Source: an uncultured Bacilli bacterium
GTDB taxonomy: Bacteria; Bacillota_I; Bacilli_A; RF39; UBA660
DNA: 64,000 bases
Assembly (NCBI GenBank): GCA_934120635.1
Contig: CAKOUR010000008.1
Location: forward strand, 2,042-66,041
Direction of reading: 5' to 3'
In this document: positions 1 through 64,000 of the stretch, piece by piece
Layout: every line of letters begins with the position of its first letter
How positions within the stretch are numbered: the stretch's first letter is position 1
Translations under genes and position numbers: made by a program
The notes under the pieces: model-generated
The model's database searches: none
Told to the model about the DNA's origin: nothing
Seen by the model: the letters and a program-made list of their open reading frames with translations, nothing else

Positions 1-552
1 GTGCAAACTTTTTCTTAATTTAACTTCTTTTTCTTTATTTTGTTGAATAATTTTTTTGGTTGTTTCAGTTGATGCTTTATTATAATTAAAGATACTAATA
101 TAATGAAGAACGTAGGCATCTATTTTAGATAAATTATTATAATCCGAATTTTTTTCCTGAATATAATTTTTAATTTCTGATGAGGACAAGTTTTTTAGTT
201 CAGCTAAAAGTATCTTTGCTTGGTTTAATTCTTTTTCATTCATTTTGCTTTCCATCAACTCTTCAATAGAATGATTTATCATATAGTGATATACCAAATC
301 ATGTTCTAGTTCTGTACATTCTTTATTTTGGTATTTGAAAAATAATTCAGCCATTTTTACTTGTTCAAATTGTTCTTTATATTCCTTTAGTTCTTCTAGG
401 GACATGTTTTCAATATTTTTATGAGAAGTACTTCTTTCATTTGGATAAAGTAGCCATTTTATCCATTCTTCTAAAGGCAAAATACAGCATCCATTTATTC
501 CTTTAACGACATAAAGTAACTTTTTTTGATTTTGATTATTCAATTTCATCAT
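1..552 (-). CDS. Hypothetical protein; N-terminal part only, 3' end outside the window
   Basis: I translated this from the reverse strand; it is not in the ORF track because it has no stop in the window. ATGATG start at 552/549 is preceded by GGAGGA. It stays open to position 1 (MMKLNNQNQKKLLYVVKGINGCC...). Confidence 0.5.
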   Translation of the reverse strand, partial: MMKLNNQNQKKLLYVVKGINGCCILPLEEWIKWLLYPNERSTSHKNIENMSLEELKEYKEQFEQVKMAELFFKYQNKECTELEHDLVYHYMINHSIEELMESKMNEKELNQAKILLAELKNLSSSEIKNYIQEKNSDYNNLSKIDAYVLHYISIFNYNKASTETTKKIIQQNKEKEVKLRKSLH

Positions 553-658
553 GTATCCTCCAATCTATCGGTATTATAGCATATTTTGAAAATATTTTAG
601 TTTTTGATTGAAAAAATACTTAAAAATCTTTTTCTCAATAAAGTTTATTTAACTTAGA

Positions 659-682
659 GAAAAGTACTTATTAAGTATTTTA
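659..682 (-). terminator. Weak AT-rich hairpin downstream of cadA
   Basis: AAAAGTACTT / AAGTATTTT imperfect inverted repeat just past the cadA stop (691), with a T-run on the minus strand. Confidence 0.35.
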
Positions 683-690
683 TTCCTATA

Positions 691-2730
691 CTATTTATAT
701 TTTTTCATGATTCTTAATGTATTAATTACCGTTAATAAAGTAACGCCAGTATCAGCAAATACTGCTAACCACATATTTACAAATCCAAACACACTAAGGA
801 GTAAAATAATTGCTTTTACCATAAGAGCGAAGATTAAATTTTCTTGAATAATTTTTTTGGTGTATTTTGAAATATCAATAGCAAGAGGAATTTTAGTTAA
901 ATCATCTTTCATTAGGACAATATCACTGGCTTCTATTGCTGAGTCACTGCCAACTCCTCCCATAGAAATTCCAATATCAGCTCTTTTTAAAACAGGGGCA
1001 TCATTAATTCCGTCTCCTACAAAGATAGTGATTTTTCCTTCTTTACTAACTTGTTCGAAATGTTCAAATTTATCTGTTGGAAGCATTTCTGTATAAATTT
1101 CATCTATTGCAAGTTTTTTTCCAATTTCTTCTGATACTTCCTTTTTATCTCCAGTAAACATATAAGTTTTAATCCTGTAGGATTTTAGTTTTTTGATGAC
1201 TTCTTCTGCATTTTCTTTAATTCCATCATCAATGGTAACAGACGCTACATGCTCTCCATCAATATTTAAGTGAAGCATTGCTTCTTCTTTGCAATTACAA
1301 AGTTTTTTATTGCCGATAAATATTTTTTTATTATCTAAAGTAAATTCAATTCCTTTTCCAGCATTTTCTTTAAAATCTAAGATATCTTTATTATCTACTT
1401 TTTCCTTTTTTAAATTTAGAATAGATTTTGCAATTGGATGATTGGAGAATGATTCTCCTTTTCTTAAAATATCAACAACCTCATCATAAGAATACTTATT
1501 TTTAAATTTATCCATAATTTCAATTGAAGATACTTTAAATGAACCATTGGTTAAGGTTCCTGTTTTATCAAAGATGATATGACTTACATTGCTTAAATTA
1601 TCTAGATAATTGCTTCCTTTAATTAAAATTCCTTTCTTACTAGCAACCCCTATTCCTGTAAAATAAGATAAGGGTACAGAAATAGCAATTGCACAAGGAC
1701 AAGAAATAACTAGAAAGGTAAGTCCTCGATAAATGCCTTCTTTTATAGAAAGATGAAAAATAAGTGGTAATAAAATCATAACTAGTATTGCTGTGATAAT
1801 GACAAATGGCGTATAAATTTTACTAATTTTAGAAACTAATGTTTCTGTTTTGGTTTTTTTATCCGTAGCACTTTCTAGTAAGTTTAGGATTTTGGAAACT
1901 GTAGAGTCTGAAAACAATGATGTTGCTTTCATCTCAATAATATTCCCTAAGTTAATGCTTCCGGATAGAATTTCAGTTCCTTCTTTGATAGATACTTCTT
2001 CGCTTTCACCTGTTAAGGCTGAGGTATCTAGTTTGCTTTCTCCTTTGGTAACGATTCCATCAACGGGAATTTTTTCTCCTTTCTTGACAATTAAAATATC
2101 ATTTATTTTTACTTCTTCAACGGGAATTTTTTCGATTTCTTCTTTATTTTTTCTATTTACATAATCCTCTTTTATGTTTAATAAGTTTTTTATTGAATTT
2201 CTAGAATTATTGATTGCTTTTTCTTCTAGTATTTTTCCAATTGTATATAAAGAAATAACCATCATTCCTTCTAATACTTCTCCAATACATAAAGCACCAA
2301 TACAAGATATTGTCATTAAGGCATTTTCATTTATTCCATTTCCTTTTCGTAATAGCTTTAAAGCGTTTATACTCGTTCGATATAATAAAATAGTATAAGA
2401 AACTAGATAAAAAATCCATTTAATTATTTTAGGAAGTGGGATAAAGTAACCAATTAATCCAATAGATAAACCTATGATAAGGCTTGAAAGATGAAATTCT
2501 TTCTTATTATCTTCTTTAGTCTCCGTAATATAAGCCTCTGGCTCTACTTTTTGAATGAATTCATTTAATTCTTCTATACTGTAGTTTTTTTCTGATTCAT
2601 AAGAAATTTTACAAGTATTAAAATTGACAATGGCATGATTAAAATTATCATTTTTATTTAATGCTTCTTCTACTTCTCTAGCACAATCAGCACAGTCTAA
2701 GTTGTTGATATGATATTGATATTTACGCAT
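691..2730 (-). CDS. cadA: Heavy-metal (Cd/Zn/Co-type) P1B-type ATPase
   Basis: N-terminal HMA domain with CADC. Transmembrane CPC motif (SCPCAIAISVP), DKTGTLT phosphorylation site and GDGINDAP hinge. 679 aa. Confidence 0.9.
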   Translation of the reverse strand: MRKYQYHINNLDCADCAREVEEALNKNDNFNHAIVNFNTCKISYESEKNYSIEELNEFIQKVEPEAYITETKEDNKKEFHLSSLIIGLSIGLIGYFIPLPKIIKWIFYLVSYTILLYRTSINALKLLRKGNGINENALMTISCIGALCIGEVLEGMMVISLYTIGKILEEKAINNSRNSIKNLLNIKEDYVNRKNKEEIEKIPVEEVKINDILIVKKGEKIPVDGIVTKGESKLDTSALTGESEEVSIKEGTEILSGSINLGNIIEMKATSLFSDSTVSKILNLLESATDKKTKTETLVSKISKIYTPFVIITAILVMILLPLIFHLSIKEGIYRGLTFLVISCPCAIAISVPLSYFTGIGVASKKGILIKGSNYLDNLSNVSHIIFDKTGTLTNGSFKVSSIEIMDKFKNKYSYDEVVDILRKGESFSNHPIAKSILNLKKEKVDNKDILDFKENAGKGIEFTLDNKKIFIGNKKLCNCKEEAMLHLNIDGEHVASVTIDDGIKENAEEVIKKLKSYRIKTYMFTGDKKEVSEEIGKKLAIDEIYTEMLPTDKFEHFEQVSKEGKITIFVGDGINDAPVLKRADIGISMGGVGSDSAIEASDIVLMKDDLTKIPLAIDISKYTKKIIQENLIFALMVKAIILLLSVFGFVNMWLAVFADTGVTLLTVINTLRIMKKYK

Positions 2731-3103
2731 AATCTTCTCCTTTCAATTTATGGTTAATATGTTCTAGTCCAATTTCATATAAACGACTGATATGTTCATC
2801 ATCTAGGGTATAATAAACTTCCTTACCATTTCTTCTAAATCGTACAATGCCTGCTTCTCTTAAGATGGCTAATTGATGAGAGATGGATGACTTTGTCATA
2901 TTTAGAACATTAGCAATATCACAAACACACATCTCATGATGATCTAATATCCATAAAATTTTTGTTCTTGTACTATCCCCTAATATTTTGAAAAGTGTTG
3001 TTAAATTTTCTAATTCTTTTTCTTTTGGTTTATTTTTTAAAGCAATATTAACAGCATTTTGATGAATGATATTACAGTCACACATTAATTCTTTTCTTTC
3101 CAT
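2723..3103 (-). CDS. cadC: ArsR/SmtB-family metalloregulator, CadC-like
   Basis: N-terminal Cys pair (MCDC), CVC in the EMCVCDIA helix, and winged HTH SSISHQLAILREAGIV. The stop overlaps the cadA start (ATGCGTAA). Confidence 0.85.
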   Translation of the reverse strand: MERKELMCDCNIIHQNAVNIALKNKPKEKELENLTTLFKILGDSTRTKILWILDHHEMCVCDIANVLNMTKSSISHQLAILREAGIVRFRRNGKEVYYTLDDEHISRLYEIGLEHINHKLKGEDYA

Positions 3104-3129
3104 TCTTTCCTCCTTACTTAACTATATTC

Positions 3130-3159
3130 ATTATAGTTGAATGATTATTCAATTGTCAA
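3130..3159 (-). promoter_or_regulatory. cadCA promoter with embedded palindromic operator
   Basis: On the minus strand: TTGACA (3159-3154), 18 nt spacer, TATAAT (3135-3130). The spacer holds a perfect inverted repeat TTGAAT-N4-ATTCAA (3137-3152), as expected for an ArsR/SmtB operator. Confidence 0.55.
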
Positions 3160-3239
3160 GAGTTAAATGAAGCAAATATTCTCCTTCAGTATTTTTATTA
3201 CAAAGAAAAAAAGTAGAATATTTCATCTACTTAAAGTAC

Positions 3240-3644
3240 TTATTTTTCTTCATTATTTAGTATAAAGTTTATTTTTTCATTTAATACAATACTAAATTCT
3301 TCTTCATCTATTGTATTACACCAAAAATCTAGGAGATAAAACTCATTGTCTATTCGTTCTAAAAAACATTGATATGTTCCATAAATTAGAGAAATCCATC
3401 CTTTACTATCATTATATATAATATCTGTTACATACTTAGATATATCTTTTTTATCATTCATTTTTAATTCTTTAATCCATTTTTTATCATACACTAGTTC
3501 TAATCCTAATTCAAAATCATCTAATATAAAAGTAATATATGGTGCTTTACCTGACCTTTTTTTACCATTTTGTTTTGCTTGATAATCTCCAAAAGATACT
3601 TGATATGAAAGTTTACTATACATCTTGTTATTTAATTTAATCAT
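3240..3644 (-). CDS. Hypothetical protein (134 aa)
   Basis: Long ORF 5 nt downstream of the preceding ORF. No recognisable motif. Confidence 0.5.
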   Translation of the reverse strand: MIKLNNKMYSKLSYQVSFGDYQAKQNGKKRSGKAPYITFILDDFELGLELVYDKKWIKELKMNDKKDISKYVTDIIYNDSKGWISLIYGTYQCFLERIDNEFYLLDFWCNTIDEEEFSIVLNEKINFILNNEEK

Positions 3645-3649
3645 ATTTA

Positions 3650-4078
3650 CTATATTCCCTTTATTAATTTTTCTAATTCAGTTTCATTCATTATATTTTT
3701 ATTATAATTAATTACTATCTTAAATGTTTCTTCATTATTTATATACACTTTATTGATACCATTTATAGATAATAAATTTTCAATAAAACTATACAAACAA
3801 TATTCACAGCACAAATCATTTAAATATCTTTCATACTTACCGTTATCTTCTTCTAATTGTTTATTAAAATAATAAAGACTAGGAATATTTGAAGTTTTAG
3901 TAAATTTTTTAATTTTATTAATAATCATTTGAGGACTAATATTTTTTGTATACTCAATAGTTATTTTTTCACTATTACTATTTATCTTTTTTATTTCTTT
4001 TAATGATAGTAAATATCTTTGTAGTTCTTTATTATCAAAACAACAATCATTCATTTTTAATGTAATTTTATTATTCAT
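3650..4078 (-). CDS. Hypothetical Cys-rich protein with two ~70-aa halves that resemble HMA/ferredoxin-like folds
   Basis: NDCCFDN in the first half and DLCCEYC in the second. Each is followed by an ...GI..V.IN....KIVINY... pattern like a beta-alpha-beta-beta-alpha-beta metal-binding domain. This is inference only. Confidence 0.45.
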   Translation of the reverse strand: MNNKITLKMNDCCFDNKELQRYLLSLKEIKKINSNSEKITIEYTKNISPQMIINKIKKFTKTSNIPSLYYFNKQLEEDNGKYERYLNDLCCEYCLYSFIENLLSINGINKVYINNEETFKIVINYNKNIMNETELEKLIKGI

Positions 4079-4217
4079 AATATTTTCTTTATGTTCCTTT
4101 CAAATAAATTATACCAGATTTTGTTTCTTGTAGTTGAATAATAGATAGTTTTAGAGATGTTTAGTTTATTATTATATTGTAGGTACTTTATCCACATATT
4201 TTTCTTTAGTCTTTGTT

Positions 4218-5375
4218 TCAATTTTGTCTTTTTCTACAATAACCTTTTTCATGGTCTTTTGAATAGCTGCCAATTTCTTTACTTAACTCTAATAATACTT
4301 GATCTGGTAAATTAATGTTAGAAAAATCAGGTTTTTTATCTTTGGGTAAGGTATTTTTAATAATAATCTTTAGATTATTTAATCCTATATTATAATCTAT
4401 ACAAAGTTGTTTATATATTCCATATGAAATAATACCTGATTCTAATTCAAGTAAATGTCTTACTAAGCTCATATCTAAAATATCCATGACATCTTGTACT
4501 TTGTATTCTTTTATGAAATCTATTTCTTTTTTGTTGCAAATTTTTTCTCTAATTAACCCTCTTATTGATTTTGCAAGAGATTGTAAGTAATTATCTTTCA
4601 TCATTCTTAATTTTTGTACTTCCCCATATTTAACGCCAATACTTTCTAGATAATCTATAAATAAATAATCTATTGCATATGTTGGGATTTCATGAAATCC
4701 ATAATATGTTTCATTTGGAATTTTTGGCTTAAAATAAAAATCAATACAATGCATTATTTCGTGGTTAAAGGCTTGAAAATCAATAATTAAGTTATTTCTT
4801 TTTATGGTACAAAAAGCTTTTCCATAAATATAATCGCAAAATGTTATTCCAGCGGCATTACTATATAATCTTGAATATGTATTTGAAAAATTGATGTTTT
4901 CTTTATCGTTAAAAGTTTTTAATGCCATTTGATAGATATCATTATCTTTTAAATTTTGATAAAATTGTTTTGATATATTTAATAATGTTACATTACTTGA
5001 TGGAAAAAAATCAAAATTAAAGTTTTCATTTGGAGTTATTGCTGGCTCTGTATTAATAACATTTTCCACAATATCTAATAAAAATTCTAGATAAGTTTTA
5101 TCCATATAATAATCAGTGTTGGTAATTATTTTTTCAAAATTACCTGTATATTTGGCACTTGGTCTGTTTAAAGAAAATTTTCCTTTAGATAAAACATCTA
5201 GAATATTATACATTTTAGTATTTTTGATAGTTCCACAGTTATCAATCATACTTATATATGAACCTAGAGTTATTTCTAATATTTCTTTTCTACCTTTATC
5301 AGTGCAAGTTTTAAGTTCATCTAATATTTGTTTTTTTTGGGTTTTTAGTTTTGTTATATTCCACACATTTATCAC
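4218..5375 (-). CDS. Putative zinc metallopeptidase (HExxH; M3/PepF-like core)
   Basis: FNHEIMHCIDF (HExxH) followed ~25 aa later by GFHEIPTYAIDYL, a candidate third ligand Glu. 385 aa. Confidence 0.5.
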   Translation of the reverse strand: MINVWNITKLKTQKKQILDELKTCTDKGRKEILEITLGSYISMIDNCGTIKNTKMYNILDVLSKGKFSLNRPSAKYTGNFEKIITNTDYYMDKTYLEFLLDIVENVINTEPAITPNENFNFDFFPSSNVTLLNISKQFYQNLKDNDIYQMALKTFNDKENINFSNTYSRLYSNAAGITFCDYIYGKAFCTIKRNNLIIDFQAFNHEIMHCIDFYFKPKIPNETYYGFHEIPTYAIDYLFIDYLESIGVKYGEVQKLRMMKDNYLQSLAKSIRGLIREKICNKKEIDFIKEYKVQDVMDILDMSLVRHLLELESGIISYGIYKQLCIDYNIGLNNLKIIIKNTLPKDKKPDFSNINLPDQVLLELSKEIGSYSKDHEKGYCRKRQN

Positions 5376-5467
5376 TTCTTCTGACTTTCATTTTTATGTA
5401 TTACCGTTATTAATTTTCTTATACTTTTTATGATTTTTGATTTAAGTATTTTTTATTTAAAATGTTA

Positions 5468-6016
5468 CTACTTCCAATCCCTATCTTTATTAAATTGTAA
5501 TTTTTTTTGTCTTATTAATTTTTTTGCATTTTCATCTTCTTTTTTATCAATATAATATAGGGAAGTATATTTTTCTTCAAATAATTTCATTTGATCTCTG
5601 TTATATGGTTCAAAATATAGGAATTCTATGATATTATCACTATTAATAAATCTTCTTGGTAAGCGATATTCTATTCTATAGTCTATATAGTTTCCTACAC
5701 CAATGTATTGATTTAAAATATTTTCATCAATGTTACATACCATAATATAATTTTCTTCGTCAGTGTTATGACAAAATTCTAAGACTGCTTGTAAATATTT
5801 AGCTAAAAAAATATATTGTTGGTAAAAGCAGTTTTCAGATATATATCTTTTAAAAATATGAAGAGGAGCATCATACAATTCTTTTGGTACATAATCAAAA
5901 GTATTTTCTCCTCCAGCACGAGCTTCTTTATATGGTATTTTTTCATAAATAATTGGCTCATTATTTTTTAATTTTTCTACTTGTTCTTTAGTAAATCCCC
6001 CATGAAATACTATCAT
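5468..6016 (-). CDS. Hypothetical protein (182 aa from MIVFHGG)
   Basis: ORF with internal ATG at 6016 preceded by GGAGAA. The track's upstream extension lacks an RBS. Confidence 0.5.
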   Translation of the reverse strand: MIVFHGGFTKEQVEKLKNNEPIIYEKIPYKEARAGGENTFDYVPKELYDAPLHIFKRYISENCFYQQYIFLAKYLQAVLEFCHNTDEENYIMVCNIDENILNQYIGVGNYIDYRIEYRLPRRFINSDNIIEFLYFEPYNRDQMKLFEEKYTSLYYIDKKEDENAKKLIRQKKLQFNKDRDWK

Positions 6017-6110
6017 CTTTATTCTCCGTTCTTTAATGTTGATTTTATGATAAAAAAGACTACTAATAAAATACAATAATTATGCACTATTTTTAGTAGT
6101 CTCAACAAAT

Positions 6111-6785
6111 CTATTTTATTTTTCTTTTTCGTTTCATGTCATAAATCATATTATCAAATTCTGCTATACTTTGAATTTCATATCTCATTTCTTGTAATCC
6201 TTCTTTAAAAGAGCTATCACTAAGTTGCTTTACTTCTTCTAAAGATTTAATAAACTCCTTTCGATGAGGTAAAGTTTCTTCAATATATATTGCTTTTAGT
6301 TTATCATTCACTACAAGTGTGTTGTTTTCTATTTGGGATATAACCAAATTTTCTTTTGAATATTTCTTTATCTTGTCTTGAAATTCTTTTAATGAGTCAA
6401 CTTGGCAAAAATTTAAATTATATTCTTCAGGTACCACCCAAAATACTTTACCTGATAATAATTCTTGTATACGATTATCGTTTAATTTTTGAAATATTAA
6501 TGGTTTGAATCTATCCTCTTTCAGTAAGAAATCTTTAGTACTCAATACATTTATGTTTCTTCCACATATTACATTTATAAAGTTACCATATGTATTATAG
6601 CTGTATTCAGGAGTTAAATAATATATATTGATTTGATTGGGCATTAATCCAAATAACATTCCCTCTTCAAGTTCACAAATATTTGATATATCATATTTCA
6701 ATAAAAAATCTTGGTATTCTTTATTAATATCAAAGTATATATTAACATCATTTATTGTATATGTTTTATCTTTTTTTTCAGCCAT
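6111..6785 (-). CDS. Hypothetical protein (224 aa from MAEKKDK)
   Basis: ATG at 6785 preceded by GGAGG. The upstream extension of the track ORF is unlikely. Confidence 0.5.
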   Translation of the reverse strand: MAEKKDKTYTINDVNIYFDINKEYQDFLLKYDISNICELEEGMLFGLMPNQINIYYLTPEYSYNTYGNFINVICGRNINVLSTKDFLLKEDRFKPLIFQKLNDNRIQELLSGKVFWVVPEEYNLNFCQVDSLKEFQDKIKKYSKENLVISQIENNTLVVNDKLKAIYIEETLPHRKEFIKSLEEVKQLSDSSFKEGLQEMRYEIQSIAEFDNMIYDMKRKRKIK

Positions 6786-6921
6786 AACAAACCTCCAATT
6801 CACTTGTAGTATAATACTGAGAGTGAGAAAAATCAAGTGCTTTTTACAAAAAGTTAATTTTTGTTTCATTTTTAAATTAAAATTTAATGGATGCTGGTCT
6901 TGATCAGTATTTTAATCACTT

Positions 6922-6957
6922 AAAAAGTAGACCTCTAGTTTATGTTTGTCTACTTTT
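6922..6957 (-). terminator. Rho-independent terminator after the ABC remnant
   Basis: 10-bp stem AAAAGTAGAC / GTCTACTTTT with a 15-nt loop and a T-run on the minus strand. Confidence 0.5.
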
Positions 6958-6968
6958 ATCATATCACT

Positions 6969-7233
6969 TTATCTACTTACTTTCTTTAATTCATATACTT
7001 CATCTACCATTTCACATACTTCTTTGGAGTGTGTTACAATAATGATACACTTCTTTTCTTCATGAGCTAGTTTTTTAAAGATATCTAATATTTCTTTTTT
7101 GGTTTCTTTATCTAGGTTACCTGTTGGTTCATCGGCGATAATCATTTTTGGACAGTAAGATAAACTTCTAGCGATAGCTACTCTTTGTTGTTCTCCTCCT
7201 GATAGTTTTAATATTTTTCTTCTTTTAAAACAC
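6969..7233 (-). pseudogene. 3' remnant of an ABC-transporter ATP-binding gene; Walker A and Q-loop missing
   Basis: Reverse translation gives ..KLSGGEQQRVAIARSLSYCPKMIIADEPTGNLDKETKKEILDIFKKLAHEEKKCIIIVTHSKEV..*. That covers the signature motif, Walker B and H-loop only. An in-frame stop sits immediately upstream at 7234-7236. Confidence 0.75.
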
Positions 7234-7325
7234 TTATAGAGATTTGTTTTTAATATTATTTTATTTGTGGTATTTTTTCTTTTATTTTTAATACTATTAA
7301 TTATGGTAAAGGAGATAAGTAATTA

Positions 7326-7481
7326 ATGTCTAAAAAAGATATTTGTTATATTTATTCAGAAGAGTTTATTTTTTCTTCAAATAATTTATCTGAAGAAAAA
7401 ATAAGAGAATTATTTAATCAAAAGATGTATTCTATAATTTTGAAAATAGAGGATTATAATGCTTTAGAGGATGATGAGTAA
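7326..7481 (+). CDS. Small ORF (51 aa) overlapping the recombinase start
   Basis: AAGGAGA RBS 7 nt before the ATG. It ends ...ALEDDE* and overlaps the recombinase ATG by 11 nt. Function unknown. Confidence 0.35.
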   Translation: MSKKDICYIYSEEFIFSSNNLSEEKIRELFNQKMYSIILKIEDYNALEDDE

Positions 7482-9576
7482 AAAAATGAATGTAAATACA
7501 AAAAATAGTAAAAAGAGATTAAGGGTAGTTTTATATTTACGATTATCTAAAGAAGATTTGTATAAATTAAGTCCATCTGAGAAATCTCAAAGTATTAAAA
7601 ATCAAGAGATAATACTTAGAACTTATGCGTTAGAAAATGGATGGAATATTGTTGGGGTTTTTGATGATGAAGATTATTCTGGTTCTGATCGAGAAAGACC
7701 TAATTTTAATAAAATGATTAATGAATGTAAAGAAGGGAATGTTGATATTGTTTTAGTAAAAACACAGGCTAGATTTGCTCGTGATATTGAACTGGTGAAT
7801 GAATATGTTCATAATAAGTTCAGGCAATGGAATGTTAGATTTGTTACTTATATTGAAAAAATTGATAATACTAAAGATGAAACTAAGAAGACAAGTCAGA
7901 TTATTGCGATGAAAGATGAATGGCTTCTTGAAGATACTTCTAAAAATATTAGGGAAACTTTAAAATCAAAAAGAGCAAAAGGGCAATTTACGGGAAGTTT
8001 TGCCCCTTATGGTTATATAAAAGATAGGGAAAATAAAAATCATTTATTGATTGATCCGATAGCGTCTTTAAATATAATTAGGATATTTGAAGAATATAAT
8101 ATGGGATATGGAATGGATAAAATTGCTAATAGATTATCTAGAGATAATATTTTAAGTCCTTTAGAGTATAAGATATTTAATGGGAGTAAAATTAAAATTC
8201 CTATAAAAAGAAAAGATTATGTTAATTATATTAATAAAGCAGGTACTTATGTTATTGATATTAATTATACAAATAATCAGAAGAAAATATTAAAAAATAT
8301 AACTACTATTGAAGTTATTTCTAATGCGTTATTATTTAATAATACTTTTAATATAAGACTTTTAAAAAAGAAAAATAGTAAAATTAAAATTTATTATTCA
8401 ATAAAGGATTTAAATAAGTTAGATATTATTATTGATAATGGTAAATATTTATTTAAAAATAAACCAAATTTTAATAATGATGATTGTTGGAAGGAATTTA
8501 AATTAAATGATACACTGCCTAAAGATGTTACTTGTATTGCTACTTATATAATGGACTTAGATAGAATGCATAATATTTTTTATAGTTTTGAAATTACATT
8601 AAAAGAGAATAGGAATCATTTAAAATATTATTATTATATATTTGCTTATGCTGATTATTATAATACTCATTTAAATTATCATATTAAAGTTAGAAATAAA
8701 TACAATTGGAGTGCTACTACTATTAGAAAAATATTATTTGATGAGGTATATATTGGAAATTTGGTACAGTTTAAGACTACTACTGTCAGTTATAAAAATC
8801 ATACTCTTATTTATAATAATAGTGATGAACAAATAAGAGTAGAAAATACTCATGAGGCTATTATTAATTTAAGGTTATGGAATGCAGTTCAAATAAAATT
8901 ATCTCATAATAAAAGATGTTGTAAAGGTGGAAAAGTTCATTTATTATCTAATAAAGTTTACTGTCAATGCTGTCAAAAAATATTTTATAAATGTGGAAAG
9001 AACATAGATGGTATGGGATATTTATGTTGTAAAGATAAGTTAACTAGTTGGTCTAATTGTGATAATAAAAAATGGATTAATGAAAGGTTTTTACATGAAT
9101 ATATTTTACAAAAGTTTAATATTTTATTAGATAAATATTATTCTATAAATAAACAGATTAAATATGATAATTCTTTTGTTGAAAATAATTTATTTCAAGA
9201 AAAAATTAAAGTTTTACTTAAAGAAAAGAAAGATATTAGTTTTGAGTTAGATAATAAAAAAGGGTATTTTAAAACTTTATATGTGGATTTTAAAAATGGT
9301 ATTCTAAATAAAAAACAATACTTTTATTTAAAGGAAGAAGATGAGGTAGAAATGAAACGATTGGAACAAAGATTAAAAATTATTGAAAGAAATTTGAAAA
9401 GTATTTATAAAGAAAAAAATGAGAGAAAAAATAGATATTTCTTATTTAATAAATATAAAGAAATCAATACTTTAAATAGTTTTATTGTAGATAATTTTAT
9501 CGATAAGATTATTATAGGGAAATATGATTTAATAACGAATAGTCGTAATATTAAAATTATTTGGAATTTTTTATAA
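7471..9576 (+). CDS. Large serine recombinase (701 aa)
   Basis: N-terminal resolvase-type catalytic domain (VVLYLRLSKED..., DIVLVKTQARFARD). Recombinase domain (APYGYIKD, WSATTIRKILFDEVYIGNLV). Cys-rich zinc-ribbon (CQCCQKIFYKCGK...CCKDK...C). C-terminal coiled coil. Confidence 0.9.
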   Translation: MMSKKMNVNTKNSKKRLRVVLYLRLSKEDLYKLSPSEKSQSIKNQEIILRTYALENGWNIVGVFDDEDYSGSDRERPNFNKMINECKEGNVDIVLVKTQARFARDIELVNEYVHNKFRQWNVRFVTYIEKIDNTKDETKKTSQIIAMKDEWLLEDTSKNIRETLKSKRAKGQFTGSFAPYGYIKDRENKNHLLIDPIASLNIIRIFEEYNMGYGMDKIANRLSRDNILSPLEYKIFNGSKIKIPIKRKDYVNYINKAGTYVIDINYTNNQKKILKNITTIEVISNALLFNNTFNIRLLKKKNSKIKIYYSIKDLNKLDIIIDNGKYLFKNKPNFNNDDCWKEFKLNDTLPKDVTCIATYIMDLDRMHNIFYSFEITLKENRNHLKYYYYIFAYADYYNTHLNYHIKVRNKYNWSATTIRKILFDEVYIGNLVQFKTTTVSYKNHTLIYNNSDEQIRVENTHEAIINLRLWNAVQIKLSHNKRCCKGGKVHLLSNKVYCQCCQKIFYKCGKNIDGMGYLCCKDKLTSWSNCDNKKWINERFLHEYILQKFNILLDKYYSINKQIKYDNSFVENNLFQEKIKVLLKEKKDISFELDNKKGYFKTLYVDFKNGILNKKQYFYLKEEDEVEMKRLEQRLKIIERNLKSIYKEKNERKNRYFLFNKYKEINTLNSFIVDNFIDKIIIGKYDLITNSRNIKIIWNFL

Positions 9577-9599
9577 TATATTTCAAGAAAACTTTATAT

Positions 9600-9803
9600 G
9601 TGGCTACTGGTCCAACTGGACCTACTGGACCTCAGGGAACTGCTGGCCCTCAAGGAACTGCAGGGGCTACACCAAATTTGACAATTGGAACAGTAACAAC
9701 AGGAAATCCCGGTACACAGGCTGCTGCTACAATAACAGGAACAGAACCAAATTTCATTTTAAATTTAACTATTCCTCAGGGACCTACTGGACCTACAGGT
9801 TAA
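9600..9803 (+). pseudogene. 3' segment of a collagen-like (GXY-repeat) protein gene, without its own start
   Basis: Encodes VATGPTGPTGPQGTAGPQGTAG, then a 38-aa spacer, then GPTGPTG*. The segment is G+C-rich and starts abruptly at 9600. The only upstream in-frame start codon lies inside the recombinase 3' end. Confidence 0.6.
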
Positions 9804-9808
9804 TTTAG

Positions 9809-10906
9809 ATGAACAAATATAAAGTATGCGTTTATGCTATTTGTAAAAATGAGGAAAAGTTTGTTACTAAATGGGTAAATTCAATGAAAGAGGCTGATAA
9901 AATATTTGTATTAGATACTGGATCAGAAGATAATTCTGTTTCTTTATTGAAAGAATTAGGTGTTATTGTAAAGAAAAAAATTATCAAACCATGGAGGTTT
10001 GATGTTGCTAGAAATATTTCTTTAAATATGGTAGATAAAGATGCTGATATTTGTGTTTGTACTGATTTAGATGAAATATTATTACCTGGCTGGCGGGAAA
10101 ATTTAGAGAAAAATTGGGAAAAAGAATTAAATTGTCTTTTTTATCGATATAATTGGAGTTTAGATAAAAATGATGTTCCTAAAGTTAGTTTCTATTTAGG
10201 AAACATTCATGATAGGTTTCATTATCAATGGACTCATCCTGTTCATGAAGTTTTATCTTATTTAGGAAACGATGAAGAAAAAATAAAATATACTGATGAT
10301 ATTACTTTAAATCATTATCCAGATGTCTCTAAAAGTAGAAGTAGTTATCTTCCTTTGTTAGAATTGTCCGTTAAAGAAGATAGTTCTGATGATAGGAATA
10401 TGCATTATCTCGGAAGAGAATATATGTATTATGGTAAATATCAAGAATGTATTGATACTTTAATTCATCATTTATCAATGAAAAAAGCTACCTGGAAAGA
10501 TGAAAGATGTGCTTCTATGCGATTTATTGGAAGATGTTATAAATTCTTAAAAAGATATGATGAAGCTAAAATGTGGTATGAAAAGGCAATTAAAGAAGCG
10601 CCTTATTTAAGAGATGCTTATGTGGAATTAGCATTACTTTACTATGAACTTCATGATTATGGAAATATGATTAAGTATTGTCATCAAGCACTTAGGATAA
10701 AAGAAAAGAAGGATACTTATATTAATGAAGTATTTAGTTGGGATTATACGATTTATGATTTACTTTCTATAGGATTTTTTGAAATAGAAGATTTTGAAAA
10801 AGCACTCTCTTATTCTAAGATGGCTGTTGATATGGAACCTGATAATCAAAGATTAATTGATAATTATCAAATTATTTTGGATACAGTAAACCGATATACA
10901 GATTAA
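9809..10906 (+). CDS. Family-2 glycosyltransferase fused to C-terminal TPR repeats
   Basis: VYAICKNEEKF..., DTGSEDNS and a TDLDE (DxD) motif. The C-terminal half has TPR-like repeats (YLGREYMYYGKYQEC, RCYKFLKRYDEAKMWYEKAIK, ALLYYELHDY). It starts 5 nt after the collagen-like stop. Confidence 0.75.
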   Translation: MNKYKVCVYAICKNEEKFVTKWVNSMKEADKIFVLDTGSEDNSVSLLKELGVIVKKKIIKPWRFDVARNISLNMVDKDADICVCTDLDEILLPGWRENLEKNWEKELNCLFYRYNWSLDKNDVPKVSFYLGNIHDRFHYQWTHPVHEVLSYLGNDEEKIKYTDDITLNHYPDVSKSRSSYLPLLELSVKEDSSDDRNMHYLGREYMYYGKYQECIDTLIHHLSMKKATWKDERCASMRFIGRCYKFLKRYDEAKMWYEKAIKEAPYLRDAYVELALLYYELHDYGNMIKYCHQALRIKEKKDTYINEVFSWDYTIYDLLSIGFFEIEDFEKALSYSKMAVDMEPDNQRLIDNYQIILDTVNRYTD

Positions 10907-11946
10907 TGCATATCGGTTTCTTTTAGTGATTGAAAAAACGGTTTATATGCTGAAGCTAAAGCATAAGTAGTTTCGATCTCTTTTAAAGTATAAAATTGAT
11001 AAGGTAGATTTTTGATGGTTTTTAAGATAATTTTATAAGACTTCATTTTCCATTTTTTATGTGTAAAAATATGAGTATAATTTATATCTTTTTGAATATT
11101 CTTATAAGAAATTGAATTTTTTTCTAGATAAGAAACAATTTCTTTTTTGGAAATGTTTCCTTCTAATTGTGGAAAAGACCATAAATTTTGAAGAAGACTT
11201 TCTTCTTTTCTTTGATATAAAGCATATTTATTTTGATACTGATAAAGAAGTACAGTATAAAATTCTTCTTTTTTTGTACTTTTCTTTTTCTTCACAGGAA
11301 GTGATAAATAAGTATTTTTTTTATAAGATAAACAATCTTTGTTTAATGGGCATTGTAAACAGTTTGGAGTTCCTTTTGGTAAACAGATTGTTTCTCCTAA
11401 TTCCATCATCCCTTGATTAAAATCTCCGGCATCCATGGGTATCACTTGCATTAAATAATGCCGAATTTCTTTTTTTACTTTTGGTTCATCTATGTTCCTT
11501 TTATCATTGAAAAATCTTGTAAATACTCTTAGAACATTACCATCAATAGTTACTTCTTTTTGATTGAAACAAATAGAAGAAATAGCACTTGCTGTATACT
11601 CTCCAATTCCAGGAAGTTTTAGGATTTCCACATATTCTGTGGGAAACTTTCCTTGATATTCTTGTTCAATAATTTGGGCAGTTTTTTTGAGGTTTTTAGC
11701 CCTTGAATAATAACCTAATCCTTCCCATAACTTTAATAATTTTTCTTCATCAATGGTAGCTAAATCATGAATTGTTGGTAAGAATGTGATAAATCTTTCA
11801 TAGTAAGGAATGACAGCTTCTATTCTTGTTTGTTGAAGCATGATTTCTGATATCCAAATATGATAAGGATTGTTGTCTTTCCTCCAAGGAAGATCTCTTT
11901 TATTTTTTTGATACCATATACTTAATTTTGCTAATTCGTTTTTCAT
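10903..11946 (-). CDS. mutY: A/G-specific adenine DNA glycosylase
   Basis: HhH-GPD motif (LPGIGEYTASAI...DGNVLRV), 4Fe-4S Cys cluster (CLPKGTPNCLQCPLNKDC) and a NUDIX-like C-terminal domain. Confidence 0.85.
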   Translation of the reverse strand: MKNELAKLSIWYQKNKRDLPWRKDNNPYHIWISEIMLQQTRIEAVIPYYERFITFLPTIHDLATIDEEKLLKLWEGLGYYSRAKNLKKTAQIIEQEYQGKFPTEYVEILKLPGIGEYTASAISSICFNQKEVTIDGNVLRVFTRFFNDKRNIDEPKVKKEIRHYLMQVIPMDAGDFNQGMMELGETICLPKGTPNCLQCPLNKDCLSYKKNTYLSLPVKKKKSTKKEEFYTVLLYQYQNKYALYQRKEESLLQNLWSFPQLEGNISKKEIVSYLEKNSISYKNIQKDINYTHIFTHKKWKMKSYKIILKTIKNLPYQFYTLKEIETTYALASAYKPFFQSLKETDMH

Positions 11947-11956
11947 GATAAAGTAC

Positions 11957-12844
11957 TTAACAATTCCTTTTTCTATTTATATCATTTGAACCTGGATAGT
12001 TTTTTTTGATTTCCTTTGATAATATTTTTGCTTTTTCTGTTGTATCAAGAATTGGTTCTTGCAATGTTATTGTTGATGGTAATTCTTCAATAAAAGAATA
12101 ATTATTTTGCTGGTTTAATTTTGCTTCTGATACTAAAAAGCAAGAAGATTTTGGTACTTTATCTTTAATGAAGGCAGTAGCGTCTATTAAGGATGATTGT
12201 CCATTTTGTAAGGTTACTTTATTTAAAGAATGAAAATTATCATTATGCTTTGCTGATATTACCTCTATATTTAATCCTAAAGTTTGACCTGTTATACTAA
12301 GAAAATTAGCAATATCAGAACATAATCCTTGTCCCATTACAAGTACACTATTATAATCAGAATCTATAGGAATATTATCTTTAAAATCAAAAGCGTAATC
12401 TGATACAAATGGAATTTGATTGCAATATTTATAACAATCATAAGAATATTTAAAGTACTCTGTAGTAAAATCAAAGAGAAGGGATAGTTTTTCTGATTCG
12501 TTCTTTGGTGTTGATAAAGTACTTAATAAGACTTTCTTCATTTGTAAAGCAATTTGATCGATTGTGTTCCTATTTAATTTAAGTATTGTGTGATAATTTT
12601 GTTGATAAGTATCTAATCTTTCTTTTAATTGCTTGATATTTCTATTTTTTAAATTTTCTAGACTAATTTCTCTTTCTTTGCTAAAAAGAAGCGCTGTGTT
12701 ATATTCCCTTTGAAATTTTTTTTGCATTTCAGTACCTGATTTTTCTATCATCTCCTGATTCTCTTCATATTTTTTGATAGAATAAATTATTAATTCATCA
12801 TAAATATTTTTAATATCTTCATCAGTAAAAAACGTTTCGAGCAT
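11957..12844 (-). CDS. Hypothetical protein; possible transglutaminase-like Cys-His-Asp core
   Basis: GQGLCSDIANFL...LGLNIEVISAKHNDNFHSLNKV...LIDAT pattern. Weak, motif only. Confidence 0.45.
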   Translation of the reverse strand: MLETFFTDEDIKNIYDELIIYSIKKYEENQEMIEKSGTEMQKKFQREYNTALLFSKEREISLENLKNRNIKQLKERLDTYQQNYHTILKLNRNTIDQIALQMKKVLLSTLSTPKNESEKLSLLFDFTTEYFKYSYDCYKYCNQIPFVSDYAFDFKDNIPIDSDYNSVLVMGQGLCSDIANFLSITGQTLGLNIEVISAKHNDNFHSLNKVTLQNGQSSLIDATAFIKDKVPKSSCFLVSEAKLNQQNNYSFIEELPSTITLQEPILDTTEKAKILSKEIKKNYPGSNDINRKRNC

Positions 12845-12864
12845 TTTATCCTCCTTAATTTAAG

Positions 12865-12892
12865 AAAAGCGTAAGGATAAGCCATACGCTTT
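12865..12892 (-). terminator. Hairpin downstream of eno
   Basis: AAGCGTA...TACGCTT stem immediately after the eno stop, with a short T-run on the minus strand. Confidence 0.4.
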
Positions 12893-12896
12893 CATA

Positions 12897-14182
<1,286 letters not shown>

Positions 14183-14217
14183 AATTTTTAATAAATAGTT
14201 AATTATCTTCTTTAGAA

Positions 14218-14246
14218 TTGACATTTTTATGTAAAATATATATAAT
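14218..14246 (+). promoter_or_regulatory. SigA-type promoter for the 14261 gene
   Basis: TTGACA (14218-14223), 17 nt spacer, TATAAT (14241-14246). Confidence 0.5.
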
Positions 14247-14260
14247 TTTAATAAATAGAA

Positions 14261-14767
14261 ATGAGTGATGATGTGGAAAGTTTAGTTAATTTTTTTATAG
14301 GATTATTTGGTGGGGCTGCTAAAGAAGTTGTTATTTTTATTATTTCTTTAATGCCTATTTTGGAACTTCGAGGAGGACTTTTGGCTGCGTCTCTTCTTCA
14401 TGTAGAATATATAAAGGCTGCAATGATTTGTGTAATTGGTAATGTATTACCGATTCCTTTTGTTCTTTTATTCTTAGAGAAAATATTAGATTTATTTGAA
14501 AAATGGAAGGTTACGAAAAAAGTAGTTGTTTGGTTAGAGAAAAAGGTCGATAATAAAAGAGAACAAATTGATAAATATGGCTATTTAGGTCTTGCTTTAT
14601 TTGTTGGTATTCCTCTACCTGGTACTGGTGCTTGGACTGGTTCCTTACTTGCTGTTATGCTTGGGATGAATAAAAAGAAATCTTTTCTCTTTATTTTAAT
14701 CGGTGTATTGATGGCAGCTATTATTATGAGTATTTTATCTTATGGAATTTTAGGGAGTATTCTCTAA
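14261..14767 (+). CDS. Small multidrug-export-family membrane protein (COG2426-like)
   Basis: The PILELRGGL motif and four hydrophobic helices are typical of the Sm_multidrug_ex family. 168 aa. Confidence 0.6.
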   Translation: MSDDVESLVNFFIGLFGGAAKEVVIFIISLMPILELRGGLLAASLLHVEYIKAAMICVIGNVLPIPFVLLFLEKILDLFEKWKVTKKVVVWLEKKVDNKREQIDKYGYLGLALFVGIPLPGTGAWTGSLLAVMLGMNKKKSFLFILIGVLMAAIIMSILSYGILGSIL

Positions 14768-14795
14768 TTTTTTTATAGAAAGGTAAGATATTAAG

Positions 14796-16490
14796 ATGAA
14801 GAAAGATATAAATATTTTAATTGATGAGATAGTTTCAAATGTAAAAGATGAGTGGCCTATTCTTTATAAAATTAGATATGTCTATTTAGCATTGGGAAAA
14901 GAGTTAATGAGGGATACTGATTTCTTTTTATCAGTAGATGGAAAATTAGGAAATGCCAATTTATCTAATCAAGAAATTATTGATATTTATAATAGTGAAA
15001 AAGGGAGAGGTCTTGCAGTAATTTGCAAATCTGCCTCTTCTATTTTAAAGATGGCTTATGATAGATTAGGAATTCATTCTGAATTAATTGAAACGAATAC
15101 TTCTTTAGCAACAATCTATGATGAAGGAGAATTTTTAATTAATCATTGGTTTTTAGCAGTATATGATGATAAAGGAAAAGCCTATTTTATGACATTAACT
15201 CCAGATTTAGGCTATATTCAAATGAATATGGAAACCAGACATTTTGCTTCTAATATTCCTTATATTAGAGATTTTGGTTCTAAGAAGATGCAAGTATATA
15301 AAGGAGAAGAAATCAAACCTAGTTCTATTTCAAGAGATGAATTACAAAAAATTGATATAGAAATTGGCTATATAAAAAGAGAATATTTATATAATGACAA
15401 ATATCAAAAAGGAAAGAACTGGAAAAAAAATTATGATAATGCAGCATTTTCCATGTTAAAAAATGAAATGAATAATAATAAACTATTCTATGAGATTGCT
15501 TTACAAAAATCTTCCTTTTATCATTTTTGTACAAACTTTAGGGGAGAAAATGGAAGATATATTTCTTTTGAACAAGATGATTTAGTTAATTTAACAAACG
15601 AAGATTGGTATTGTTTTAATAAAATTATTTGTAAACAAGTTTTAAATAGAATAAATAAGCTTCTAGGATATGAGGTATTTATTATTCCAAATATTAGTAG
15701 TAAATATTGGAATTATGAATCTTGGCTACTTAATTTATGTGTTAAATTACAAGATGATATACTAAAGAGAATGAACTTGAAAAATGAAGCAGATACTAAT
15801 ATAACTATTGATTTAAATCATTTTGAATATAATAAATGGTCTCGAGAGATAAAATCAAAATATATATCTAACCAATCTTATGATGATATCTTAAGTATTC
15901 TAGATAAAATGAATTCTTTAGTAAAAAGTACTCAAGAAGAAAACACAAGAAAAAATGTTGGTATTTTACTTCATAAACTAGGTTATCATTTTATTTCTAC
16001 GAAATATATTTATGAAAAAAATATTGATGAAAATGGATACTTATCTAATAGTTATATTGCAAATAAGTTTAATCTTTTATTTCCTTATGTATTTAGTTGT
16101 AATGATGTTATTACGGATTTTAATAAAATGGGTTATAGTGAGCAGGTTTCTATTATTAAAGAAGTTATAATGTTAATGTTTTCTGAAATTAGTAAAAATA
16201 ATTCTATTGGGTTAAATGGATATAACGAAAACTATAATGCTACTTTTAATCGAATACAGATGTATACTGTTAGAAATAAAGAAACACAGGATTATTCAAT
16301 TATTTTTAATATTCCTAGTAATAGCAATGAATTTGATTATTACTTCTTTTATAACCCAGGAAATAATTTATTTAAGGCCGTTAACTTTTTAGATTTTTAT
16401 AATGATTATACTATTGTTAGTAATCGTCTTAAAAATAAGCTAAGTATTATGGATTTAGAAAAGATTGAAAAAAAAGGAAAAAAATTTTAG
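14796..16490 (+). CDS. Hypothetical protein (564 aa); N-terminal region with a possible transglutaminase-like core
   Basis: RGLAVICKSASSILKMAYDRLGIHSELIE...INHWFLAVYDDKGKAYF. The Cys..His..Asp spacing resembles that of the 11957 ORF. Confidence 0.5.
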   Translation: MKKDINILIDEIVSNVKDEWPILYKIRYVYLALGKELMRDTDFFLSVDGKLGNANLSNQEIIDIYNSEKGRGLAVICKSASSILKMAYDRLGIHSELIETNTSLATIYDEGEFLINHWFLAVYDDKGKAYFMTLTPDLGYIQMNMETRHFASNIPYIRDFGSKKMQVYKGEEIKPSSISRDELQKIDIEIGYIKREYLYNDKYQKGKNWKKNYDNAAFSMLKNEMNNNKLFYEIALQKSSFYHFCTNFRGENGRYISFEQDDLVNLTNEDWYCFNKIICKQVLNRINKLLGYEVFIIPNISSKYWNYESWLLNLCVKLQDDILKRMNLKNEADTNITIDLNHFEYNKWSREIKSKYISNQSYDDILSILDKMNSLVKSTQEENTRKNVGILLHKLGYHFISTKYIYEKNIDENGYLSNSYIANKFNLLFPYVFSCNDVITDFNKMGYSEQVSIIKEVIMLMFSEISKNNSIGLNGYNENYNATFNRIQMYTVRNKETQDYSIIFNIPSNSNEFDYYFFYNPGNNLFKAVNFLDFYNDYTIVSNRLKNKLSIMDLEKIEKKGKKF

Positions 16491-16780
16491 CGTTTCTTTC
16501 CTTTTTTCAATTGTTCTTGAACTTTACTATAATAGTTTAAAAATCTTAAATATTGCTTGTTTTTATCATTCTTTTTTACTTCAGTAATATTTATATCTTG
16601 ATTTTGAAAAATCTGAATAATATTAAAAATTTGTTTATCTATTACTTCTTCATTTTTATCTTTAAGTAAAAGATGATATTCGTATCCTAAATCATCTGAT
16701 TGACTTTTTTGGGAATATAAATATATTTCTTCATTATTTTCATCTTTATATACATATATATTATCAATACTATTTTTCAT
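16487..16780 (-). CDS. Hypothetical small protein (97 aa)
   Basis: ORF convergent with the previous gene, overlapping it by 4 nt. No motif. Confidence 0.4.
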   Translation of the reverse strand: MKNSIDNIYVYKDENNEEIYLYSQKSQSDDLGYEYHLLLKDKNEEVIDKQIFNIIQIFQNQDINITEVKKNDKNKQYLRFLNYYSKVQEQLKKGKKR

Positions 16781-16868
16781 TATAACACCCTATTTCTTAG
16801 TTTATTGTATCATTTTTCTTAAAGGTATGCAATGAAAGTAATAAAACTTAAGCATCTTGTTAAGTATT

Positions 16869-18524
16869 TTATGTTTCAAAATAACTATCGCCAATAAATT
16901 CTCTTAAAATAGATAGTTTAGGAACATCATTACTTGGTATTGGTAAAACTAATTTTAAAATTTCTAGTAAACGAATTGCTGTATGATATTCTGGATCTTC
17001 TGGTGGTACTGAATATAATAAAGGCTCTACATAAGTTTTCAAGACACTTAATTCATAGACTAAGAATGTATTAAAAATAACATTTGCTTCATCTTGATAA
17101 GGGAAAACATATTTTTCTTCACCTTTTCTAACATCTTGCCAAGAAGATAGTGTTTTAGATGGACTATGTCCTCTTGTTCTATAATCTCTTATCATTCGGC
17201 GAAGTAATCTAATGTCAGTTAAACTAATTCGATTATCATTATCTATATTTAAATAAATTAATGGACTAATATATATTTTATATTTATTTTTCTTAGGTAT
17301 TTCTTTACTTATCTCTTCGTTTAATGCATGTAATCCTTCTACAATTAAAATATCATTTTCTTCTAATTTTAAAGGACGATTGAATTCTTTTTTCCCTGTA
17401 ATAAAGTTATAAGTTGGTGTTACTACAGATACTCCTTTTAGAAGTTTTTCCATTTGATTATTAAATAGTTTAGTATCAATTGCTTTAATTCCTTCATAAT
17501 CTGGTTTTCCTTCTTCATCTAATGGAGTTCTTTCTCTTTCTTGAAAATAATCATCTAAAGATAAATGGTGTGGACTTAAACCTAAGGTTTTTAAATATAA
17601 GGCTAGTTTTTTTGCAGTTGTTGTTTTTCCAGAAGAAGAAGGTCCTGATAATAATACTACTTTTATATTTTCTTTTTTTAAAGTTATTTCTTCTGCTATA
17701 GATAGTAGTTTATAATCTTGTAAAATTTCAGCTAAATTGATAATTTCTCCTGCTCCTCTTGCTATAACTTGTTCATTTAATTCTCCAATATTATTGATAT
17801 GAAGTAAGTTTCCCCATTTAGCATATTCTTCTAGGCTATTTACATATTTTTCGTGATAAGTAAACTTAGTTATCTTTCCATTAGTTCGTGTAAAAGGGAA
17901 TCTAAGAACAATGCCTTTATCTTCTAATAAAGTTAAATCAAACTTCTTTAAAATACTAGCATCATTTGGTAAATCTCCAATAATATAGTTGTAAATACCA
18001 TCAAATTTATATAATTTTACAAAATTGGAAATTGTATAAGATAATGTTTTTACTTTATCGTATCTTTTTAATTTTTTGAAATACTCAATTGCTTCTATTC
18101 TAGATGTTTCTAATTGTTCAAATGGAAGAGCTGCTTTTACTTTGGAATGCATTAATTCTTTAATTTTTTCTACATCTTCATCTGTTATTTTTTTATCAAT
18201 TTCACAATAAATTCCTTTATCTATTGGATGCCTAATTTTAATTTTTGTATCTTTTCCTAGAACTCTTAATGTACAAGTTTCAAACAAAAAAATAAGTCCT
18301 CTTTCATAAATTTTATTTCCTTGAGGAGTAGTAATATCATATAGTTCTAATACTCCACTTTTCATAATTGCATCATCATAGCCAATTAATTGATTTTTGA
18401 ATTTGGCACTAATAATATCAAACGGGTAATTTTGCTTTATATCTTCAATAATTTCTTTTAGTTTTACTCCTTTTTTATATTCTTTTTTATCTCCGTTTGA
18501 GAAAGTTATTATTATATTATCCAT
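16869..18524 (-). CDS. Uridine/nucleoside-kinase-family protein with an N-terminal TGS-like domain
   Basis: P-loop LLSGPSSSGKTTTAKKL and a kinase-like C-terminal half (ILIVEGLHALN, RLLRRMIRDYRTRG). The N-terminal ~60 aa have a TGS-like beta-grasp pattern. Confidence 0.65.
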   Translation of the reverse strand: MDNIIITFSNGDKKEYKKGVKLKEIIEDIKQNYPFDIISAKFKNQLIGYDDAIMKSGVLELYDITTPQGNKIYERGLIFLFETCTLRVLGKDTKIKIRHPIDKGIYCEIDKKITDEDVEKIKELMHSKVKAALPFEQLETSRIEAIEYFKKLKRYDKVKTLSYTISNFVKLYKFDGIYNYIIGDLPNDASILKKFDLTLLEDKGIVLRFPFTRTNGKITKFTYHEKYVNSLEEYAKWGNLLHINNIGELNEQVIARGAGEIINLAEILQDYKLLSIAEEITLKKENIKVVLLSGPSSSGKTTTAKKLALYLKTLGLSPHHLSLDDYFQERERTPLDEEGKPDYEGIKAIDTKLFNNQMEKLLKGVSVVTPTYNFITGKKEFNRPLKLEENDILIVEGLHALNEEISKEIPKKNKYKIYISPLIYLNIDNDNRISLTDIRLLRRMIRDYRTRGHSPSKTLSSWQDVRKGEEKYVFPYQDEANVIFNTFLVYELSVLKTYVEPLLYSVPPEDPEYHTAIRLLEILKLVLPIPSNDVPKLSILREFIGDSYFET

Positions 18525-18657
18525 AATATATCACCATTTTCCTTTTTACTCTTTTACTATTAGTCTATTTTTATTATACAATACTTATGTAGATTTTGTC
18601 AAAAAAAAATCTGAATAAAATTGTGGTTAATAGATTAAACTATTTATAGGTGATAAT

Positions 18658-19236
18658 ATGAATTTGGTTCCAACAGTTATTGAGAAGTCTAATTATGGGG
18701 AGAGGGCTTATGATATTTATTCTAGGCTTCTTAAAGATAGAATTATTATTTTAAGTGGAGAAATTAATGATGTGATGTCTAATAGTATTGTTGCACAACT
18801 TTTGTATTTAGATGGAATTAATCATGATGATATTAGTATTTATATCAATTCTCCTGGTGGATCTATTACAGCAGGAATGGCAATTTATGATACGATGAAT
18901 TTTGTTACAAGTAATGTTAGTACAATTTGTATTGGTATGGCTGCTTCGATGGCTGCATTTCTTTTGTCTAGTGGAGAAAAAGGAAAGAGGTATTGTTTAG
19001 AAAATGCTGAGGTAATGATTCATCAACCGTTAGGTGGAGCTCAAGGTCAGGCTACGGAAATTAAAATTGCAGCAGAAAGAATATTGAAATTAAAAAAGAG
19101 ATTAAATAAAATTCTTTCTGAAAATACTGGTAAAAGTTTACGGAAAGTAGAAAAAGATACAGAGAGAGATTACTTTATGGAAAGTAATGAGGCACTAAAG
19201 TACGGAATTATTGATAAAATATTAAAGAAAAGGTGA
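18658..19236 (+). CDS. clpP: ATP-dependent Clp protease proteolytic subunit
   Basis: [33 protein letters not shown], catalytic Ser in [21 protein letters not shown] stop. Confidence 0.95.
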
Positions 19237-19258
19237 TTCCTTTTCTTTTATTATGATT

Positions 19259-20848
19259 TTATAAATTTTGATAGGTAGAGATAATAGATTCGGCTACTTT
19301 TAATCCATCCATTGCTGAAGTGGTTATTCCACCTGCGTATCCTGCACCTTCTCCACATGGATAGATTCCTTTTATTGGTGATTCTAAATTTTCATCTCTA
19401 GGAATTCTAATGGGAGATGAAGTTCTACTTTCCACACCTGCTAAAATTGCATTATCATCATTAAATCCTAGAATTTTTTGTTCAAAATTAGGAAGTGCTT
19501 CTTTGATAGAATCTGTTATATAACTTGGAAATAATTTATTTAAATCGGCTAGTTGATAATCTCCTTTAAAGATTGGTTTGATGTTTCCTAATTTTTTACT
19601 TTCCACAGAATTGTGGAAATCTTTTATTGTTTGAATTGGAATTTTACCGTTTCCTAAAATATAAGCTTTTTCTTCTAAATTTCTTTGAAATGTCAAACCA
19701 TCTAGTGGGTTAGTTCCATAGTCTTTTGGGGAGATGGTTACTACAATGGCACTATTAGCATTTAGACTATTTCTATCATGATAACTCATGCCATTAATGG
19801 CTAATCTTTTCTCTTCAGATGAGGCATTTACTACATATCCTCCTGGACACATACAAAATGAATATACTCCTCTTCCCTCTTTCGTTTGGTAAGTTAGTTT
19901 ATAACTTGCTGGTGGGAGAAGTTTGTTATTTTTTCCATATTGATTAATATTAATTAATTCTTGAGGATGTTGTATTCTAAGTCCTACAGCAAATGGTTTT
20001 GGTTCTAGATAAAATGCTGTTTTATCTAACATTTCAAAGGTATCTCTAGCACTATGACCAATAGCTAAAACTAAAATATCAGTATTTATTATTTCTTTAT
20101 GATTAATTTCAATAGAAGTAATCTTATTTTCTTTAATGTTAATATTGGTAAGTGTTGTATTATAATGAAACTCTCCTCCAAAGTCAATTATCTTTTTTCT
20201 TAAGTTAACGATGACTTTTCTTAAAACATCTGTTCCAATATGAGGATTATTTGTATATAAAATATCTTTATCAGCACCTGATTCAACAAATATTTCAAAA
20301 ACTTTTTTCATTCGAAAACTTTTGTCTTTTACTAAAGTATTTAATTTTCCATCTGAAAAAGTTCCTGCACCACCTTCACCAAATTGAACATTTGAATTTT
20401 TATTTAGTATTCCTGTTTTCCAAAAATTTTCAACAGATTTAACTCGTTCTTCTATCTTTTCTCCTCGTTCAATGATAATAGGCTTATATCCTTTTTCTGC
20501 TAAAAGATAAGCACAAAATAATCCTGCAGGGCCACTTCCTACAATAATAGGTCGATAGTTTATTTTTTTGTTTCCTATTTCAGGATAAATATATTTTTCT
20601 TCAGGAGTTAAAAATATATCTTTATTTAGTTGATGTTTCTTTAGTAAATGTTCTTCATTTTTTACGTCAACATTTACTTCATAGATGTAAAATATATTCG
20701 GTTTTTTTCTGGCATCTAATGATTTCTTAGAAATAGATATTGCTTTAATATCAGACTCTGAACATTTTAAAATGAGAGATATTTTTTTCTTTAGATGGTT
20801 AATATTATCTTTTTCTATGGGAATTTTAATTTGTCTTATTCTAATCAT
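19259..20848 (-). CDS. FAD-dependent oxidoreductase (COG2509-type)
   Basis: Dinucleotide fold IIVGSGPAGLFCAYLLAEKG and C-terminal GEGAGYAGGI motif. 529 aa. Confidence 0.7.
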   Translation of the reverse strand: MIRIRQIKIPIEKDNINHLKKKISLILKCSESDIKAISISKKSLDARKKPNIFYIYEVNVDVKNEEHLLKKHQLNKDIFLTPEEKYIYPEIGNKKINYRPIIVGSGPAGLFCAYLLAEKGYKPIIIERGEKIEERVKSVENFWKTGILNKNSNVQFGEGGAGTFSDGKLNTLVKDKSFRMKKVFEIFVESGADKDILYTNNPHIGTDVLRKVIVNLRKKIIDFGGEFHYNTTLTNINIKENKITSIEINHKEIINTDILVLAIGHSARDTFEMLDKTAFYLEPKPFAVGLRIQHPQELININQYGKNNKLLPPASYKLTYQTKEGRGVYSFCMCPGGYVVNASSEEKRLAINGMSYHDRNSLNANSAIVVTISPKDYGTNPLDGLTFQRNLEEKAYILGNGKIPIQTIKDFHNSVESKKLGNIKPIFKGDYQLADLNKLFPSYITDSIKEALPNFEQKILGFNDDNAILAGVESRTSSPIRIPRDENLESPIKGIYPCGEGAGYAGGITTSAMDGLKVAESIISTYQNL

Positions 20849-22079
20849 TGCCTTCTCCTTTTATATTTGATCCTACAATAATTCCTGATATCCAAGCAAA
20901 CCCTAAGTTATATCCACCACAATCTCCATCAACATCTAATAGTTCACCTGTTAGATATAATCCTTTTGTTTTAGTAGATTCTAATGTATTTGGATTAATT
21001 TCTGTTAAAGGGATACCTCCAGTTGTAACTTGGGCTTGATCAAAAGAATTAGTTCCTGTAATGGTAAGCGTAAAATTAGTAAGATTATCTCCTAATAAGT
21101 ATTTTTTGTCATTTGATAGATTATTCCAATTGTCTTCTCTACCTATTTTAGATTGTTTTAAAATTAAATTTACTAATTTATAATTTAAGATGCCATCTAA
21201 TAAGTCTGCGATATTTCTATTTTTCACGGTTTTATTTCTTTCTTCCATAAAATTTAGAAAAGAATTTGTATCATGGATATTTAATTGGTGAAGGAAATTT
21301 ATTTTTATTTCTGTTTTGTGCTTTTTTGACAAGGATAGAGCTGCTCTGCCACTTAAACATAGCGTACAAATTCCACTGATTCCATAATCTGTTAATTGAA
21401 TTTCTCCTACTTTTGAATCGATATATTTGTTATTTTCAAATAAAGAAATTTTTACATCTGCTCGTATTCCGTGCCATTCTTTTAAATAAGGAGCATCTGC
21501 TTTTAATTGAACTAAAGCTGGTAAAGGAGTGATTAGACTATGACCTAGTGACTTTGCTATGTCGTACCCACTTCCTGTTGATCCAGTTTTAGGGGCTGCT
21601 TTAGAACCTGTTGCTAAAATAATTTTTTTACTTGTAAATATACCATTATTAGTATTGATTTTAAAAATATGATTTTCTTTTTTGATAGAAATTACTTCTG
21701 TATTGGTTAAAATTTCTACATGATTAATCTGTGCTTCTTTGATAAGGGCTGTTTGAATACTTACCGCTTGGTTAGATATTGGATAAAAGTATCCATCTTT
21801 TATTCTGGGTATGATTCCTATAGAATTAAAGAAAGATAATGCTTCTTTAGAATAATCTTTTTGTAAAATTTTTTCTAATACTTCTTTATTTCTTGTATGA
21901 TAGTGAGTAATGGATTGATCACTATTCCAGTAATTACATCTTCCATTTCCGGTTATTAATATTTTTTTTCCACAGGTATTGTTTTTTTCAAGTAGGCATA
22001 CTTTAGCTCCTGCTTTAGCAGCATAAATTGCTGATACTAATCCAGAAGCACCTCCGCCTATTACAATAACATCTTTCAT
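20841..22079 (-). CDS. HI0933/BaiN-family NAD(P)/FAD-binding flavoprotein
   Basis: VIVIGGGASGLVSAIYAAKAG, GNGRCN, and C-terminal GELLDVDGDCGGYNL, typical of the family. Overlaps the downstream gene by 8 nt. Confidence 0.8.
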   Translation of the reverse strand: MKDVIVIGGGASGLVSAIYAAKAGAKVCLLEKNNTCGKKILITGNGRCNYWNSDQSITHYHTRNKEVLEKILQKDYSKEALSFFNSIGIIPRIKDGYFYPISNQAVSIQTALIKEAQINHVEILTNTEVISIKKENHIFKINTNNGIFTSKKIILATGSKAAPKTGSTGSGYDIAKSLGHSLITPLPALVQLKADAPYLKEWHGIRADVKISLFENNKYIDSKVGEIQLTDYGISGICTLCLSGRAALSLSKKHKTEIKINFLHQLNIHDTNSFLNFMEERNKTVKNRNIADLLDGILNYKLVNLILKQSKIGREDNWNNLSNDKKYLLGDNLTNFTLTITGTNSFDQAQVTTGGIPLTEINPNTLESTKTKGLYLTGELLDVDGDCGGYNLGFAWISGIIVGSNIKGEGND

Positions 22080-22134
22080 TTTATCACTTCCCTTGATTGC
22101 TATTATATCATGTTTTTTATACTGATTAAAAATA

Positions 22135-22416
22135 TTATCGATTGTTTTTTCTTACTTCTTTGTTACTTTTTACTTTCTTTTTTGTAATAGATAAAACCTG
22201 ATCATAATAGACAATATTCCCTTTTTCTTCACCTGAAAGAAGTCTAAAAAGTTCCTTTTCTGTAATTTGTAAGCTTTCTGTAATTTCAGATAATAGGCTA
22301 TAATCTTTTTTGATTTCAGAAATAATTTCTTTTGAATATTCTAGAATTGTCTTTTCTAATAATCTTTTTCCTTCAGCATTTTTTAATTTTCTTTTAATAT
22401 TAATTTCTTCTTTCAT
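22135..22416 (-). CDS. Small XRE-like HTH protein; candidate antitoxin
   Basis: LLSEITESLQITEKELFRLLSGEE helix-turn-helix pattern. The start overlaps the stop of the upstream ORF (ATGA). Confidence 0.4.
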   Translation of the reverse strand: MKEEINIKRKLKNAEGKRLLEKTILEYSKEIISEIKKDYSLLSEITESLQITEKELFRLLSGEEKGNIVYYDQVLSITKKKVKSNKEVRKNNR

Positions 22417-23192
22417 TTCCGACCTCTTTTATTTTTGTTCAAGTATTCTATTAAGTTATTTTCTATTTCTGGATTTTTTTCAATCAATTCTGTTTTTTTC
22501 TTTTCATCTTTGATTAATTCTTTTAATTTTTGAAATTCTGCTCCCACTTTACTATTTCTGTTAATTAAGTCTCCCCTATCTTGGCTAGAGTTATCTGATT
22601 TTTTTGTTTTCGCTAAAATAATAAAAGTTAAATTTGAATCTAAATTTAGGTATCCTACTCTAATTTTAAATTTTTTAATTTCATGAAGACCTTTTAATCT
22701 AGCATTATTTTTTAAACTTTTCCCTTTTACTTCATTACTTTCTATAAAACCATTTTTTAATGACTCCAAACATTCAATAATTTCTACATAATATTCTTCT
22801 GGAATATCTTTTAGATCTTCTTCTAAATATACCTTTCCTCTACCAGTTGTGGCAAAAATTAAATTTTTTGGACTACCTTTTTCTGCTATTTCTTCCTCTT
22901 GTTCTTCTCTCATTGCCTCTCTAATTAATTTTTCGCATAAACTCTTTTTGAAGTTATTTAATTCTAATTCTTCTTTCAAGTATTCTAACATTTCTTTATC
23001 TTGATTATCTATCTTATTTAACTCTTTGATTAATTCCTTTTCCACAAGTGATAATTTTTCTATTAGTCCATACATGATTTGAAAAAATGAAGTAAATTCT
23101 GGTTGTGGAAGAGCATTTTTTATATCTTCTTCATCTTGTAAAAGTTGAATTGCTTCATAATATTGATTTCTTAAAATTTCTATTGTTTCCAT
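22413..23192 (-). CDS. Hypothetical protein with a C-terminal RelE/HigB-like toxin-type segment and an N-terminal coiled-coil extension
   Basis: ...KSLKNNARLKGLHEIKKFKIRVGYLNLDSNLTFIILAKTKK resembles the RelE/ParE (Gp49-like) core. The first ~110 aa are Glu/Lys-rich helix. Confidence 0.4.
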   Translation of the reverse strand: METIEILRNQYYEAIQLLQDEEDIKNALPQPEFTSFFQIMYGLIEKLSLVEKELIKELNKIDNQDKEMLEYLKEELELNNFKKSLCEKLIREAMREEQEEEIAEKGSPKNLIFATTGRGKVYLEEDLKDIPEEYYVEIIECLESLKNGFIESNEVKGKSLKNNARLKGLHEIKKFKIRVGYLNLDSNLTFIILAKTKKSDNSSQDRGDLINRNSKVGAEFQKLKELIKDEKKKTELIEKNPEIENNLIEYLNKNKRGRK

Positions 23193-23365
23193 ATTCTCTC
23201 CTATTTTATATAAAAATATTTTATCATGGATATTTAGAAATACTATTGGTTTTTGCTTTAATTGACATTAATTCTAAAGGAGTTGTCATTTTTTTAGAGA
23301 AAAATACTTACTTAGAAGTTAGTTTTGTATCAGTATTTTAGGCAAAAAGAAAAAGAGTAACAAAG

Positions 23366-26300
23366 TTACTCCATAAATTCTTCTTCTAGAACTTCTGATG
23401 GTTCTTCATCGTAAAATTCTTTTTCTAAGGTATAACCAATATCCATATATTCTTTGGCACCTGTTCCTGCTGGAATTAATTTACCAATAATAACATTTTC
23501 TTTTAATCCATGTAACTTATCTGTGCTTCCCTTTACAGCTGCTTCTGTTAAGATTCTCGTTGTTTCTTGGAAGGATGCTGATGATAAGAAGGAATCAGTT
23601 TGTAATGCGGCTTTAGTAATTCCAAGTAAGATTGGTTGACCAATGGCTGGTTTTTTACCTTGAATAATAACATCTCTGTTTCCTTTGGTAAAGTCTGATA
23701 GTGATACTACAGTACTAGGTACAAAGTTAGTATCTCCAGCATCCATTACACGGATTAGAGAAATCATTCTTTTAGCAATTAACTCAACGTGTTTATCATT
23801 AATATCAACACCTTGTGATCTATATACTTTCTGTACTTCTTTTAAGATATATTGTTGTACAGTATTCGGATCAGTTACTGCTAATAATTCTTTTGGAGAG
23901 ACACTTCCTTCTGTTAATTGGTCTCCTGCATTTACTTTGTCGCCTTTTTCAACTCTAAGTTTTGCACCATACATTGTTAAGTGTTCTCTTACTTCTTTAT
24001 CGTTCTTAACGTAAATCTTGAATCTTCCGTTAACATCTTCAATTTTTTGGACAGTTCCATCAATTTCAGAGATTGTTGCTTTTCCTTTTGGAATACGTGC
24101 TTCAAATAACTCTTCAACACGAGGAAGACCTTGTGTAATATCGGTTCCAGCAACTCCACCTGTGTGGAATGTTCTCATGGTTAACTGTGTACCTGGTTCA
24201 CCGATTGATTGTGCTCCCATGATACCTACAGCTTCTCCAATTTCTACTAGGTTACCAGTTGCTAAGTTTCTACCATAACATTTTTGACATACGCCATGTG
24301 GTGTACGACAAGTTAGAACAGTACGAATCTCAACGGCTTTAATACCCGCTTTGATAATTTTATCTGCAATTGCTTCTGTGATGTAAGTATCTTTTTCACA
24401 GATAACTTCTTTTGTTTCTGGATTAATTACTTTTTTGCTTGTAAATCTTCCTAAGATTCTATCATACAATGGTTCAATAATACCATCTTTATCATCCATG
24501 AATGCTTCTACTAATGAACCTTGTGTTGTTCCACAATCTTCTTCTCTTACAATCATATCTTGAGCAACATCTACTAGACGTCTAGTCATATATCCAGAGT
24601 CTGCTGTTTTTAATGCTGTATCGGCACTACCTTTACGAGCACCATGTGTTGATAAGAAGAATTCTGATACGGATAATCCATCATTAAATGATGATAGGAT
24701 AGGAATTTCTACTGGGTCACCATTAGGTTTTGCCATGATACCACGCATACCTGCTAATTGAACGAAGTTAGAAATTGATCCACGGGCTTTAGAATTCATC
24801 ATGATGAAGATTGGGTTATCTTCGTATTCTTTTGCACCTGCATATTCACTTAACTCTGTTTCAATATCTTTTTTTGCTTTATTCCATACTTCAATTACTA
24901 AATCTAATCTTTCTTTATCAGTAATTAATCCTCTTTGGAATTGTTTATTAATTTTCTTAACTTCTTTATTACTTTCTTCTACGATTTTTGCTTTATTTTT
25001 ACTTGTTACAATATCAGAATAAGCAATAGTAATTCCTGAATAAGTTGAGTATTTAAATCCTTGGTCTTTTAATTTATCTAGGAAAATTGAAGTTTCAGTT
25101 GTACGATAACGTTTAAACATTTGAGCGATAATTTTTTCTAAGGCTCCTTTATTGAAAGCTTTTGCTCTTTTCATGTTTTTAATTTCTTCTTTGATATCTT
25201 TACCATAATCAATGAAATATCTTGCTGGGGTTACCCCTTCGATATTTTCAGAAGTTGGTTCATTCAAATATGGGAATGAATCTGGTAAGATTTCATTGAA
25301 GATAATTTTTCCTGGAGTGGTTACTAAATATTTATTTTTATAAGTATCTAAGAATACTTTATGTTTAAATGAATTTACTGGAATAGCAATTCTTGTATGA
25401 AGATTAATCTCTCTTCTTTGATATGCCATTAGAGCTTCATTTGTATTTTTGAATATTCTACCTTCACCTGGTTGTTCATCTTTTTCCATTGTAATATAGT
25501 AGTTACCTAAAATCATATCCTGTGAAGGTGTTACGATTGGAGAACCATCTTTTGGACTTAAGATGTTATTAGCTCCTAGCATTAAGATTCTTGCTTCTGC
25601 TTTTGCTTCTTCAGATAACGGTACATGAACAGCCATCTGGTCTCCATCGAAATCAGCATTAAATCCAGTTGTTACTAATGGGTGCAATCGAATTGCTTTA
25701 CCTGAAATTAGTTTTGGTTCGAATGCTTGAATACCAAGTCTATGTAGCGTTGGTGCACGGTTTAACATTACTGGATGTTCTTTAATTACTTCTTCTACAA
25801 CATCCCAAACTTTTTCATCTTTATTTTCAATCATTTTCTTAGCTGCTTTGATGTTGTTGGCTAATTCTTTATTCACAAGTCCATTAATAACATGTGGTTT
25901 GAATAATTCTAGAGCCATATCTTTAGGAATACCACATTGATACATCTTTAAGTCTGGTCCTACAACGATTACGGAACGTCCAGAATAGTCAACACGTTTT
26001 CCTAATAAGTTTTGACGGAAACGTCCTTGTTTTCCTTTTAACATGCTAGATAATGATTTTAAAGCTCTGTTTCCAGCACCTGTTACGCTTCTACCACGAC
26101 GTCCATTATCAAATAAGGCATCTACTGCTTCTTGTAACATACGTTTTTCATTTTGAATAATGATAGAAGGAGCGCCTAATTCAATTAATTTCTTTAAACG
26201 GTTATTTCGATTAATTACACGACGATATAAATCATTCAAATCAGAAGTAGCAAATCTTCCACCATCTAATTGAATCATTGGACGAAGTTCTGGTGGAATA

Positions 26301-26998
26301 ACTGGAAGTGCTTCTAGAATCATCCATTCTGGTTTATTTCCTGATGTTGCAAAAGCATTTAAGACATCTAGTCTTTTTACAAGACGAATTCTTCTTTGTC
26401 CTGTTGCATTTTCTAATTCTTTTTGTAGTTCTTCTAATTCTTTATTGATATCTACTTCACTTAATAGTTGTTTAATTGCTGCTGCTCCCATTCCTACTTT
26501 GAAAGTATTTCCATACTTTTCATAGTAAACACGATATTCTTTATCGGATAGGGTTTGTTTCTTTACTAAAGTTGTTGCTCCAGGATCTAAAACAACATAA
26601 GATACGAAATAAATAACTTCTTCCAAATCTCTTGGAGACATATCAAGAGTAAGTCCAATGTAAGAAGGGATACCTTTTACATACCAAATATGACTTACCG
26701 GTGTTGCTAATTCGATGTGTCCCATTCTTTCACGTCTTACTTTTGATTTTGTTACTTCTACACCACATCTATCACAGATGATTCCTTTATATCTTAATCT
26801 CTTGTACTTTCCACAATTACATTCATAGTCCCTTGTTGGTCCAAATATTTTTTCGCAGAATAGTCCATCTCTTTCTGGTTTTAATGTTCTATAATTGATC
26901 GTTTCTGGTTTTTTTACTTCTCCATAAGACCAATCACGGATGGTTTCAGGAGAGGCTATTCCAATTTTTAAAGCTTTAAAATTATTTGCTTCTACCAT
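23366..26998 (-). CDS. rpoC: DNA-directed RNA polymerase beta' subunit
   Basis: Zn-finger [23 protein letters not shown], catalytic [12 protein letters not shown], and trigger-loop and bridge-helix regions. 1210 aa. Confidence 0.97.
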
Positions 26999-29900
26999 TA
27001 GAACTCACCTCCTATTTTTTCATCTAAATTATTTTCGAAATCTTCATCAAAGTCTGTTTCAACTTCTTCTAATTCTTCGTAATCTTCATCCTCATTATTC
27101 TCTTCTTCATCAAAACTTTCCTCTTCATCTTCTACATCTTCGAACTCATCTTCTAGAGAATCTTCTGATTCAAGTTCATTTTCTATTGAAGAGGTATTTT
27201 TATTATCCTTTACTTCTTCAATAGAAGGTGTATCATCCTCTTCTTCATCATCGGTCATTTCTAATTCCTTAAATCCTACAACTTCATCGTTGTTATCAAT
27301 AACAGAAATATTTAATCCTAATGCTTGGAATTCTTTAATTAGTACTCTAAAAGCTTCTGGAATTCCTGGATTTGGTAGTGGTGTTCCTTTTACGATAGAT
27401 TCATACACTTTGACACGACCAACCACATCATCTGATTTATAAGTTAAGATTTCTTGTAATACATGAGATGCTCCGTATGCTTCTAGAGCCCAGATTTCCA
27501 TTTCTCCAAAACGTTGTCCACCAAATTGAGCTTTACCACCTAGTGGTTGTTGTGTTACTAATGAGTAAGGTCCTGTTGATCTTGCGTGTAATTTATCATC
27601 AACCATGTGATGTAGTTTTACGAAATACATGACACCTACACTGATTCTATGATCAAATGGTTCTCCTGTTCTACCATCATATAAAACAGTCTTTCCATCT
27701 TCATCCATGCCTGCTTCTTTCATCATGGCTTTTACGTCTTCTGTACTAGCACCATCTAATACTGGTGTTGCTACATGAACACCTAATTTTTTACAAGCCA
27801 TTCCCATATGTAGTTCAAGAATTTGTCCAATATTCATACGAGATGGAACACCTTGTGGGTTTAACATGATATCAATTGGTGTACCGTCTGGTAAGTAAGG
27901 CATATCTTCTGATGGTAAGATTAAGGAGATAACACCTTTGTTACCATGTCGTCCAGACATTTTGTCTCCAACTTGGATTTTACGTTTTTGAATAATATAT
28001 ACTCTAACTACTTTACTTACACCACTTGGTAAGTCTTCATTATCTTCTTTTGTATAAACTTTAACATCATGAACAATTCCTTCTCCACCGTGTGGAACAG
28101 TAAGAGATGAATTTCTTACTTCTCTAGTTTTTTCACCAAAGATAGCGTGCAATAGTTTTTCTTCACTTGTTAAATCAGCCATTCCTTTAGGGGTTACTTT
28201 ACCAACTAGAATGTCTCCTTCTTTTACTTCTGTACCAATTTTAATGATACCATTTTCATCAAGATTTTTTCTAGCATCTTCACTTACGTTTGGAATATCT
28301 CTAGTAATTTCTTCAGGCCCTAATTTTGTATCACGACATTGAGTTTCATAGTCTTCAATGTGTAATGAAGTATAAACATCTTCTTTGACTAATCTTTCGT
28401 TCATGATAACAGCATCTTCAAAGTTATATCCATTGAAAGTCATGAATGCGATTGTCATATTTTTACCTAAGGCAAGTTCACCTTTATCTGTGCTTGGTCC
28501 ATCTGCAATGATTTGACCACGTCTGATTTTATCGCCTTTTCTTACGATAGGACGATGATTGGCTGTTTCACCTTGGTTAGAACGTTCAAATGTAGATAAT
28601 TCATAAGTGTCTGTTCCTTTGGCATTTTTTACAATAATTTTTTTCGCATCAACATAATCTACAATACCTTCAGCTTTAGAAACAACTACAGCACCACTAT
28701 CACGAGCTGCTACATATTCAACACCAGTTCCAACATATGGAGCTTCTGTTGTTAATAATGGTAATGCTTGACGCTGCATGTTTGCTCCCATAAGAGCACG
28801 TGTTGCATCATCATGTTCTAGGAATGGGATTAAACTTGTTGTAACAGATACAACTTGTTGTGGTGATACATCAATATAATCTACTTGTTCAGCTGGAATA
28901 ATTACATTCTCTCCATTAAATCTACCAGCAACGGTTGCATCAGTAATTTCCATATCATCGTTTACATTTACAGTTGCTTGAGAAATATAAAAATCTTGTT
29001 CCTCATTTGCTGTTAAGTATTCTACTTTATCAGTTAATTTTTTGTTTTCTACTTTACGATATGGTGTTTGAATAAATCCATATTTATCAATTTTGGCATA
29101 ACTTGCTAATGAAGTAATCAAACCAATGTTTTGTCCTTCTGGAGACTCAATTGGACAAATTCTACCATAGTGAGATGGGTTAACATCACGAACTTCCATA
29201 CCAGCGCGATCTCTTGATAATCCACCTGGTCCTAATGCTGATAATCTTCTCTTATGTGTTAATTCAGCGATTGGATTAACCTGATCCATAAATTGTGATA
29301 ATTGGCTGGAACCAAAAAATTCTTTGATTACTGCAGTAACTGGTCTGATATTAATTAATGTTTTAGGGGTTACTGTTTCAATATCTTGAGTAGTCATTCT
29401 TTCTCTTACTACTCTTTCCATTCTAGATAATCCAATCTTTAATTGGTTTTGCAATAATTCTCCTACTTGTCTTACACGTCTATTTCCTAAATGGTCAATT
29501 TCATCATCATGTCCTACACCATCTAATAAATTTAAGTAGTAAGAAATTGATGCATATACATCTGAAATAGTTAAAGTTCTTGTATCAAGTGTTTGATCAT
29601 TACCCATCAATTTTACTTTTTTATCTGGGAATTTTTCAGGATGAACATATAATACTTGAACAATATTGTGATTATCTAATTCTTCGTTTACTTTAACTTC
29701 TTCTCTACCATAGCCATTTTTTAAAATTTCTTGTAATTTAGAATAAACTTCTTTTGTGATTTTTGTTCCTTCGGTAAATATTGTTTCTCCATCTACAATA
29801 ATATCTTGAGCTAAAGTATTATTAAGTAATCTATCTGTAATATTTAATCTTTTATTAAATTTATAACGTCCAACCTTTGCTAAGTCGTAACGAAAATTAT

Positions 29901-30681
29901 CAAAAAATCTTGTAATTAATTGGTTCTTTGATGAATCTAGTGTTGTTGGCTCCCCAGGTCTTAATTTTTCATAAATCTCGATTAAGGCTTCATCTGTATT
30001 TTTAGTTGTATCTTTTTCAATTGTATTTTTTAAATAAGTATTATTATCAAATACGGATAAAATTTCTTCATCACTAGAAAGTCCAAATGCTCTTAAAAGT
30101 GTTGTTACTGGTACCTTTCTAGTTCTATCAATTCTAACATAGATGACATCTTTAGCATCTGTCTCATATTCTAGCCAAGTTCCTCTTGTTGGAATAACTT
30201 TTGCTGCATATACAGGCTTTCCGTTTTTGTCTATTTCTTTTGAATAATACACGCTAGGTGATCTTACTAATTGAGATACGATTACTCTTTCAGCTCCATT
30301 GATAATGAATGTTCCACTATCAGTCATCAAAGGCATATCACCTAAGAATATTTCTTGTTCTTTTACCTCTCCTGTTTCGTTATTAAATAATCTAGTTTGT
30401 ACTTTTAAAGGAGATGCATAAGTGATTTGTCTGTTTTTGCATTCTTTTAAAGAATATCTTGGAGTATCAAATTCATATTCTCCAAATTCTAATGATAAAC
30501 TTCCTGAAAAACTTTCGATTGGAAATAAATCTTCAAAAACTTCCTTTATTCCTTCTTTTGTAAACCATTGATATGATTCTTTTTGAATTTGTAGTAAATT
30601 ATCAAGTTCTAATGAATTTTTGATCATAGAGAAATTTCTTCTTTGTCTATAATCACCGCTTTGCTTTAATTTATAAGCCAT
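26998..30681 (-). CDS. rpoB: DNA-directed RNA polymerase beta subunit with an acidic C-terminal tail
   Basis: Conserved blocks ([43 protein letters not shown]). The stop overlaps the rpoC start (TAATG). Confidence 0.97.
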
Positions 30682-30724
30682 TATTTTTTCACCCCTATGC
30701 CTTTATTTTTCGCTCTTCCACGTC

Positions 30725-30762
30725 AAAAAAAGATGCGTTTCCAATATATAATGTTAGCATCT
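30725..30762 (-). terminator. Terminator/attenuator-like hairpin in the rpoB leader
   Basis: On the minus strand, AGATGC-N20-GCATCT followed by T7. Confidence 0.4.
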
Positions 30763-30780
30763 CTCTTGATAAAAGTCAAT

Positions 30781-30809
30781 GGAAAAGTTTGTTTTTTCTA
30801 AACTTTTCC
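30781..30809 (-). terminator. Hairpin downstream of the DUF1292 gene
   Basis: 10-bp stem GGAAAAGTTT / AAACTTTTCC, 20 nt after the stop at 30829. Weak T-run. Confidence 0.4.
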
Positions 30810-30828
30810 ACTGTTCTGTTGAAATCTT

Positions 30829-31101
30829 TTATTCTTCGTTTTCCTCTATTCCCTCTCGTAGTAAATTTAAGAATTTTTTTGCTAATTTTTTATTTAATTC
30901 TTCATCTATTTCTTCAATTACAGTTTTGGTATCTTCTTCTTTTAACTCTACTATTTTTAATTCTTCCATATCTGGTTCTTCTTCTTCATCTACTGGTGCT
31001 AATAAGATGTATTGTTTGTTTTCTTCTAATAACATTTTTAAAACTGTATATTCTGTATTATCTTCTAAGGTAATAATATCATATAATTCTATCTTTTTCA
31101 T
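30829..31101 (-). CDS. DUF1292-family small acidic protein
   Basis: IITLEDNTEYTVLKMLLEENKQYILLAPVDEEEE...KIVELKEED..VIEEIDEEL matches the YrzB/DUF1292 pattern. 90 aa. Confidence 0.6.
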   Translation of the reverse strand: MKKIELYDIITLEDNTEYTVLKMLLEENKQYILLAPVDEEEEPDMEELKIVELKEEDTKTVIEEIDEELNKKLAKKFLNLLREGIEENEE

Positions 31102-33638
31102 TTAGATAATCCTTTCACATTTTCTAAGTTAATATCATTAATGTTATACCAACCTTCTTCAATGGCATCTAATTGTTCTCTTGTGATTTGCATATTATTT
31201 CCACAACTTGCAAGATATTTATCTTTGTTTGCTGTTAATACTGTTACAACTTCTCCACCATTATTTATCATTTGTTGAATATCTTGATTAGCATTTTCGT
31301 TATAAGCATATTTTCTAACAATACCTTGACCGTTAGCTATTCCTACTCCTAATACAATTCTTTTCGTGTCGTTATTAAATGTTGGAGTAAAAGCATTTTC
31401 CTGAAAATATGCATCAAAAACATTTCTATGTATATTTCCGTTAACAGTTACTTCGCTGCCAATTCGAATTGAATTTTTATCATAATTGTTATATTCATCT
31501 GTTTCATATGAAACATATTGATCAACATCATCATCAAGATATGTTAGATTAGATGAATCATTTTCTATGTATGAATTTGTATCATCATATTCATATGGAT
31601 TAGCATTATTATCAAGTAAGAATCCATCATCACTATCGTTTGAATAATCATTTTCTTCATTAACCGGATCTATTATCGGTTGCATATTTACAAAATCCGT
31701 ATTAGAATCTTCAGCATTTGTTAGAGATTGAATTTCCTCATCTGTTAGTAATTCTGGATGATATATTTCATCACCATTACTATATGTTGTTTGAATATCA
31801 GATGAATTATCTAACTCATCAGTATTATTTTCTATTGCTGTATTCATTTTTGGTGTAGTTATTTTTTTTGCAATTGCTGTTCCTCCTGCGCATATCAAAA
31901 CTAGAGTCACTGCAACGGAAGATATTTTTGCTATTAATCTCTTAAAAATATTCTTCTTTGGTTTTCTTACTGATTTTACCTCTTTTGATTTCTTACTTTC
32001 TTTTTTTGTTTTATTTTCTCTAGTTTGTTTTTCTGAAGATTCTAAATTGCTTGTTGTAGATTGATTTTCTGATTTTTTTCTCAAACTTTGATCTTCTTCT
32101 GTTTGGATTTTTGGTTCCTGTTTTTCGATTGATTCTTGACCTGAGGTATCAGGATTTAATATTTTTTTTAGATTTTCTTTATGTGTTTCTTGTGGTTGCT
32201 TTGTTGGCGCTCTTAATATGCTTTTTAAATTCTCTTTATGCATTTTATCTTTTTCTTCTTGTTGATGATTTTCTGCATTTTGTAAATTTTTTTGAAAAAT
32301 TGTTCTAAATTGATTTACTAAATCATCATCGTTAGTAGTTTGTGTTGTATTAGCTAAATTGTCATTATTTTTTCCTAAGTTAGCAATTGTTTTATTTAAG
32401 GCATCATTTAATTCATCATTAAAACTAGTAATTGGTTTCATAACTGATTCTGAAGGTTCAACCTCTGGCTCTACTTCTTCTGGGATATTATTTTTCTCAA
32501 AATTATCTTGCAAAGGAAGTGAAGCTCCTCTAGATACTAGTATGTTTGCTATCGCTTCTGTTTCATTAGCGACATCAGAAAAATCTTCTGGTAGTTTTTG
32601 TTCTTCTATATCTTTATATTTTTCTAGTATTTCTACTAGTTCACTATATCTAGATTTTAATTCTTCTGTCGATAAATTATTTAAATTTTCAAAATTTATC
32701 GTTTTATTTTGAGGAGATACATTATTTTCTAAATTATTTGAAGGACTATTATTAACTTTTTTTGTAGCATTACCATTAGGTTTAACTACTTTAGATTGTA
32801 AATTCTGATTGATTAAATTATTAATAATATTTTTAGGAACTAATTTCTTATTTTTATCAATTTCATTTTGAAGAAGAATTTTATCTCTTTCTATTTCATT
32901 TTTTTCTTGTTCATCCCTAGCAATAGTAGTATTGATTTCTTGAAGTTTTTCTAAATCATTTAAAATGATTTCATAGCAATTTACAATTTGTGTGTTTCTT
33001 AATAACTTTCCTTTTTCTCTTCTGATATATTTTTTTATCTTCTGAAAATCTTCAAGATATTCTTTTTTAGTAATTATATCCTTTAATTCATCTAACTTTT
33101 TAAGTTCTTCTTCTAAATGCTTTAATTCATTTTTATTTATTAATATTTCATTTTTATAATCTTCTATTGTTTTAGATGATTTTCCTGTTAAATTAAGTTC
33201 ATCTTGCAAATCTTGTTCAAGAATTTCTTCTTTAATGTCAATAGTATTTCTAGAAATTGCTTCTTGTAATTCTGATGGTAAAACATTTATATTTTGTTCT
33301 AAAAGAACTTCTAATTTTTTTCTATCACTTTCTAGTTCACTTTTTTCTTGTGGACTGCTAATTTTGATTTTTTCTAGATTTTCTATACTCTTTTTATATA
33401 TTTTTACCATATCATAGGCTTTTATGATACTCTCTAATCTTGCTTTTTCTTTTTGAAGATTATCCTTATAGTTTATTGCTTGATTTTCTTCACTTTGACA
33501 TTTAGAATCATACTCATATTTACTTATTTTACCTTTTTCTATTTTTAATTCATTTAATGTATGGTTGATACTCTTTAAAATTTCTTCAATCTCTTGTAGT
33601 CTTTCTTGATATTTATTTAATATATTTTTTTCTTCCAT
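31098..33638 (-). CDS. Large coiled-coil / low-complexity single-pass membrane protein (846 aa), unknown function
   Basis: The N-terminal ~290 aa are coiled coil with an internal duplication. A Ser/Thr/Asn/Glu-rich linker follows, with repeated HKENLK(S/K)IL, then one TM helix (VAVTLVLICAGGTAIA) and a ~230-aa C-terminal extracytoplasmic region. Confidence 0.7.
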   Translation of the reverse strand: MEEKNILNKYQERLQEIEEILKSINHTLNELKIEKGKISKYEYDSKCQSEENQAINYKDNLQKEKARLESIIKAYDMVKIYKKSIENLEKIKISSPQEKSELESDRKKLEVLLEQNINVLPSELQEAISRNTIDIKEEILEQDLQDELNLTGKSSKTIEDYKNEILINKNELKHLEEELKKLDELKDIITKKEYLEDFQKIKKYIRREKGKLLRNTQIVNCYEIILNDLEKLQEINTTIARDEQEKNEIERDKILLQNEIDKNKKLVPKNIINNLINQNLQSKVVKPNGNATKKVNNSPSNNLENNVSPQNKTINFENLNNLSTEELKSRYSELVEILEKYKDIEEQKLPEDFSDVANETEAIANILVSRGASLPLQDNFEKNNIPEEVEPEVEPSESVMKPITSFNDELNDALNKTIANLGKNNDNLANTTQTTNDDDLVNQFRTIFQKNLQNAENHQQEEKDKMHKENLKSILRAPTKQPQETHKENLKKILNPDTSGQESIEKQEPKIQTEEDQSLRKKSENQSTTSNLESSEKQTRENKTKKESKKSKEVKSVRKPKKNIFKRLIAKISSVAVTLVLICAGGTAIAKKITTPKMNTAIENNTDELDNSSDIQTTYSNGDEIYHPELLTDEEIQSLTNAEDSNTDFVNMQPIIDPVNEENDYSNDSDDGFLLDNNANPYEYDDTNSYIENDSSNLTYLDDDVDQYVSYETDEYNNYDKNSIRIGSEVTVNGNIHRNVFDAYFQENAFTPTFNNDTKRIVLGVGIANGQGIVRKYAYNENANQDIQQMINNGGEVVTVLTANKDKYLASCGNNMQITREQLDAIEEGWYNINDINLENVKGLSK

Positions 33639-33728
33639 ACTGTTTCACCTCTTGATAAAATTTTAACATAAAGTTTAATTTTATTCAATTATTCTCTTTA
33701 TGATTTACATTAAGTTTTTTGTTTTGTC

Positions 33729-33755
33729 AAAAAAAAGAATCGAGTTATCGATTCT
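33729..33755 (-). terminator. Strong rho-independent terminator after rplL
   Basis: On the minus strand, AGAATCGA-TAAC-TCGATTCT followed by T8. Confidence 0.7.
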
Positions 33756-33767
33756 TTATCATAAATA

Positions 33768-34136
33768 TTATTGTAATTCTACTGAAGCTCCAGCTTCTTC
33801 TAATTGAGCTTTTAATGCGTCTGCTTCTTCTTTTGCTACGCCTTCCTTAATTGCTCCACCATTGTCAGCGATTTCTTTTGCTTCTTTTAATCCTAAACCA
33901 GTTACTTCTTTAATAATTTTGATTACTGGTAATTTGTTTGCTCCTGCTGCTGTTAATACAACATTAACTTTAGAAGGACCAGTTTCTTCAGCTGCTGCAG
34001 CTGGTGCTGCTGCTACTGCTACTGCACTTGGATCTACTCCAAATTCCTCCTTCATTGCATCTACTAATTCTTTAATTTCAAGAATTGTCATTTCTTTTAA
34101 TGAACTAATAAATTCATCTTTTGTTAATTTTGCCAT
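33768..34136 (-). CDS. rplL: 50S ribosomal protein L7/L12
   Basis: Ala-rich hinge ([12 protein letters not shown]) and C-terminal [16 protein letters not shown]...EAGA.VEL. Confidence 0.95.
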
Positions 34137-34163
34137 TATAAATTCCTCCTTATATTTTTATTA

Positions 34164-34658
34164 TTAATTTTCTTCTTTTTCTTTTGAATATAAATCTAGA
34201 CAGATAGATAAATCTCTTACAGTACCCATTAATCCACCTGCTAACATTGTTAACAATCCTTCTCTTGATGGAATTGATGCATATGAATTTAATTCTTCTA
34301 CATTTGCAACCTTTCCTTCTACTACTCCAGCCTTTAATTCTAAAGCTTCGTGATTTTTAGCAAATTCACTAATAATTTTTACTGGAGCAAGTTCATCACT
34401 AGAGAATGAAATTGCTGTTGGTCCTTCTAGATAATTATCTAATTCTAGACCACTATCTGCGATCGCTCTTTTTGCTAAAGTATTTTTATATACTTTATAG
34501 TCAGATCCTGATTCTCTTAAATTTCTTCTTAATTCAGTTACTTCTGATACTTTTAATCCACGAGGATCAAATAAAACGATCGATTTTGCATTGGCGAATT
34601 TTTCTTTTATTTCGTCAATAACAACTTGCTTTTGTTCTAGGATTTTAGCATTTGCCAT
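34164..34658 (-). CDS. rplJ: 50S ribosomal protein L10
   Basis: Position upstream of rplL; F.DPRGLKVSEVTELRRNLRE..., KVYKNTLAKRA. Confidence 0.95.
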   Translation of the reverse strand: MANAKILEQKQVVIDEIKEKFANAKSIVLFDPRGLKVSEVTELRRNLRESGSDYKVYKNTLAKRAIADSGLELDNYLEGPTAISFSSDELAPVKIISEFAKNHEALELKAGVVEGKVANVEELNSYASIPSREGLLTMLAGGLMGTVRDLSICLDLYSKEKEEN

Positions 34659-34833
34659 CTATAACAACTCCTTTCTGTTCTTTATGCCTTAAAAAATCTC
34701 TCAGAATAATTTCCGAGAGATAAAAAGATTCTTCCACTTTATTCCTCGGTAAGATTATTAAACACTTTTTTTGTGTCCTTACTGTCTTGGGCATAAATTT
34801 CTGATTACGCGTTATATTATATAATACTTAAAA
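34659..34833 (-). promoter_or_regulatory. Candidate L10 (rplJ) leader with an internal attenuator hairpin
   Basis: 175-nt gap upstream of rplJ. On the mRNA, ATCTCTC-N12-GAGAGAT (34696-34721) is followed by U6. This is the location expected for the Firmicute L10 leader. Confidence 0.5.
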
Positions 34834-35529
34834 TTATTTGTCAACACTTGTTAAATCAATTTTTACTCCAGGTCCCATTGTAGATGAGATAGAGATATTT
34901 TTAACATAGTTTCCTTTAGCAGTTGATGGTTTTGCTTTAAGTATTACTTCGATAAATGCTTTTAAGTTTTCTACTAATTTTGCATCTTCAAAACTAGTTT
35001 TTCCGAAAATACCATGAACGTTACCATAACTATCTGTTCTATAGTTTACTTTACCTTTTTGAGTTTCTTCTATTGCTTTTGCTACATCTGTAGTAACTGT
35101 ACCTGTTTTAGGGTTAGGCATTAATCCTTTAGGTCCTAATAATTTACCAATTTTACCTAATTGAGGCATCATTTCTGGAGTTGCGATGATAACATCAAAG
35201 TCAAACCAATTTTCTTTAGCAATTTTATCAATCATGTCAACATCTCCTACATAATCTGCTCCAGCAGCAGTAGCAGCTTTGGCTTGATCTCCTTTTGCTA
35301 ATACTAAGATTTTTTTTGTTTTACCAGTTCCGTGTGGTAATACAACAGCTCCTCTTAATTGTTGGTCAGCTTTTTTTACATCTAGGTTTAAGTTCATTGC
35401 TACTTCTAGAGTTTCATCAAATTTAGAATTTGATGTTTTCTTTACTAATGCAACGGCTTCTTCAATAGAATAACTTTTATTTTTATCAACTTGTTCTAAG
35501 TTTGCAACGTATCTCTTGCTCTTTTTCAT
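34834..35529 (-). CDS. rplA: 50S ribosomal protein L1
   Basis: [51 protein letters not shown]. Confidence 0.95.
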
Positions 35530-35603
35530 TTTTTTACCTCCTTTGTGGTTCGTGCGGACTTTAATCCTTCCACTTAATAGGAATTATCCTACTCTAGGAA
35601 TTA
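35530..35603 (-). promoter_or_regulatory. rplA leader carrying a candidate L1-binding stem-loop
   Basis: mRNA reads UAAGUGGAAGGAUUAAAGUCCGCACGAACCACAAAGGAGG. GUGG pairs with CCAC, and it shares a 12-nt motif with the rplK leader. Confidence 0.35.
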
Positions 35604-36023
35604 TTAATCTTTAATTTCGATTCCCATGTTACGAGCTGTTCCTTCTACAATTTTCATTGCAGAGTCAACATCGTAAGCATTTAAATCTGGCATTTTAGTT
35701 TCAGCAACTTCTTTTAATTGGTCACGAGTAATTGTTGCAACAGTTTCACCTTTAGTTGTTCCTTTTGCAATTTTAGCAACCTTTTTAAGTAAGAATGGTG
35801 CTGGTGGAGTTTTTAATACTAAGTCGAAACTTCTATCATCATAGATAGTGATTTCAACTGGTAATACATCTCCCATTTTATCTTTTGATAAGTCATTAAA
35901 TTTTGTACAAAATTCTTGTAAGTTAATTCCTGCAGGTCCTAATACTGTTCCAACTGGTGGAGCTGGTGTAGCACGTCCAGCAGGGATTTGTAATTTAATT
36001 TTCTTCGTAATTTCTTTTGCCAC
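35604..36023 (-). CDS. rplK: 50S ribosomal protein L11
   Basis: KLQIPAGRATPAPPVG..LG, PPA..LLKK. The most plausible start is GTG at 36023, 5 nt after GGAGGTG. The track's start at 36032 overlaps the RBS. Confidence 0.95.
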   Translation of the reverse strand: MAKEITKKIKLQIPAGRATPAPPVGTVLGPAGINLQEFCTKFNDLSKDKMGDVLPVEITIYDDRSFDLVLKTPPAPFLLKKVAKIAKGTTKGETVATITRDQLKEVAETKMPDLNAYDVDSAMKIVEGTARNMGIEIKD

Positions 36024-36039
36024 GAAAAACACCTCCTAA

Positions 36040-36158
36040 TTAAATTTGTTATTTTTTCGCGAGTGGTTCAAACGGGTGGAAAAGTTAGATTTGGTAATTG
36101 TCCGCCCTCTTCTTTTTACTTTTCTCTCCTTCCACTTATTAAACCTAATACTTGCTGC
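36040..36158 (-). promoter_or_regulatory. rplK-rplA leader with a candidate 23S L1-stalk mimic
   Basis: mRNA reads AAGUGGAAGGAGAG...GAGGGCGGAC...AACUUUUCCACCCG. GUGGAA pairs with UUCCAC, enclosing a GGCGGAC element reminiscent of the L1-stalk GGUGGGAGG...GGACGCC...CCACCC. Confidence 0.4.
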
Positions 36159-36165
36159 GGTTATA

Positions 36166-36194
36166 ATCATAACATAATTTTTTTTCATTTTCAA
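36166..36194 (-). promoter_or_regulatory. Promoter for rplK-rplA
   Basis: On the minus strand: TTGAAA (36194-36189), 17 nt spacer, TATGAT (36171-36166). Confidence 0.45.
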
Positions 36195-36235
36195 CTATTA
36201 ATTGCTTTTATTTCAGTAAATACATACCTTTTTTA

Positions 36236-36772
36236 CTAATCGATACTAGAAATATCTGCTAAATCTACTTCAACTTTAGTTGCTTGACCAAATAAATCCA
36301 CGTTTACGTTTAATTTTTGGGTTTTCATATCAACACTTTCAATTGTACCTTCCATATCTTTGAATGGTCCTTCTAAGATGCGTACCTTTTTTCCTGATTC
36401 TAATTCTTTAGAAGCATCTATTCTGCTTAAGCCCATCTTACCTAGAATGTCATCTACTTCATTTGGTGGTAATGGGATTGGTTTTGCTCCTTTTCCAGAT
36501 GATCCAATAAAGCCTGTTACTCCTTGTGTATTTCTTACGATATACCATGCTTCATCAGACATTACCATTTCTACTAAAACATATCCTGGTAACATTTTTT
36601 TGATTTTTTCTTTTTTTATTCCATCTTTTACTTCAACAATTTTTTGTTCTGGTACAACGACACGATAAATATTTTTGTGAAGTTCCATAGAATTAATCAT
36701 CATTTCTAATTTTTCTTTTACTTTATATTCGTAACCTGTTACTGTTGTTACTACATACCATTCTTTTTTCAT
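36236..36772 (-). CDS. nusG: Transcription termination/antitermination factor NusG
   Basis: KEWYVV.T..GYE.KVKE, PGYVLVEM, and a KOW motif (GKKVRILEGPFKDMEGTIESVD). Confidence 0.95.
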   Translation of the reverse strand: MKKEWYVVTTVTGYEYKVKEKLEMMINSMELHKNIYRVVVPEQKIVEVKDGIKKEKIKKMLPGYVLVEMVMSDEAWYIVRNTQGVTGFIGSSGKGAKPIPLPPNEVDDILGKMGLSRIDASKELESGKKVRILEGPFKDMEGTIESVDMKTQKLNVNVDLFGQATKVEVDLADISSID

Positions 36773-36966
36773 TATGCGCTCACACTCCTTAATAGCGATA
36801 CTAATAGGTCAATTACATAAAAATACGCTCCTAGCGCTACCATAAAACCTATTGTTGTTAAAGAGTACTTTGCTAAATCTTTTCCGTTTGTCCAACGAAT
36901 ACGACTGATTTCTTTTTTTACTCCTTTGAAATAATTTTTGATTCCATTGATTATTTTTTTCATCAA
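36772..36966 (-). CDS. secE: Preprotein translocase subunit SecE
   Basis: 64 aa with E.SRIRWTNGKDL and a single C-terminal TM helix. Overlaps the nusG start by 1 nt. Confidence 0.85.
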   Translation of the reverse strand: MMKKIINGIKNYFKGVKKEISRIRWTNGKDLAKYSLTTIGFMVALGAYFYVIDLLVSLLRSVSA

Positions 36967-37021
36967 AATCCTCCTTTAATCTTGTATTTGACTAAAATAA
37001 AAACACCTTCGTGTTGGTATA

Positions 37022-37050
37022 AATATAGCACTAGCAAGTGTTTTTGTCAA
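37022..37050 (-). promoter_or_regulatory. Promoter for secE-nusG
   Basis: On the minus strand: TTGACA (37050-37045), 17 nt spacer, TATATT (37027-37022). Confidence 0.5.
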
Positions 37051-37142
37051 TTATATTCCACATATTTTAGGATAAAATACTTCATTATCTTTTTCCTATT
37101 TATATAAAGGAAAGTTTTTATAAGTATTTTTATACTTTATTT

Positions 37143-37172
37143 GGTAATAATATTACCAATATAGGTAATATT
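37143..37172 (+). promoter_or_regulatory. Candidate operator upstream of the XRE regulator
   Basis: GGTAAT-AAT-ATTACC palindrome (37143-37157) plus a third half-site GGTAATATT (37164-37172), ~70-100 nt upstream of the 37244 start. Confidence 0.4.
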
Positions 37173-37243
37173 TAAATCATATTGTTTTTTGTGCTGAAAA
37201 GTATGTTTATAATGATTTTATTGTTGTTTTAGGAGTTGATAGT

Positions 37244-37570
37244 ATGGAGTTTGGTGATAAAGTTAAATTGCTTAGAAAGAAACATGATTTATCACAAGAA
37301 AGTTTAGCTACCATTTTGAAAATTAATCGAAATTGTTTATCTAGGATAGAAACTGGAAAATCAGAACCTTCTTTGTCAATAATTCGTGATATTGCTGAAT
37401 ATTTTAAAGTAGATGTAGCAAGTTTAATGGATATTAAGAATAAGAAGTTTGATACTAAAGATAAGATTAAAATGATAGTAGATGGTTGTCAATATCTTAT
37501 GGATGATGATTTAGATTTTTTAATTCGTGTTATTTCTGTAATGAGAGAAGAATATGTAAAACAAAAATAA
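37244..37570 (+). CDS. XRE-family HTH transcriptional regulator
   Basis: KVKLLRKKHDLSQESLATILKINRNCLSRIETGKSEPSLSIIRDIAEYF is a canonical Cro/C1 HTH. Confidence 0.8.
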   Translation: MEFGDKVKLLRKKHDLSQESLATILKINRNCLSRIETGKSEPSLSIIRDIAEYFKVDVASLMDIKNKKFDTKDKIKMIVDGCQYLMDDDLDFLIRVISVMREEYVKQK

Positions 37571-37662
37571 TTTTTTGTATTAGTTAATAGCTTTTTTTCT
37601 GATTAAATAAATTATAATAAATTTATTTATATTTTTATATTTTGAGTAAACAAATGTTAAAT

Positions 37663-37707
37663 AAAAAAGACTGTATTAATATTTTTTATTTTATACGGTC
37701 TTTTTTA
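37663..37707. terminator. Bidirectional terminator between convergent genes
   Basis: AAAAGACTGTA...TACGGTCTTTT stem (one G-T pair) flanked by an A-run and a T-run. Confidence 0.5.
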
Positions 37708-37734
37708 TTGGAACTATTACTTCTATTTTTTATT

Positions 37735-39708
37735 TTAAAATGGTTTATTGACAGAATACTTTTTTAATCCTTGCATCCAATTATAAATATATGGTGATAT
37801 TACTTTGTATCCTTCTTCGTTTAAATGTAAAGTATCTGGCAAATAATCATTTGTATTAACTTTTAATATTTCGTTGTAGCTTTTACCACCACTTTTACCA
37901 AAGTAAAGATCAATATACTGAACTTTCCATTTTTCTAATACTTTCTTCATTTGAGTATAATATGGTGAAGACTTACTATATACCCTCTTTTCATTATTTG
38001 GAGTTTGATAGTTAATAATATATCCAATTCTAGAATTAGGCCATTGATGTACAGTTTTATATAAATAGTCTTCTAACCCACCTATAAATGTTGTCGTGTC
38101 ATAATTTCCGGAAAAATCTGTTGCGTTATAAGATCCTAAAGTAACATCATTTGCAATATCATTACATCCACCATGAAGGATAATAAAATCATAATTATTA
38201 GATTTTTCAGTAGTTACAACGCTATTAATCCATTTTCCAGTTTTTGTATTGGAGATTCTATATCCACTATTTCCACTGTTTTTTGAAGATTTTAAATCAT
38301 ATTTATCTCCAATATAGTTTGCCCATGAGTATCCTGATGGATATTTTCCATAAGTAATAGAGTCACCAAAGAAAATAGCCGTTTTGTTGTATGTAGTACT
38401 TTTCTTTATTGTGTAATCAGTAGAAGCATTGGTACCATTATTTCCTTTAGCAATACAGTGGATACTATTATCCCCTATAATAAGCCCTTCTTTTGAAGAA
38501 CACTCTAATTCTCCAGATGATACTCCATAACTAACATTTATATTATCTTTCAAACTATAATTAGTATCAGAGTCTATTTTTACAATAGATGATTTTGTTG
38601 AAATTGTAGGCGTTTCATTATCTACAAAATATTTTTTAGTATCACATAGATTCTTTTCATATTTATCTTTGTTAGTAACAGTTACACATATGTATTGAGA
38701 ATTTAAATTGTTACCGAATTTTACTTCAAAATTATTGTTTTCTAATTCAGCATTAACAGAAGGTGTGCAGTCATTAGAAGTTGCAATACAATATTTTGCA
38801 GACGTTATTTCACTGTTGGAAGTAATTTTAACCTTTCTTGTAGCACTAGTATAATATTTACTAGTTCCTTCTACTTTTTCTTCTGAAAATATAATTTGTG
38901 GTTTAGCAGACTCTATTCTGGTTAAAATTAAATCATTTATAGTGATCTTATTATCTTGATCGAAATCTACATCCTCTATTTTTATTTTATTACTTTCTGT
39001 CCCCAATAAGTAATTTCTAATATTTTTTATATCAATATCATTAATGTTGTCATCTGAATTTGTATCTCCTTTAAGTGCATATACAGAAAAAGGAAAAATG
39101 ATTAAGAATAATAAGGCTACTTTTATTTGTTTATTTTTTCTAAACAACCGTAAAGAAATAATAAAAATTAAAATAGAAAATATCAATATTAAAATAATAT
39201 AGATTAATCTAGAACCTGTTTTAGGATTAGAATTATCATCATCATCGTATGAAAAATTTACTTGATTTGAACTTTTTACAAATTTAGCTTGTATATTTGT
39301 ACTTTTATTCTGAATATTTTCTAACTTTAAATTCTTGCTTATACTAATATCTTCCAGTCCTATTGTATAATTTCTTTCTTTCGAAAAAATAAAGTTACAT
39401 TTTAAAATTTTTCCATCAACTGGTTCGATACTATCTATTAATAAAATGTTATTATTGCTATTAAATGTGACATTTTTGTTGTCACTAAAGCAATTATCCA
39501 ATGATAAACTTTCATTTTCAAATGAAAGTTTTGCTATTAACCCATGTATCTTCTCTGTACTATTTATACTAACTATTAAATTTTTATCTTTAACTTCTGA
39601 AGTTAAATTAATATTATTTGTTTCAGCATATACATTACTGCTAAAAAGTAAACTAAAAATTATTGCTGTTAGTAAATTTAGTTTAATTTTTTTCATCCTA
39701 TTATCCAC
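37735..39708 (-). CDS. Composite surface protein: signal peptide, cohesin-like module, NPKTG sorting signal, second signal-like helix, dockerin, Ig-like region, SGNH/GDSL hydrolase
   Basis: Signal peptide ...SSNVYA/ET. NPKTG plus a hydrophobic stretch plus RLFRKNK. Dockerin repeats GDTNSDDNINDIDIKNIRNYLLG and DVDFDQDNKITINDLILTRI. SGNH blocks FFGDSITYG, GNSGYR, HGGCND, DTLHLNEEGY. Confidence 0.75.
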   Translation of the reverse strand: MDNRMKKIKLNLLTAIIFSLLFSSNVYAETNNINLTSEVKDKNLIVSINSTEKIHGLIAKLSFENESLSLDNCFSDNKNVTFNSNNNILLIDSIEPVDGKILKCNFIFSKERNYTIGLEDISISKNLKLENIQNKSTNIQAKFVKSSNQVNFSYDDDDNSNPKTGSRLIYIILILIFSILIFIISLRLFRKNKQIKVALLFLIIFPFSVYALKGDTNSDDNINDIDIKNIRNYLLGTESNKIKIEDVDFDQDNKITINDLILTRIESAKPQIIFSEEKVEGTSKYYTSATRKVKITSNSEITSAKYCIATSNDCTPSVNAELENNNFEVKFGNNLNSQYICVTVTNKDKYEKNLCDTKKYFVDNETPTISTKSSIVKIDSDTNYSLKDNINVSYGVSSGELECSSKEGLIIGDNSIHCIAKGNNGTNASTDYTIKKSTTYNKTAIFFGDSITYGKYPSGYSWANYIGDKYDLKSSKNSGNSGYRISNTKTGKWINSVVTTEKSNNYDFIILHGGCNDIANDVTLGSYNATDFSGNYDTTTFIGGLEDYLYKTVHQWPNSRIGYIINYQTPNNEKRVYSKSSPYYTQMKKVLEKWKVQYIDLYFGKSGGKSYNEILKVNTNDYLPDTLHLNEEGYKVISPYIYNWMQGLKKYSVNKPF

Positions 39709-39855
39709 CTATCCTTATATTAAGATAATTATATCAAAAGAATATAGATAAGTATATAAATTAACAATAATTTTTTATAATCATTGTAAATCTATATACT
39801 TGTTTTTTCTTGTTTTTTTGATTATAATTTTTATAGAAAGAGGGGAGAAGTAAAG

Positions 39856-40716
39856 ATGAAAGTTAGTAATCATTGGCAGGAATATTCTTGTCTTGCTAGT
39901 GGAGATGGAGAAAAAATTGAAAAGTGGGGAAATATTATTTTAAGAAGACCTGATCCGCAAATTATTTGGAAAAAATCAAAAGATAAGATTTGGAATGAGT
40001 GGGATGCATGGTACCATAGAAGTAATAAAGGAGGAGGGAATTGGGAATTTAAGAAAACTCTTCCTTCTGAATGGAAAATTCATTATAAGGATTTAACTTT
40101 TAAGGTTAGTCCTACTAATTTTAAACATACTGGTATTTTTCCTGAACAAGCTACTAATTGGGATTATGTGATGGAAAAAATTCAATCATCTTCTCAAAGA
40201 GAATTTAGAGTTTTAAATTTATTTGCTTATACAGGGTGTGCTACAATGGCAGCTTCTTTTGCTGGAGCTAGCGAGGTGGTTCACGTTGATGCTTCTAAAG
40301 GAATGATCGAATGGGCAAAAGAGAATATGCATTTGTGTGGACTGGATGATCATAAGATTCGTTTTATTGTAGATGATGTGATTAAATTTTTGGAAAGAGA
40401 GAAGAGAAGGGGAAGGACATATCATGGAATTATTATGGATCCTCCTAGTTATGGAAGGGGTCCTAAGGGGGAAGTATGGAGATTAGAGGATAATTTGCAA
40501 GAATTATTGGATAAAGTTAAAGATGTGTTAGATGATGATTTTTCTTTTCTACTAATAAATTCTTATACAACTGGTATTTCTCCTACTTCTTTGGAAAATA
40601 TCTTAAAGTTGACTTTTCCTCATACTAATATTGATACTGGAGAAATAGGATTACCAATTATTGAAAATGATTTGGTACTTCCTTGTGGAATATATGGAAG
40701 AATTACAAAAGATTAA
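39856..40716 (+). CDS. Class I SAM-dependent (RlmI/YwbD-like) methyltransferase
   Basis: VLNLFAYTGCATMAASFAGASEVVHVD (motif I) and IIMDPPSYGRG (motif IV). Confidence 0.75.
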   Translation: MKVSNHWQEYSCLASGDGEKIEKWGNIILRRPDPQIIWKKSKDKIWNEWDAWYHRSNKGGGNWEFKKTLPSEWKIHYKDLTFKVSPTNFKHTGIFPEQATNWDYVMEKIQSSSQREFRVLNLFAYTGCATMAASFAGASEVVHVDASKGMIEWAKENMHLCGLDDHKIRFIVDDVIKFLEREKRRGRTYHGIIMDPPSYGRGPKGEVWRLEDNLQELLDKVKDVLDDDFSFLLINSYTTGISPTSLENILKLTFPHTNIDTGEIGLPIIENDLVLPCGIYGRITKD

Positions 40717-41374
40717 TGTTATTTATGAGGATAATCATTTGCTTGTTGTGGAGAAACCTATAAATGTTCCTGTATGTGCTGATAGTTCTTTAGATAAAGA
40801 TTTGCTTTCTATATTGAAAGATTATTTGAAAGAGAAATATCATAAACCAGGAAATGTTTATTTAGGTTTAGTTCATCGTTTAGATAGACCTGTTTCTGGA
40901 GTTATGGTTTTTGCTAAAACAAGTAAGGCTGCTAGTAGGCTTGGAAAACAAGTAAGTGATCATACTTTAAAGAAAGAATATGTTGCTGTTGTAGAGGGAA
41001 AAGTTCCTGTTAAGGGAGAATTTGTTGATTATTTAAGAAAAGATGAAAAGAAAAATATTTCTTATGTTACGGATAAACATCATGGAAAAGAAGCTAGGCT
41101 TTATTATAAAAGACTGGATTATAAAAATGGATTTAGTTTAGTGGAAATTCATTTGGAAACTGGTCGTAGTCACCAGATTCGTGTGCAGTTTTCTTCAAGA
41201 GGTTTTTCATTAGTTGGAGATGCTAAATATAATAAAAACCATGATGGAAAGACTAGTATTGCTTTATTTGCTAAAAAGTTATCTTTTTATCATCCTATTA
41301 CGAAAGAATTATTACAGTTTGAAATTGATATACCAAAAAGATACCCATTTTCTTTATTTTCGAAAAATACTTAA
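40694..41374 (+). CDS. RluA-family pseudouridine synthase
   Basis: IYEDNHLLVVEKP, catalytic HRLDRPVSGVMVFAKT, TGRSHQIRVQ. The start is taken at ATG 40694 and overlaps the previous gene. Confidence 0.85.
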   Translation: MEELQKINVIYEDNHLLVVEKPINVPVCADSSLDKDLLSILKDYLKEKYHKPGNVYLGLVHRLDRPVSGVMVFAKTSKAASRLGKQVSDHTLKKEYVAVVEGKVPVKGEFVDYLRKDEKKNISYVTDKHHGKEARLYYKRLDYKNGFSLVEIHLETGRSHQIRVQFSSRGFSLVGDAKYNKNHDGKTSIALFAKKLSFYHPITKELLQFEIDIPKRYPFSLFSKNT

Positions 41375-41530
41375 AAAGTCTTTTCTTTTTTAGAATTAAT
41401 GAATTGTAAAAAACATGTCTTGTTGGATTGATCATTTAAGAACTATTGTACTTAGGAAAAATATAAAAGATTTGTTCACTAAAATAAAAATAATTTTTTA
41501 ATTATATTCCTAATTTTGAAAGGAGAAAAT

Positions 41531-41776
41531 ATGATGTTCTCGTATTATGATATTCTAACTTTAATGAAATACAACAAACAGCCAAAAAAAATATTGGTTC
41601 ATTGTACTAATAGTGTAGTACATTATGAATATAATGATGAATGTAAATGTTATTTATTAGTTCATGATGAATTATTGAATGAAGAGGAATTAAGCACATG
41701 GGATAGCTACTTAAGTGATTATTTTTCTGAAAGTATGATGTTTGAAAAATGTATTGAAATTGTTAGTGATAAATAA
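41531..41776 (+). CDS. Hypothetical small protein (81 aa)
   Basis: AAAGGAGAAAAT precedes ATGATG at 41531. No motif. Confidence 0.4.
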   Translation: MMFSYYDILTLMKYNKQPKKILVHCTNSVVHYEYNDECKCYLLVHDELLNEEELSTWDSYLSDYFSESMMFEKCIEIVSDK

Positions 41777-41789
41777 AGTATAATTTTGA

Positions 41790-41818
41790 GGAGTAGATTA
41801 AATTTCTATTCCTTTTTT
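41790..41818 (+). terminator. Terminator after the 41531 ORF
   Basis: GGAGTAGA...TCTATTCC stem (one G-T pair) followed by T6. Confidence 0.5.
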
Positions 41819-41887
41819 GTCTAAAGGTAGTATAGTTACAACTAAAAAAAATATATATGGAAAATTAATATCTATTTTTAAATAGGT

Positions 41888-41927
41888 CTAAAATAAGAGT
41901 AGTTTCTATTTTGAAATTACTCTTATT
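41888..41927 (-). terminator. Terminator overlapping the dnaE stop codon
   Basis: 10-bp stem AATAAGAGTA / TACTCTTATT with a T-run on the minus strand. Confidence 0.45.
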
Positions 41928-44895
41928 TACTTTCTAATAAATTTAAGCTATTTACAATAATTTGGTACTTATCAAATCTTTTCTCGACACGGCCTAAAAT
42001 ACGAATGATATCTTTTTTCTTAATATTATTATATTGTTTATAAGTTTTAGGAAACAGTGTTAAAGAGATTTGTCCATATTCATCAGATGCTGTGACAAAT
42101 GACATAATGTCATTATTTTTAGTGGTTACTTCTTTGATATTATCAATTGATAATACCATAGAGATAGTTCTATCGAAGTATTTTTCAATAGATAATGTAT
42201 CAATGTCAGAGTCTTTTTTATAAATATTTGTAGGATGATTACTAAGATAAAAACCAAATGTATCTAATTGATTTTCTATTTTTTCTTCTTTTGTATATTC
42301 TTCATATTGTTTTAAACTAAGAGGAGGTAAGTCAATCATTCCTGCATTTTTAGAGATAAGAATATAATTAAAAATTTCTTCAAGATTATTGATTAGTGTT
42401 TTTTCATTGGTACCAAAAGAATTAAAGCAGCCAGACTTGATTAAAGAAATAATTGCTTTTTTATTTAGACTACCTGGTTTATTTTCAGTTAAAGGAGAAG
42501 GATTTTTTGAAGAAGGGGAATAATTTCTTTCTAAAAAATTAATAAAAGAAGTGTATGGAGCTAGTTTTCTTTCTTCAATGATTTGCTTAGAAATTGTTGT
42601 ACCTACATTTTTAATGATTGATAGGGGACAAATTATTTTTTTGTCTTGTACTTGGTAATTTGTTGTACTTTTGTTAATATCAGGAGGTAAGATTTCGATT
42701 TTATTCTGTCTTATTTCTGATAAGTAAAGTTTGGTTTTATAGTCGTTACCAATGACATTATTTAAAATGGCTGTTTCAAAATATTGAAAGAAGTATGTTT
42801 TTAAAAATGCCATCTTGTAAGCAACAGTAGCGTAGCCAACAGAATGGGATTTATTGAATCCATAATTTGCAAATTTTAAAATTAAGTTATAGATTTGTTC
42901 TGCTTGCATTTTGGTATGTCCATTAGAAAGAGATTTTTCAATAAATTTTGGTTTTTCTTCTAGAAGGATTTGTTCTTTCTTTTTAGAGATTGCTCTTCTT
43001 AGAATATCAGCTTCTCCTAGAGTATATCCTGCATAAGTTCTAGCGATTTCTAAGATTTGTTCTTGATAGATAATAATGCCGTAAGTTGGTTTTAAGATTT
43101 TTTCTAAGCATTTATCTGGGTAAGTTACTATTTCTAATCCTTCTTTTCTTCTTATATAATTATCAATAAACTCCATAGCACCTGGTCTGTAAAGAGCAAT
43201 GGCAGCTACTAAGTCATCAAAGCTAGCAACTTTTAATTTTTCTAAGAAACGTTTCATTCCTGGTGACTCAAATTGGAAGATTCCATCTGTTTTTACTTTT
43301 GAAAATACTTCTAGTGTTTTTTTGTCATCTAAAGGGATATTTTGAAAGGTAATGTTTATTTTTTCTTGTTTTCTAATATTTGTTAAGACTTCTTGAATTA
43401 AAGTTAAGTTGGATATTCCTAAGAAATCCATTTTTAAGAGACCTAAAGGTTCTAGGTAATTCATGGAGTATGCAGTTGTGTAAATTCCTCTATTATTTTT
43501 GTAAAGAGGGATGGTTTCATCAATTGAGATACGGCTGATGACTATTCCTGATGCATGAATTCCAATGTTTCTTGGTAATCCTTCTAGATGGATGGCAATG
43601 TTAAATAGTTTTTGATAAGAAGAATTTTCTGCTAATAAGCGTTTTAATTTGACATTATTTGACATTGTTTCTTGTAAAGTTTCTTTGGGAGAAAATAATT
43701 TTGTTAGGTTATCTACTTCTGGTATAGGTATATTTAATGTTCTTGCTACATCTCTTACTACTTGTTTTGCTGCTAGAGTATCAAAGGTAATAATACCGGC
43801 TACTTTTTTTTCTCCATATTTATTTATACAATAATTGATAACATCTTGCCGTTTTTCACTATCAAAATCAATATCAATATCGGGCATTGTTATCCTTTCA
43901 GGATTTAGAAAGCGTTCAAATAATAAATCATATTTTATGGGGTCTATATCAATAATTCCTAGAGTATAGCTAACAAGACTACCCGCAGCAGATCCTCTTC
44001 CTGGACCTACTAGAATATTATTTTTTTTTGCATATTTGACATAATCCCAGACGATTAAAAAGTAATTACAAAAGTTCATTTTATTAATAATATTTAATTC
44101 TTTTTCTAAACGGGTAATATAAATTTCTGGTATATTGTTATTCAGTCTTCTTTTTAATCCTTTTTGACATAAGTATTTTAGATAATCATAAGCATTTATT
44201 TTTTCATCATAAATGGGTAATAAATTCTTGGTATAGCCAATTTCTACGTTGCATAAGTCTGCTATTTCTTTCGTTATATTTATATCTATTGTAGTAGTTT
44301 GTTCTAATAATTCTTGTTCATTCATTAAATGATGGCCACTATTTTCATTTAAGTGATATTCTCCTATTACTTTTTGTTCTTTTATCATTATTAAATAGTC
44401 TAAGTATTTATGGTCTTCTTTTTCTAGATAAGAAACATTATTTATAAATACTTTGTCTTCTTTTATTTTGTCTTGTTCTTCTTTTGTAGAATATCCAATA
44501 TAATGATATTTATATATATTATAGATTTCTTCATTAAAGAAAGAATAGGGGATAACTAAAATTAAGTCATTTTGATAGAGAGTTAGATCTTCTAATGTAA
44601 TATTTCTTTCTGATACAATTGTGGATAATTTTATTAGATTTTTGTAACCTTGATTATTCATAGCATATAATAAAATATTTTTATCTTCTACTTCTAACTC
44701 TAGTCCTATTACTGGTTTGATATTATTTTTTTTACATTCTTGATAAAATGCTGGTACTCCAAACATATTGTTGTGATCTGTAATAGCAAGAGATTGATAT
44801 CCTAATGATTTTGCTTTTTGAATAAGATCAGGGATGCGAATTAAACTGCTTAATAGAGTGTAACTTGTTTTTAATTGAAGGGGTATGTAAATCAT
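41923..44895 (-). CDS. dnaE: DNA polymerase III alpha subunit (DnaE type)
   Basis: N-terminal PHP domain (LAITDHNNMFG), PDIDIDF catalytic motif, FNKSHS.GYA and a C-terminal OB fold. 990 aa. Confidence 0.93.
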   Translation of the reverse strand: MIYIPLQLKTSYTLLSSLIRIPDLIQKAKSLGYQSLAITDHNNMFGVPAFYQECKKNNIKPVIGLELEVEDKNILLYAMNNQGYKNLIKLSTIVSERNITLEDLTLYQNDLILVIPYSFFNEEIYNIYKYHYIGYSTKEEQDKIKEDKVFINNVSYLEKEDHKYLDYLIMIKEQKVIGEYHLNENSGHHLMNEQELLEQTTTIDINITKEIADLCNVEIGYTKNLLPIYDEKINAYDYLKYLCQKGLKRRLNNNIPEIYITRLEKELNIINKMNFCNYFLIVWDYVKYAKKNNILVGPGRGSAAGSLVSYTLGIIDIDPIKYDLLFERFLNPERITMPDIDIDFDSEKRQDVINYCINKYGEKKVAGIITFDTLAAKQVVRDVARTLNIPIPEVDNLTKLFSPKETLQETMSNNVKLKRLLAENSSYQKLFNIAIHLEGLPRNIGIHASGIVISRISIDETIPLYKNNRGIYTTAYSMNYLEPLGLLKMDFLGISNLTLIQEVLTNIRKQEKINITFQNIPLDDKKTLEVFSKVKTDGIFQFESPGMKRFLEKLKVASFDDLVAAIALYRPGAMEFIDNYIRRKEGLEIVTYPDKCLEKILKPTYGIIIYQEQILEIARTYAGYTLGEADILRRAISKKKEQILLEEKPKFIEKSLSNGHTKMQAEQIYNLILKFANYGFNKSHSVGYATVAYKMAFLKTYFFQYFETAILNNVIGNDYKTKLYLSEIRQNKIEILPPDINKSTTNYQVQDKKIICPLSIIKNVGTTISKQIIEERKLAPYTSFINFLERNYSPSSKNPSPLTENKPGSLNKKAIISLIKSGCFNSFGTNEKTLINNLEEIFNYILISKNAGMIDLPPLSLKQYEEYTKEEKIENQLDTFGFYLSNHPTNIYKKDSDIDTLSIEKYFDRTISMVLSIDNIKEVTTKNNDIMSFVTASDEYGQISLTLFPKTYKQYNNIKKKDIIRILGRVEKRFDKYQIIVNSLNLLESK

Positions 44896-45009
44896 TTTGT
44901 CATCTCCTTAAAATACTTATCTAGAACTTCTTTTTCTTTATTATAACATGAAAAAAGATATCATGTTTTTCAAAAGTATAATTTTTTGGACAATGATATC
45001 TTTTTATGA

Positions 45010-45651
45010 CTAATTTTTTTGTAGTTGTTTTTTATAAGTGTCTTTGTTTTGATTTTCTTTGTACTCTTTTCTAAGACGATTTAAAATTTCATCTAATTCT
45101 GTTGTGGTGAAAGTACCACCATTTTCCGTTAATTTTTTCATTTCTTCATCAGTTAAATAATTAAATAAAGGTTCTCCTTCATCAAAATGAATGAAAACTG
45201 GGCAAAAATCATTGACATGATCTTGAGGAGTAGTGTTTGGGTCTAATCTATAATAAGCCCGAAAAAGGCCATGATACTCATCATAAATGCAATCTACTAA
45301 ACTTTGACATAATATATATAGATTTGACTCATTATTGATATCGTTATTTTCTATTACAGTTAATTTGTTGATATCAAATACTTCAACATTTTGTAATTGC
45401 TTCTTTTGTTCTTTTAAATCATTAATTTCTGCTTCTAAGTTATTTCTTTTAGAGACATAATTACTTAAATATTTATCTGTCAATTCATCAATAGTATCGT
45501 CAGTTTTAGTAGCAGTTAAATCAGTTTCATTGTTTGGGGTATTGATTTTTGAATCAATCTTTCCTGCAACAAAACCTGACATTATTAGTACTATACTTAG
45601 CCCTCCAGATATAATTCTATTCTTTAAATCTTGATTAATTCTTATTTTCAT
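45010..45651 (-). CDS. Hypothetical membrane-anchored protein
   Basis: Start at ATG 45651 after AAGGA. N-terminal TM helix GGLSIVLIMSGFVAG, then a coiled-coil segment. Confidence 0.5.
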   Translation of the reverse strand: MKIRINQDLKNRIISGGLSIVLIMSGFVAGKIDSKINTPNNETDLTATKTDDTIDELTDKYLSNYVSKRNNLEAEINDLKEQKKQLQNVEVFDINKLTVIENNDINNESNLYILCQSLVDCIYDEYHGLFRAYYRLDPNTTPQDHVNDFCPVFIHFDEGEPLFNYLTDEEMKKLTENGGTFTTTELDEILNRLRKEYKENQNKDTYKKQLQKN

Positions 45652-45815
45652 ATGTATTTCCTTCTTTCGGGAACTATGATAGCAGAGATTTACTTCATTT
45701 GTCAAGAAATAAATTTTTGTATCTTATTATTAACTTAAATTTTGAGTTAAACAAATTTATGAAAAAGGGATAAGGAAGTATTTTTTGAATAAAAAATTCC
45801 TATGTTAGAGAGTGT

Positions 45816-46094
45816 CTATATTCTCCACATTAGGAATGCGATTAAAACAACACCAAGGGCTATGATTAATGCTAGGGTAAAGATTGGTGCGAATCCCTCA
45901 CTTTTTACACCGATATCTGATGTAAATGTTCCTTTGGCTTTTGCTCCTTTTTTCATATATTTGTTATTACTTTCTGGTCTTTGTAATTTATAGTTTGGTT
46001 TTAAGTTTACTTTTTCGTCTGTATCTGATGTGATAATCATTTCTGATTTTCTTCCTTTTTCATCAACAAAATCTTGTACAACACTATTTTTCAT
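45816..46094 (-). CDS. Hypothetical small protein with a C-terminal TM helix
   Basis: ATG at 46094 preceded by AGGAAAAAAG. C-terminal FAPIFTLALIIALGVVLIAFLMW. Lies immediately downstream of dnaI. Confidence 0.45.
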   Translation of the reverse strand: MKNSVVQDFVDEKGRKSEMIITSDTDEKVNLKPNYKLQRPESNNKYMKKGAKAKGTFTSDIGVKSEGFAPIFTLALIIALGVVLIAFLMWRI

Positions 46095-46104
46095 TCTTTT
46101 TTCC

Positions 46105-47028
46105 TCACTTTCGTTTATTTTCACTGACTAAAGTCATTTCTGTTGTCAGTTGTTTTATTCTTTCGATAATTCTTTTGGCTTTTACACGGTCGATTCCTTT
46201 GGTTGTTGTTCCAAAGTGTTCTTCTAAATCTTTAATGGTTAGGTTGGAAGTAAAAAAAGTGGTTAATCCTTCTTGGCTTCTATGTTGAAGAATATTTCCT
46301 AATACTTCATCTCGACTCCATTCAGTCATTGTTTCTGCTCCAATATCATCGATTAATAGAACTTCAACATTTTTTAGTAGTTTAAATTTTTCATTGTAAG
46401 TTTCTGCATTACCAAAAGATTCTTTTAGGCTTCTTAGTAATTCTGGATAATAAATAATTGCGACTTTATGATTCTTTTTAGCTAGTTCATTTAAGGTTGC
46501 TGAGATAAGATAAGTCTTTCCACATCCAAAATTACCATTTAGGTATAATCCTTTCATTCCTGTTTTGGGGTGATAATTATCAAGAAAATTTTTCAACCAT
46601 TTGATAATTTCAAAGCGATTTGGATCGTTAATATCAATATTTTTCATACTAGCTTCTTTAATTTCTTTAGGGATATCGAAAAGATAAATGTTTTCTTTAT
46701 ATTTGTTTCTTTTGTCTAATTCTTTTTTATATTTACAGGGAATATAATCAAATACTAAATTATTATTTAAAAGTTCTGGATAGTAAACATATCCTGGATA
46801 GGAGTTTTTACATTCTAAAATATTTTTACAATGTTTACAATTCTTTAATTCTTTTGCTGTTTCTTCTAAAGAAGTTGTATATTTCATTAGGTATGATTTT
46901 GGCAAGTCGAGTTTTTCTACAACTTTTTTGAAGGTAGTATTACTTTCTAGTGTTTTTTCATAATCTTCGTCTAGTTTTTGGAGATTTAGATTATATGTTT
47001 CATTTAAAACCTCTTTTATTCCTTTCAT
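46105..47028 (-). CDS. dnaI: Primosomal helicase loader DnaI
   Basis: N-terminal Cys cluster (CKHCKN..C), AAA+ Walker A GNFGCGKTYL and Walker B LLIDDIGAE. Confidence 0.88.
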   Translation of the reverse strand: MKGIKEVLNETYNLNLQKLDEDYEKTLESNTTFKKVVEKLDLPKSYLMKYTTSLEETAKELKNCKHCKNILECKNSYPGYVYYPELLNNNLVFDYIPCKYKKELDKRNKYKENIYLFDIPKEIKEASMKNIDINDPNRFEIIKWLKNFLDNYHPKTGMKGLYLNGNFGCGKTYLISATLNELAKKNHKVAIIYYPELLRSLKESFGNAETYNEKFKLLKNVEVLLIDDIGAETMTEWSRDEVLGNILQHRSQEGLTTFFTSNLTIKDLEEHFGTTTKGIDRVKAKRIIERIKQLTTEMTLVSENKRK

Positions 47029-47029
47029 T

Positions 47030-48331
47030 TTATCGATACTCCTTTAGTAAGTCTTGCATTTCTTTTTGTTCTTCTATGCTTGCTTCTTTTTTTTCTATAT
47101 TTTTATTAAACCATTCTGGTACTTTTTCTTCTTTAGGGGTTCTTGTTTTTGTAGGACTTCCTTTTTTATATTTTTTATGTTCTTTTTCTGCTAAACGCAT
47201 TGCATCATCAACAGTTTCTATTTTTTGTCGTTGCCATTGTCCAGCGATTGTTTCGGCTAATCCGCGGGTTAATTTATTATTATTTGTCTTTAGGATATAA
47301 TCTATTAGCACATTGACAACTCCTGCTTTTAATCCATAATTAAAGATTAAATCTTCTGCTAATTTTAAGTCTCTTGAAGTTGGTTCTGCACCATTATTTT
47401 TACTTTTTAATAAATCGTAAGGGCTAACGGTTTCAAATGTATAAATCATTTTAGCTCTCTTAGAAGTATCACCAACTGGTTCTTTTAAGTATTCTGGTTG
47501 TGTATTATAAACTACTGTTGGTAGTAATCCGTGATTATCGAATTGATAGTAGTTGCGGCAAGTTTTTCTTAATTCTTCTTTATTTAGAGTTCCTCTTTCT
47601 GTGATACAAATAGGGATAATATCTTGCATTTTTATGACATCTAAATTATATAAGAAAGAGAGTTGTAAAATTAATTCTTGCGTATCTTTAGTAAAAATTT
47701 TATTTTTATCTAGACCACTTGGTAAAGAATTGGCTAAGAACTCAAAATCAAAGTTAGTATTAATATTTAACTTTTGGACATTATTTTTCCTAATATCACT
47801 ATTTACTACTTCATAAGAGGTTAATGGTACAGTAGAAAATATTTCTGTAAACGATACAGTTATATCTTGATAATTGTTGGTTGATAATCTTGGTGCTTTG
47901 AAGTAATCTAAAACTTTTTCATATTCTTTTTTTCCTACATTATTATATAAAACAACATTTAAGATTGGATGATTAAAAAAATCATTTGCTTTAATTGGAG
48001 AATATAATTGATAAATATAATTTCCTGTTGTATCTTCTTTAAAATACGTTTTTAAAAGTCCGATTGCTTCTAGTTTAAGTCTTGCTTTTTCGATTTCTGA
48101 TAGCGATATTTGCATATTTGTTACTAAGTGATGATGTGTATATTCTGTGCTGATTAATTTTGATTTGTCTAAATCAGACCAAAATGTAAAATATAGCATA
48201 ACCGCAAGAGGGCCTATGATTGGTTGATATAACATGGTTAGTATGAGTCTATCTTCTGCTGTAATTATGCTTTTGTTTACTACAATATAAGTATCTGCAG
48301 GAGATATTCCTTTTAAATTTAATTCTTTCAT
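47030..48331 (-). CDS. dnaB: Replication initiation and membrane attachment protein DnaB (Firmicute type)
   Basis: DnaB_2/DnaD-like repeats and a basic C-terminus. Lies directly upstream of dnaI with a 1-nt gap. Confidence 0.75.
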   Translation of the reverse strand: MKELNLKGISPADTYIVVNKSIITAEDRLILTMLYQPIIGPLAVMLYFTFWSDLDKSKLISTEYTHHHLVTNMQISLSEIEKARLKLEAIGLLKTYFKEDTTGNYIYQLYSPIKANDFFNHPILNVVLYNNVGKKEYEKVLDYFKAPRLSTNNYQDITVSFTEIFSTVPLTSYEVVNSDIRKNNVQKLNINTNFDFEFLANSLPSGLDKNKIFTKDTQELILQLSFLYNLDVIKMQDIIPICITERGTLNKEELRKTCRNYYQFDNHGLLPTVVYNTQPEYLKEPVGDTSKRAKMIYTFETVSPYDLLKSKNNGAEPTSRDLKLAEDLIFNYGLKAGVVNVLIDYILKTNNNKLTRGLAETIAGQWQRQKIETVDDAMRLAEKEHKKYKKGSPTKTRTPKEEKVPEWFNKNIEKKEASIEEQKEMQDLLKEYR

Positions 48332-48394
48332 ACAACCACTGTCCTCTTAGTTACATTTTATAATAAAAGTGGGGAAAAGTAAAGGTTTATCAAA

Positions 48395-48424
48395 ATAGAA
48401 AAAAGAACTTTTGTTGTTCTTTTA
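48395..48424 (-). terminator. Terminator after the 725-aa gene
   Basis: On the minus strand, AAAAGAAC-N7-GTTCTTTT followed by a T-run. Confidence 0.5.
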
Positions 48425-48464
48425 AATATTTAAATTACTTATTTATATTTTTATATTTATTAGG

Positions 48465-50642
48465 CTAATTTTGAGGTTTTAGTACTTTTCTTAGTTCTTT
48501 ATTATTTTCATTTCTTACTTGATAAGGAGTATAGTTTGTTTTATTTAATTTTTCTAATAAATAAGATATTGTTTTAATTGCTTCTTCTTGAGAGTATGTT
48601 CCTTCTTTAATTTTATGAATTGTACTTAATAGATAAATTCCTAGTGAAGTATCTGGATTTAATTCTATTGTACTTGTAGTATTGTTTTTCATTGTATAAT
48701 ATTTATCTTTATTTTCATCAATAATATTAAATATAGTATGAGCTTCTTCTTTATCTATTTCAGATAATACTTGACATATTTGATTATGATTTCTATGTGT
48801 TAAACTTTTGTCAGTTATTTCTTCTTGATAAATAAAAGGAATATTATTTTTTTGAAATATTTCTTTGATATTAGAGCAAAGAACATAGTCTACTAATTGG
48901 AAGAAACTTGATACTGTGGTAATTTCTTCAGAAGTATTATTCAACTTCTGTAATATAGATATACTATCTTTTAAAATTGGATTTTGGGGATTAGTTTGAA
49001 TGTCTTTTTCAGAAAACACTTCATTGATATTGACTAAAGATGATGTAATTTTTAATGGAAGAAGAACGTTATCTTTGGTTAAGGAATAGGAGAAAGATAA
49101 GACCGGATAAGTTGTTTCTTTTTCTAATTTAATTAGTCTTTCTTGATGAGATAATAATTCACTTTCAAATGATAGAAGTTTGCTGTTATCTAAGAGATGG
49201 GTAGTAAAGGTGATTGTTCCATTTTCATCACAAGAAATAGAAAAGGCTGTATTTTTTCTTTTATTAAACATGAATGTATTTTCTTTTACTAATTCTTTAG
49301 ATATTCTTTGATAATAATTAACTAAGTTAGGGAAAGCAACATTTTTTAAAATGTTTTCTTGTTCTAAAATATTGTATTCTTCTTTTTCTGCTTTTTCTTG
49401 ATGAAGGGATGAAATAATTTCTGATATATCTTCATTTACTTCTGATAAAGATATATATTTTCTTTTCTTACAATAATTGATAAAATCAGATATTTTATCT
49501 AAGAATTGCTCTATTTCTATCTCTGATAATGGGTTTGTTTGATTGAATATTAATTTTATTATTTCTTTATAAAAACTTGGATCTGTGTATTGAATTCCTT
49601 GATTGACTAACTTTACTTTGTAGTTTTGAATAAATTTATCTAAAAGATAGAATAATATATGATTATCTTGTCTTGCATATTTAAAGTTATCTATTTGTAA
49701 GACTAATTTTTCTATTATAGAATAATTTTTATCATCTTCTGATAAGCAAGATAAGATATTGTAATAAGATGATGTATCTAATGTATTATTTTTTACTTCT
49801 AATGGTAGATTTTCTTCAAATAAATGAATAATTTTTTTGATAAAGTTTTTTTCTGTAGTGTTTTCTTTTGGTAGAGTACGAAGATAGTTTTTTAAAACAT
49901 CTTTTCCAAGTAAACATACTTCTTCTTTTGCAAATTCTGGTAATTTATTTATTTCTTTAAATATTTTAGTAATATCTTCTGGTATAAAATGATTTAATCC
50001 TTCACCATACTTTTTTAAATAAATTCCATGACATAATTCATTTAATAAATCAGATAATTTTTGATTTAAGTTTGTTTGGTAAGTAAAATAGTCAGTAAAG
50101 TCTTTTAATTGTTTTATATTTTCTTGTTCTTTAGATTGTTTATTCATTTCTTCTTGTTTTTTCTCTATTTTGATTAACTTATTGATGTATTTTAAGATTA
50201 ACTTACTTTTTTTGTATTCTAGATTTGCGATGGATACTTTTTCTTTTAATTGTTGATATTTTTCTAGTTCTAGATGTTGTCGTAATACTTTTTTGTTTTT
50301 TCGTAAATCTAATGAAATATTATTTTCTTTAGCAATTTTTTGAACTACTTCATTGATTATTTCTTTTTTCTTTTGATAGTTTTTTATATTATTTAGTAGA
50401 TAAATATCTTTTAATTTATATAAACTAGATAGTCTTTTTGATATTTTTTCTTCATTTAAGTAATTAATAAATAAAGTTAATTCTTCTTTTGATAAAAAAT
50501 AATTTATCATTATGATATTTAATAAATATTTTCTTTTTATTGTTTCTTTTTTCCCGTTTTGATCTTTATTTTCCTGTTCTAATTCGCTTATTTTTTTTAA
50601 TAGTTCTTGTACTTTTGTTACATCTACATCTTTAGACATCAT
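48465..50642 (-). CDS. Hypothetical large helical protein (725 aa)
   Basis: Uninterrupted ORF, Lys/Glu/Asn-rich. No recognisable catalytic motif. Confidence 0.6.
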   Translation of the reverse strand: MMSKDVDVTKVQELLKKISELEQENKDQNGKKETIKRKYLLNIIMINYFLSKEELTLFINYLNEEKISKRLSSLYKLKDIYLLNNIKNYQKKKEIINEVVQKIAKENNISLDLRKNKKVLRQHLELEKYQQLKEKVSIANLEYKKSKLILKYINKLIKIEKKQEEMNKQSKEQENIKQLKDFTDYFTYQTNLNQKLSDLLNELCHGIYLKKYGEGLNHFIPEDITKIFKEINKLPEFAKEEVCLLGKDVLKNYLRTLPKENTTEKNFIKKIIHLFEENLPLEVKNNTLDTSSYYNILSCLSEDDKNYSIIEKLVLQIDNFKYARQDNHILFYLLDKFIQNYKVKLVNQGIQYTDPSFYKEIIKLIFNQTNPLSEIEIEQFLDKISDFINYCKKRKYISLSEVNEDISEIISSLHQEKAEKEEYNILEQENILKNVAFPNLVNYYQRISKELVKENTFMFNKRKNTAFSISCDENGTITFTTHLLDNSKLLSFESELLSHQERLIKLEKETTYPVLSFSYSLTKDNVLLPLKITSSLVNINEVFSEKDIQTNPQNPILKDSISILQKLNNTSEEITTVSSFFQLVDYVLCSNIKEIFQKNNIPFIYQEEITDKSLTHRNHNQICQVLSEIDKEEAHTIFNIIDENKDKYYTMKNNTTSTIELNPDTSLGIYLLSTIHKIKEGTYSQEEAIKTISYLLEKLNKTNYTPYQVRNENNKELRKVLKPQN

Positions 50643-50777
50643 TCATTCTCCTTTTTTCAATTTTACTATAGCACAAAACATTTGTATTAGGAATAATATT
50701 TACTAGGAAGTAAAAAGAGTTTTAAGTATTATTTAAATAAAATACTTATCTTTATTTTATCTTTTTAATGAAGTATA

Positions 50778-50811
50778 TAAAAAATAAGATAACTTGGGAT
50801 ATTATCTTATT
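50778..50811 (-). terminator. Terminator of the gatCAB-aspS operon
   Basis: 9-bp stem AATAAGATA / TATCTTATT overlapping the last aspS codons, followed on the minus strand by T6. Confidence 0.6.
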
Positions 50812-52556
50812 TTAATGTGTAATTCTCTTAATTGGGCTTCTGTTAATTCAGAAGGTGAACCCATTAGGTTATCAATGCCGCTGGCACTTGTTGGGAAAGC
50901 TTGTACTTCTCTTAGATTGTCTACATCATTTAAAAGCATAATCATTCTGTCAATTCCAGGAGCCATTCCTCCATGAGGGGGAGCACCATATTTGAAGGCA
51001 TTGTATAAAGAAGAAAATCTTTCTTTAACAATATCTTTAGAGTATCCTACTTTTTCAAAGGCTAATTCTAAGCAGTCTAAGTCGTGATTTCTTAAAGCCC
51101 CACTAGACATTTCGTAGCCATTGCAAACAAAATCGTATTGGTACGCTACGACATCATCTAAATTGTCGGTTTTTAAGGCTTCTATTCCTCCTTTAGGCAT
51201 ACTAAATGGGTTATGACAGAAATCATATTTCTTTTCTTCATCATTATATTCAAACATTGGAAAATCATTAATGATACAAAATTCATAAGTATTTTCATCG
51301 ATTAAATTACATTTATTTCCAAGGTAAGTTCTGATTAAACCTGCATATTTGGCAGCATTTTTTTCTTTTTTATTGGCAATAAAGAAAAGGACGCTGTTGA
51401 TTTGAAGATTTGTTTTTTCAATTAGATTTTTTCTTTCTTCATCCGTTAAGAATTTGTCGATTGGTCCTTTTAGGGAACCATCTTCTGTTAAAGTTACATA
51501 GCCAATTCCTGGCATACCGATTGATGAGGCATAATCGACGATTTCATTAAACCAACTATTGGAGTTTGTTCCTATTTCATCTACTTTAATTGCTCTGATT
51601 GTTGATTTTTGGAATGGTTTAAAAGTAGTATCTTTTAAATATTCTGTAATATCAATAATCTCTAAGGGATTTCTTAAGTCTGGTTTATCTGTTCCATACT
51701 TTAACATGGATTCTTTATAAGGAATTCTTTTGAAGGGTAGGGGAGATACTTTTTTATTAGAAAAGTGGGTAAAGATATCATAGAATATTTTTTCTCCTAC
51801 TTTGTAAATATCTTCTTCTTCAACGAAAGACATTTCAAAATCTAATTGATAGAATTCTAGGGTTCTATCTGCTCTTGAATCTTCATCACGGAAACATGGG
51901 GCAATTTGATAATATTTATCTATGCCTCCTACCATTAATAGTTCTTTATAAATTTGTGGAGCTTGAGGTAGAGCATAAAATTTTCCTGGATATTTCCTTG
52001 ATGGAATTACAAAGTCTCTAGCACCTTCTGGAGAAGAGGCTGTAATAATTGGAGTTTGTACTTCTAGGAATCCTAAGTCATCCATTTCATGACGAATGAA
52101 TTTTAATAGTTCTGCTCTTCTTTGAATATTTTTTCTGACCTTTTTATTTCTTAAATCTAAATAACGATATTTAAGTCGTAATTCTTCACTGACTTCATGA
52201 GAAGTTTTTACTTCAAAAGGAAGTACATTTAACGATTTTCCTAAAAGAGTAATTTTGGTTACTAATAATTCGATAGTTCCAGTTTCTAGGTTAGGGTTGT
52301 AATCTTCTTCAGCTCTTTTTCTTAATTTTCCTTCTACTGTTACAGTTGATTCTTTGGTATAGCCATTAAACATTTTATCGTCATTGCTAACTAATTGGAT
52401 GGTTCCTGTTTCATCTCTTAAATCTAAGAAGATGATTCCTCCATGGTCTCTAATATTTTCAATCCATCCTGATAGGGTAAATGTTTTATCAATGTCCGAT
52501 TCCGTTAGCGTTCCACAGTAAGAAGTTCTATACTTATTTTTAATCATGGTTTTCAC
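50802..52556 (-). CDS. aspS: Aspartyl-tRNA synthetase (bacterial type with GAD insertion)
   Basis: Class II motifs FRDEDSRADR and GGMAPGIDRMIMLL, plus an N-terminal OB fold. 584 aa. Confidence 0.95.
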   Translation of the reverse strand: MKTMIKNKYRTSYCGTLTESDIDKTFTLSGWIENIRDHGGIIFLDLRDETGTIQLVSNDDKMFNGYTKESTVTVEGKLRKRAEEDYNPNLETGTIELLVTKITLLGKSLNVLPFEVKTSHEVSEELRLKYRYLDLRNKKVRKNIQRRAELLKFIRHEMDDLGFLEVQTPIITASSPEGARDFVIPSRKYPGKFYALPQAPQIYKELLMVGGIDKYYQIAPCFRDEDSRADRTLEFYQLDFEMSFVEEEDIYKVGEKIFYDIFTHFSNKKVSPLPFKRIPYKESMLKYGTDKPDLRNPLEIIDITEYLKDTTFKPFQKSTIRAIKVDEIGTNSNSWFNEIVDYASSIGMPGIGYVTLTEDGSLKGPIDKFLTDEERKNLIEKTNLQINSVLFFIANKKEKNAAKYAGLIRTYLGNKCNLIDENTYEFCIINDFPMFEYNDEEKKYDFCHNPFSMPKGGIEALKTDNLDDVVAYQYDFVCNGYEMSSGALRNHDLDCLELAFEKVGYSKDIVKERFSSLYNAFKYGAPPHGGMAPGIDRMIMLLNDVDNLREVQAFPTSASGIDNLMGSPSELTEAQLRELHIKIR

Positions 52557-52622
52557 CTCTTTCTTAGTTTCTTCTTTTATTAAAGATAAGTTATTTTGAA
52601 GTATTTTTTGAATATAAAATAC

Positions 52623-54077
52623 TTATTTATCTAATTCTTGTTTTAATATTTTGGCACTTAAGGCTGGGTTCGCTTTACCACGTGTTTTTTTCATGACTTG
52701 ACCGACGAAGTAATCAAATAGTTTAGGATTTTTCTTGTAAGATTCTAATTGAGTAGGGTTTTCTTCGATGACTTCTTTTATAATTTTAGTTAACTCTCCT
52801 TCATCTGTTATTTGGCTCATTCCTAGTTCAGATACTAGTTTAACAGGATCTTTTTCTTCTTCTAATGATTTGGTTAATACTTCTTTGGCTTGTTTACCTG
52901 AAATTTTAGAACTTTCTACTAAATCGATTAAGCCTTTTAACATTTTTGGAGTTAAGAATAATTCTTCGATTGTTTTTTCCATTTTATTTAAGTGGCCTAA
53001 GATAATACTATTTATCCAGTTAGCGGCACTTTGTGGATTAGCACCTAGAGATACGGTTTCTTCAAAATAGTCGGCTAATGGTTTTTCTTTGACAATGATT
53101 TTTGCATCTCTTGGGGAAACACCTAATTCATTAATATATTTATCTCTTCTTTCCGTTGCTAAAGGTGGGATTGTGGCTTTAATTTCTTCTAACCATTTTT
53201 TATCTAATTTAAATTTTGGAATATTTGGTTCAACAAAATATTTATAATCAATGGCATCTACTTTGCTACGCATATAGATTGTTGTTCCAGACTCTTCATC
53301 AAAGCGTCTAGTTTGTTGTTCCATTTCATCATATTTTCCATCTTCTTTTAATTCAATTTGACGTTTAATTTCATAGTTGATTGCATCTCTTACGCCACCA
53401 AAAGAGTTAACATTTTTAATTTCTATTTTCGTTCCCCAGTTCTTTGGATCTTTTTCATCTAAAGATGCATCCATAATAGAAACATTAACATCACATCTGA
53501 TTTGTCCTTTTTTAGAGTCTGCTTCTGAAATATTTGCATATTGATAAATGGAACGCATTGTTTCTAGGAAAGATACTGCTTCTTCTGCAGAATGAAAGTC
53601 TGGTTCTGTTACTAGTTCTAGTAGAGGAACACCTGCTCTATTATAGTTAATTGTAGTGGTATCTTCATGGTGTGTTGAAGAGGCAGCATCTTCTTCTAAG
53701 TGAATATTATTTACTCGAATGGTTTTTGTTTCTTCTCCAACTTCATAAGTTAGTTCTCCATAGATTCCTACAGGTGCTGGTTTAGTTTCTTGTGTAATTT
53801 GAAATCCTTTGGGTAAATCTGGATAGTAATAATTTTTTCTTTCAAAATAAATATATTCTGGTTGTTTACAGTTTAAAATGATACTAGCCATTAGGGCTTT
53901 TCGAACAGCTTCTTTATTGACTACTGGTAAAGTTCCTGGGAAAGCCATATCAACAGGACGAATATTTGTATTAGGTGTATCATCGTATGAATTTTTTGCT
54001 GAAGAAAATACTTTAGTATTAGTTTTACTGATTTCACAGTGCATTTCTAAACCAATTAATACTTTATATTTATCCAT
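52623..54077 (-). CDS. gatB: Asp/Glu-tRNA amidotransferase subunit B
   Basis: IGLEMHCE, RCDVNVS, and a C-terminal YqeY-like tail (FVGQVMKKTRGKANP). Confidence 0.95.
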   Translation of the reverse strand: MDKYKVLIGLEMHCEISKTNTKVFSSAKNSYDDTPNTNIRPVDMAFPGTLPVVNKEAVRKALMASIILNCKQPEYIYFERKNYYYPDLPKGFQITQETKPAPVGIYGELTYEVGEETKTIRVNNIHLEEDAASSTHHEDTTTINYNRAGVPLLELVTEPDFHSAEEAVSFLETMRSIYQYANISEADSKKGQIRCDVNVSIMDASLDEKDPKNWGTKIEIKNVNSFGGVRDAINYEIKRQIELKEDGKYDEMEQQTRRFDEESGTTIYMRSKVDAIDYKYFVEPNIPKFKLDKKWLEEIKATIPPLATERRDKYINELGVSPRDAKIIVKEKPLADYFEETVSLGANPQSAANWINSIILGHLNKMEKTIEELFLTPKMLKGLIDLVESSKISGKQAKEVLTKSLEEEKDPVKLVSELGMSQITDEGELTKIIKEVIEENPTQLESYKKNPKLFDYFVGQVMKKTRGKANPALSAKILKQELDK

Positions 54078-55534
54078 TATTCTCCTCCTTTACTTGTTTG
54101 ATTTTTATAGCCTAAGATATTTTCAATGGCATAGGCGATATTTAAAACATTTGCATCATCATAGCAAGCACCAGTTAAGTTTAAAGCTACTGGTAGGCCA
54201 TCAATAAAGCCATCTGGTATGGTAATCGATGGAAATCCTCCAAAGTTACCAACTTGTAGGTGTTCTTCTAATGGAGCAGTATCTTTATCTAAGATATCTA
54301 TTGAACCATCTAAGTGTTTCGCTGGTCCACTTCCTACTGGTAAGATAACAGCATCATATTTTTCAAATAAATGTTTCCAAGTATCTACTAGTAGTCTTCT
54401 TACTCTTTGGGCATTATGGAAATAACGATCTTTATTTTCTTTTTGTAGAACATAAGAACCTATTACAAATCTTCTTTTAATTAATGGCGAAAAGTTTTTA
54501 GTACGATAATCTTTCATCATATCGATGTAATTTTCTCCTTCTCCTCTAGGACCAAAGATAAATCCAGTTAAGTTTGACATATTAGAAGTGGCTTCAGCAC
54601 ATGAAATAACGACGTATACAGAGGCTAGTGCATTTAATAGTGTTTTATCTACCGATACTTCTTCTACTTCAATGCCTAATGATTTTACTTTTTCTAGTGT
54701 GTTAGCAAAATTTTCTAGATGTTCTTTTAAAGTAGCAGAAGCATTAGGATAAGAAGAAATATCACATAATTCTTTGATGTAACATAATTTTTTACCTTTA
54801 ACTTCACCTGTTAGAGAACTTGCTAAATTGATATTAGAAGAATTCCAAGAAGTCATGTCGTATTTGTCTTTTCCTTTCATAGCATCTACTACAATGGCAG
54901 CGTCTTTTACATTTCTAGTTAAGGCTCCACAATGATCTAGAGAACTTGCAAATGGGAAAAGTCCATAACGAGAAATCATTCCGTAAGTTGGTTTATAGCC
55001 AACAATTCCACAGTAAGCGGCAGGTTTTCTGATAGAGTCACCTGTATCAGATCCAGTAGCGTAAGGAAATACTCCGGCAGCAACGGCAGCAGCAGATCCA
55101 GCAGAAGATCCTGCACACATTCTTGTTGTATCCCAAGGATTTTTAACAATTCCTGTATGTCCTGTTGTTCCGGTTCCACCCATTCCAAATTCATCCATTA
55201 CGGTTTTTCCAACAGCAACTGCTCCATGACGTTCTAGATTTTCAATAGCGGTTGCCGTAAAGAAAGGAATGTAATCTTTTAAGGTATTAGAAGAACCTGT
55301 ACTTAGTATTCCTTTGGTACTGTAATTATCTTTTATTCCGTAAGGAATACCTGATAAGACGTCTTCCGTTACTTTTTGTTCTTTTGCATCATCTAGAATG
55401 GTAACAAAAGCATTGCATTTTTCTTGTAATTCGTGTGATTTTTTTAATGATTCTTGAATTAATTCTTTACTAGTTACTTCATCTTTTTTTAAGGCTTCAT
55501 GTATTTCTTCAATTGATTTATTCATATATTCCAT
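54077..55534 (-). CDS. gatA: Asp/Glu-tRNA amidotransferase subunit A
   Basis: Amidase signature GGTGTTGHTG...AGSSAGSAAAVAAG and GSDTGDSIRKPA. The start is taken at ATG 55534, just after the gatC stop. Confidence 0.93.
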   Translation of the reverse strand: MEYMNKSIEEIHEALKKDEVTSKELIQESLKKSHELQEKCNAFVTILDDAKEQKVTEDVLSGIPYGIKDNYSTKGILSTGSSNTLKDYIPFFTATAIENLERHGAVAVGKTVMDEFGMGGTGTTGHTGIVKNPWDTTRMCAGSSAGSAAAVAAGVFPYATGSDTGDSIRKPAAYCGIVGYKPTYGMISRYGLFPFASSLDHCGALTRNVKDAAIVVDAMKGKDKYDMTSWNSSNINLASSLTGEVKGKKLCYIKELCDISSYPNASATLKEHLENFANTLEKVKSLGIEVEEVSVDKTLLNALASVYVVISCAEATSNMSNLTGFIFGPRGEGENYIDMMKDYRTKNFSPLIKRRFVIGSYVLQKENKDRYFHNAQRVRRLLVDTWKHLFEKYDAVILPVGSGPAKHLDGSIDILDKDTAPLEEHLQVGNFGGFPSITIPDGFIDGLPVALNLTGACYDDANVLNIAYAIENILGYKNQTSKGGE

Positions 55535-55535
55535 A

Positions 55536-55832
55536 TTATCCCACCACCTTTGGTACTTGTACTTCTCTTTCGGTTCTGTCGTCACAGTTTTGTAATAACT
55601 CTTCAATTGGGATAGATTCTTCTACTTCATCTTCCCTTAATTCATAAATAAAATTATCTAGACAATGTGTCATTGGTTCTACTTGTTCAATATCTTTGAT
55701 GTCATTAATTTTGTTAATATTTTCATCGATAATGGCAAATTCATCTAAAACCATCTTTGTTTCTTCCTCGGTTAAGCCAATTAAAAGTTTTTCGGCATAA
55801 TCATTTACCATTTCTTTTGTAAATTTACTCAT
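55536..55832 (-). CDS. gatC: Asp/Glu-tRNA amidotransferase subunit C
   Basis: 98 aa immediately upstream of gatA, with the typical ...LREDEV... C-terminal segment. Confidence 0.85.
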   Translation of the reverse strand: MSKFTKEMVNDYAEKLLIGLTEEETKMVLDEFAIIDENINKINDIKDIEQVEPMTHCLDNFIYELREDEVEESIPIEELLQNCDDRTEREVQVPKVVG

Positions 55833-55879
55833 CTTTCTCTTCCTTTCTTAAAATACTTATATTTTTTTTGCATGAATAT

Positions 55880-56152
55880 AAAAATAAAACAGTAATTCAT
55901 CTCCTTAACTTTTATAAGTTAAAGGGACGAACTACTGTTTAGTCCGCGGTACCACCCTTATTATCATGGCCGATCGCTTTATCTGAAAAATTCAGAAAGA
56001 GGATAACGGGTAATTCCCGGCTTAAATTACTTACATATTCACCTAAGCACTCCAAAGTGTTATTCATAGTATATTTTATGTTAGTTCTCACCTTATCTAA
56101 CTCTCTTCTAATAAAAGGGATACTACTACTTCTCTTCTTCATTGCGTTAACG
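55880..56152 (-). ncRNA. T-box riboswitch leader; specifier AAC (Asn) inferred
   Basis: On the minus strand: Stem I with AGAGA and GGUGAGA elements, and the conserved T-box AAGGGUGGUACCGCGG (55943-55959). A terminator stem AAACAGUAGUUC / GAAUUACUGUUU (55886-55940) is followed by a U-run. The specifier-loop context GAAU-AAC-A sits next to the lower helix (codon at 56059-56061). Confidence 0.85.
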
Positions 56153-56158
56153 ATAAAA

Positions 56159-56187
56159 ATTATATTATAGATTAATTTGAATGTCAA
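56159..56187 (-). promoter_or_regulatory. Consensus SigA promoter driving the T-box/gatCAB-aspS operon
   Basis: On the minus strand: TTGACA (56187-56182), 17 nt spacer, TATAAT (56164-56159). Confidence 0.7.
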
Positions 56188-56206
56188 TTCTTTTAAAAAA
56201 TATTTA

Positions 56207-57484
56207 TTATTTTTTGCTTAATACTTCATAATTTTTTAAGCATTGTTTGCTTAATACATATTTCTTTAATTTATCTTTACTAGTCCAACCTGTATTAATT
56301 CCTGTTGGGTTATATACATAAAATGATTTTTCTTTTGTTGGATCATAATCTGCTATTACAATAAAATGTTGCCCTGTTGTACTATTAAATCCTCCTATTT
56401 GAGATGTTGCTGTTACATATCCACATCCAATCATTGGAACTACTACATTTCCTTTATTTAATTCTTCTATAGTCCTTTTATATAGATTACTTGTTGATCG
56501 TTTAATGCTAACATTTTTGCTTACTATTCCATATTTTTTAGGGTAAATACTTCCTGATTTTCTTGTGTATTCCCAACTAGTTCCTAATCCATTGTAGAGT
56601 CCAGTATTACATGCTTCATGACTGAAAGCTAGAAAATCTGTATCTTTGCCTGTTAAAATATATCGAGTAGCCATATAACTAGAAAGCCCACAAGCTGTTC
56701 CCCCAATTGTATTTCCACCATTTGCACATACTGAATAATTTCTATATTTTCCTGATTGATTATACCTATTTAAGTGGGAAAAGTTCTTTTTTTTCATCGA
56801 TGATGAAGTAGTCGAAGTTGCAGTACTATTATTTTTGTTAGAGTTATTATCTATTGTAGTAGTTTTGTTATCTGATGAATTATTATTCGAGGAAGATTGT
56901 GTATTTTTACTAGATGTTTCTGTTTCTTGATTAGAAGTGTTTGATTCTTGGAAATTATCTTCTATTTCTAATATTTCTACTTCTTGTTCTGAAGAGTTTT
57001 CATCATTTTGGTTGATTTCTTTTGGTGTAAGAGTTTTTTGATAAGTTTCTATTTCTTGACTTTGACTACTTAGAGAATAATCATCAACATCTAGTATGTT
57101 ATAATTGGACTCCTCTGCTGGTGTACTATTGCTTTCATTTGTTGAAGGAGTACTAGAAGAATCCGTTTCTTGATTATTGCTAGAAGTACTAGAAACTTGT
57201 GTAGAGTTGTTTTCTTCTGTTTTTTTATTTTCTGTTGTTTCTTGATTTTGACTATTAGATTGTTTATTTTCTACTGTTTCTTGGTTCTTAGTATCAGAAG
57301 ATTTATTTTCTTCTTCTTTGTTTATCTCTTCTTTATTTTTAGTTGAGTTTTCTTTTGAAATTTTTGTATTGATTTGTGTTTTTTTAGATGATTGAAATGT
57401 TTTATTACTATAAATGTTAATTCCTATTATACCAACTGTTATTAAAATAATAAATAATACAATATATTTAAAATAATTTTTCAT
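56207..57484 (-). CDS. Membrane-anchored protein with a low-complexity linker and a C39-like papain-fold cysteine peptidase domain
   Basis: N-terminal TM helix, then a long Ser/Thr/Asn/Glu-rich region. The C-terminus has IGGTACGLSSYMATRYILTG (Cys) and TGQHFIVIADYDP...VYNPTG (His). Start taken at ATG 57484 after GGGGGA. Confidence 0.55.
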   Translation of the reverse strand: MKNYFKYIVLFIILITVGIIGINIYSNKTFQSSKKTQINTKISKENSTKNKEEINKEEENKSSDTKNQETVENKQSNSQNQETTENKKTEENNSTQVSSTSSNNQETDSSSTPSTNESNSTPAEESNYNILDVDDYSLSSQSQEIETYQKTLTPKEINQNDENSSEQEVEILEIEDNFQESNTSNQETETSSKNTQSSSNNNSSDNKTTTIDNNSNKNNSTATSTTSSSMKKKNFSHLNRYNQSGKYRNYSVCANGGNTIGGTACGLSSYMATRYILTGKDTDFLAFSHEACNTGLYNGLGTSWEYTRKSGSIYPKKYGIVSKNVSIKRSTSNLYKRTIEELNKGNVVVPMIGCGYVTATSQIGGFNSTTGQHFIVIADYDPTKEKSFYVYNPTGINTGWTSKDKLKKYVLSKQCLKNYEVLSKK

Positions 57485-57551
57485 AATATCCCCCATTTCT
57501 TGGGTTTTTATTATACATATTTTTTAGAGAATTGCAATAATTATCTAGAAA

Positions 57552-58244
57552 TTAATTTAGTTTTCTTATTATATAAATGCATAATAAACAGTTTATTAAA
57601 GAGAAAAGTAAAAGATAAGTATTATACTCAAATAAGAAGATTGATGTAATGTTAGCTGAGATATGAATAATTATAGGTGATATAATGCTATTATCTTTTT
57701 GATAAATCTTAATAAAAATATATCCTAATACTAAGGCATAAAGCATTTTAATAAAAGAAAAATGGATTAATGAAAAGCAAATAGTAGTGATTACTAATGA
57801 TTTTTTAGGAGAATTAAATTTTAATAATTTATTATAGAAAATCTCTCGAAATAGTATTTCTTCATATATTGGTCCAATTATTCCAGAAGATATTATGTTG
57901 ATTATTAAATTTAGGGAAAATTTTGTTTGAGAAATTGAAAAATATTTAAAGATTAACATATTTAAGAATATAGAAAAAGAGATTCCTAAAGAAGTATAGA
58001 AAAAATATTTTGCTTTTGAGATGTTAGTAAACCTTATTTTAATAGAATATTTTTTTATAAGAATAATGATAGTAATAATATATGAAGGAATTAAAATGTA
58101 TGGTGATATTGATAAAAAGTGATTAATGTCATTATATCCTAATAAATTATAAATACCTGCAAATAAAATAAGATTTAAAATTATAATTATATAAGTGATT
58201 AGGATAGGGAGAGTCGTTAATAATAATTTTTTTAAATAATTCAT
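57552..58244 (-). CDS. CPBP-family intramembrane glutamic endopeptidase (CAAX/Abi-like)
   Basis: GPIYEEILFREIF (EExxxR), FSLIH, HISANI. Polytopic. Confidence 0.8.
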   Translation of the reverse strand: MNYLKKLLLTTLPILITYIIIILNLILFAGIYNLLGYNDINHFLSISPYILIPSYIITIIILIKKYSIKIRFTNISKAKYFFYTSLGISFSIFLNMLIFKYFSISQTKFSLNLIINIISSGIIGPIYEEILFREIFYNKLLKFNSPKKSLVITTICFSLIHFSFIKMLYALVLGYIFIKIYQKDNSIISPIIIHISANITSIFLFEYNTYLLLFSLINCLLCIYIIRKLN

Positions 58245-58305
58245 ATGATATTCCTCTTTTTTTATCAGTATATCATTATTTTTAGATAAATTTGTGTAAA
58301 AAAAA

Positions 58306-59160
58306 TTAAAAATCTTTTAAGTAGGTTTTTAATTCTTCTTTTAATTCTTTATTTTCTAAAGCGTAGTCAATATTTGCTTTTAAGTAGCCTATTTTTGAAC
58401 CTGTATCATAATATTTTGCATTTAATAAACAAGCATAAAATTTCTCTTTTTCCATTAATTTTTTCATTGCGTCTGTAAATTGATATTCATTTCCAACACC
58501 TAAGCTTAAAGATTCTAAGATAGTAAATATTTTAGCGCTTACTATATATCTTCCTAGACCTGCATAATTTGAAGGAGATTCATCAATTGATGGTTTTTCA
58601 ATAATGGTATTTATTTCTTTTGTACTTTTATTTTTAAATTCTATCATTCCATACTTAGAAGATAATTCTTTTGGTACTTCTAGTGCTCCTATGATATTTG
58701 CTGAAGTTTGATTATGAAGTTCAATTAGTTGTTTTAATGCTGGTACTTCTGATTTCATTAAATCATCACCATATAAAACAGCAAAATCATCTTCTCCTAC
58801 AAAAGTTTTTGCTAGTTTAATGGCATGTCCACTTCCTTTTGGTTCTCCTTGACGAATAAAATAAATATTGATGTTTTCTGGTTTCGTGTTTAATAATTCT
58901 AATTCTTTTGTTTTGTCTTTTTGTTCTAGTCGATGTTGTAATTCAAAGTTTTGGTCAAAATAGTCTTCAATTACTTTTTTATATGGGCTTGTAATTAATA
59001 AAATATCTGTAATTCCTGATTCTATACATTCATCAATAATGTAGGATAATGTTGGTTTATCTACTATTGGTAACATTTCTTTTGGTACTGATTTTGTGAT
59101 TGGTAAAAATCTAGTTCCTAATCCTGCTACTGGGATTACTGCTTTGGTTATTTTTTTCAT
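58306..59160 (-). CDS. galU: UTP--glucose-1-phosphate uridylyltransferase
   Basis: KAVIPVAGLGTRFLPITKSVPKEMLPIVDKP, and a GEPKGSGHA segment consistent with galU. Confidence 0.92.
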   Translation of the reverse strand: MKKITKAVIPVAGLGTRFLPITKSVPKEMLPIVDKPTLSYIIDECIESGITDILLITSPYKKVIEDYFDQNFELQHRLEQKDKTKELELLNTKPENINIYFIRQGEPKGSGHAIKLAKTFVGEDDFAVLYGDDLMKSEVPALKQLIELHNQTSANIIGALEVPKELSSKYGMIEFKNKSTKEINTIIEKPSIDESPSNYAGLGRYIVSAKIFTILESLSLGVGNEYQFTDAMKKLMEKEKFYACLLNAKYYDTGSKIGYLKANIDYALENKELKEELKTYLKDF

Positions 59161-59175
59161 TTTAGTATCTCCTTT

Positions 59176-60453
59176 TTAAATATCGATATAGATATTTGTT
59201 TTATAAATATTATTATTTATTTTTATATAAATAGAATATTTTCCTGATAATCCATATTGATTAATAATGGTTGTTTTTGATTTTACATCATATACTCTTT
59301 TATCTAAAAATTTATCTAATATGATGTATGATTCATCACTATCTTTAAAATTACCAGTTAAGATGATTGTTTCTTTTGTCTTTTTGATATTAATGTTATA
59401 ACTTTTATATTTAGTATCTATTTTTTTATAATTTACTAAGAGAATTTCTTTCTTAGAAAGGGGAGTAATGTTATTATTTTGGAAAGTTACTCCATTAATT
59501 AATTTATAATTTGTATTATCTTTGTAGTAATTTATACTAATATTTTTAGTGGTTATTTGATTTCTTTTTTTGGATGTTGATTCCTTTTTATTTTTTAGAT
59601 TAATTGTTGTTTCTTGAGTTTCATTTGCTATGGTAATACTATTATCTTTTAATTCTACTATTTTTGTATAATTATTTTTTAAAGAATACTTATCTAGAAC
59701 TTGGCCTGTTTGCCAGTCTAGTTCTATTAAATCATCGGATAATAAGTAAAGAGAATTTTTTGTTTCTAATATATCATATATTTTATTTTCTAGGTTTATT
59801 TGTTTATAGATTTTTCCTGATAAATCTATTTCTATTAAAGAATATCTTTGATTATTATTAATTTCTAATAAGATATTTCCATTTTGTAATAGATAGGGAA
59901 GGCTCTCTACTTTGTTTTTATAATACCAAATAATATTATGATTACTATCTATTCCATAAAGTTTATTATTATCTACTACTAGATTTAATTTATTGGGTTG
60001 AACTTCTAAATTTTCAAAAGAATTTGATTTTTCTACTTTCCCTGTTTTGATTGCGTAGGTTTTCTTTTCCTTATTTGTTATTACTTCTATTTTATTTTCA
60101 CTATTTTCTGTTAATCCATAGATAGGAATAATATGTTTAGTATCTTCTTTATAAGTATTTTCTATGAATGATGTATTATCTTGACTGTATATTTTTATTG
60201 TTATTTTTGTTTGATATGGAGTTTCAAAAAGAATCATTGCAGTTAATGGGGAGTCACCATATGGATTTTTAATAATATTTGGATTTTCTAAAGTGTATCC
60301 ATATGGAGTTATATATTTTTCTTGACTTTTTTGGTTGTCTATTTTTTCTTCTATTTCATCTACTTTTTCGTTAGCACTTACTATTTTGTAGCCTAACATT
60401 GTGCATGATATCATAATCATGAGAAATGAAGAAATGATTAAAAATTTTTTCAC
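59176..60453 (-). CDS. Secreted/anchored protein; arylsulfotransferase (ASST)-like N-terminal domain and beta-propeller (tentative)
   Basis: N-terminal signal anchor. NPYGDSPLTAMILFETP...HIIPIYGL resembles the ASST N-domain consensus from memory. Confidence 0.4.
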   Translation of the reverse strand: MKKFLIISSFLMIMISCTMLGYKIVSANEKVDEIEEKIDNQKSQEKYITPYGYTLENPNIIKNPYGDSPLTAMILFETPYQTKITIKIYSQDNTSFIENTYKEDTKHIIPIYGLTENSENKIEVITNKEKKTYAIKTGKVEKSNSFENLEVQPNKLNLVVDNNKLYGIDSNHNIIWYYKNKVESLPYLLQNGNILLEINNNQRYSLIEIDLSGKIYKQINLENKIYDILETKNSLYLLSDDLIELDWQTGQVLDKYSLKNNYTKIVELKDNSITIANETQETTINLKNKKESTSKKRNQITTKNISINYYKDNTNYKLINGVTFQNNNITPLSKKEILLVNYKKIDTKYKSYNINIKKTKETIILTGNFKDSDESYIILDKFLDKRVYDVKSKTTIINQYGLSGKYSIYIKINNNIYKTNIYIDI

Positions 60454-60562
60454 TATTTCACTACTTCCTCTATAATGATTGTAGGTGTATTATAACATAA
60501 ATTTATTTTTTTGTATAGAAACGAAAAGTTTTGTTCATAATAAGAATAGAATATTCGCAGAT

Positions 60563-60605
60563 ATTCACATAACAGTTCACTTCAATGTGAATTGCTTTTT
60601 TTTAT
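60563..60605 (+). terminator. Orphan plus-strand hairpin plus T-run with no upstream plus-strand gene
   Basis: ATTCACAT-N14-ATGTGAAT followed by TGCTTTTTTTT. Confidence 0.4.
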
Positions 60606-60645
60606 ATTCTATATTATAATCTTAAGTAGTTTAAGGAGGATAGAT

Positions 60646-61014
60646 ATGGATATTTTTTGTAAAATAATTAATGGGGAAATTCCTGGAAAAAAAGTTTTTG
60701 AAGATGATACTGTTATGGTGATTATGGATGTTAATCCTGTTAGTAATGGGCATTGTTTGGTTATCCCTAAAGTTCATTATCAAGATCTATATGATATAGA
60801 TATAAAAACTTTGAATCATATTTTAAAAATTGCTCGTGATGTTAGTAAAATACTTATGGAGAAACTTTCTTGTGATGGGATTACTTTAGTTCAGAATAAT
60901 GGTTCTATTCAAGAAGTGAAACATTTTCATTTACATCTTATTCCTAAATATGAAGGAAAAGATAAAGTTGATTTATCTGTTGATGATGTTTTCCACAAGA
61001 TTGTGGAAAAATAA
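60646..61014 (+). CDS. HIT-family (histidine triad) protein
   Basis: CKIINGEIP...VFEDD and HFHLHLIP. The ATG at 60646 is preceded by AAGGAGGA. Confidence 0.9.
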   Translation: MDIFCKIINGEIPGKKVFEDDTVMVIMDVNPVSNGHCLVIPKVHYQDLYDIDIKTLNHILKIARDVSKILMEKLSCDGITLVQNNGSIQEVKHFHLHLIPKYEGKDKVDLSVDDVFHKIVEK

Positions 61015-61022
61015 AAAAGAAG

Positions 61023-61066
61023 AAGACTTTTATCGTGATAGTGATTCTTCTTTTTTGTTTATGTCT
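61023..61066. terminator. Bidirectional terminator between HIT and the WXG100-like gene
   Basis: 12-bp stem AAAAAAGAAGAA / TTCTTCTTTTTT with a 20-nt loop. Confidence 0.55.
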
Positions 61067-61078
61067 ATTTTTTATTAT

Positions 61079-61361
61079 CTATCTTTCCCAAATTTTTACT
61101 TTAGTATTTGGATCTGCATATACATTAATTCCAGTTACTAAACTTGTAATGCTTTGGATTCTATTTTTATCAATTTCCATATCTGCTATTTTAGCGATTT
61201 TATCTGCTGTTTGGTGTCCACCATATGTATTTGCAGCAACTTTTACCCCTTCTATTACTTCCTGAACAGATTCTAATGTGGATATAAATTCTTCAACATC
61301 ACCCACTAAATTTTTACTTGCTGCTATAATTTTTCACTTGTTCTGGATTTACTGAACTCAT
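61079..61361 (-). pseudogene. WXG100/EsxA-like gene with an apparent +1 frameshift in an A5 run (YGG in place of WxG)
   Basis: GGAGG, then ATG at 61361, gives MSSVNPEQVKNYSSK*. The rest continues in the next frame (IIAASKNLVGDVEEF...VAANTYGGHQTADK...). Removing one A from the run at 61330-61334 gives a 93-aa ORF. Confidence 0.6.
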
Positions 61362-61507
61362 TTTTTCCTCCATAGTTATATGTTATTCCTTTACTTTTAT
61401 ATAACATGCTATATCAAATATTTAAAGAAAAAAAGGAATTATTTCCATTTTGATTGTAAAAAATAGACTTTTACTATATAATTATTTTTAGAATAGGAGT
61501 GGTATTA

Positions 61508-64000
61508 GTGATTATTTATGTGATTCATGAACAACAATTATTTAGTATGACTTTACCTTTAAACATTAGTGGTAGTTACACTCTAACTGATATTGATAGG
61601 AATAATAAAGAACGAAATCTTATTAATATAAGTGAACAAAATGGGAAATGGGTGGCTGTAAGTAATAAACACGTTAAAATTTGGCATGATAAGAAGGCTT
61701 TGGATTCTATTATATTAGAAAATTATCAATATTTGCTTCTTCAAGTAAAGGGAGAAGAAGGATTTCTTGTCATGTATTCTTGTCCTGTTAATGATAATTC
61801 TTTTGTAGGTGTTAAAATTCCTAAAAATATGGAATTTATTATTGGTAGTGGAGGAGATAATGCAATTAGTTGTAATAATCCTTTGATTGGGCATAAACAT
61901 GCTAAAATTACTTATCAAGATGGTGTTTGGAGTATAGAAGATTTGAGTACTCAATATGGTACTTTTGTAAATAATCAATTGATTCAAGGAAGAGTTCCTT
62001 TATTTCATGGAGATGTTGTTTTTATACTAGGACTTAAATTAATTGTTTTGGCTAATACTATTTATTTTAATAATCCTTTGGGGAGTGTTCTTTATAATAA
62101 AAATCTTTTTGATGAATTACCTGTTAGAGAAAAAATCCCACTAGTTACTACTAATGATGAAGATAATGAAATTGCTTTATATGAGGAAAATGATTTCTTT
62201 GTTAGATCGCCTAGATTTATGGAGGTTATTGAAGATAAACCTTTTAAAATTGATCCACATCCTAGTAATCAAGAACCTGAGAATGCACCTTTTCTTTTAA
62301 CGGTTGGTCCAATGATGACTATGGGGGCATCTTCTGTTGCTATGCTTATGTCTGCTATGTATTCTTTTCAGAATAATCAAAATGTAATGAGTGTTATGCC
62401 AACAATGGTTATGTCTGTTTCTATGTTAGCGGGTACTTTGTTATGGCCTACATTAAATCGATCTTATACCAAGAAACAAACAAAAAAGAAATTAAAGAAG
62501 ATTGAAGATAAATATGGTGCTTACTTAATAAAAAAAGAAACTGAATTATCAGAACTTTCTACGATTCAAAGACAAATTTTACTTTCTAATAATATTAGTC
62601 CTACTGAGTGTTTTCGACTTATTATAAGTAAAAGTAAAAGTTTATGGATGAGAGAGTTGCATCAAAATGACTTTTTAACTCTTAGATTGGGAATAGGAAG
62701 AGTTCCTTTAAAAATTAAATTTAGTTATCCTGAAGAAAAATTTCAATTGGATGAAGATAAATTAGATGAACGTATGCGTACTATTTTAGAAAAGTATAAA
62801 TATATTGATGGTGTTCCTGTTACAGAATCTTTTATTGAGAAAAATATTACTGCTATTACAGGAAAATATCCATTAATTAAAAATTATGTTGATCTTTTAA
62901 TTTTGCAAATGATTACTTTTCATAGTTATTATGATTTAAAAATTATTTTATTTACGGATTCTACTAAAGAAAGTGGTTGGGAATATTTAAAACAAATGCC
63001 TCATTTATTTAGAAATGATAAATTAATGAGATATTTTATTACTGATTTTGATGAAGGAAAAGAGGTTACTCAATATTTGCTTAGTGTTATTAATGCTAGG
63101 GAAGAAGCTTTTAATAAAGAACGTAATACTAATCAAGGTGATAAATATCGTAGTTTTGATACTTATTATATGATTATTACTGATAACTATGAGAATATAA
63201 AAGATTATCCTTTTATTGATAAAGTATTAAATCAACAGGGAAATTTAGGATTTAGTTTAATGATTATGCATCCTACTTTAGCTAATTTGCCAACACAATG
63301 TAAAGCTTTTATTGGAATAAATAGCTTAGATAGTGGAGGAATTTTTGAAAACGAATTATCTAAAGATACACAAAAATCATTTAAGATTGAAGGGGTTAAT
63401 CAATTAAATTTAAATGCATGTAGTTTAATTCTTAATAATATTCCTATTGAGAATAAAAGTGAAAGTTATTCATTACCAAGAAGTTATGGTTTTTTAGAAA
63501 TGTTTGATGCTGGTAATGTAGAGCAATTAAATTCATTAGAAAAATGGAAATTTAATGATCCTATTAATAGTTTGGCTGCACCAATTGGTCTTTCGATGAA
63601 TGGAAATTTATTTAAATTAGATTTACATGAAAAAGAAGCTGGTCCTCATGGATTAATTGCTGGTATGACTGGTTCAGGTAAGTCTGAATTTATTATTACT
63701 TATATTTTATCTATGGCAGTTAATTATCATCCTGATGAAGTACAGTTTGTTCTTATTGACTATAAAGGTGGGGGACTAGTTGGTGCTTTTGAAAATACTG
63801 AAACGGGAATTAGATTACCTCATTTAGCTGGAACTATTACTAATTTGGATACTGCTGATATTAATAGAGCTTTGGCTTCTATTGAAAGTGAGTTAAAAAG
63901 AAGACAAACTTTATTTAATGTAGCTAGAGAGAAATTAAATGAAGGAACTATTGATATTTATAAATATCAAAAATATTATCGTGAAGGTTTAATAGACACT
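61508..64000 (+). CDS. essC: Type VII secretion (T7SSb) FtsK/SpoIIIE-family ATPase EssC; N-terminal part, continues beyond the window
   Basis: I translated this by eye; it stays open to the window end. It has FHA-like N-terminal domains (GSGGDNAISC...HAKITYQDGVWSIEDLSTQYGTFVN), two TM helices, LDLHEKEAGPHGLIAGMTGSGKSEFIITYILS (Walker A) and LIDYKGGGL. GTG start after GGAG. Confidence 0.85.
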   Translation, partial: MIIYVIHEQQLFSMTLPLNISGSYTLTDIDRNNKERNLINISEQNGKWVAVSNKHVKIWHDKKALDSIILENYQYLLLQVKGEEGFLVMYSCPVNDNSFVGVKIPKNMEFIIGSGGDNAISCNNPLIGHKHAKITYQDGVWSIEDLSTQYGTFVNNQLIQGRVPLFHGDVVFILGLKLIVLANTIYFNNPLGSVLYNKNLFDELPVREKIPLVTTNDEDNEIALYEENDFFVRSPRFMEVIEDKPFKIDPHPSNQEPENAPFLLTVGPMMTMGASSVAMLMSAMYSFQNNQNVMSVMPTMVMSVSMLAGTLLWPTLNRSYTKKQTKKKLKKIEDKYGAYLIKKETELSELSTIQRQILLSNNISPTECFRLIISKSKSLWMRELHQNDFLTLRLGIGRVPLKIKFSYPEEKFQLDEDKLDERMRTILEKYKYIDGVPVTESFIEKNITAITGKYPLIKNYVDLLILQMITFHSYYDLKIILFTDSTKESGWEYLKQMPHLFRNDKLMRYFITDFDEGKEVTQYLLSVINAREEAFNKERNTNQGDKYRSFDTYYMIITDNYENIKDYPFIDKVLNQQGNLGFSLMIMHPTLANLPTQCKAFIGINSLDSGGIFENELSKDTQKSFKIEGVNQLNLNACSLILNNIPIENKSESYSLPRSYGFLEMFDAGNVEQLNSLEKWKFNDPINSLAAPIGLSMNGNLFKLDLHEKEAGPHGLIAGMTGSGKSEFIITYILSMAVNYHPDEVQFVLIDYKGGGLVGAFENTETGIRLPHLAGTITNLDTADINRALASIESELKRRQTLFNVAREKLNEGTIDIYKYQKYYREGLIDT

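Follow-up and report, generated by a model that had tools for sequence, protein, structure and literature searches.

Positions 7326-9607 of the window, by which we mean the whole 64-kb stretch of DNA analysed, most probably form the right end of an integrative element that is driven by a large serine recombinase (LSR) and inserted among the GPT-coding repeats of a small collagen-like gene. Based on sequence comparison, a probability of roughly 0.8 was assigned to this reading. Before insertion, the host gene would have been a small collagen-like gene immediately upstream of a glycosyltransferase gene of the GT2-TPR type. As its target, the LSR would use the motif GGNCCN-AC-NGGNCC within collagen triplets and recombine it with an attP site of ~46 bp whose arms are imperfectly inverted. 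If the element were excised precisely, the G-X-Y frame would be restored, and the 3' fragment and the co-transcribed glycosyltransferase would thereby regain a promoter, an N-terminal domain and a ribosome-binding site (RBS). A conserved 51-aa ORF may assist excision. For the window copy we infer that excision occurs and that the left end and the 5' half of the gene lie >16 kb away.

Recombinase and Its Small Partner

The LSR gene occupies positions 7471-9576 of the + strand. The open reading frame and its Pfam matches bear out the original prediction of a 701-aa recombinase with its stop codon at 9574-9576. The protein contains a Resolvase domain (PF00239, E 1.6e-22, residues 19-172) and a Recombinase domain (PF07508, E 1.7e-16). 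The match to DUF4368 (PF14287) is weak, with 22.2 bits at a cut-off of 25 bits; PF14287 is annotated in most LSR homologues and PF13408 in many. Among 33 homologues, R24 and S26 of the LYLRLS motif are invariant, as are the zinc ribbon cysteines 498, 501, 508, 520 and 530. An AF2 model (pLDDT 77) places the ribbon at ~496-518 and helices at 538-652, and the recombinase domain holds an all-beta insertion of ~150 aa at about residues 250-400. The recombinase domain is followed by the zinc ribbon, a long coiled coil and a DUF4368-like C terminus. In a Foldseek search the model matched the full-length SPbeta, phiC31 and Bxb1 integrases (E 2e-19 to 3e-12), and the TP901-1 catalytic domain also matched the N terminus. 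The best PDB sequence match was the catalytic domain of TnpX (2mhc, E 3e-14). By sequence, the protein thus has the resolvase-type catalytic domain, recombinase domain, zinc ribbon and coiled coil of a serine integrase, and its architecture and catalytic residues are canonical and intact. An exact look-up of the window protein returned no recorded match.

The start of the LSR gene is overlapped by the 51-aa ORF (7326-7481, + strand), which is preceded by the RBS AAGGAG. It belongs to a small-protein family conserved beside the LSR: in most + class loci, including those in which LSR identity falls to 40%, the LSR gene is immediately preceded by a homologous ORF of 42-61 aa with the motif F.Y.EEF.T...ELK.IFN.KYF..IK..E. 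The 51-aa sequence is identical in 532 collection blocks and matched no Pfam or PHROG family. We consider it a candidate recombination directionality factor or accessory protein because of the analogy with GirX, a 42-aa protein that accompanies the LSR GirC in the gin element of gerE in Bacillus cereus ATCC10987 (PMC5595907). All differences between the window ORF and that of the sister species L017 are non-synonymous, which counts against our preferred explanation.

A 5'-Truncated Collagen-like Gene Upstream of a Glycosyltransferase

The collagen-like 3' fragment extends over positions 9600-9803 (+ strand) and consists of GPT, GPQ and GTA triplets, a 38-aa beta-module, the peptide GPTGPTG and a stop codon. 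Read from 9600, the frame encodes VATGPTGPTGPQGTAGPQGTAG, the 38-aa non-collagen stretch ATPNLTIGTVTTGNPGTQAAATITGTEPNFILNLTIPQ and GPTGPTG, with the stop at 9801-9803. The predicted switch in composition at 9600, 23 nt past the LSR stop codon, was confirmed: G+C content rises from 14.8% (9377-9599) to 46.6% (9600-9803) and reaches 59.7% in the triplets, at 27.4% for the whole window. The fragment is the sole collagen-like stretch on either strand of the window. The GT2-TPR glycosyltransferase gene (9809-10906, + strand; Pfam Glycos_transf_2 and TPR), which is host DNA, likewise starts 5 nt past the fragment stop as predicted. No terminator-like site was found between the LSR stop codon and the fragment or the glycosyltransferase gene, and a promoter scan found 36 sites where 33.7 were expected, which carries no information in DNA this rich in AT.

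The original prediction described the fragment as lacking a start codon and RBS of its own, with the only in-frame start inside the 3' end of the LSR gene. An in-frame TTG does lie there, at 9561, and no Shine-Dalgarno sequence precedes it or the fragment. However, there is also an in-frame GTG outside the LSR gene, at 9600-9602, and gene callers start a 67-aa product at this codon.

A search with the fragment found 483 homologues, many of them intact with N termini of the form MNN...RP..CC..GPTGPTG. The intact homologues have their own RBS (in L014, AAAGGAGG precedes the start codon), an N-terminal domain of ~30-40 aa, more GPT repeats and the same beta-module. Intact genes were found directly upstream of a GT2-TPR orthologue in L014, L111-L113, L116, L128, L129, L131, L140 and others, and no LSR was detected in those loci. 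The sequence comparison identifies the glycosyltransferase gene as a conserved downstream partner of the collagen-like gene, and supports the window ORF as a 5'-truncated gene without N-terminal domain, promoter and RBS. The comparison with relatives that have no recombinase nearby, proposed at the outset, did reveal an intact gene with its own RBS and N-terminal domain. The claim that a collagen-like gene is split here is sustained by these intact homologues and by an LSR family that abuts collagen repeats. The predicted leftward extension of the element holds as well, since the right flank holds the gene that accompanies the intact collagen-like gene in the host. For the window species itself, no intact allele was present among the 120 matches listed of the 483 protein matches. 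A scan of metagenome contigs with the fragment for an intact or excised allele returned one same-species contig only, which starts in the element-side arm of the junction described below.

Strain variants of the fragment encode 61, 67 and 76 aa, together with a two-module version, and all are in frame. The frame is kept in >10 strains, and the beta-module has a pN/pS of 0.28 versus L017, calculated from 41 codons only. These values indicate purifying selection on the fragment, but gene conversion between paralogues could give the same signal.

If the ORF of 67-80 aa were instead a complete and independently expressed small collagen-like gene, its position beside a recombinase would be incidental. 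In its favour, L017 and all strains keep the in-frame GTG at 9600, and the products called by gene finders here are 61-80 aa long. However, this GTG has no Shine-Dalgarno sequence, homologues away from the LSR have the additional conserved N-terminal domain, and the junctions of other subfamilies give different read-through peptides. At the L034 junction an in-frame stop codon was read directly before the collagen frame. Moreover, collagen triplets abut at least 52 of 71 related LSRs, too many for the adjacency to be incidental. The independent gene is thus largely refuted, and we regard it as very improbable.

Fragment length differences among strains, together with a recombinase next to a promoter-less 3' coding segment, would also be expected if the recombinase exchanged one collagen-like 3' end for another, as in an invertible or shufflon-like switch. 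This system was rejected and is hardly credible at this locus, as the window has no alternative collagen cassettes, other collagen segments or inverted copies of the junction. Strains differ by in-frame changes in repeat number or by a module duplication, not by cassette exchange, and the complete relatives of the element have a simple insertion geometry.

Predicted Attachment Site

Positions 9584-9629 very likely form the junction, of the attR type, at the right-hand edge of an integrative element with an LSR. The predicted element-side P arm, CAAGAAAACTTTATATGTGGCT (9584-9605, + strand), agrees in position and in its outer purine-rich motif with 13 candidate complete elements from other genomes. 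It is followed by the predicted central crossover dinucleotide AC (9606-9607, + strand), which is central in all 13, and by the host-side B' arm TGGTCCAACTGGACCTACTGGA (9608-9629, + strand) inside the GPT-coding repeats. In the complete elements, the B and B' arms read GGNCCN-AC-NGGNCCNACNGG. The assignment of the window P arm and crossover is thus inferred from these relatives. The inner 14 nt of the P arm are identical in L017, and two contigs from different samples (L009 and L010) begin at 9604, 2 nt left of the predicted crossover. Of the symmetric att site, the P arm, the AC and the B' half are visible in the window; no match to a P' arm was found in the window, in the next 6.8 kb on its left side or in the 10 kb left of the LSR in L017. 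The missing 5' half is predicted to end in ...GGNCCN-AC and to be followed by ~20 nt resembling AGCCACATATAAAGTTTTCTTG, similar to the reverse complement of CAAGAAAACTTTATATGTGGCT.

L017 has the same junction, 51-aa ORF, LSR, fragment and glycosyltransferase gene as the window. Between the two species, island genes have dS values similar to those of chromosomal genes (0.25-0.47), and this suggests that the junction was inherited vertically. From this comparison, the split of the collagen-like gene appears older than the divergence of the two species.

Related Elements in Uncultured Gut Bacilli

The surroundings of the LSR were surveyed in other GTDB species, at 71 loci where the sequence continues for 60 nt or more past the LSR stop codon. 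Three or more G-X-Y triplets occurred within 110 nt of the stop codon in 44 loci on the + strand and in 8 on the - strand, giving at least 52 of 71; most of the remaining 19 showed one or two GPT-like triplets by eye. The 13 candidate complete elements, which carry both gene halves, measure 2.3-9.2 kb, and the smallest (2.3 kb) consist of the LSR and the small ORF. Both halves flank the element in L019, L026, L034, L036, L051, L061, L068, L070, L071, L077 and L080. The attP arms are imperfectly inverted, with complementarity at 14-22 of 22 positions; those of L080 match at all 22. Both halves are intact ORFs in 12 of the 13, and by reading of the arm sequences the G-X-Y frame was also rejoined in silico in 12 of 13. 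The proposed joining of the two halves therefore succeeded in the relatives, but not for the window, where the 5' half was not found. The cargo of the complete elements consists of small accessory or resistance-type genes, and no relaxase, Mob domain or mobilisation protein was detected among 20 cargo proteins. Insertions have hit several different collagen-like genes in both orientations, and some metagenome-assembled genomes (MAGs) hold two or more copies.

The LSR subfamily, characterised by ~700 aa, the extra beta domain and the ~50-aa partner, is present in at least 80 species-level genomes of uncultured gut Bacilli. Its relatives in IMG/VR share no more than 45% identity and lack the beta insertion, and those in INPHARED and PLSDB share at most 33%. 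A prophage origin was rejected: the LSR family is absent from the phage collections searched, and five ORFs of the putative cargo region in the window had no PHROG match.

The elements may be selfish, cargo-carrying LSR transposons of the Tn4451/Tn5397 type. The collagen repeats would then be a safe harbour, excision would serve transposition only and the host gene would be sacrificed. In favour of this reading are the TnpX catalytic domain as the closest solved sequence, the DUF4368-like C terminus with its weak match, the small size and resistance- or accessory-type cargo of the elements, and their occurrence in several collagen-like target genes, in both orientations and in at least two copies in some MAGs. 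Against it stand the long vertical inheritance of the junction in the window clade, the coding constraint on a promoter-less 3' fragment and the intact halves in 12 of 13 complete elements. The 20 cargo proteins also include no relaxase or mobilisation protein, and AC stands at the crossover where TnpX and TndX use GA. We consider this explanation possible at somewhat below even odds. It overlaps with the preferred one, and benefit to the host is the sole difference.

Under the preferred explanation of an integrative element in a collagen-like gene, the LSR family and its ~50-aa partner might be a DNA-rearrangement system that the host tolerates or uses. Excision would then take place only in a terminal or minority cell state, such as a sporulating mother cell or a phase variant, and would switch on the collagen-like protein and the co-transcribed glycosyltransferase. 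This extension is speculative, and on balance we think it unlikely. If true, programmed gene reconstitution of the sigK/spsM type would gain a new class of genes and a new subfamily of recombinases, and would reach a lineage known from metagenomes only. Active elements would define an attB motif for a new integrase family and supply natural attP/attB pairs for it. Collagen-like genes that look truncated in MAGs would then be split genes and not annotation errors, and surface glycoproteins of abundant uncultured human gut bacteria might be under programmed or phase-variable control.

Region Left of the Recombinase and Search for the Left End

The putative cargo or accessory region (691-6869, - strand) encodes cadA (691-2730), an ArsR/CadC-type regulator (2723-3103) and five ORFs without a Pfam or PHROG match. 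The assignment of cadCA and the ABC-type genes as cargo is putative and consistent with the cargo type of the complete elements. Strains differ in the length of DNA that separates cadC from the 51-aa ORF, from 0 to about 9 kb. The first 12.7 kb of the window are identical to scaffold_335 of ENA ERZ28616022, and related MAGs are CAKPOS01, JAQXQC01, CAKPHZ01 and GCA_964317975.1. A 5'-truncated ABC ATPase fragment (6969-7232, - strand) covers positions 101-136 only of the ABC_tran profile. It was considered as a second att junction or inversion end and rejected, as L017, L021 and L022 keep the missing 2-5 kb at this site, which encode the rest of the ATPase, an FtsX permease, a histidine kinase and a response regulator. 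The deletion breakpoints share the microhomology TTTTTC(A)TCTT and the deletions are nested differently among strains, which also speaks against an att junction. Judged from these alignments, the truncated ABC gene is an internal deletion scar. The strain-specific deletions beside the LSR module count against our preferred explanation.

The original prediction placed the 5' half of the collagen-like gene beyond the window. Searches of both strands of the 64-kb window, of a further 6.8 kb on its left side (L011) and of the 10 kb left of the LSR in L017 found no 5' half, no left att site and no other collagen-like sequence. A fuzzy search of all collected loci for GGNCCNAC followed by the P arm in reverse complement did not find the left end. 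A leftward walk through cadA and then the leftmost HTH gene revealed no left end before it reached, 6.2 kb beyond the left edge of the window, a multi-context repeat of 690 bp at which the assemblies break. The 51-aa ORF was located in 10 contexts across strains, and in each of them an attL was absent within 10 kb; a degenerate 46-nt pattern for a free attP had no match in IMG/VR. All family elements with both ends visible are at most 9.2 kb, and the window element would therefore be unusually large or have lost its left end. Three observations had been named in advance as contradicting a split gene, namely a genome without any matching 5' half, the same short fragment in close relatives without the recombinase, and an independent upstream start in homologues; none was encountered within the data covered.

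A lost left end leads to a further explanation, in which the junction is a fossil. The left end and the 5' half would have been lost or moved by deletion or inversion, the gene would be dead, and the LSR would be kept for another reason or have been stranded recently. The failure to find attL within 16 kb agrees with this, as do the strain-specific nested deletions directly left of the LSR module and the absence of an intact allele from all assemblies searched. In addition, one continuation past the 690-bp repeat (L100) leads to another LSR element, which lies against a truncated PBP gene; if L011 and L100 are contiguous, only a rearrangement could have brought this about. However, the LSR is full length throughout the strains and species examined, with a dN/dS of 0.28 versus L017 that indicates purifying selection. 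The fragment is in frame in >10 strains with the pN/pS of 0.28 given above, although the split predates the divergence from L017, and the P arm core is identical between the species. We therefore consider a fossil junction rather unlikely.

Comparison with Known Systems

In cultured Bacillus and Clostridium, a handful of sporulation genes are known to be split and rebuilt by LSR elements. The elements described here differ from these cases in their distinct LSR subfamily, in the repeated targeting of one short collagen-triplet motif, in the fixed AC crossover and in sizes down to 2.3 kb. In the literature searched, no description was found of LSR elements inserting in collagen-repeat coding sequence.

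The closest parallels are found in three groups of elements. The skin and SPbeta elements measure 48-134 kb. They resemble the window element in that the LSR (SpoIVCA for skin in sigK, SprA/SprB for SPbeta in spsM of Bacillus subtilis) lies at the element edge beside the att site, the host gene is present in 5' and 3' halves and the split state is vertically inherited (PMC4191935, PMC5499854). In contrast, they are prophages or prophage-derived and have proven mother cell-specific excision, whereas the present family has no phage genes and is absent from the phage collections searched. The sporulation parallel is only an analogy. The uncultured Bacilli orders RFN20, RF39 and ML615J-28 mix sporulating and non-sporulating species (PMC10868615), and no sporulation genes were noticed among the window proteins scanned. 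The gin element with GirC and GirX is similar in being a non-prophage gene-intervening element with an internal LSR and a tiny motif-less protein (PMC5595907). Precise excision rejoins the coding frame in gin, as is predicted here from the in silico joining in relatives. The gin target is a unique site in the sporulation regulator gene gerE, whereas here it is a repetitive collagen-like coding motif; the present LSR has ~700 aa with the extra beta domain, and its hosts are uncultured gut Bacilli.

Tn4451/Tn4453 (TnpX) and Tn5397 (TndX) resemble the present family in the catalytic domain, in protein length, in the small size and cargo of the elements and in having a target similar to the element ends; the DUF4368-type C terminus is matched weakly by the window LSR. 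The TnpX/TndX elements of clostridia have a GA crossover dinucleotide and a mobilisation function, tnpZ. Here, by contrast, the crossover is AC in 13 of 13 candidate complete elements and no Mob protein is present among the 20 cargo proteins. Identity to TnpX and TndX is low outside the catalytic domain, and the upstream small ORF and the collagen-repeat target are specific to the present family.

Among collagen-like proteins, the BclA-type exosporium glycoproteins are similar in their GPT-rich repeats, the short N-terminal domain without a signal peptide and a cytoplasmic glycosyltransferase gene immediately downstream. In Clostridioides difficile, bclA3-sgtA represents such a BclA-type gene with an adjacent glycosyltransferase. 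BclA_C (PF18573) had no match in the fragment, the intact homologue P0194 or the rejoined L019 gene; unlike BclA, the window gene ends in the 38-aa beta-module. This module is also present in phage tail-fibre families.

Anatomy of the Junction

The window consists of AT-rich chromosomal DNA (27% G+C) with housekeeping content (rpoB/rpoC-sized ORFs, dnaE, dnaB/dnaI, aspS, and gatCAB), and over its first 12.7 kb it is identical in sequence to a scaffold from a human-gut metagenome (ENA ERZ28616022 scaffold_335). The features described in the original prediction, namely the large serine recombinase (LSR; 7471-9576, + strand), the composition switch, the collagen-like segment, and the neighboring GT2-TPR glycosyltransferase, were all confirmed in the sequence. 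The G+C content steps from 14.8 to 46.6% at 23 nt past the LSR stop. The collagen-like frame (9600-9803) runs from VATGPTGPTGPQGTAGPQGTAG through 38 aa of non-collagen sequence to GPTGPTG and the stop, and the GT2-TPR gene starts 5 nt past that stop, at 9809. The fragment had been described as lacking both a start codon and a ribosome-binding site of its own. The ribosome-binding site is indeed absent, but a GTG at 9600 is in frame and is chosen by gene callers. Neither strand of the window holds a second collagen-like sequence.

Used as a protein query, the 67-aa fragment yielded 483 relatives. The 120 listed range from 62 to 118 aa and are of two kinds. In one, GPT repeats and the same beta-module come after a genuine N terminus (e.g. 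MNNENGYKKALNIIMEANKKRPIVGCC...GPTGPTG); the other starts with junk peptides (MEFFIIYFKKTLYVA-, MKLQLILLDDLFYRG-, MELSNLIYKEDLNNG-), which are read-through out of AT-rich DNA into the collagen frame. Comparison with relatives lacking the recombinase, proposed along with the original prediction, revealed the intact gene in many loci. In L014, a related locus, the GT2-TPR orthologue is directly preceded by an intact 108-aa collagen-like gene, which has AAAGGAGG and starts with TTG, with no recombinase between the two genes; the pair recurs without a detected LSR in L111-L113, L116, L128, L129, L131, L140, and others. The window ORF, by comparison, is a truncated gene. It follows that host DNA makes up the right flank of the window junction and that the insertion is on the left.

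The 38-aa beta-module (9672-9785; residues 55-104 of the intact homologue P0194) follows the pattern TPxLTIGTVTTGxPGTxAxATITGTxPNFVLNLTIPQG. It is present in one to three copies per intact homologue and is also matched by phage minor-tail and tail-fibre PHROG families. L014 additionally contains an unrelated 616-aa LSR (L014:13151-15001), 1.7 kb downstream of murB and followed by ORFs without family match, a region that may be another integrative element.

Recombinase Family and Target Site

Homologues of the LSR number in the thousands, nearly all of ~700 aa. A scan of one genome per species gave 80 loci with LSR relatives, nearly all in uncultured gut "Bacilli," "Tenericutes," and "Mollicutes" MAGs, including Clostridium sp. 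CAG:914 and Acholeplasma sp. CAG:878. Collagen triplets were counted within 110 nt of the LSR stop in the 71 loci whose downstream sequence was long enough. Three or more G-X-Y triplets were present on the same strand in 44/71 and on the opposite strand in 8/71; in most of the other 19, one or two GPT-like triplets could be seen by eye at this position.

The interrupted gene can apparently be seen in both its halves at 13 loci, on either side of elements of 2.3-9.2 kb. All 13 candidate complete elements have a central AC, and their element-side arms form imperfect inverted repeats with 14-22 of 22 positions matching (perfectly in L080). Their geometry predicts for the window an element-side P arm at 9584-9605 (CAAGAAAACTTTATATGTGGCT), the crossover dinucleotide AC at 9606-9607, and a host-side B' arm from 9608. 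The in silico joining suggested for the window gene was performed on these related candidates, and the G-X-Y frame, read from the arm sequences across the AC, was regained in 12. The sole exception, L053, has an apparent 1-nt frameshift in the 3' half/host arm just past the junction; this candidate (L053:9760-12112) is also the smallest, with only the small ORF and the LSR in 2.3 kb.

The core of the original prediction, an LSR element that splits the collagen-like gene and extends leftwards, is well supported by this comparative evidence, and we assign it a probability of roughly 80%. In its mode of action such an element would resemble known gene-intervening LSR elements (skin, SPbeta, and above all gin, which is not a prophage), and its LSR has protein features in common with the transposon recombinases TnpX/TndX. 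It differs from these systems in its target, a repetitive collagen-triplet motif found many times in a single gene and in several genes of a genome, as well as in its AC crossover, an extra beta domain in the LSR, a conserved small partner ORF, and its uncultured gut Bacilli hosts. [quoted passage not shown] A full-text literature search returned no paper in which collagen-like genes are tied to intervening elements or serine recombinases.

The Recombinase and Its Small Partner ORF

The 701-aa LSR contains Resolvase and Recombinase domains and a weak DUF4368 match, and R24, S26, and the zinc-ribbon cysteines are invariant. In its AlphaFold model (pLDDT 77), the catalytic domain is accompanied by a recombinase domain, which an all-beta insertion interrupts at residues ~250-400, and by a zinc ribbon and a long coiled coil. 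Foldseek matched the model to SPbeta, phiC31, and Bxb1 integrase complexes (E 2e-19 to 3e-12), and the top solved-structure match by sequence was the TnpX catalytic domain. Identity does not exceed 33% for relatives in annotated phages and plasmids or 45% for those in IMG/VR; matches of the latter cover only ~1.5 kb, so these relatives lack the beta insertion. The insertion is confidently modelled, is absent from the shorter phage/plasmid relatives (~515 aa), and may help the LSR to recognize its collagen-repeat target.

Most loci of the same orientation have, directly upstream of the LSR, a conserved ORF of 42-61 aa with the motif F.Y.EEF.T...ELK.IFN.KYF; the window copy (7326-7481) encodes 51 aa. 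By analogy to the 42-aa GirX of gin (PMC5595907), it is a candidate directionality factor. Compared with the sister species L017 (L017:9859-10014), the 51-aa ORF has only non-synonymous changes (dN 0.083, dS about 0, in a small sample). The pattern differs from that of every neighboring gene and could reflect fast evolution together with the LSR.

Age and Constraint

The LSR of L017 is 78% identical to that of the window, the inner P arm is identical, and the gene order is kept (cadA, cadC, two-component system, ABC/FtsX, 51-aa ORF, LSR, collagen fragment, GT2-TPR, mutY, enolase). Synonymous divergence is alike in island genes (0.25-0.47) and chromosomal genes (0.26-0.38), and the insertion is thus older than the split of the two species. 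The dN/dS of the LSR is 0.28. The beta-module of the promoter-less fragment likewise gave a pN/pS of 0.28 (14.3 non-synonymous versus 19.7 synonymous differences in 41 codons). Fragment variants within the species (61, 67, and 76 aa and a two-module version) are all in frame, a weak sign of constraint, since slippage by 9-/18-nt repeat units keeps the frame anyway. Collectively, these observations argue that the split gene would still be in use, with gene conversion from paralogues as a caveat; such use would require rejoining. In one strain (L236) the whole GPQGTAG-plus-beta-module unit is tandemly duplicated in the 3' fragment (L236:12251-12679), where the scaffold has an N gap, and the P arm carries a G-to-T change (GTGTCTACTGG).

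Left Side of the Element

The missing 5' half had been placed to the left, beyond the window. The leftward direction held, given the host GT2-TPR gene on the right, but no 5' half, P' arm, or GPT sequence was found by the left-end search of the window, of 6.8 kb further left (L011), or of 10 kb left of the LSR in L017. Either the element therefore exceeds 16 kb or its left end has been lost, and the chances that the window copy is still complete and excisable appear evenly balanced.

A truncated ABC ATPase (6969-7232, - strand) was ruled out as the junction because L017, L021, and L022 hold the parts that the window has lost (ATPase 5' part, FtsX permease, kinase, and regulator). The breakpoints of this scar share the microhomology TTTTTC(A)TCTT. 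Through nested deletions, the interval from cadC to the 51-aa ORF is hypervariable, ranging from 0 to ~9 kb in ten strain contexts of one species (L234-L243; in the sister species, L017:4527-9743). These deletions leave pieces of ABC ATPase, histidine kinase, and response regulator, and the ABC fragment of the window is one such scar.

The contigs L011 and L100 end at opposite edges of a 690-bp region located 6.2-6.8 kb left of the window start. This unit (L011:18879-19568, L100:1-690; 99.6% identical between contigs) consists of a promoter and a 188-aa HTH/transmembrane gene. For one 98%-identical variant of the HTH protein there are 1152 member sequences, found on contigs of ~700 bp, and the gene takes part in several chimeric ORFs. 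The unit behaves as a multi-context repeat where the examined contigs break. L100, the putative continuation, encodes an N6/N4 methyltransferase and a TraG-like coupling protein upstream of a different, 593-aa LSR, which overlaps the start of an apparently 5'-truncated 298-aa PBP gene (Transpeptidase plus PASTA; LSR and PBP together, L100:5738-8366), with fic and mraY next. The arrangement may represent another element of the gene-splitting kind, here in a PBP gene of cell-wall or sporulation type.

Cargo and Signs of Activity

Cargo of the complete relatives includes GNAT acetyltransferases, an ABC-F protein, a radical-SAM enzyme, an APH-type kinase, NUDIX, a metallo-beta-lactamase fold protein, arylsulfotransferase, HTH regulators, ABC/FtsX, and an M60 peptidase. 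A Pfam scan of 20 cargo proteins identified neither phage structural proteins nor relaxases. The cadCA genes of the window (cadA plus the ArsR/CadC-type regulator cadC) and an ABC/two-component module would fit this spectrum.

No intact allele of the window's species was found in the metagenome contig scan or among the protein matches listed, and a search of IMG/VR yielded no attP. The 3' ends (...GCAAC) of several contigs from independent assemblies fall exactly at the crossover (L043, L046, L058, and L096), and others start at window positions 9604 (L009, L010) and 9579 (L105). These ends weakly suggest alternative junction partners, from excised forms or several insertion sites, or else repeat-induced breaks.

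Among the housekeeping genes of the window, three large ORFs have no Pfam/NCBIfam match: 31098-33638 (846 aa, between rpoB and rplL/rplJ-sized ORFs), 48465-50642 (725 aa), and 14796-16490 (564 aa). A GDSL lipase/acylhydrolase domain and a type I dockerin domain occur together in a 657-aa protein (37735-39708, - strand).
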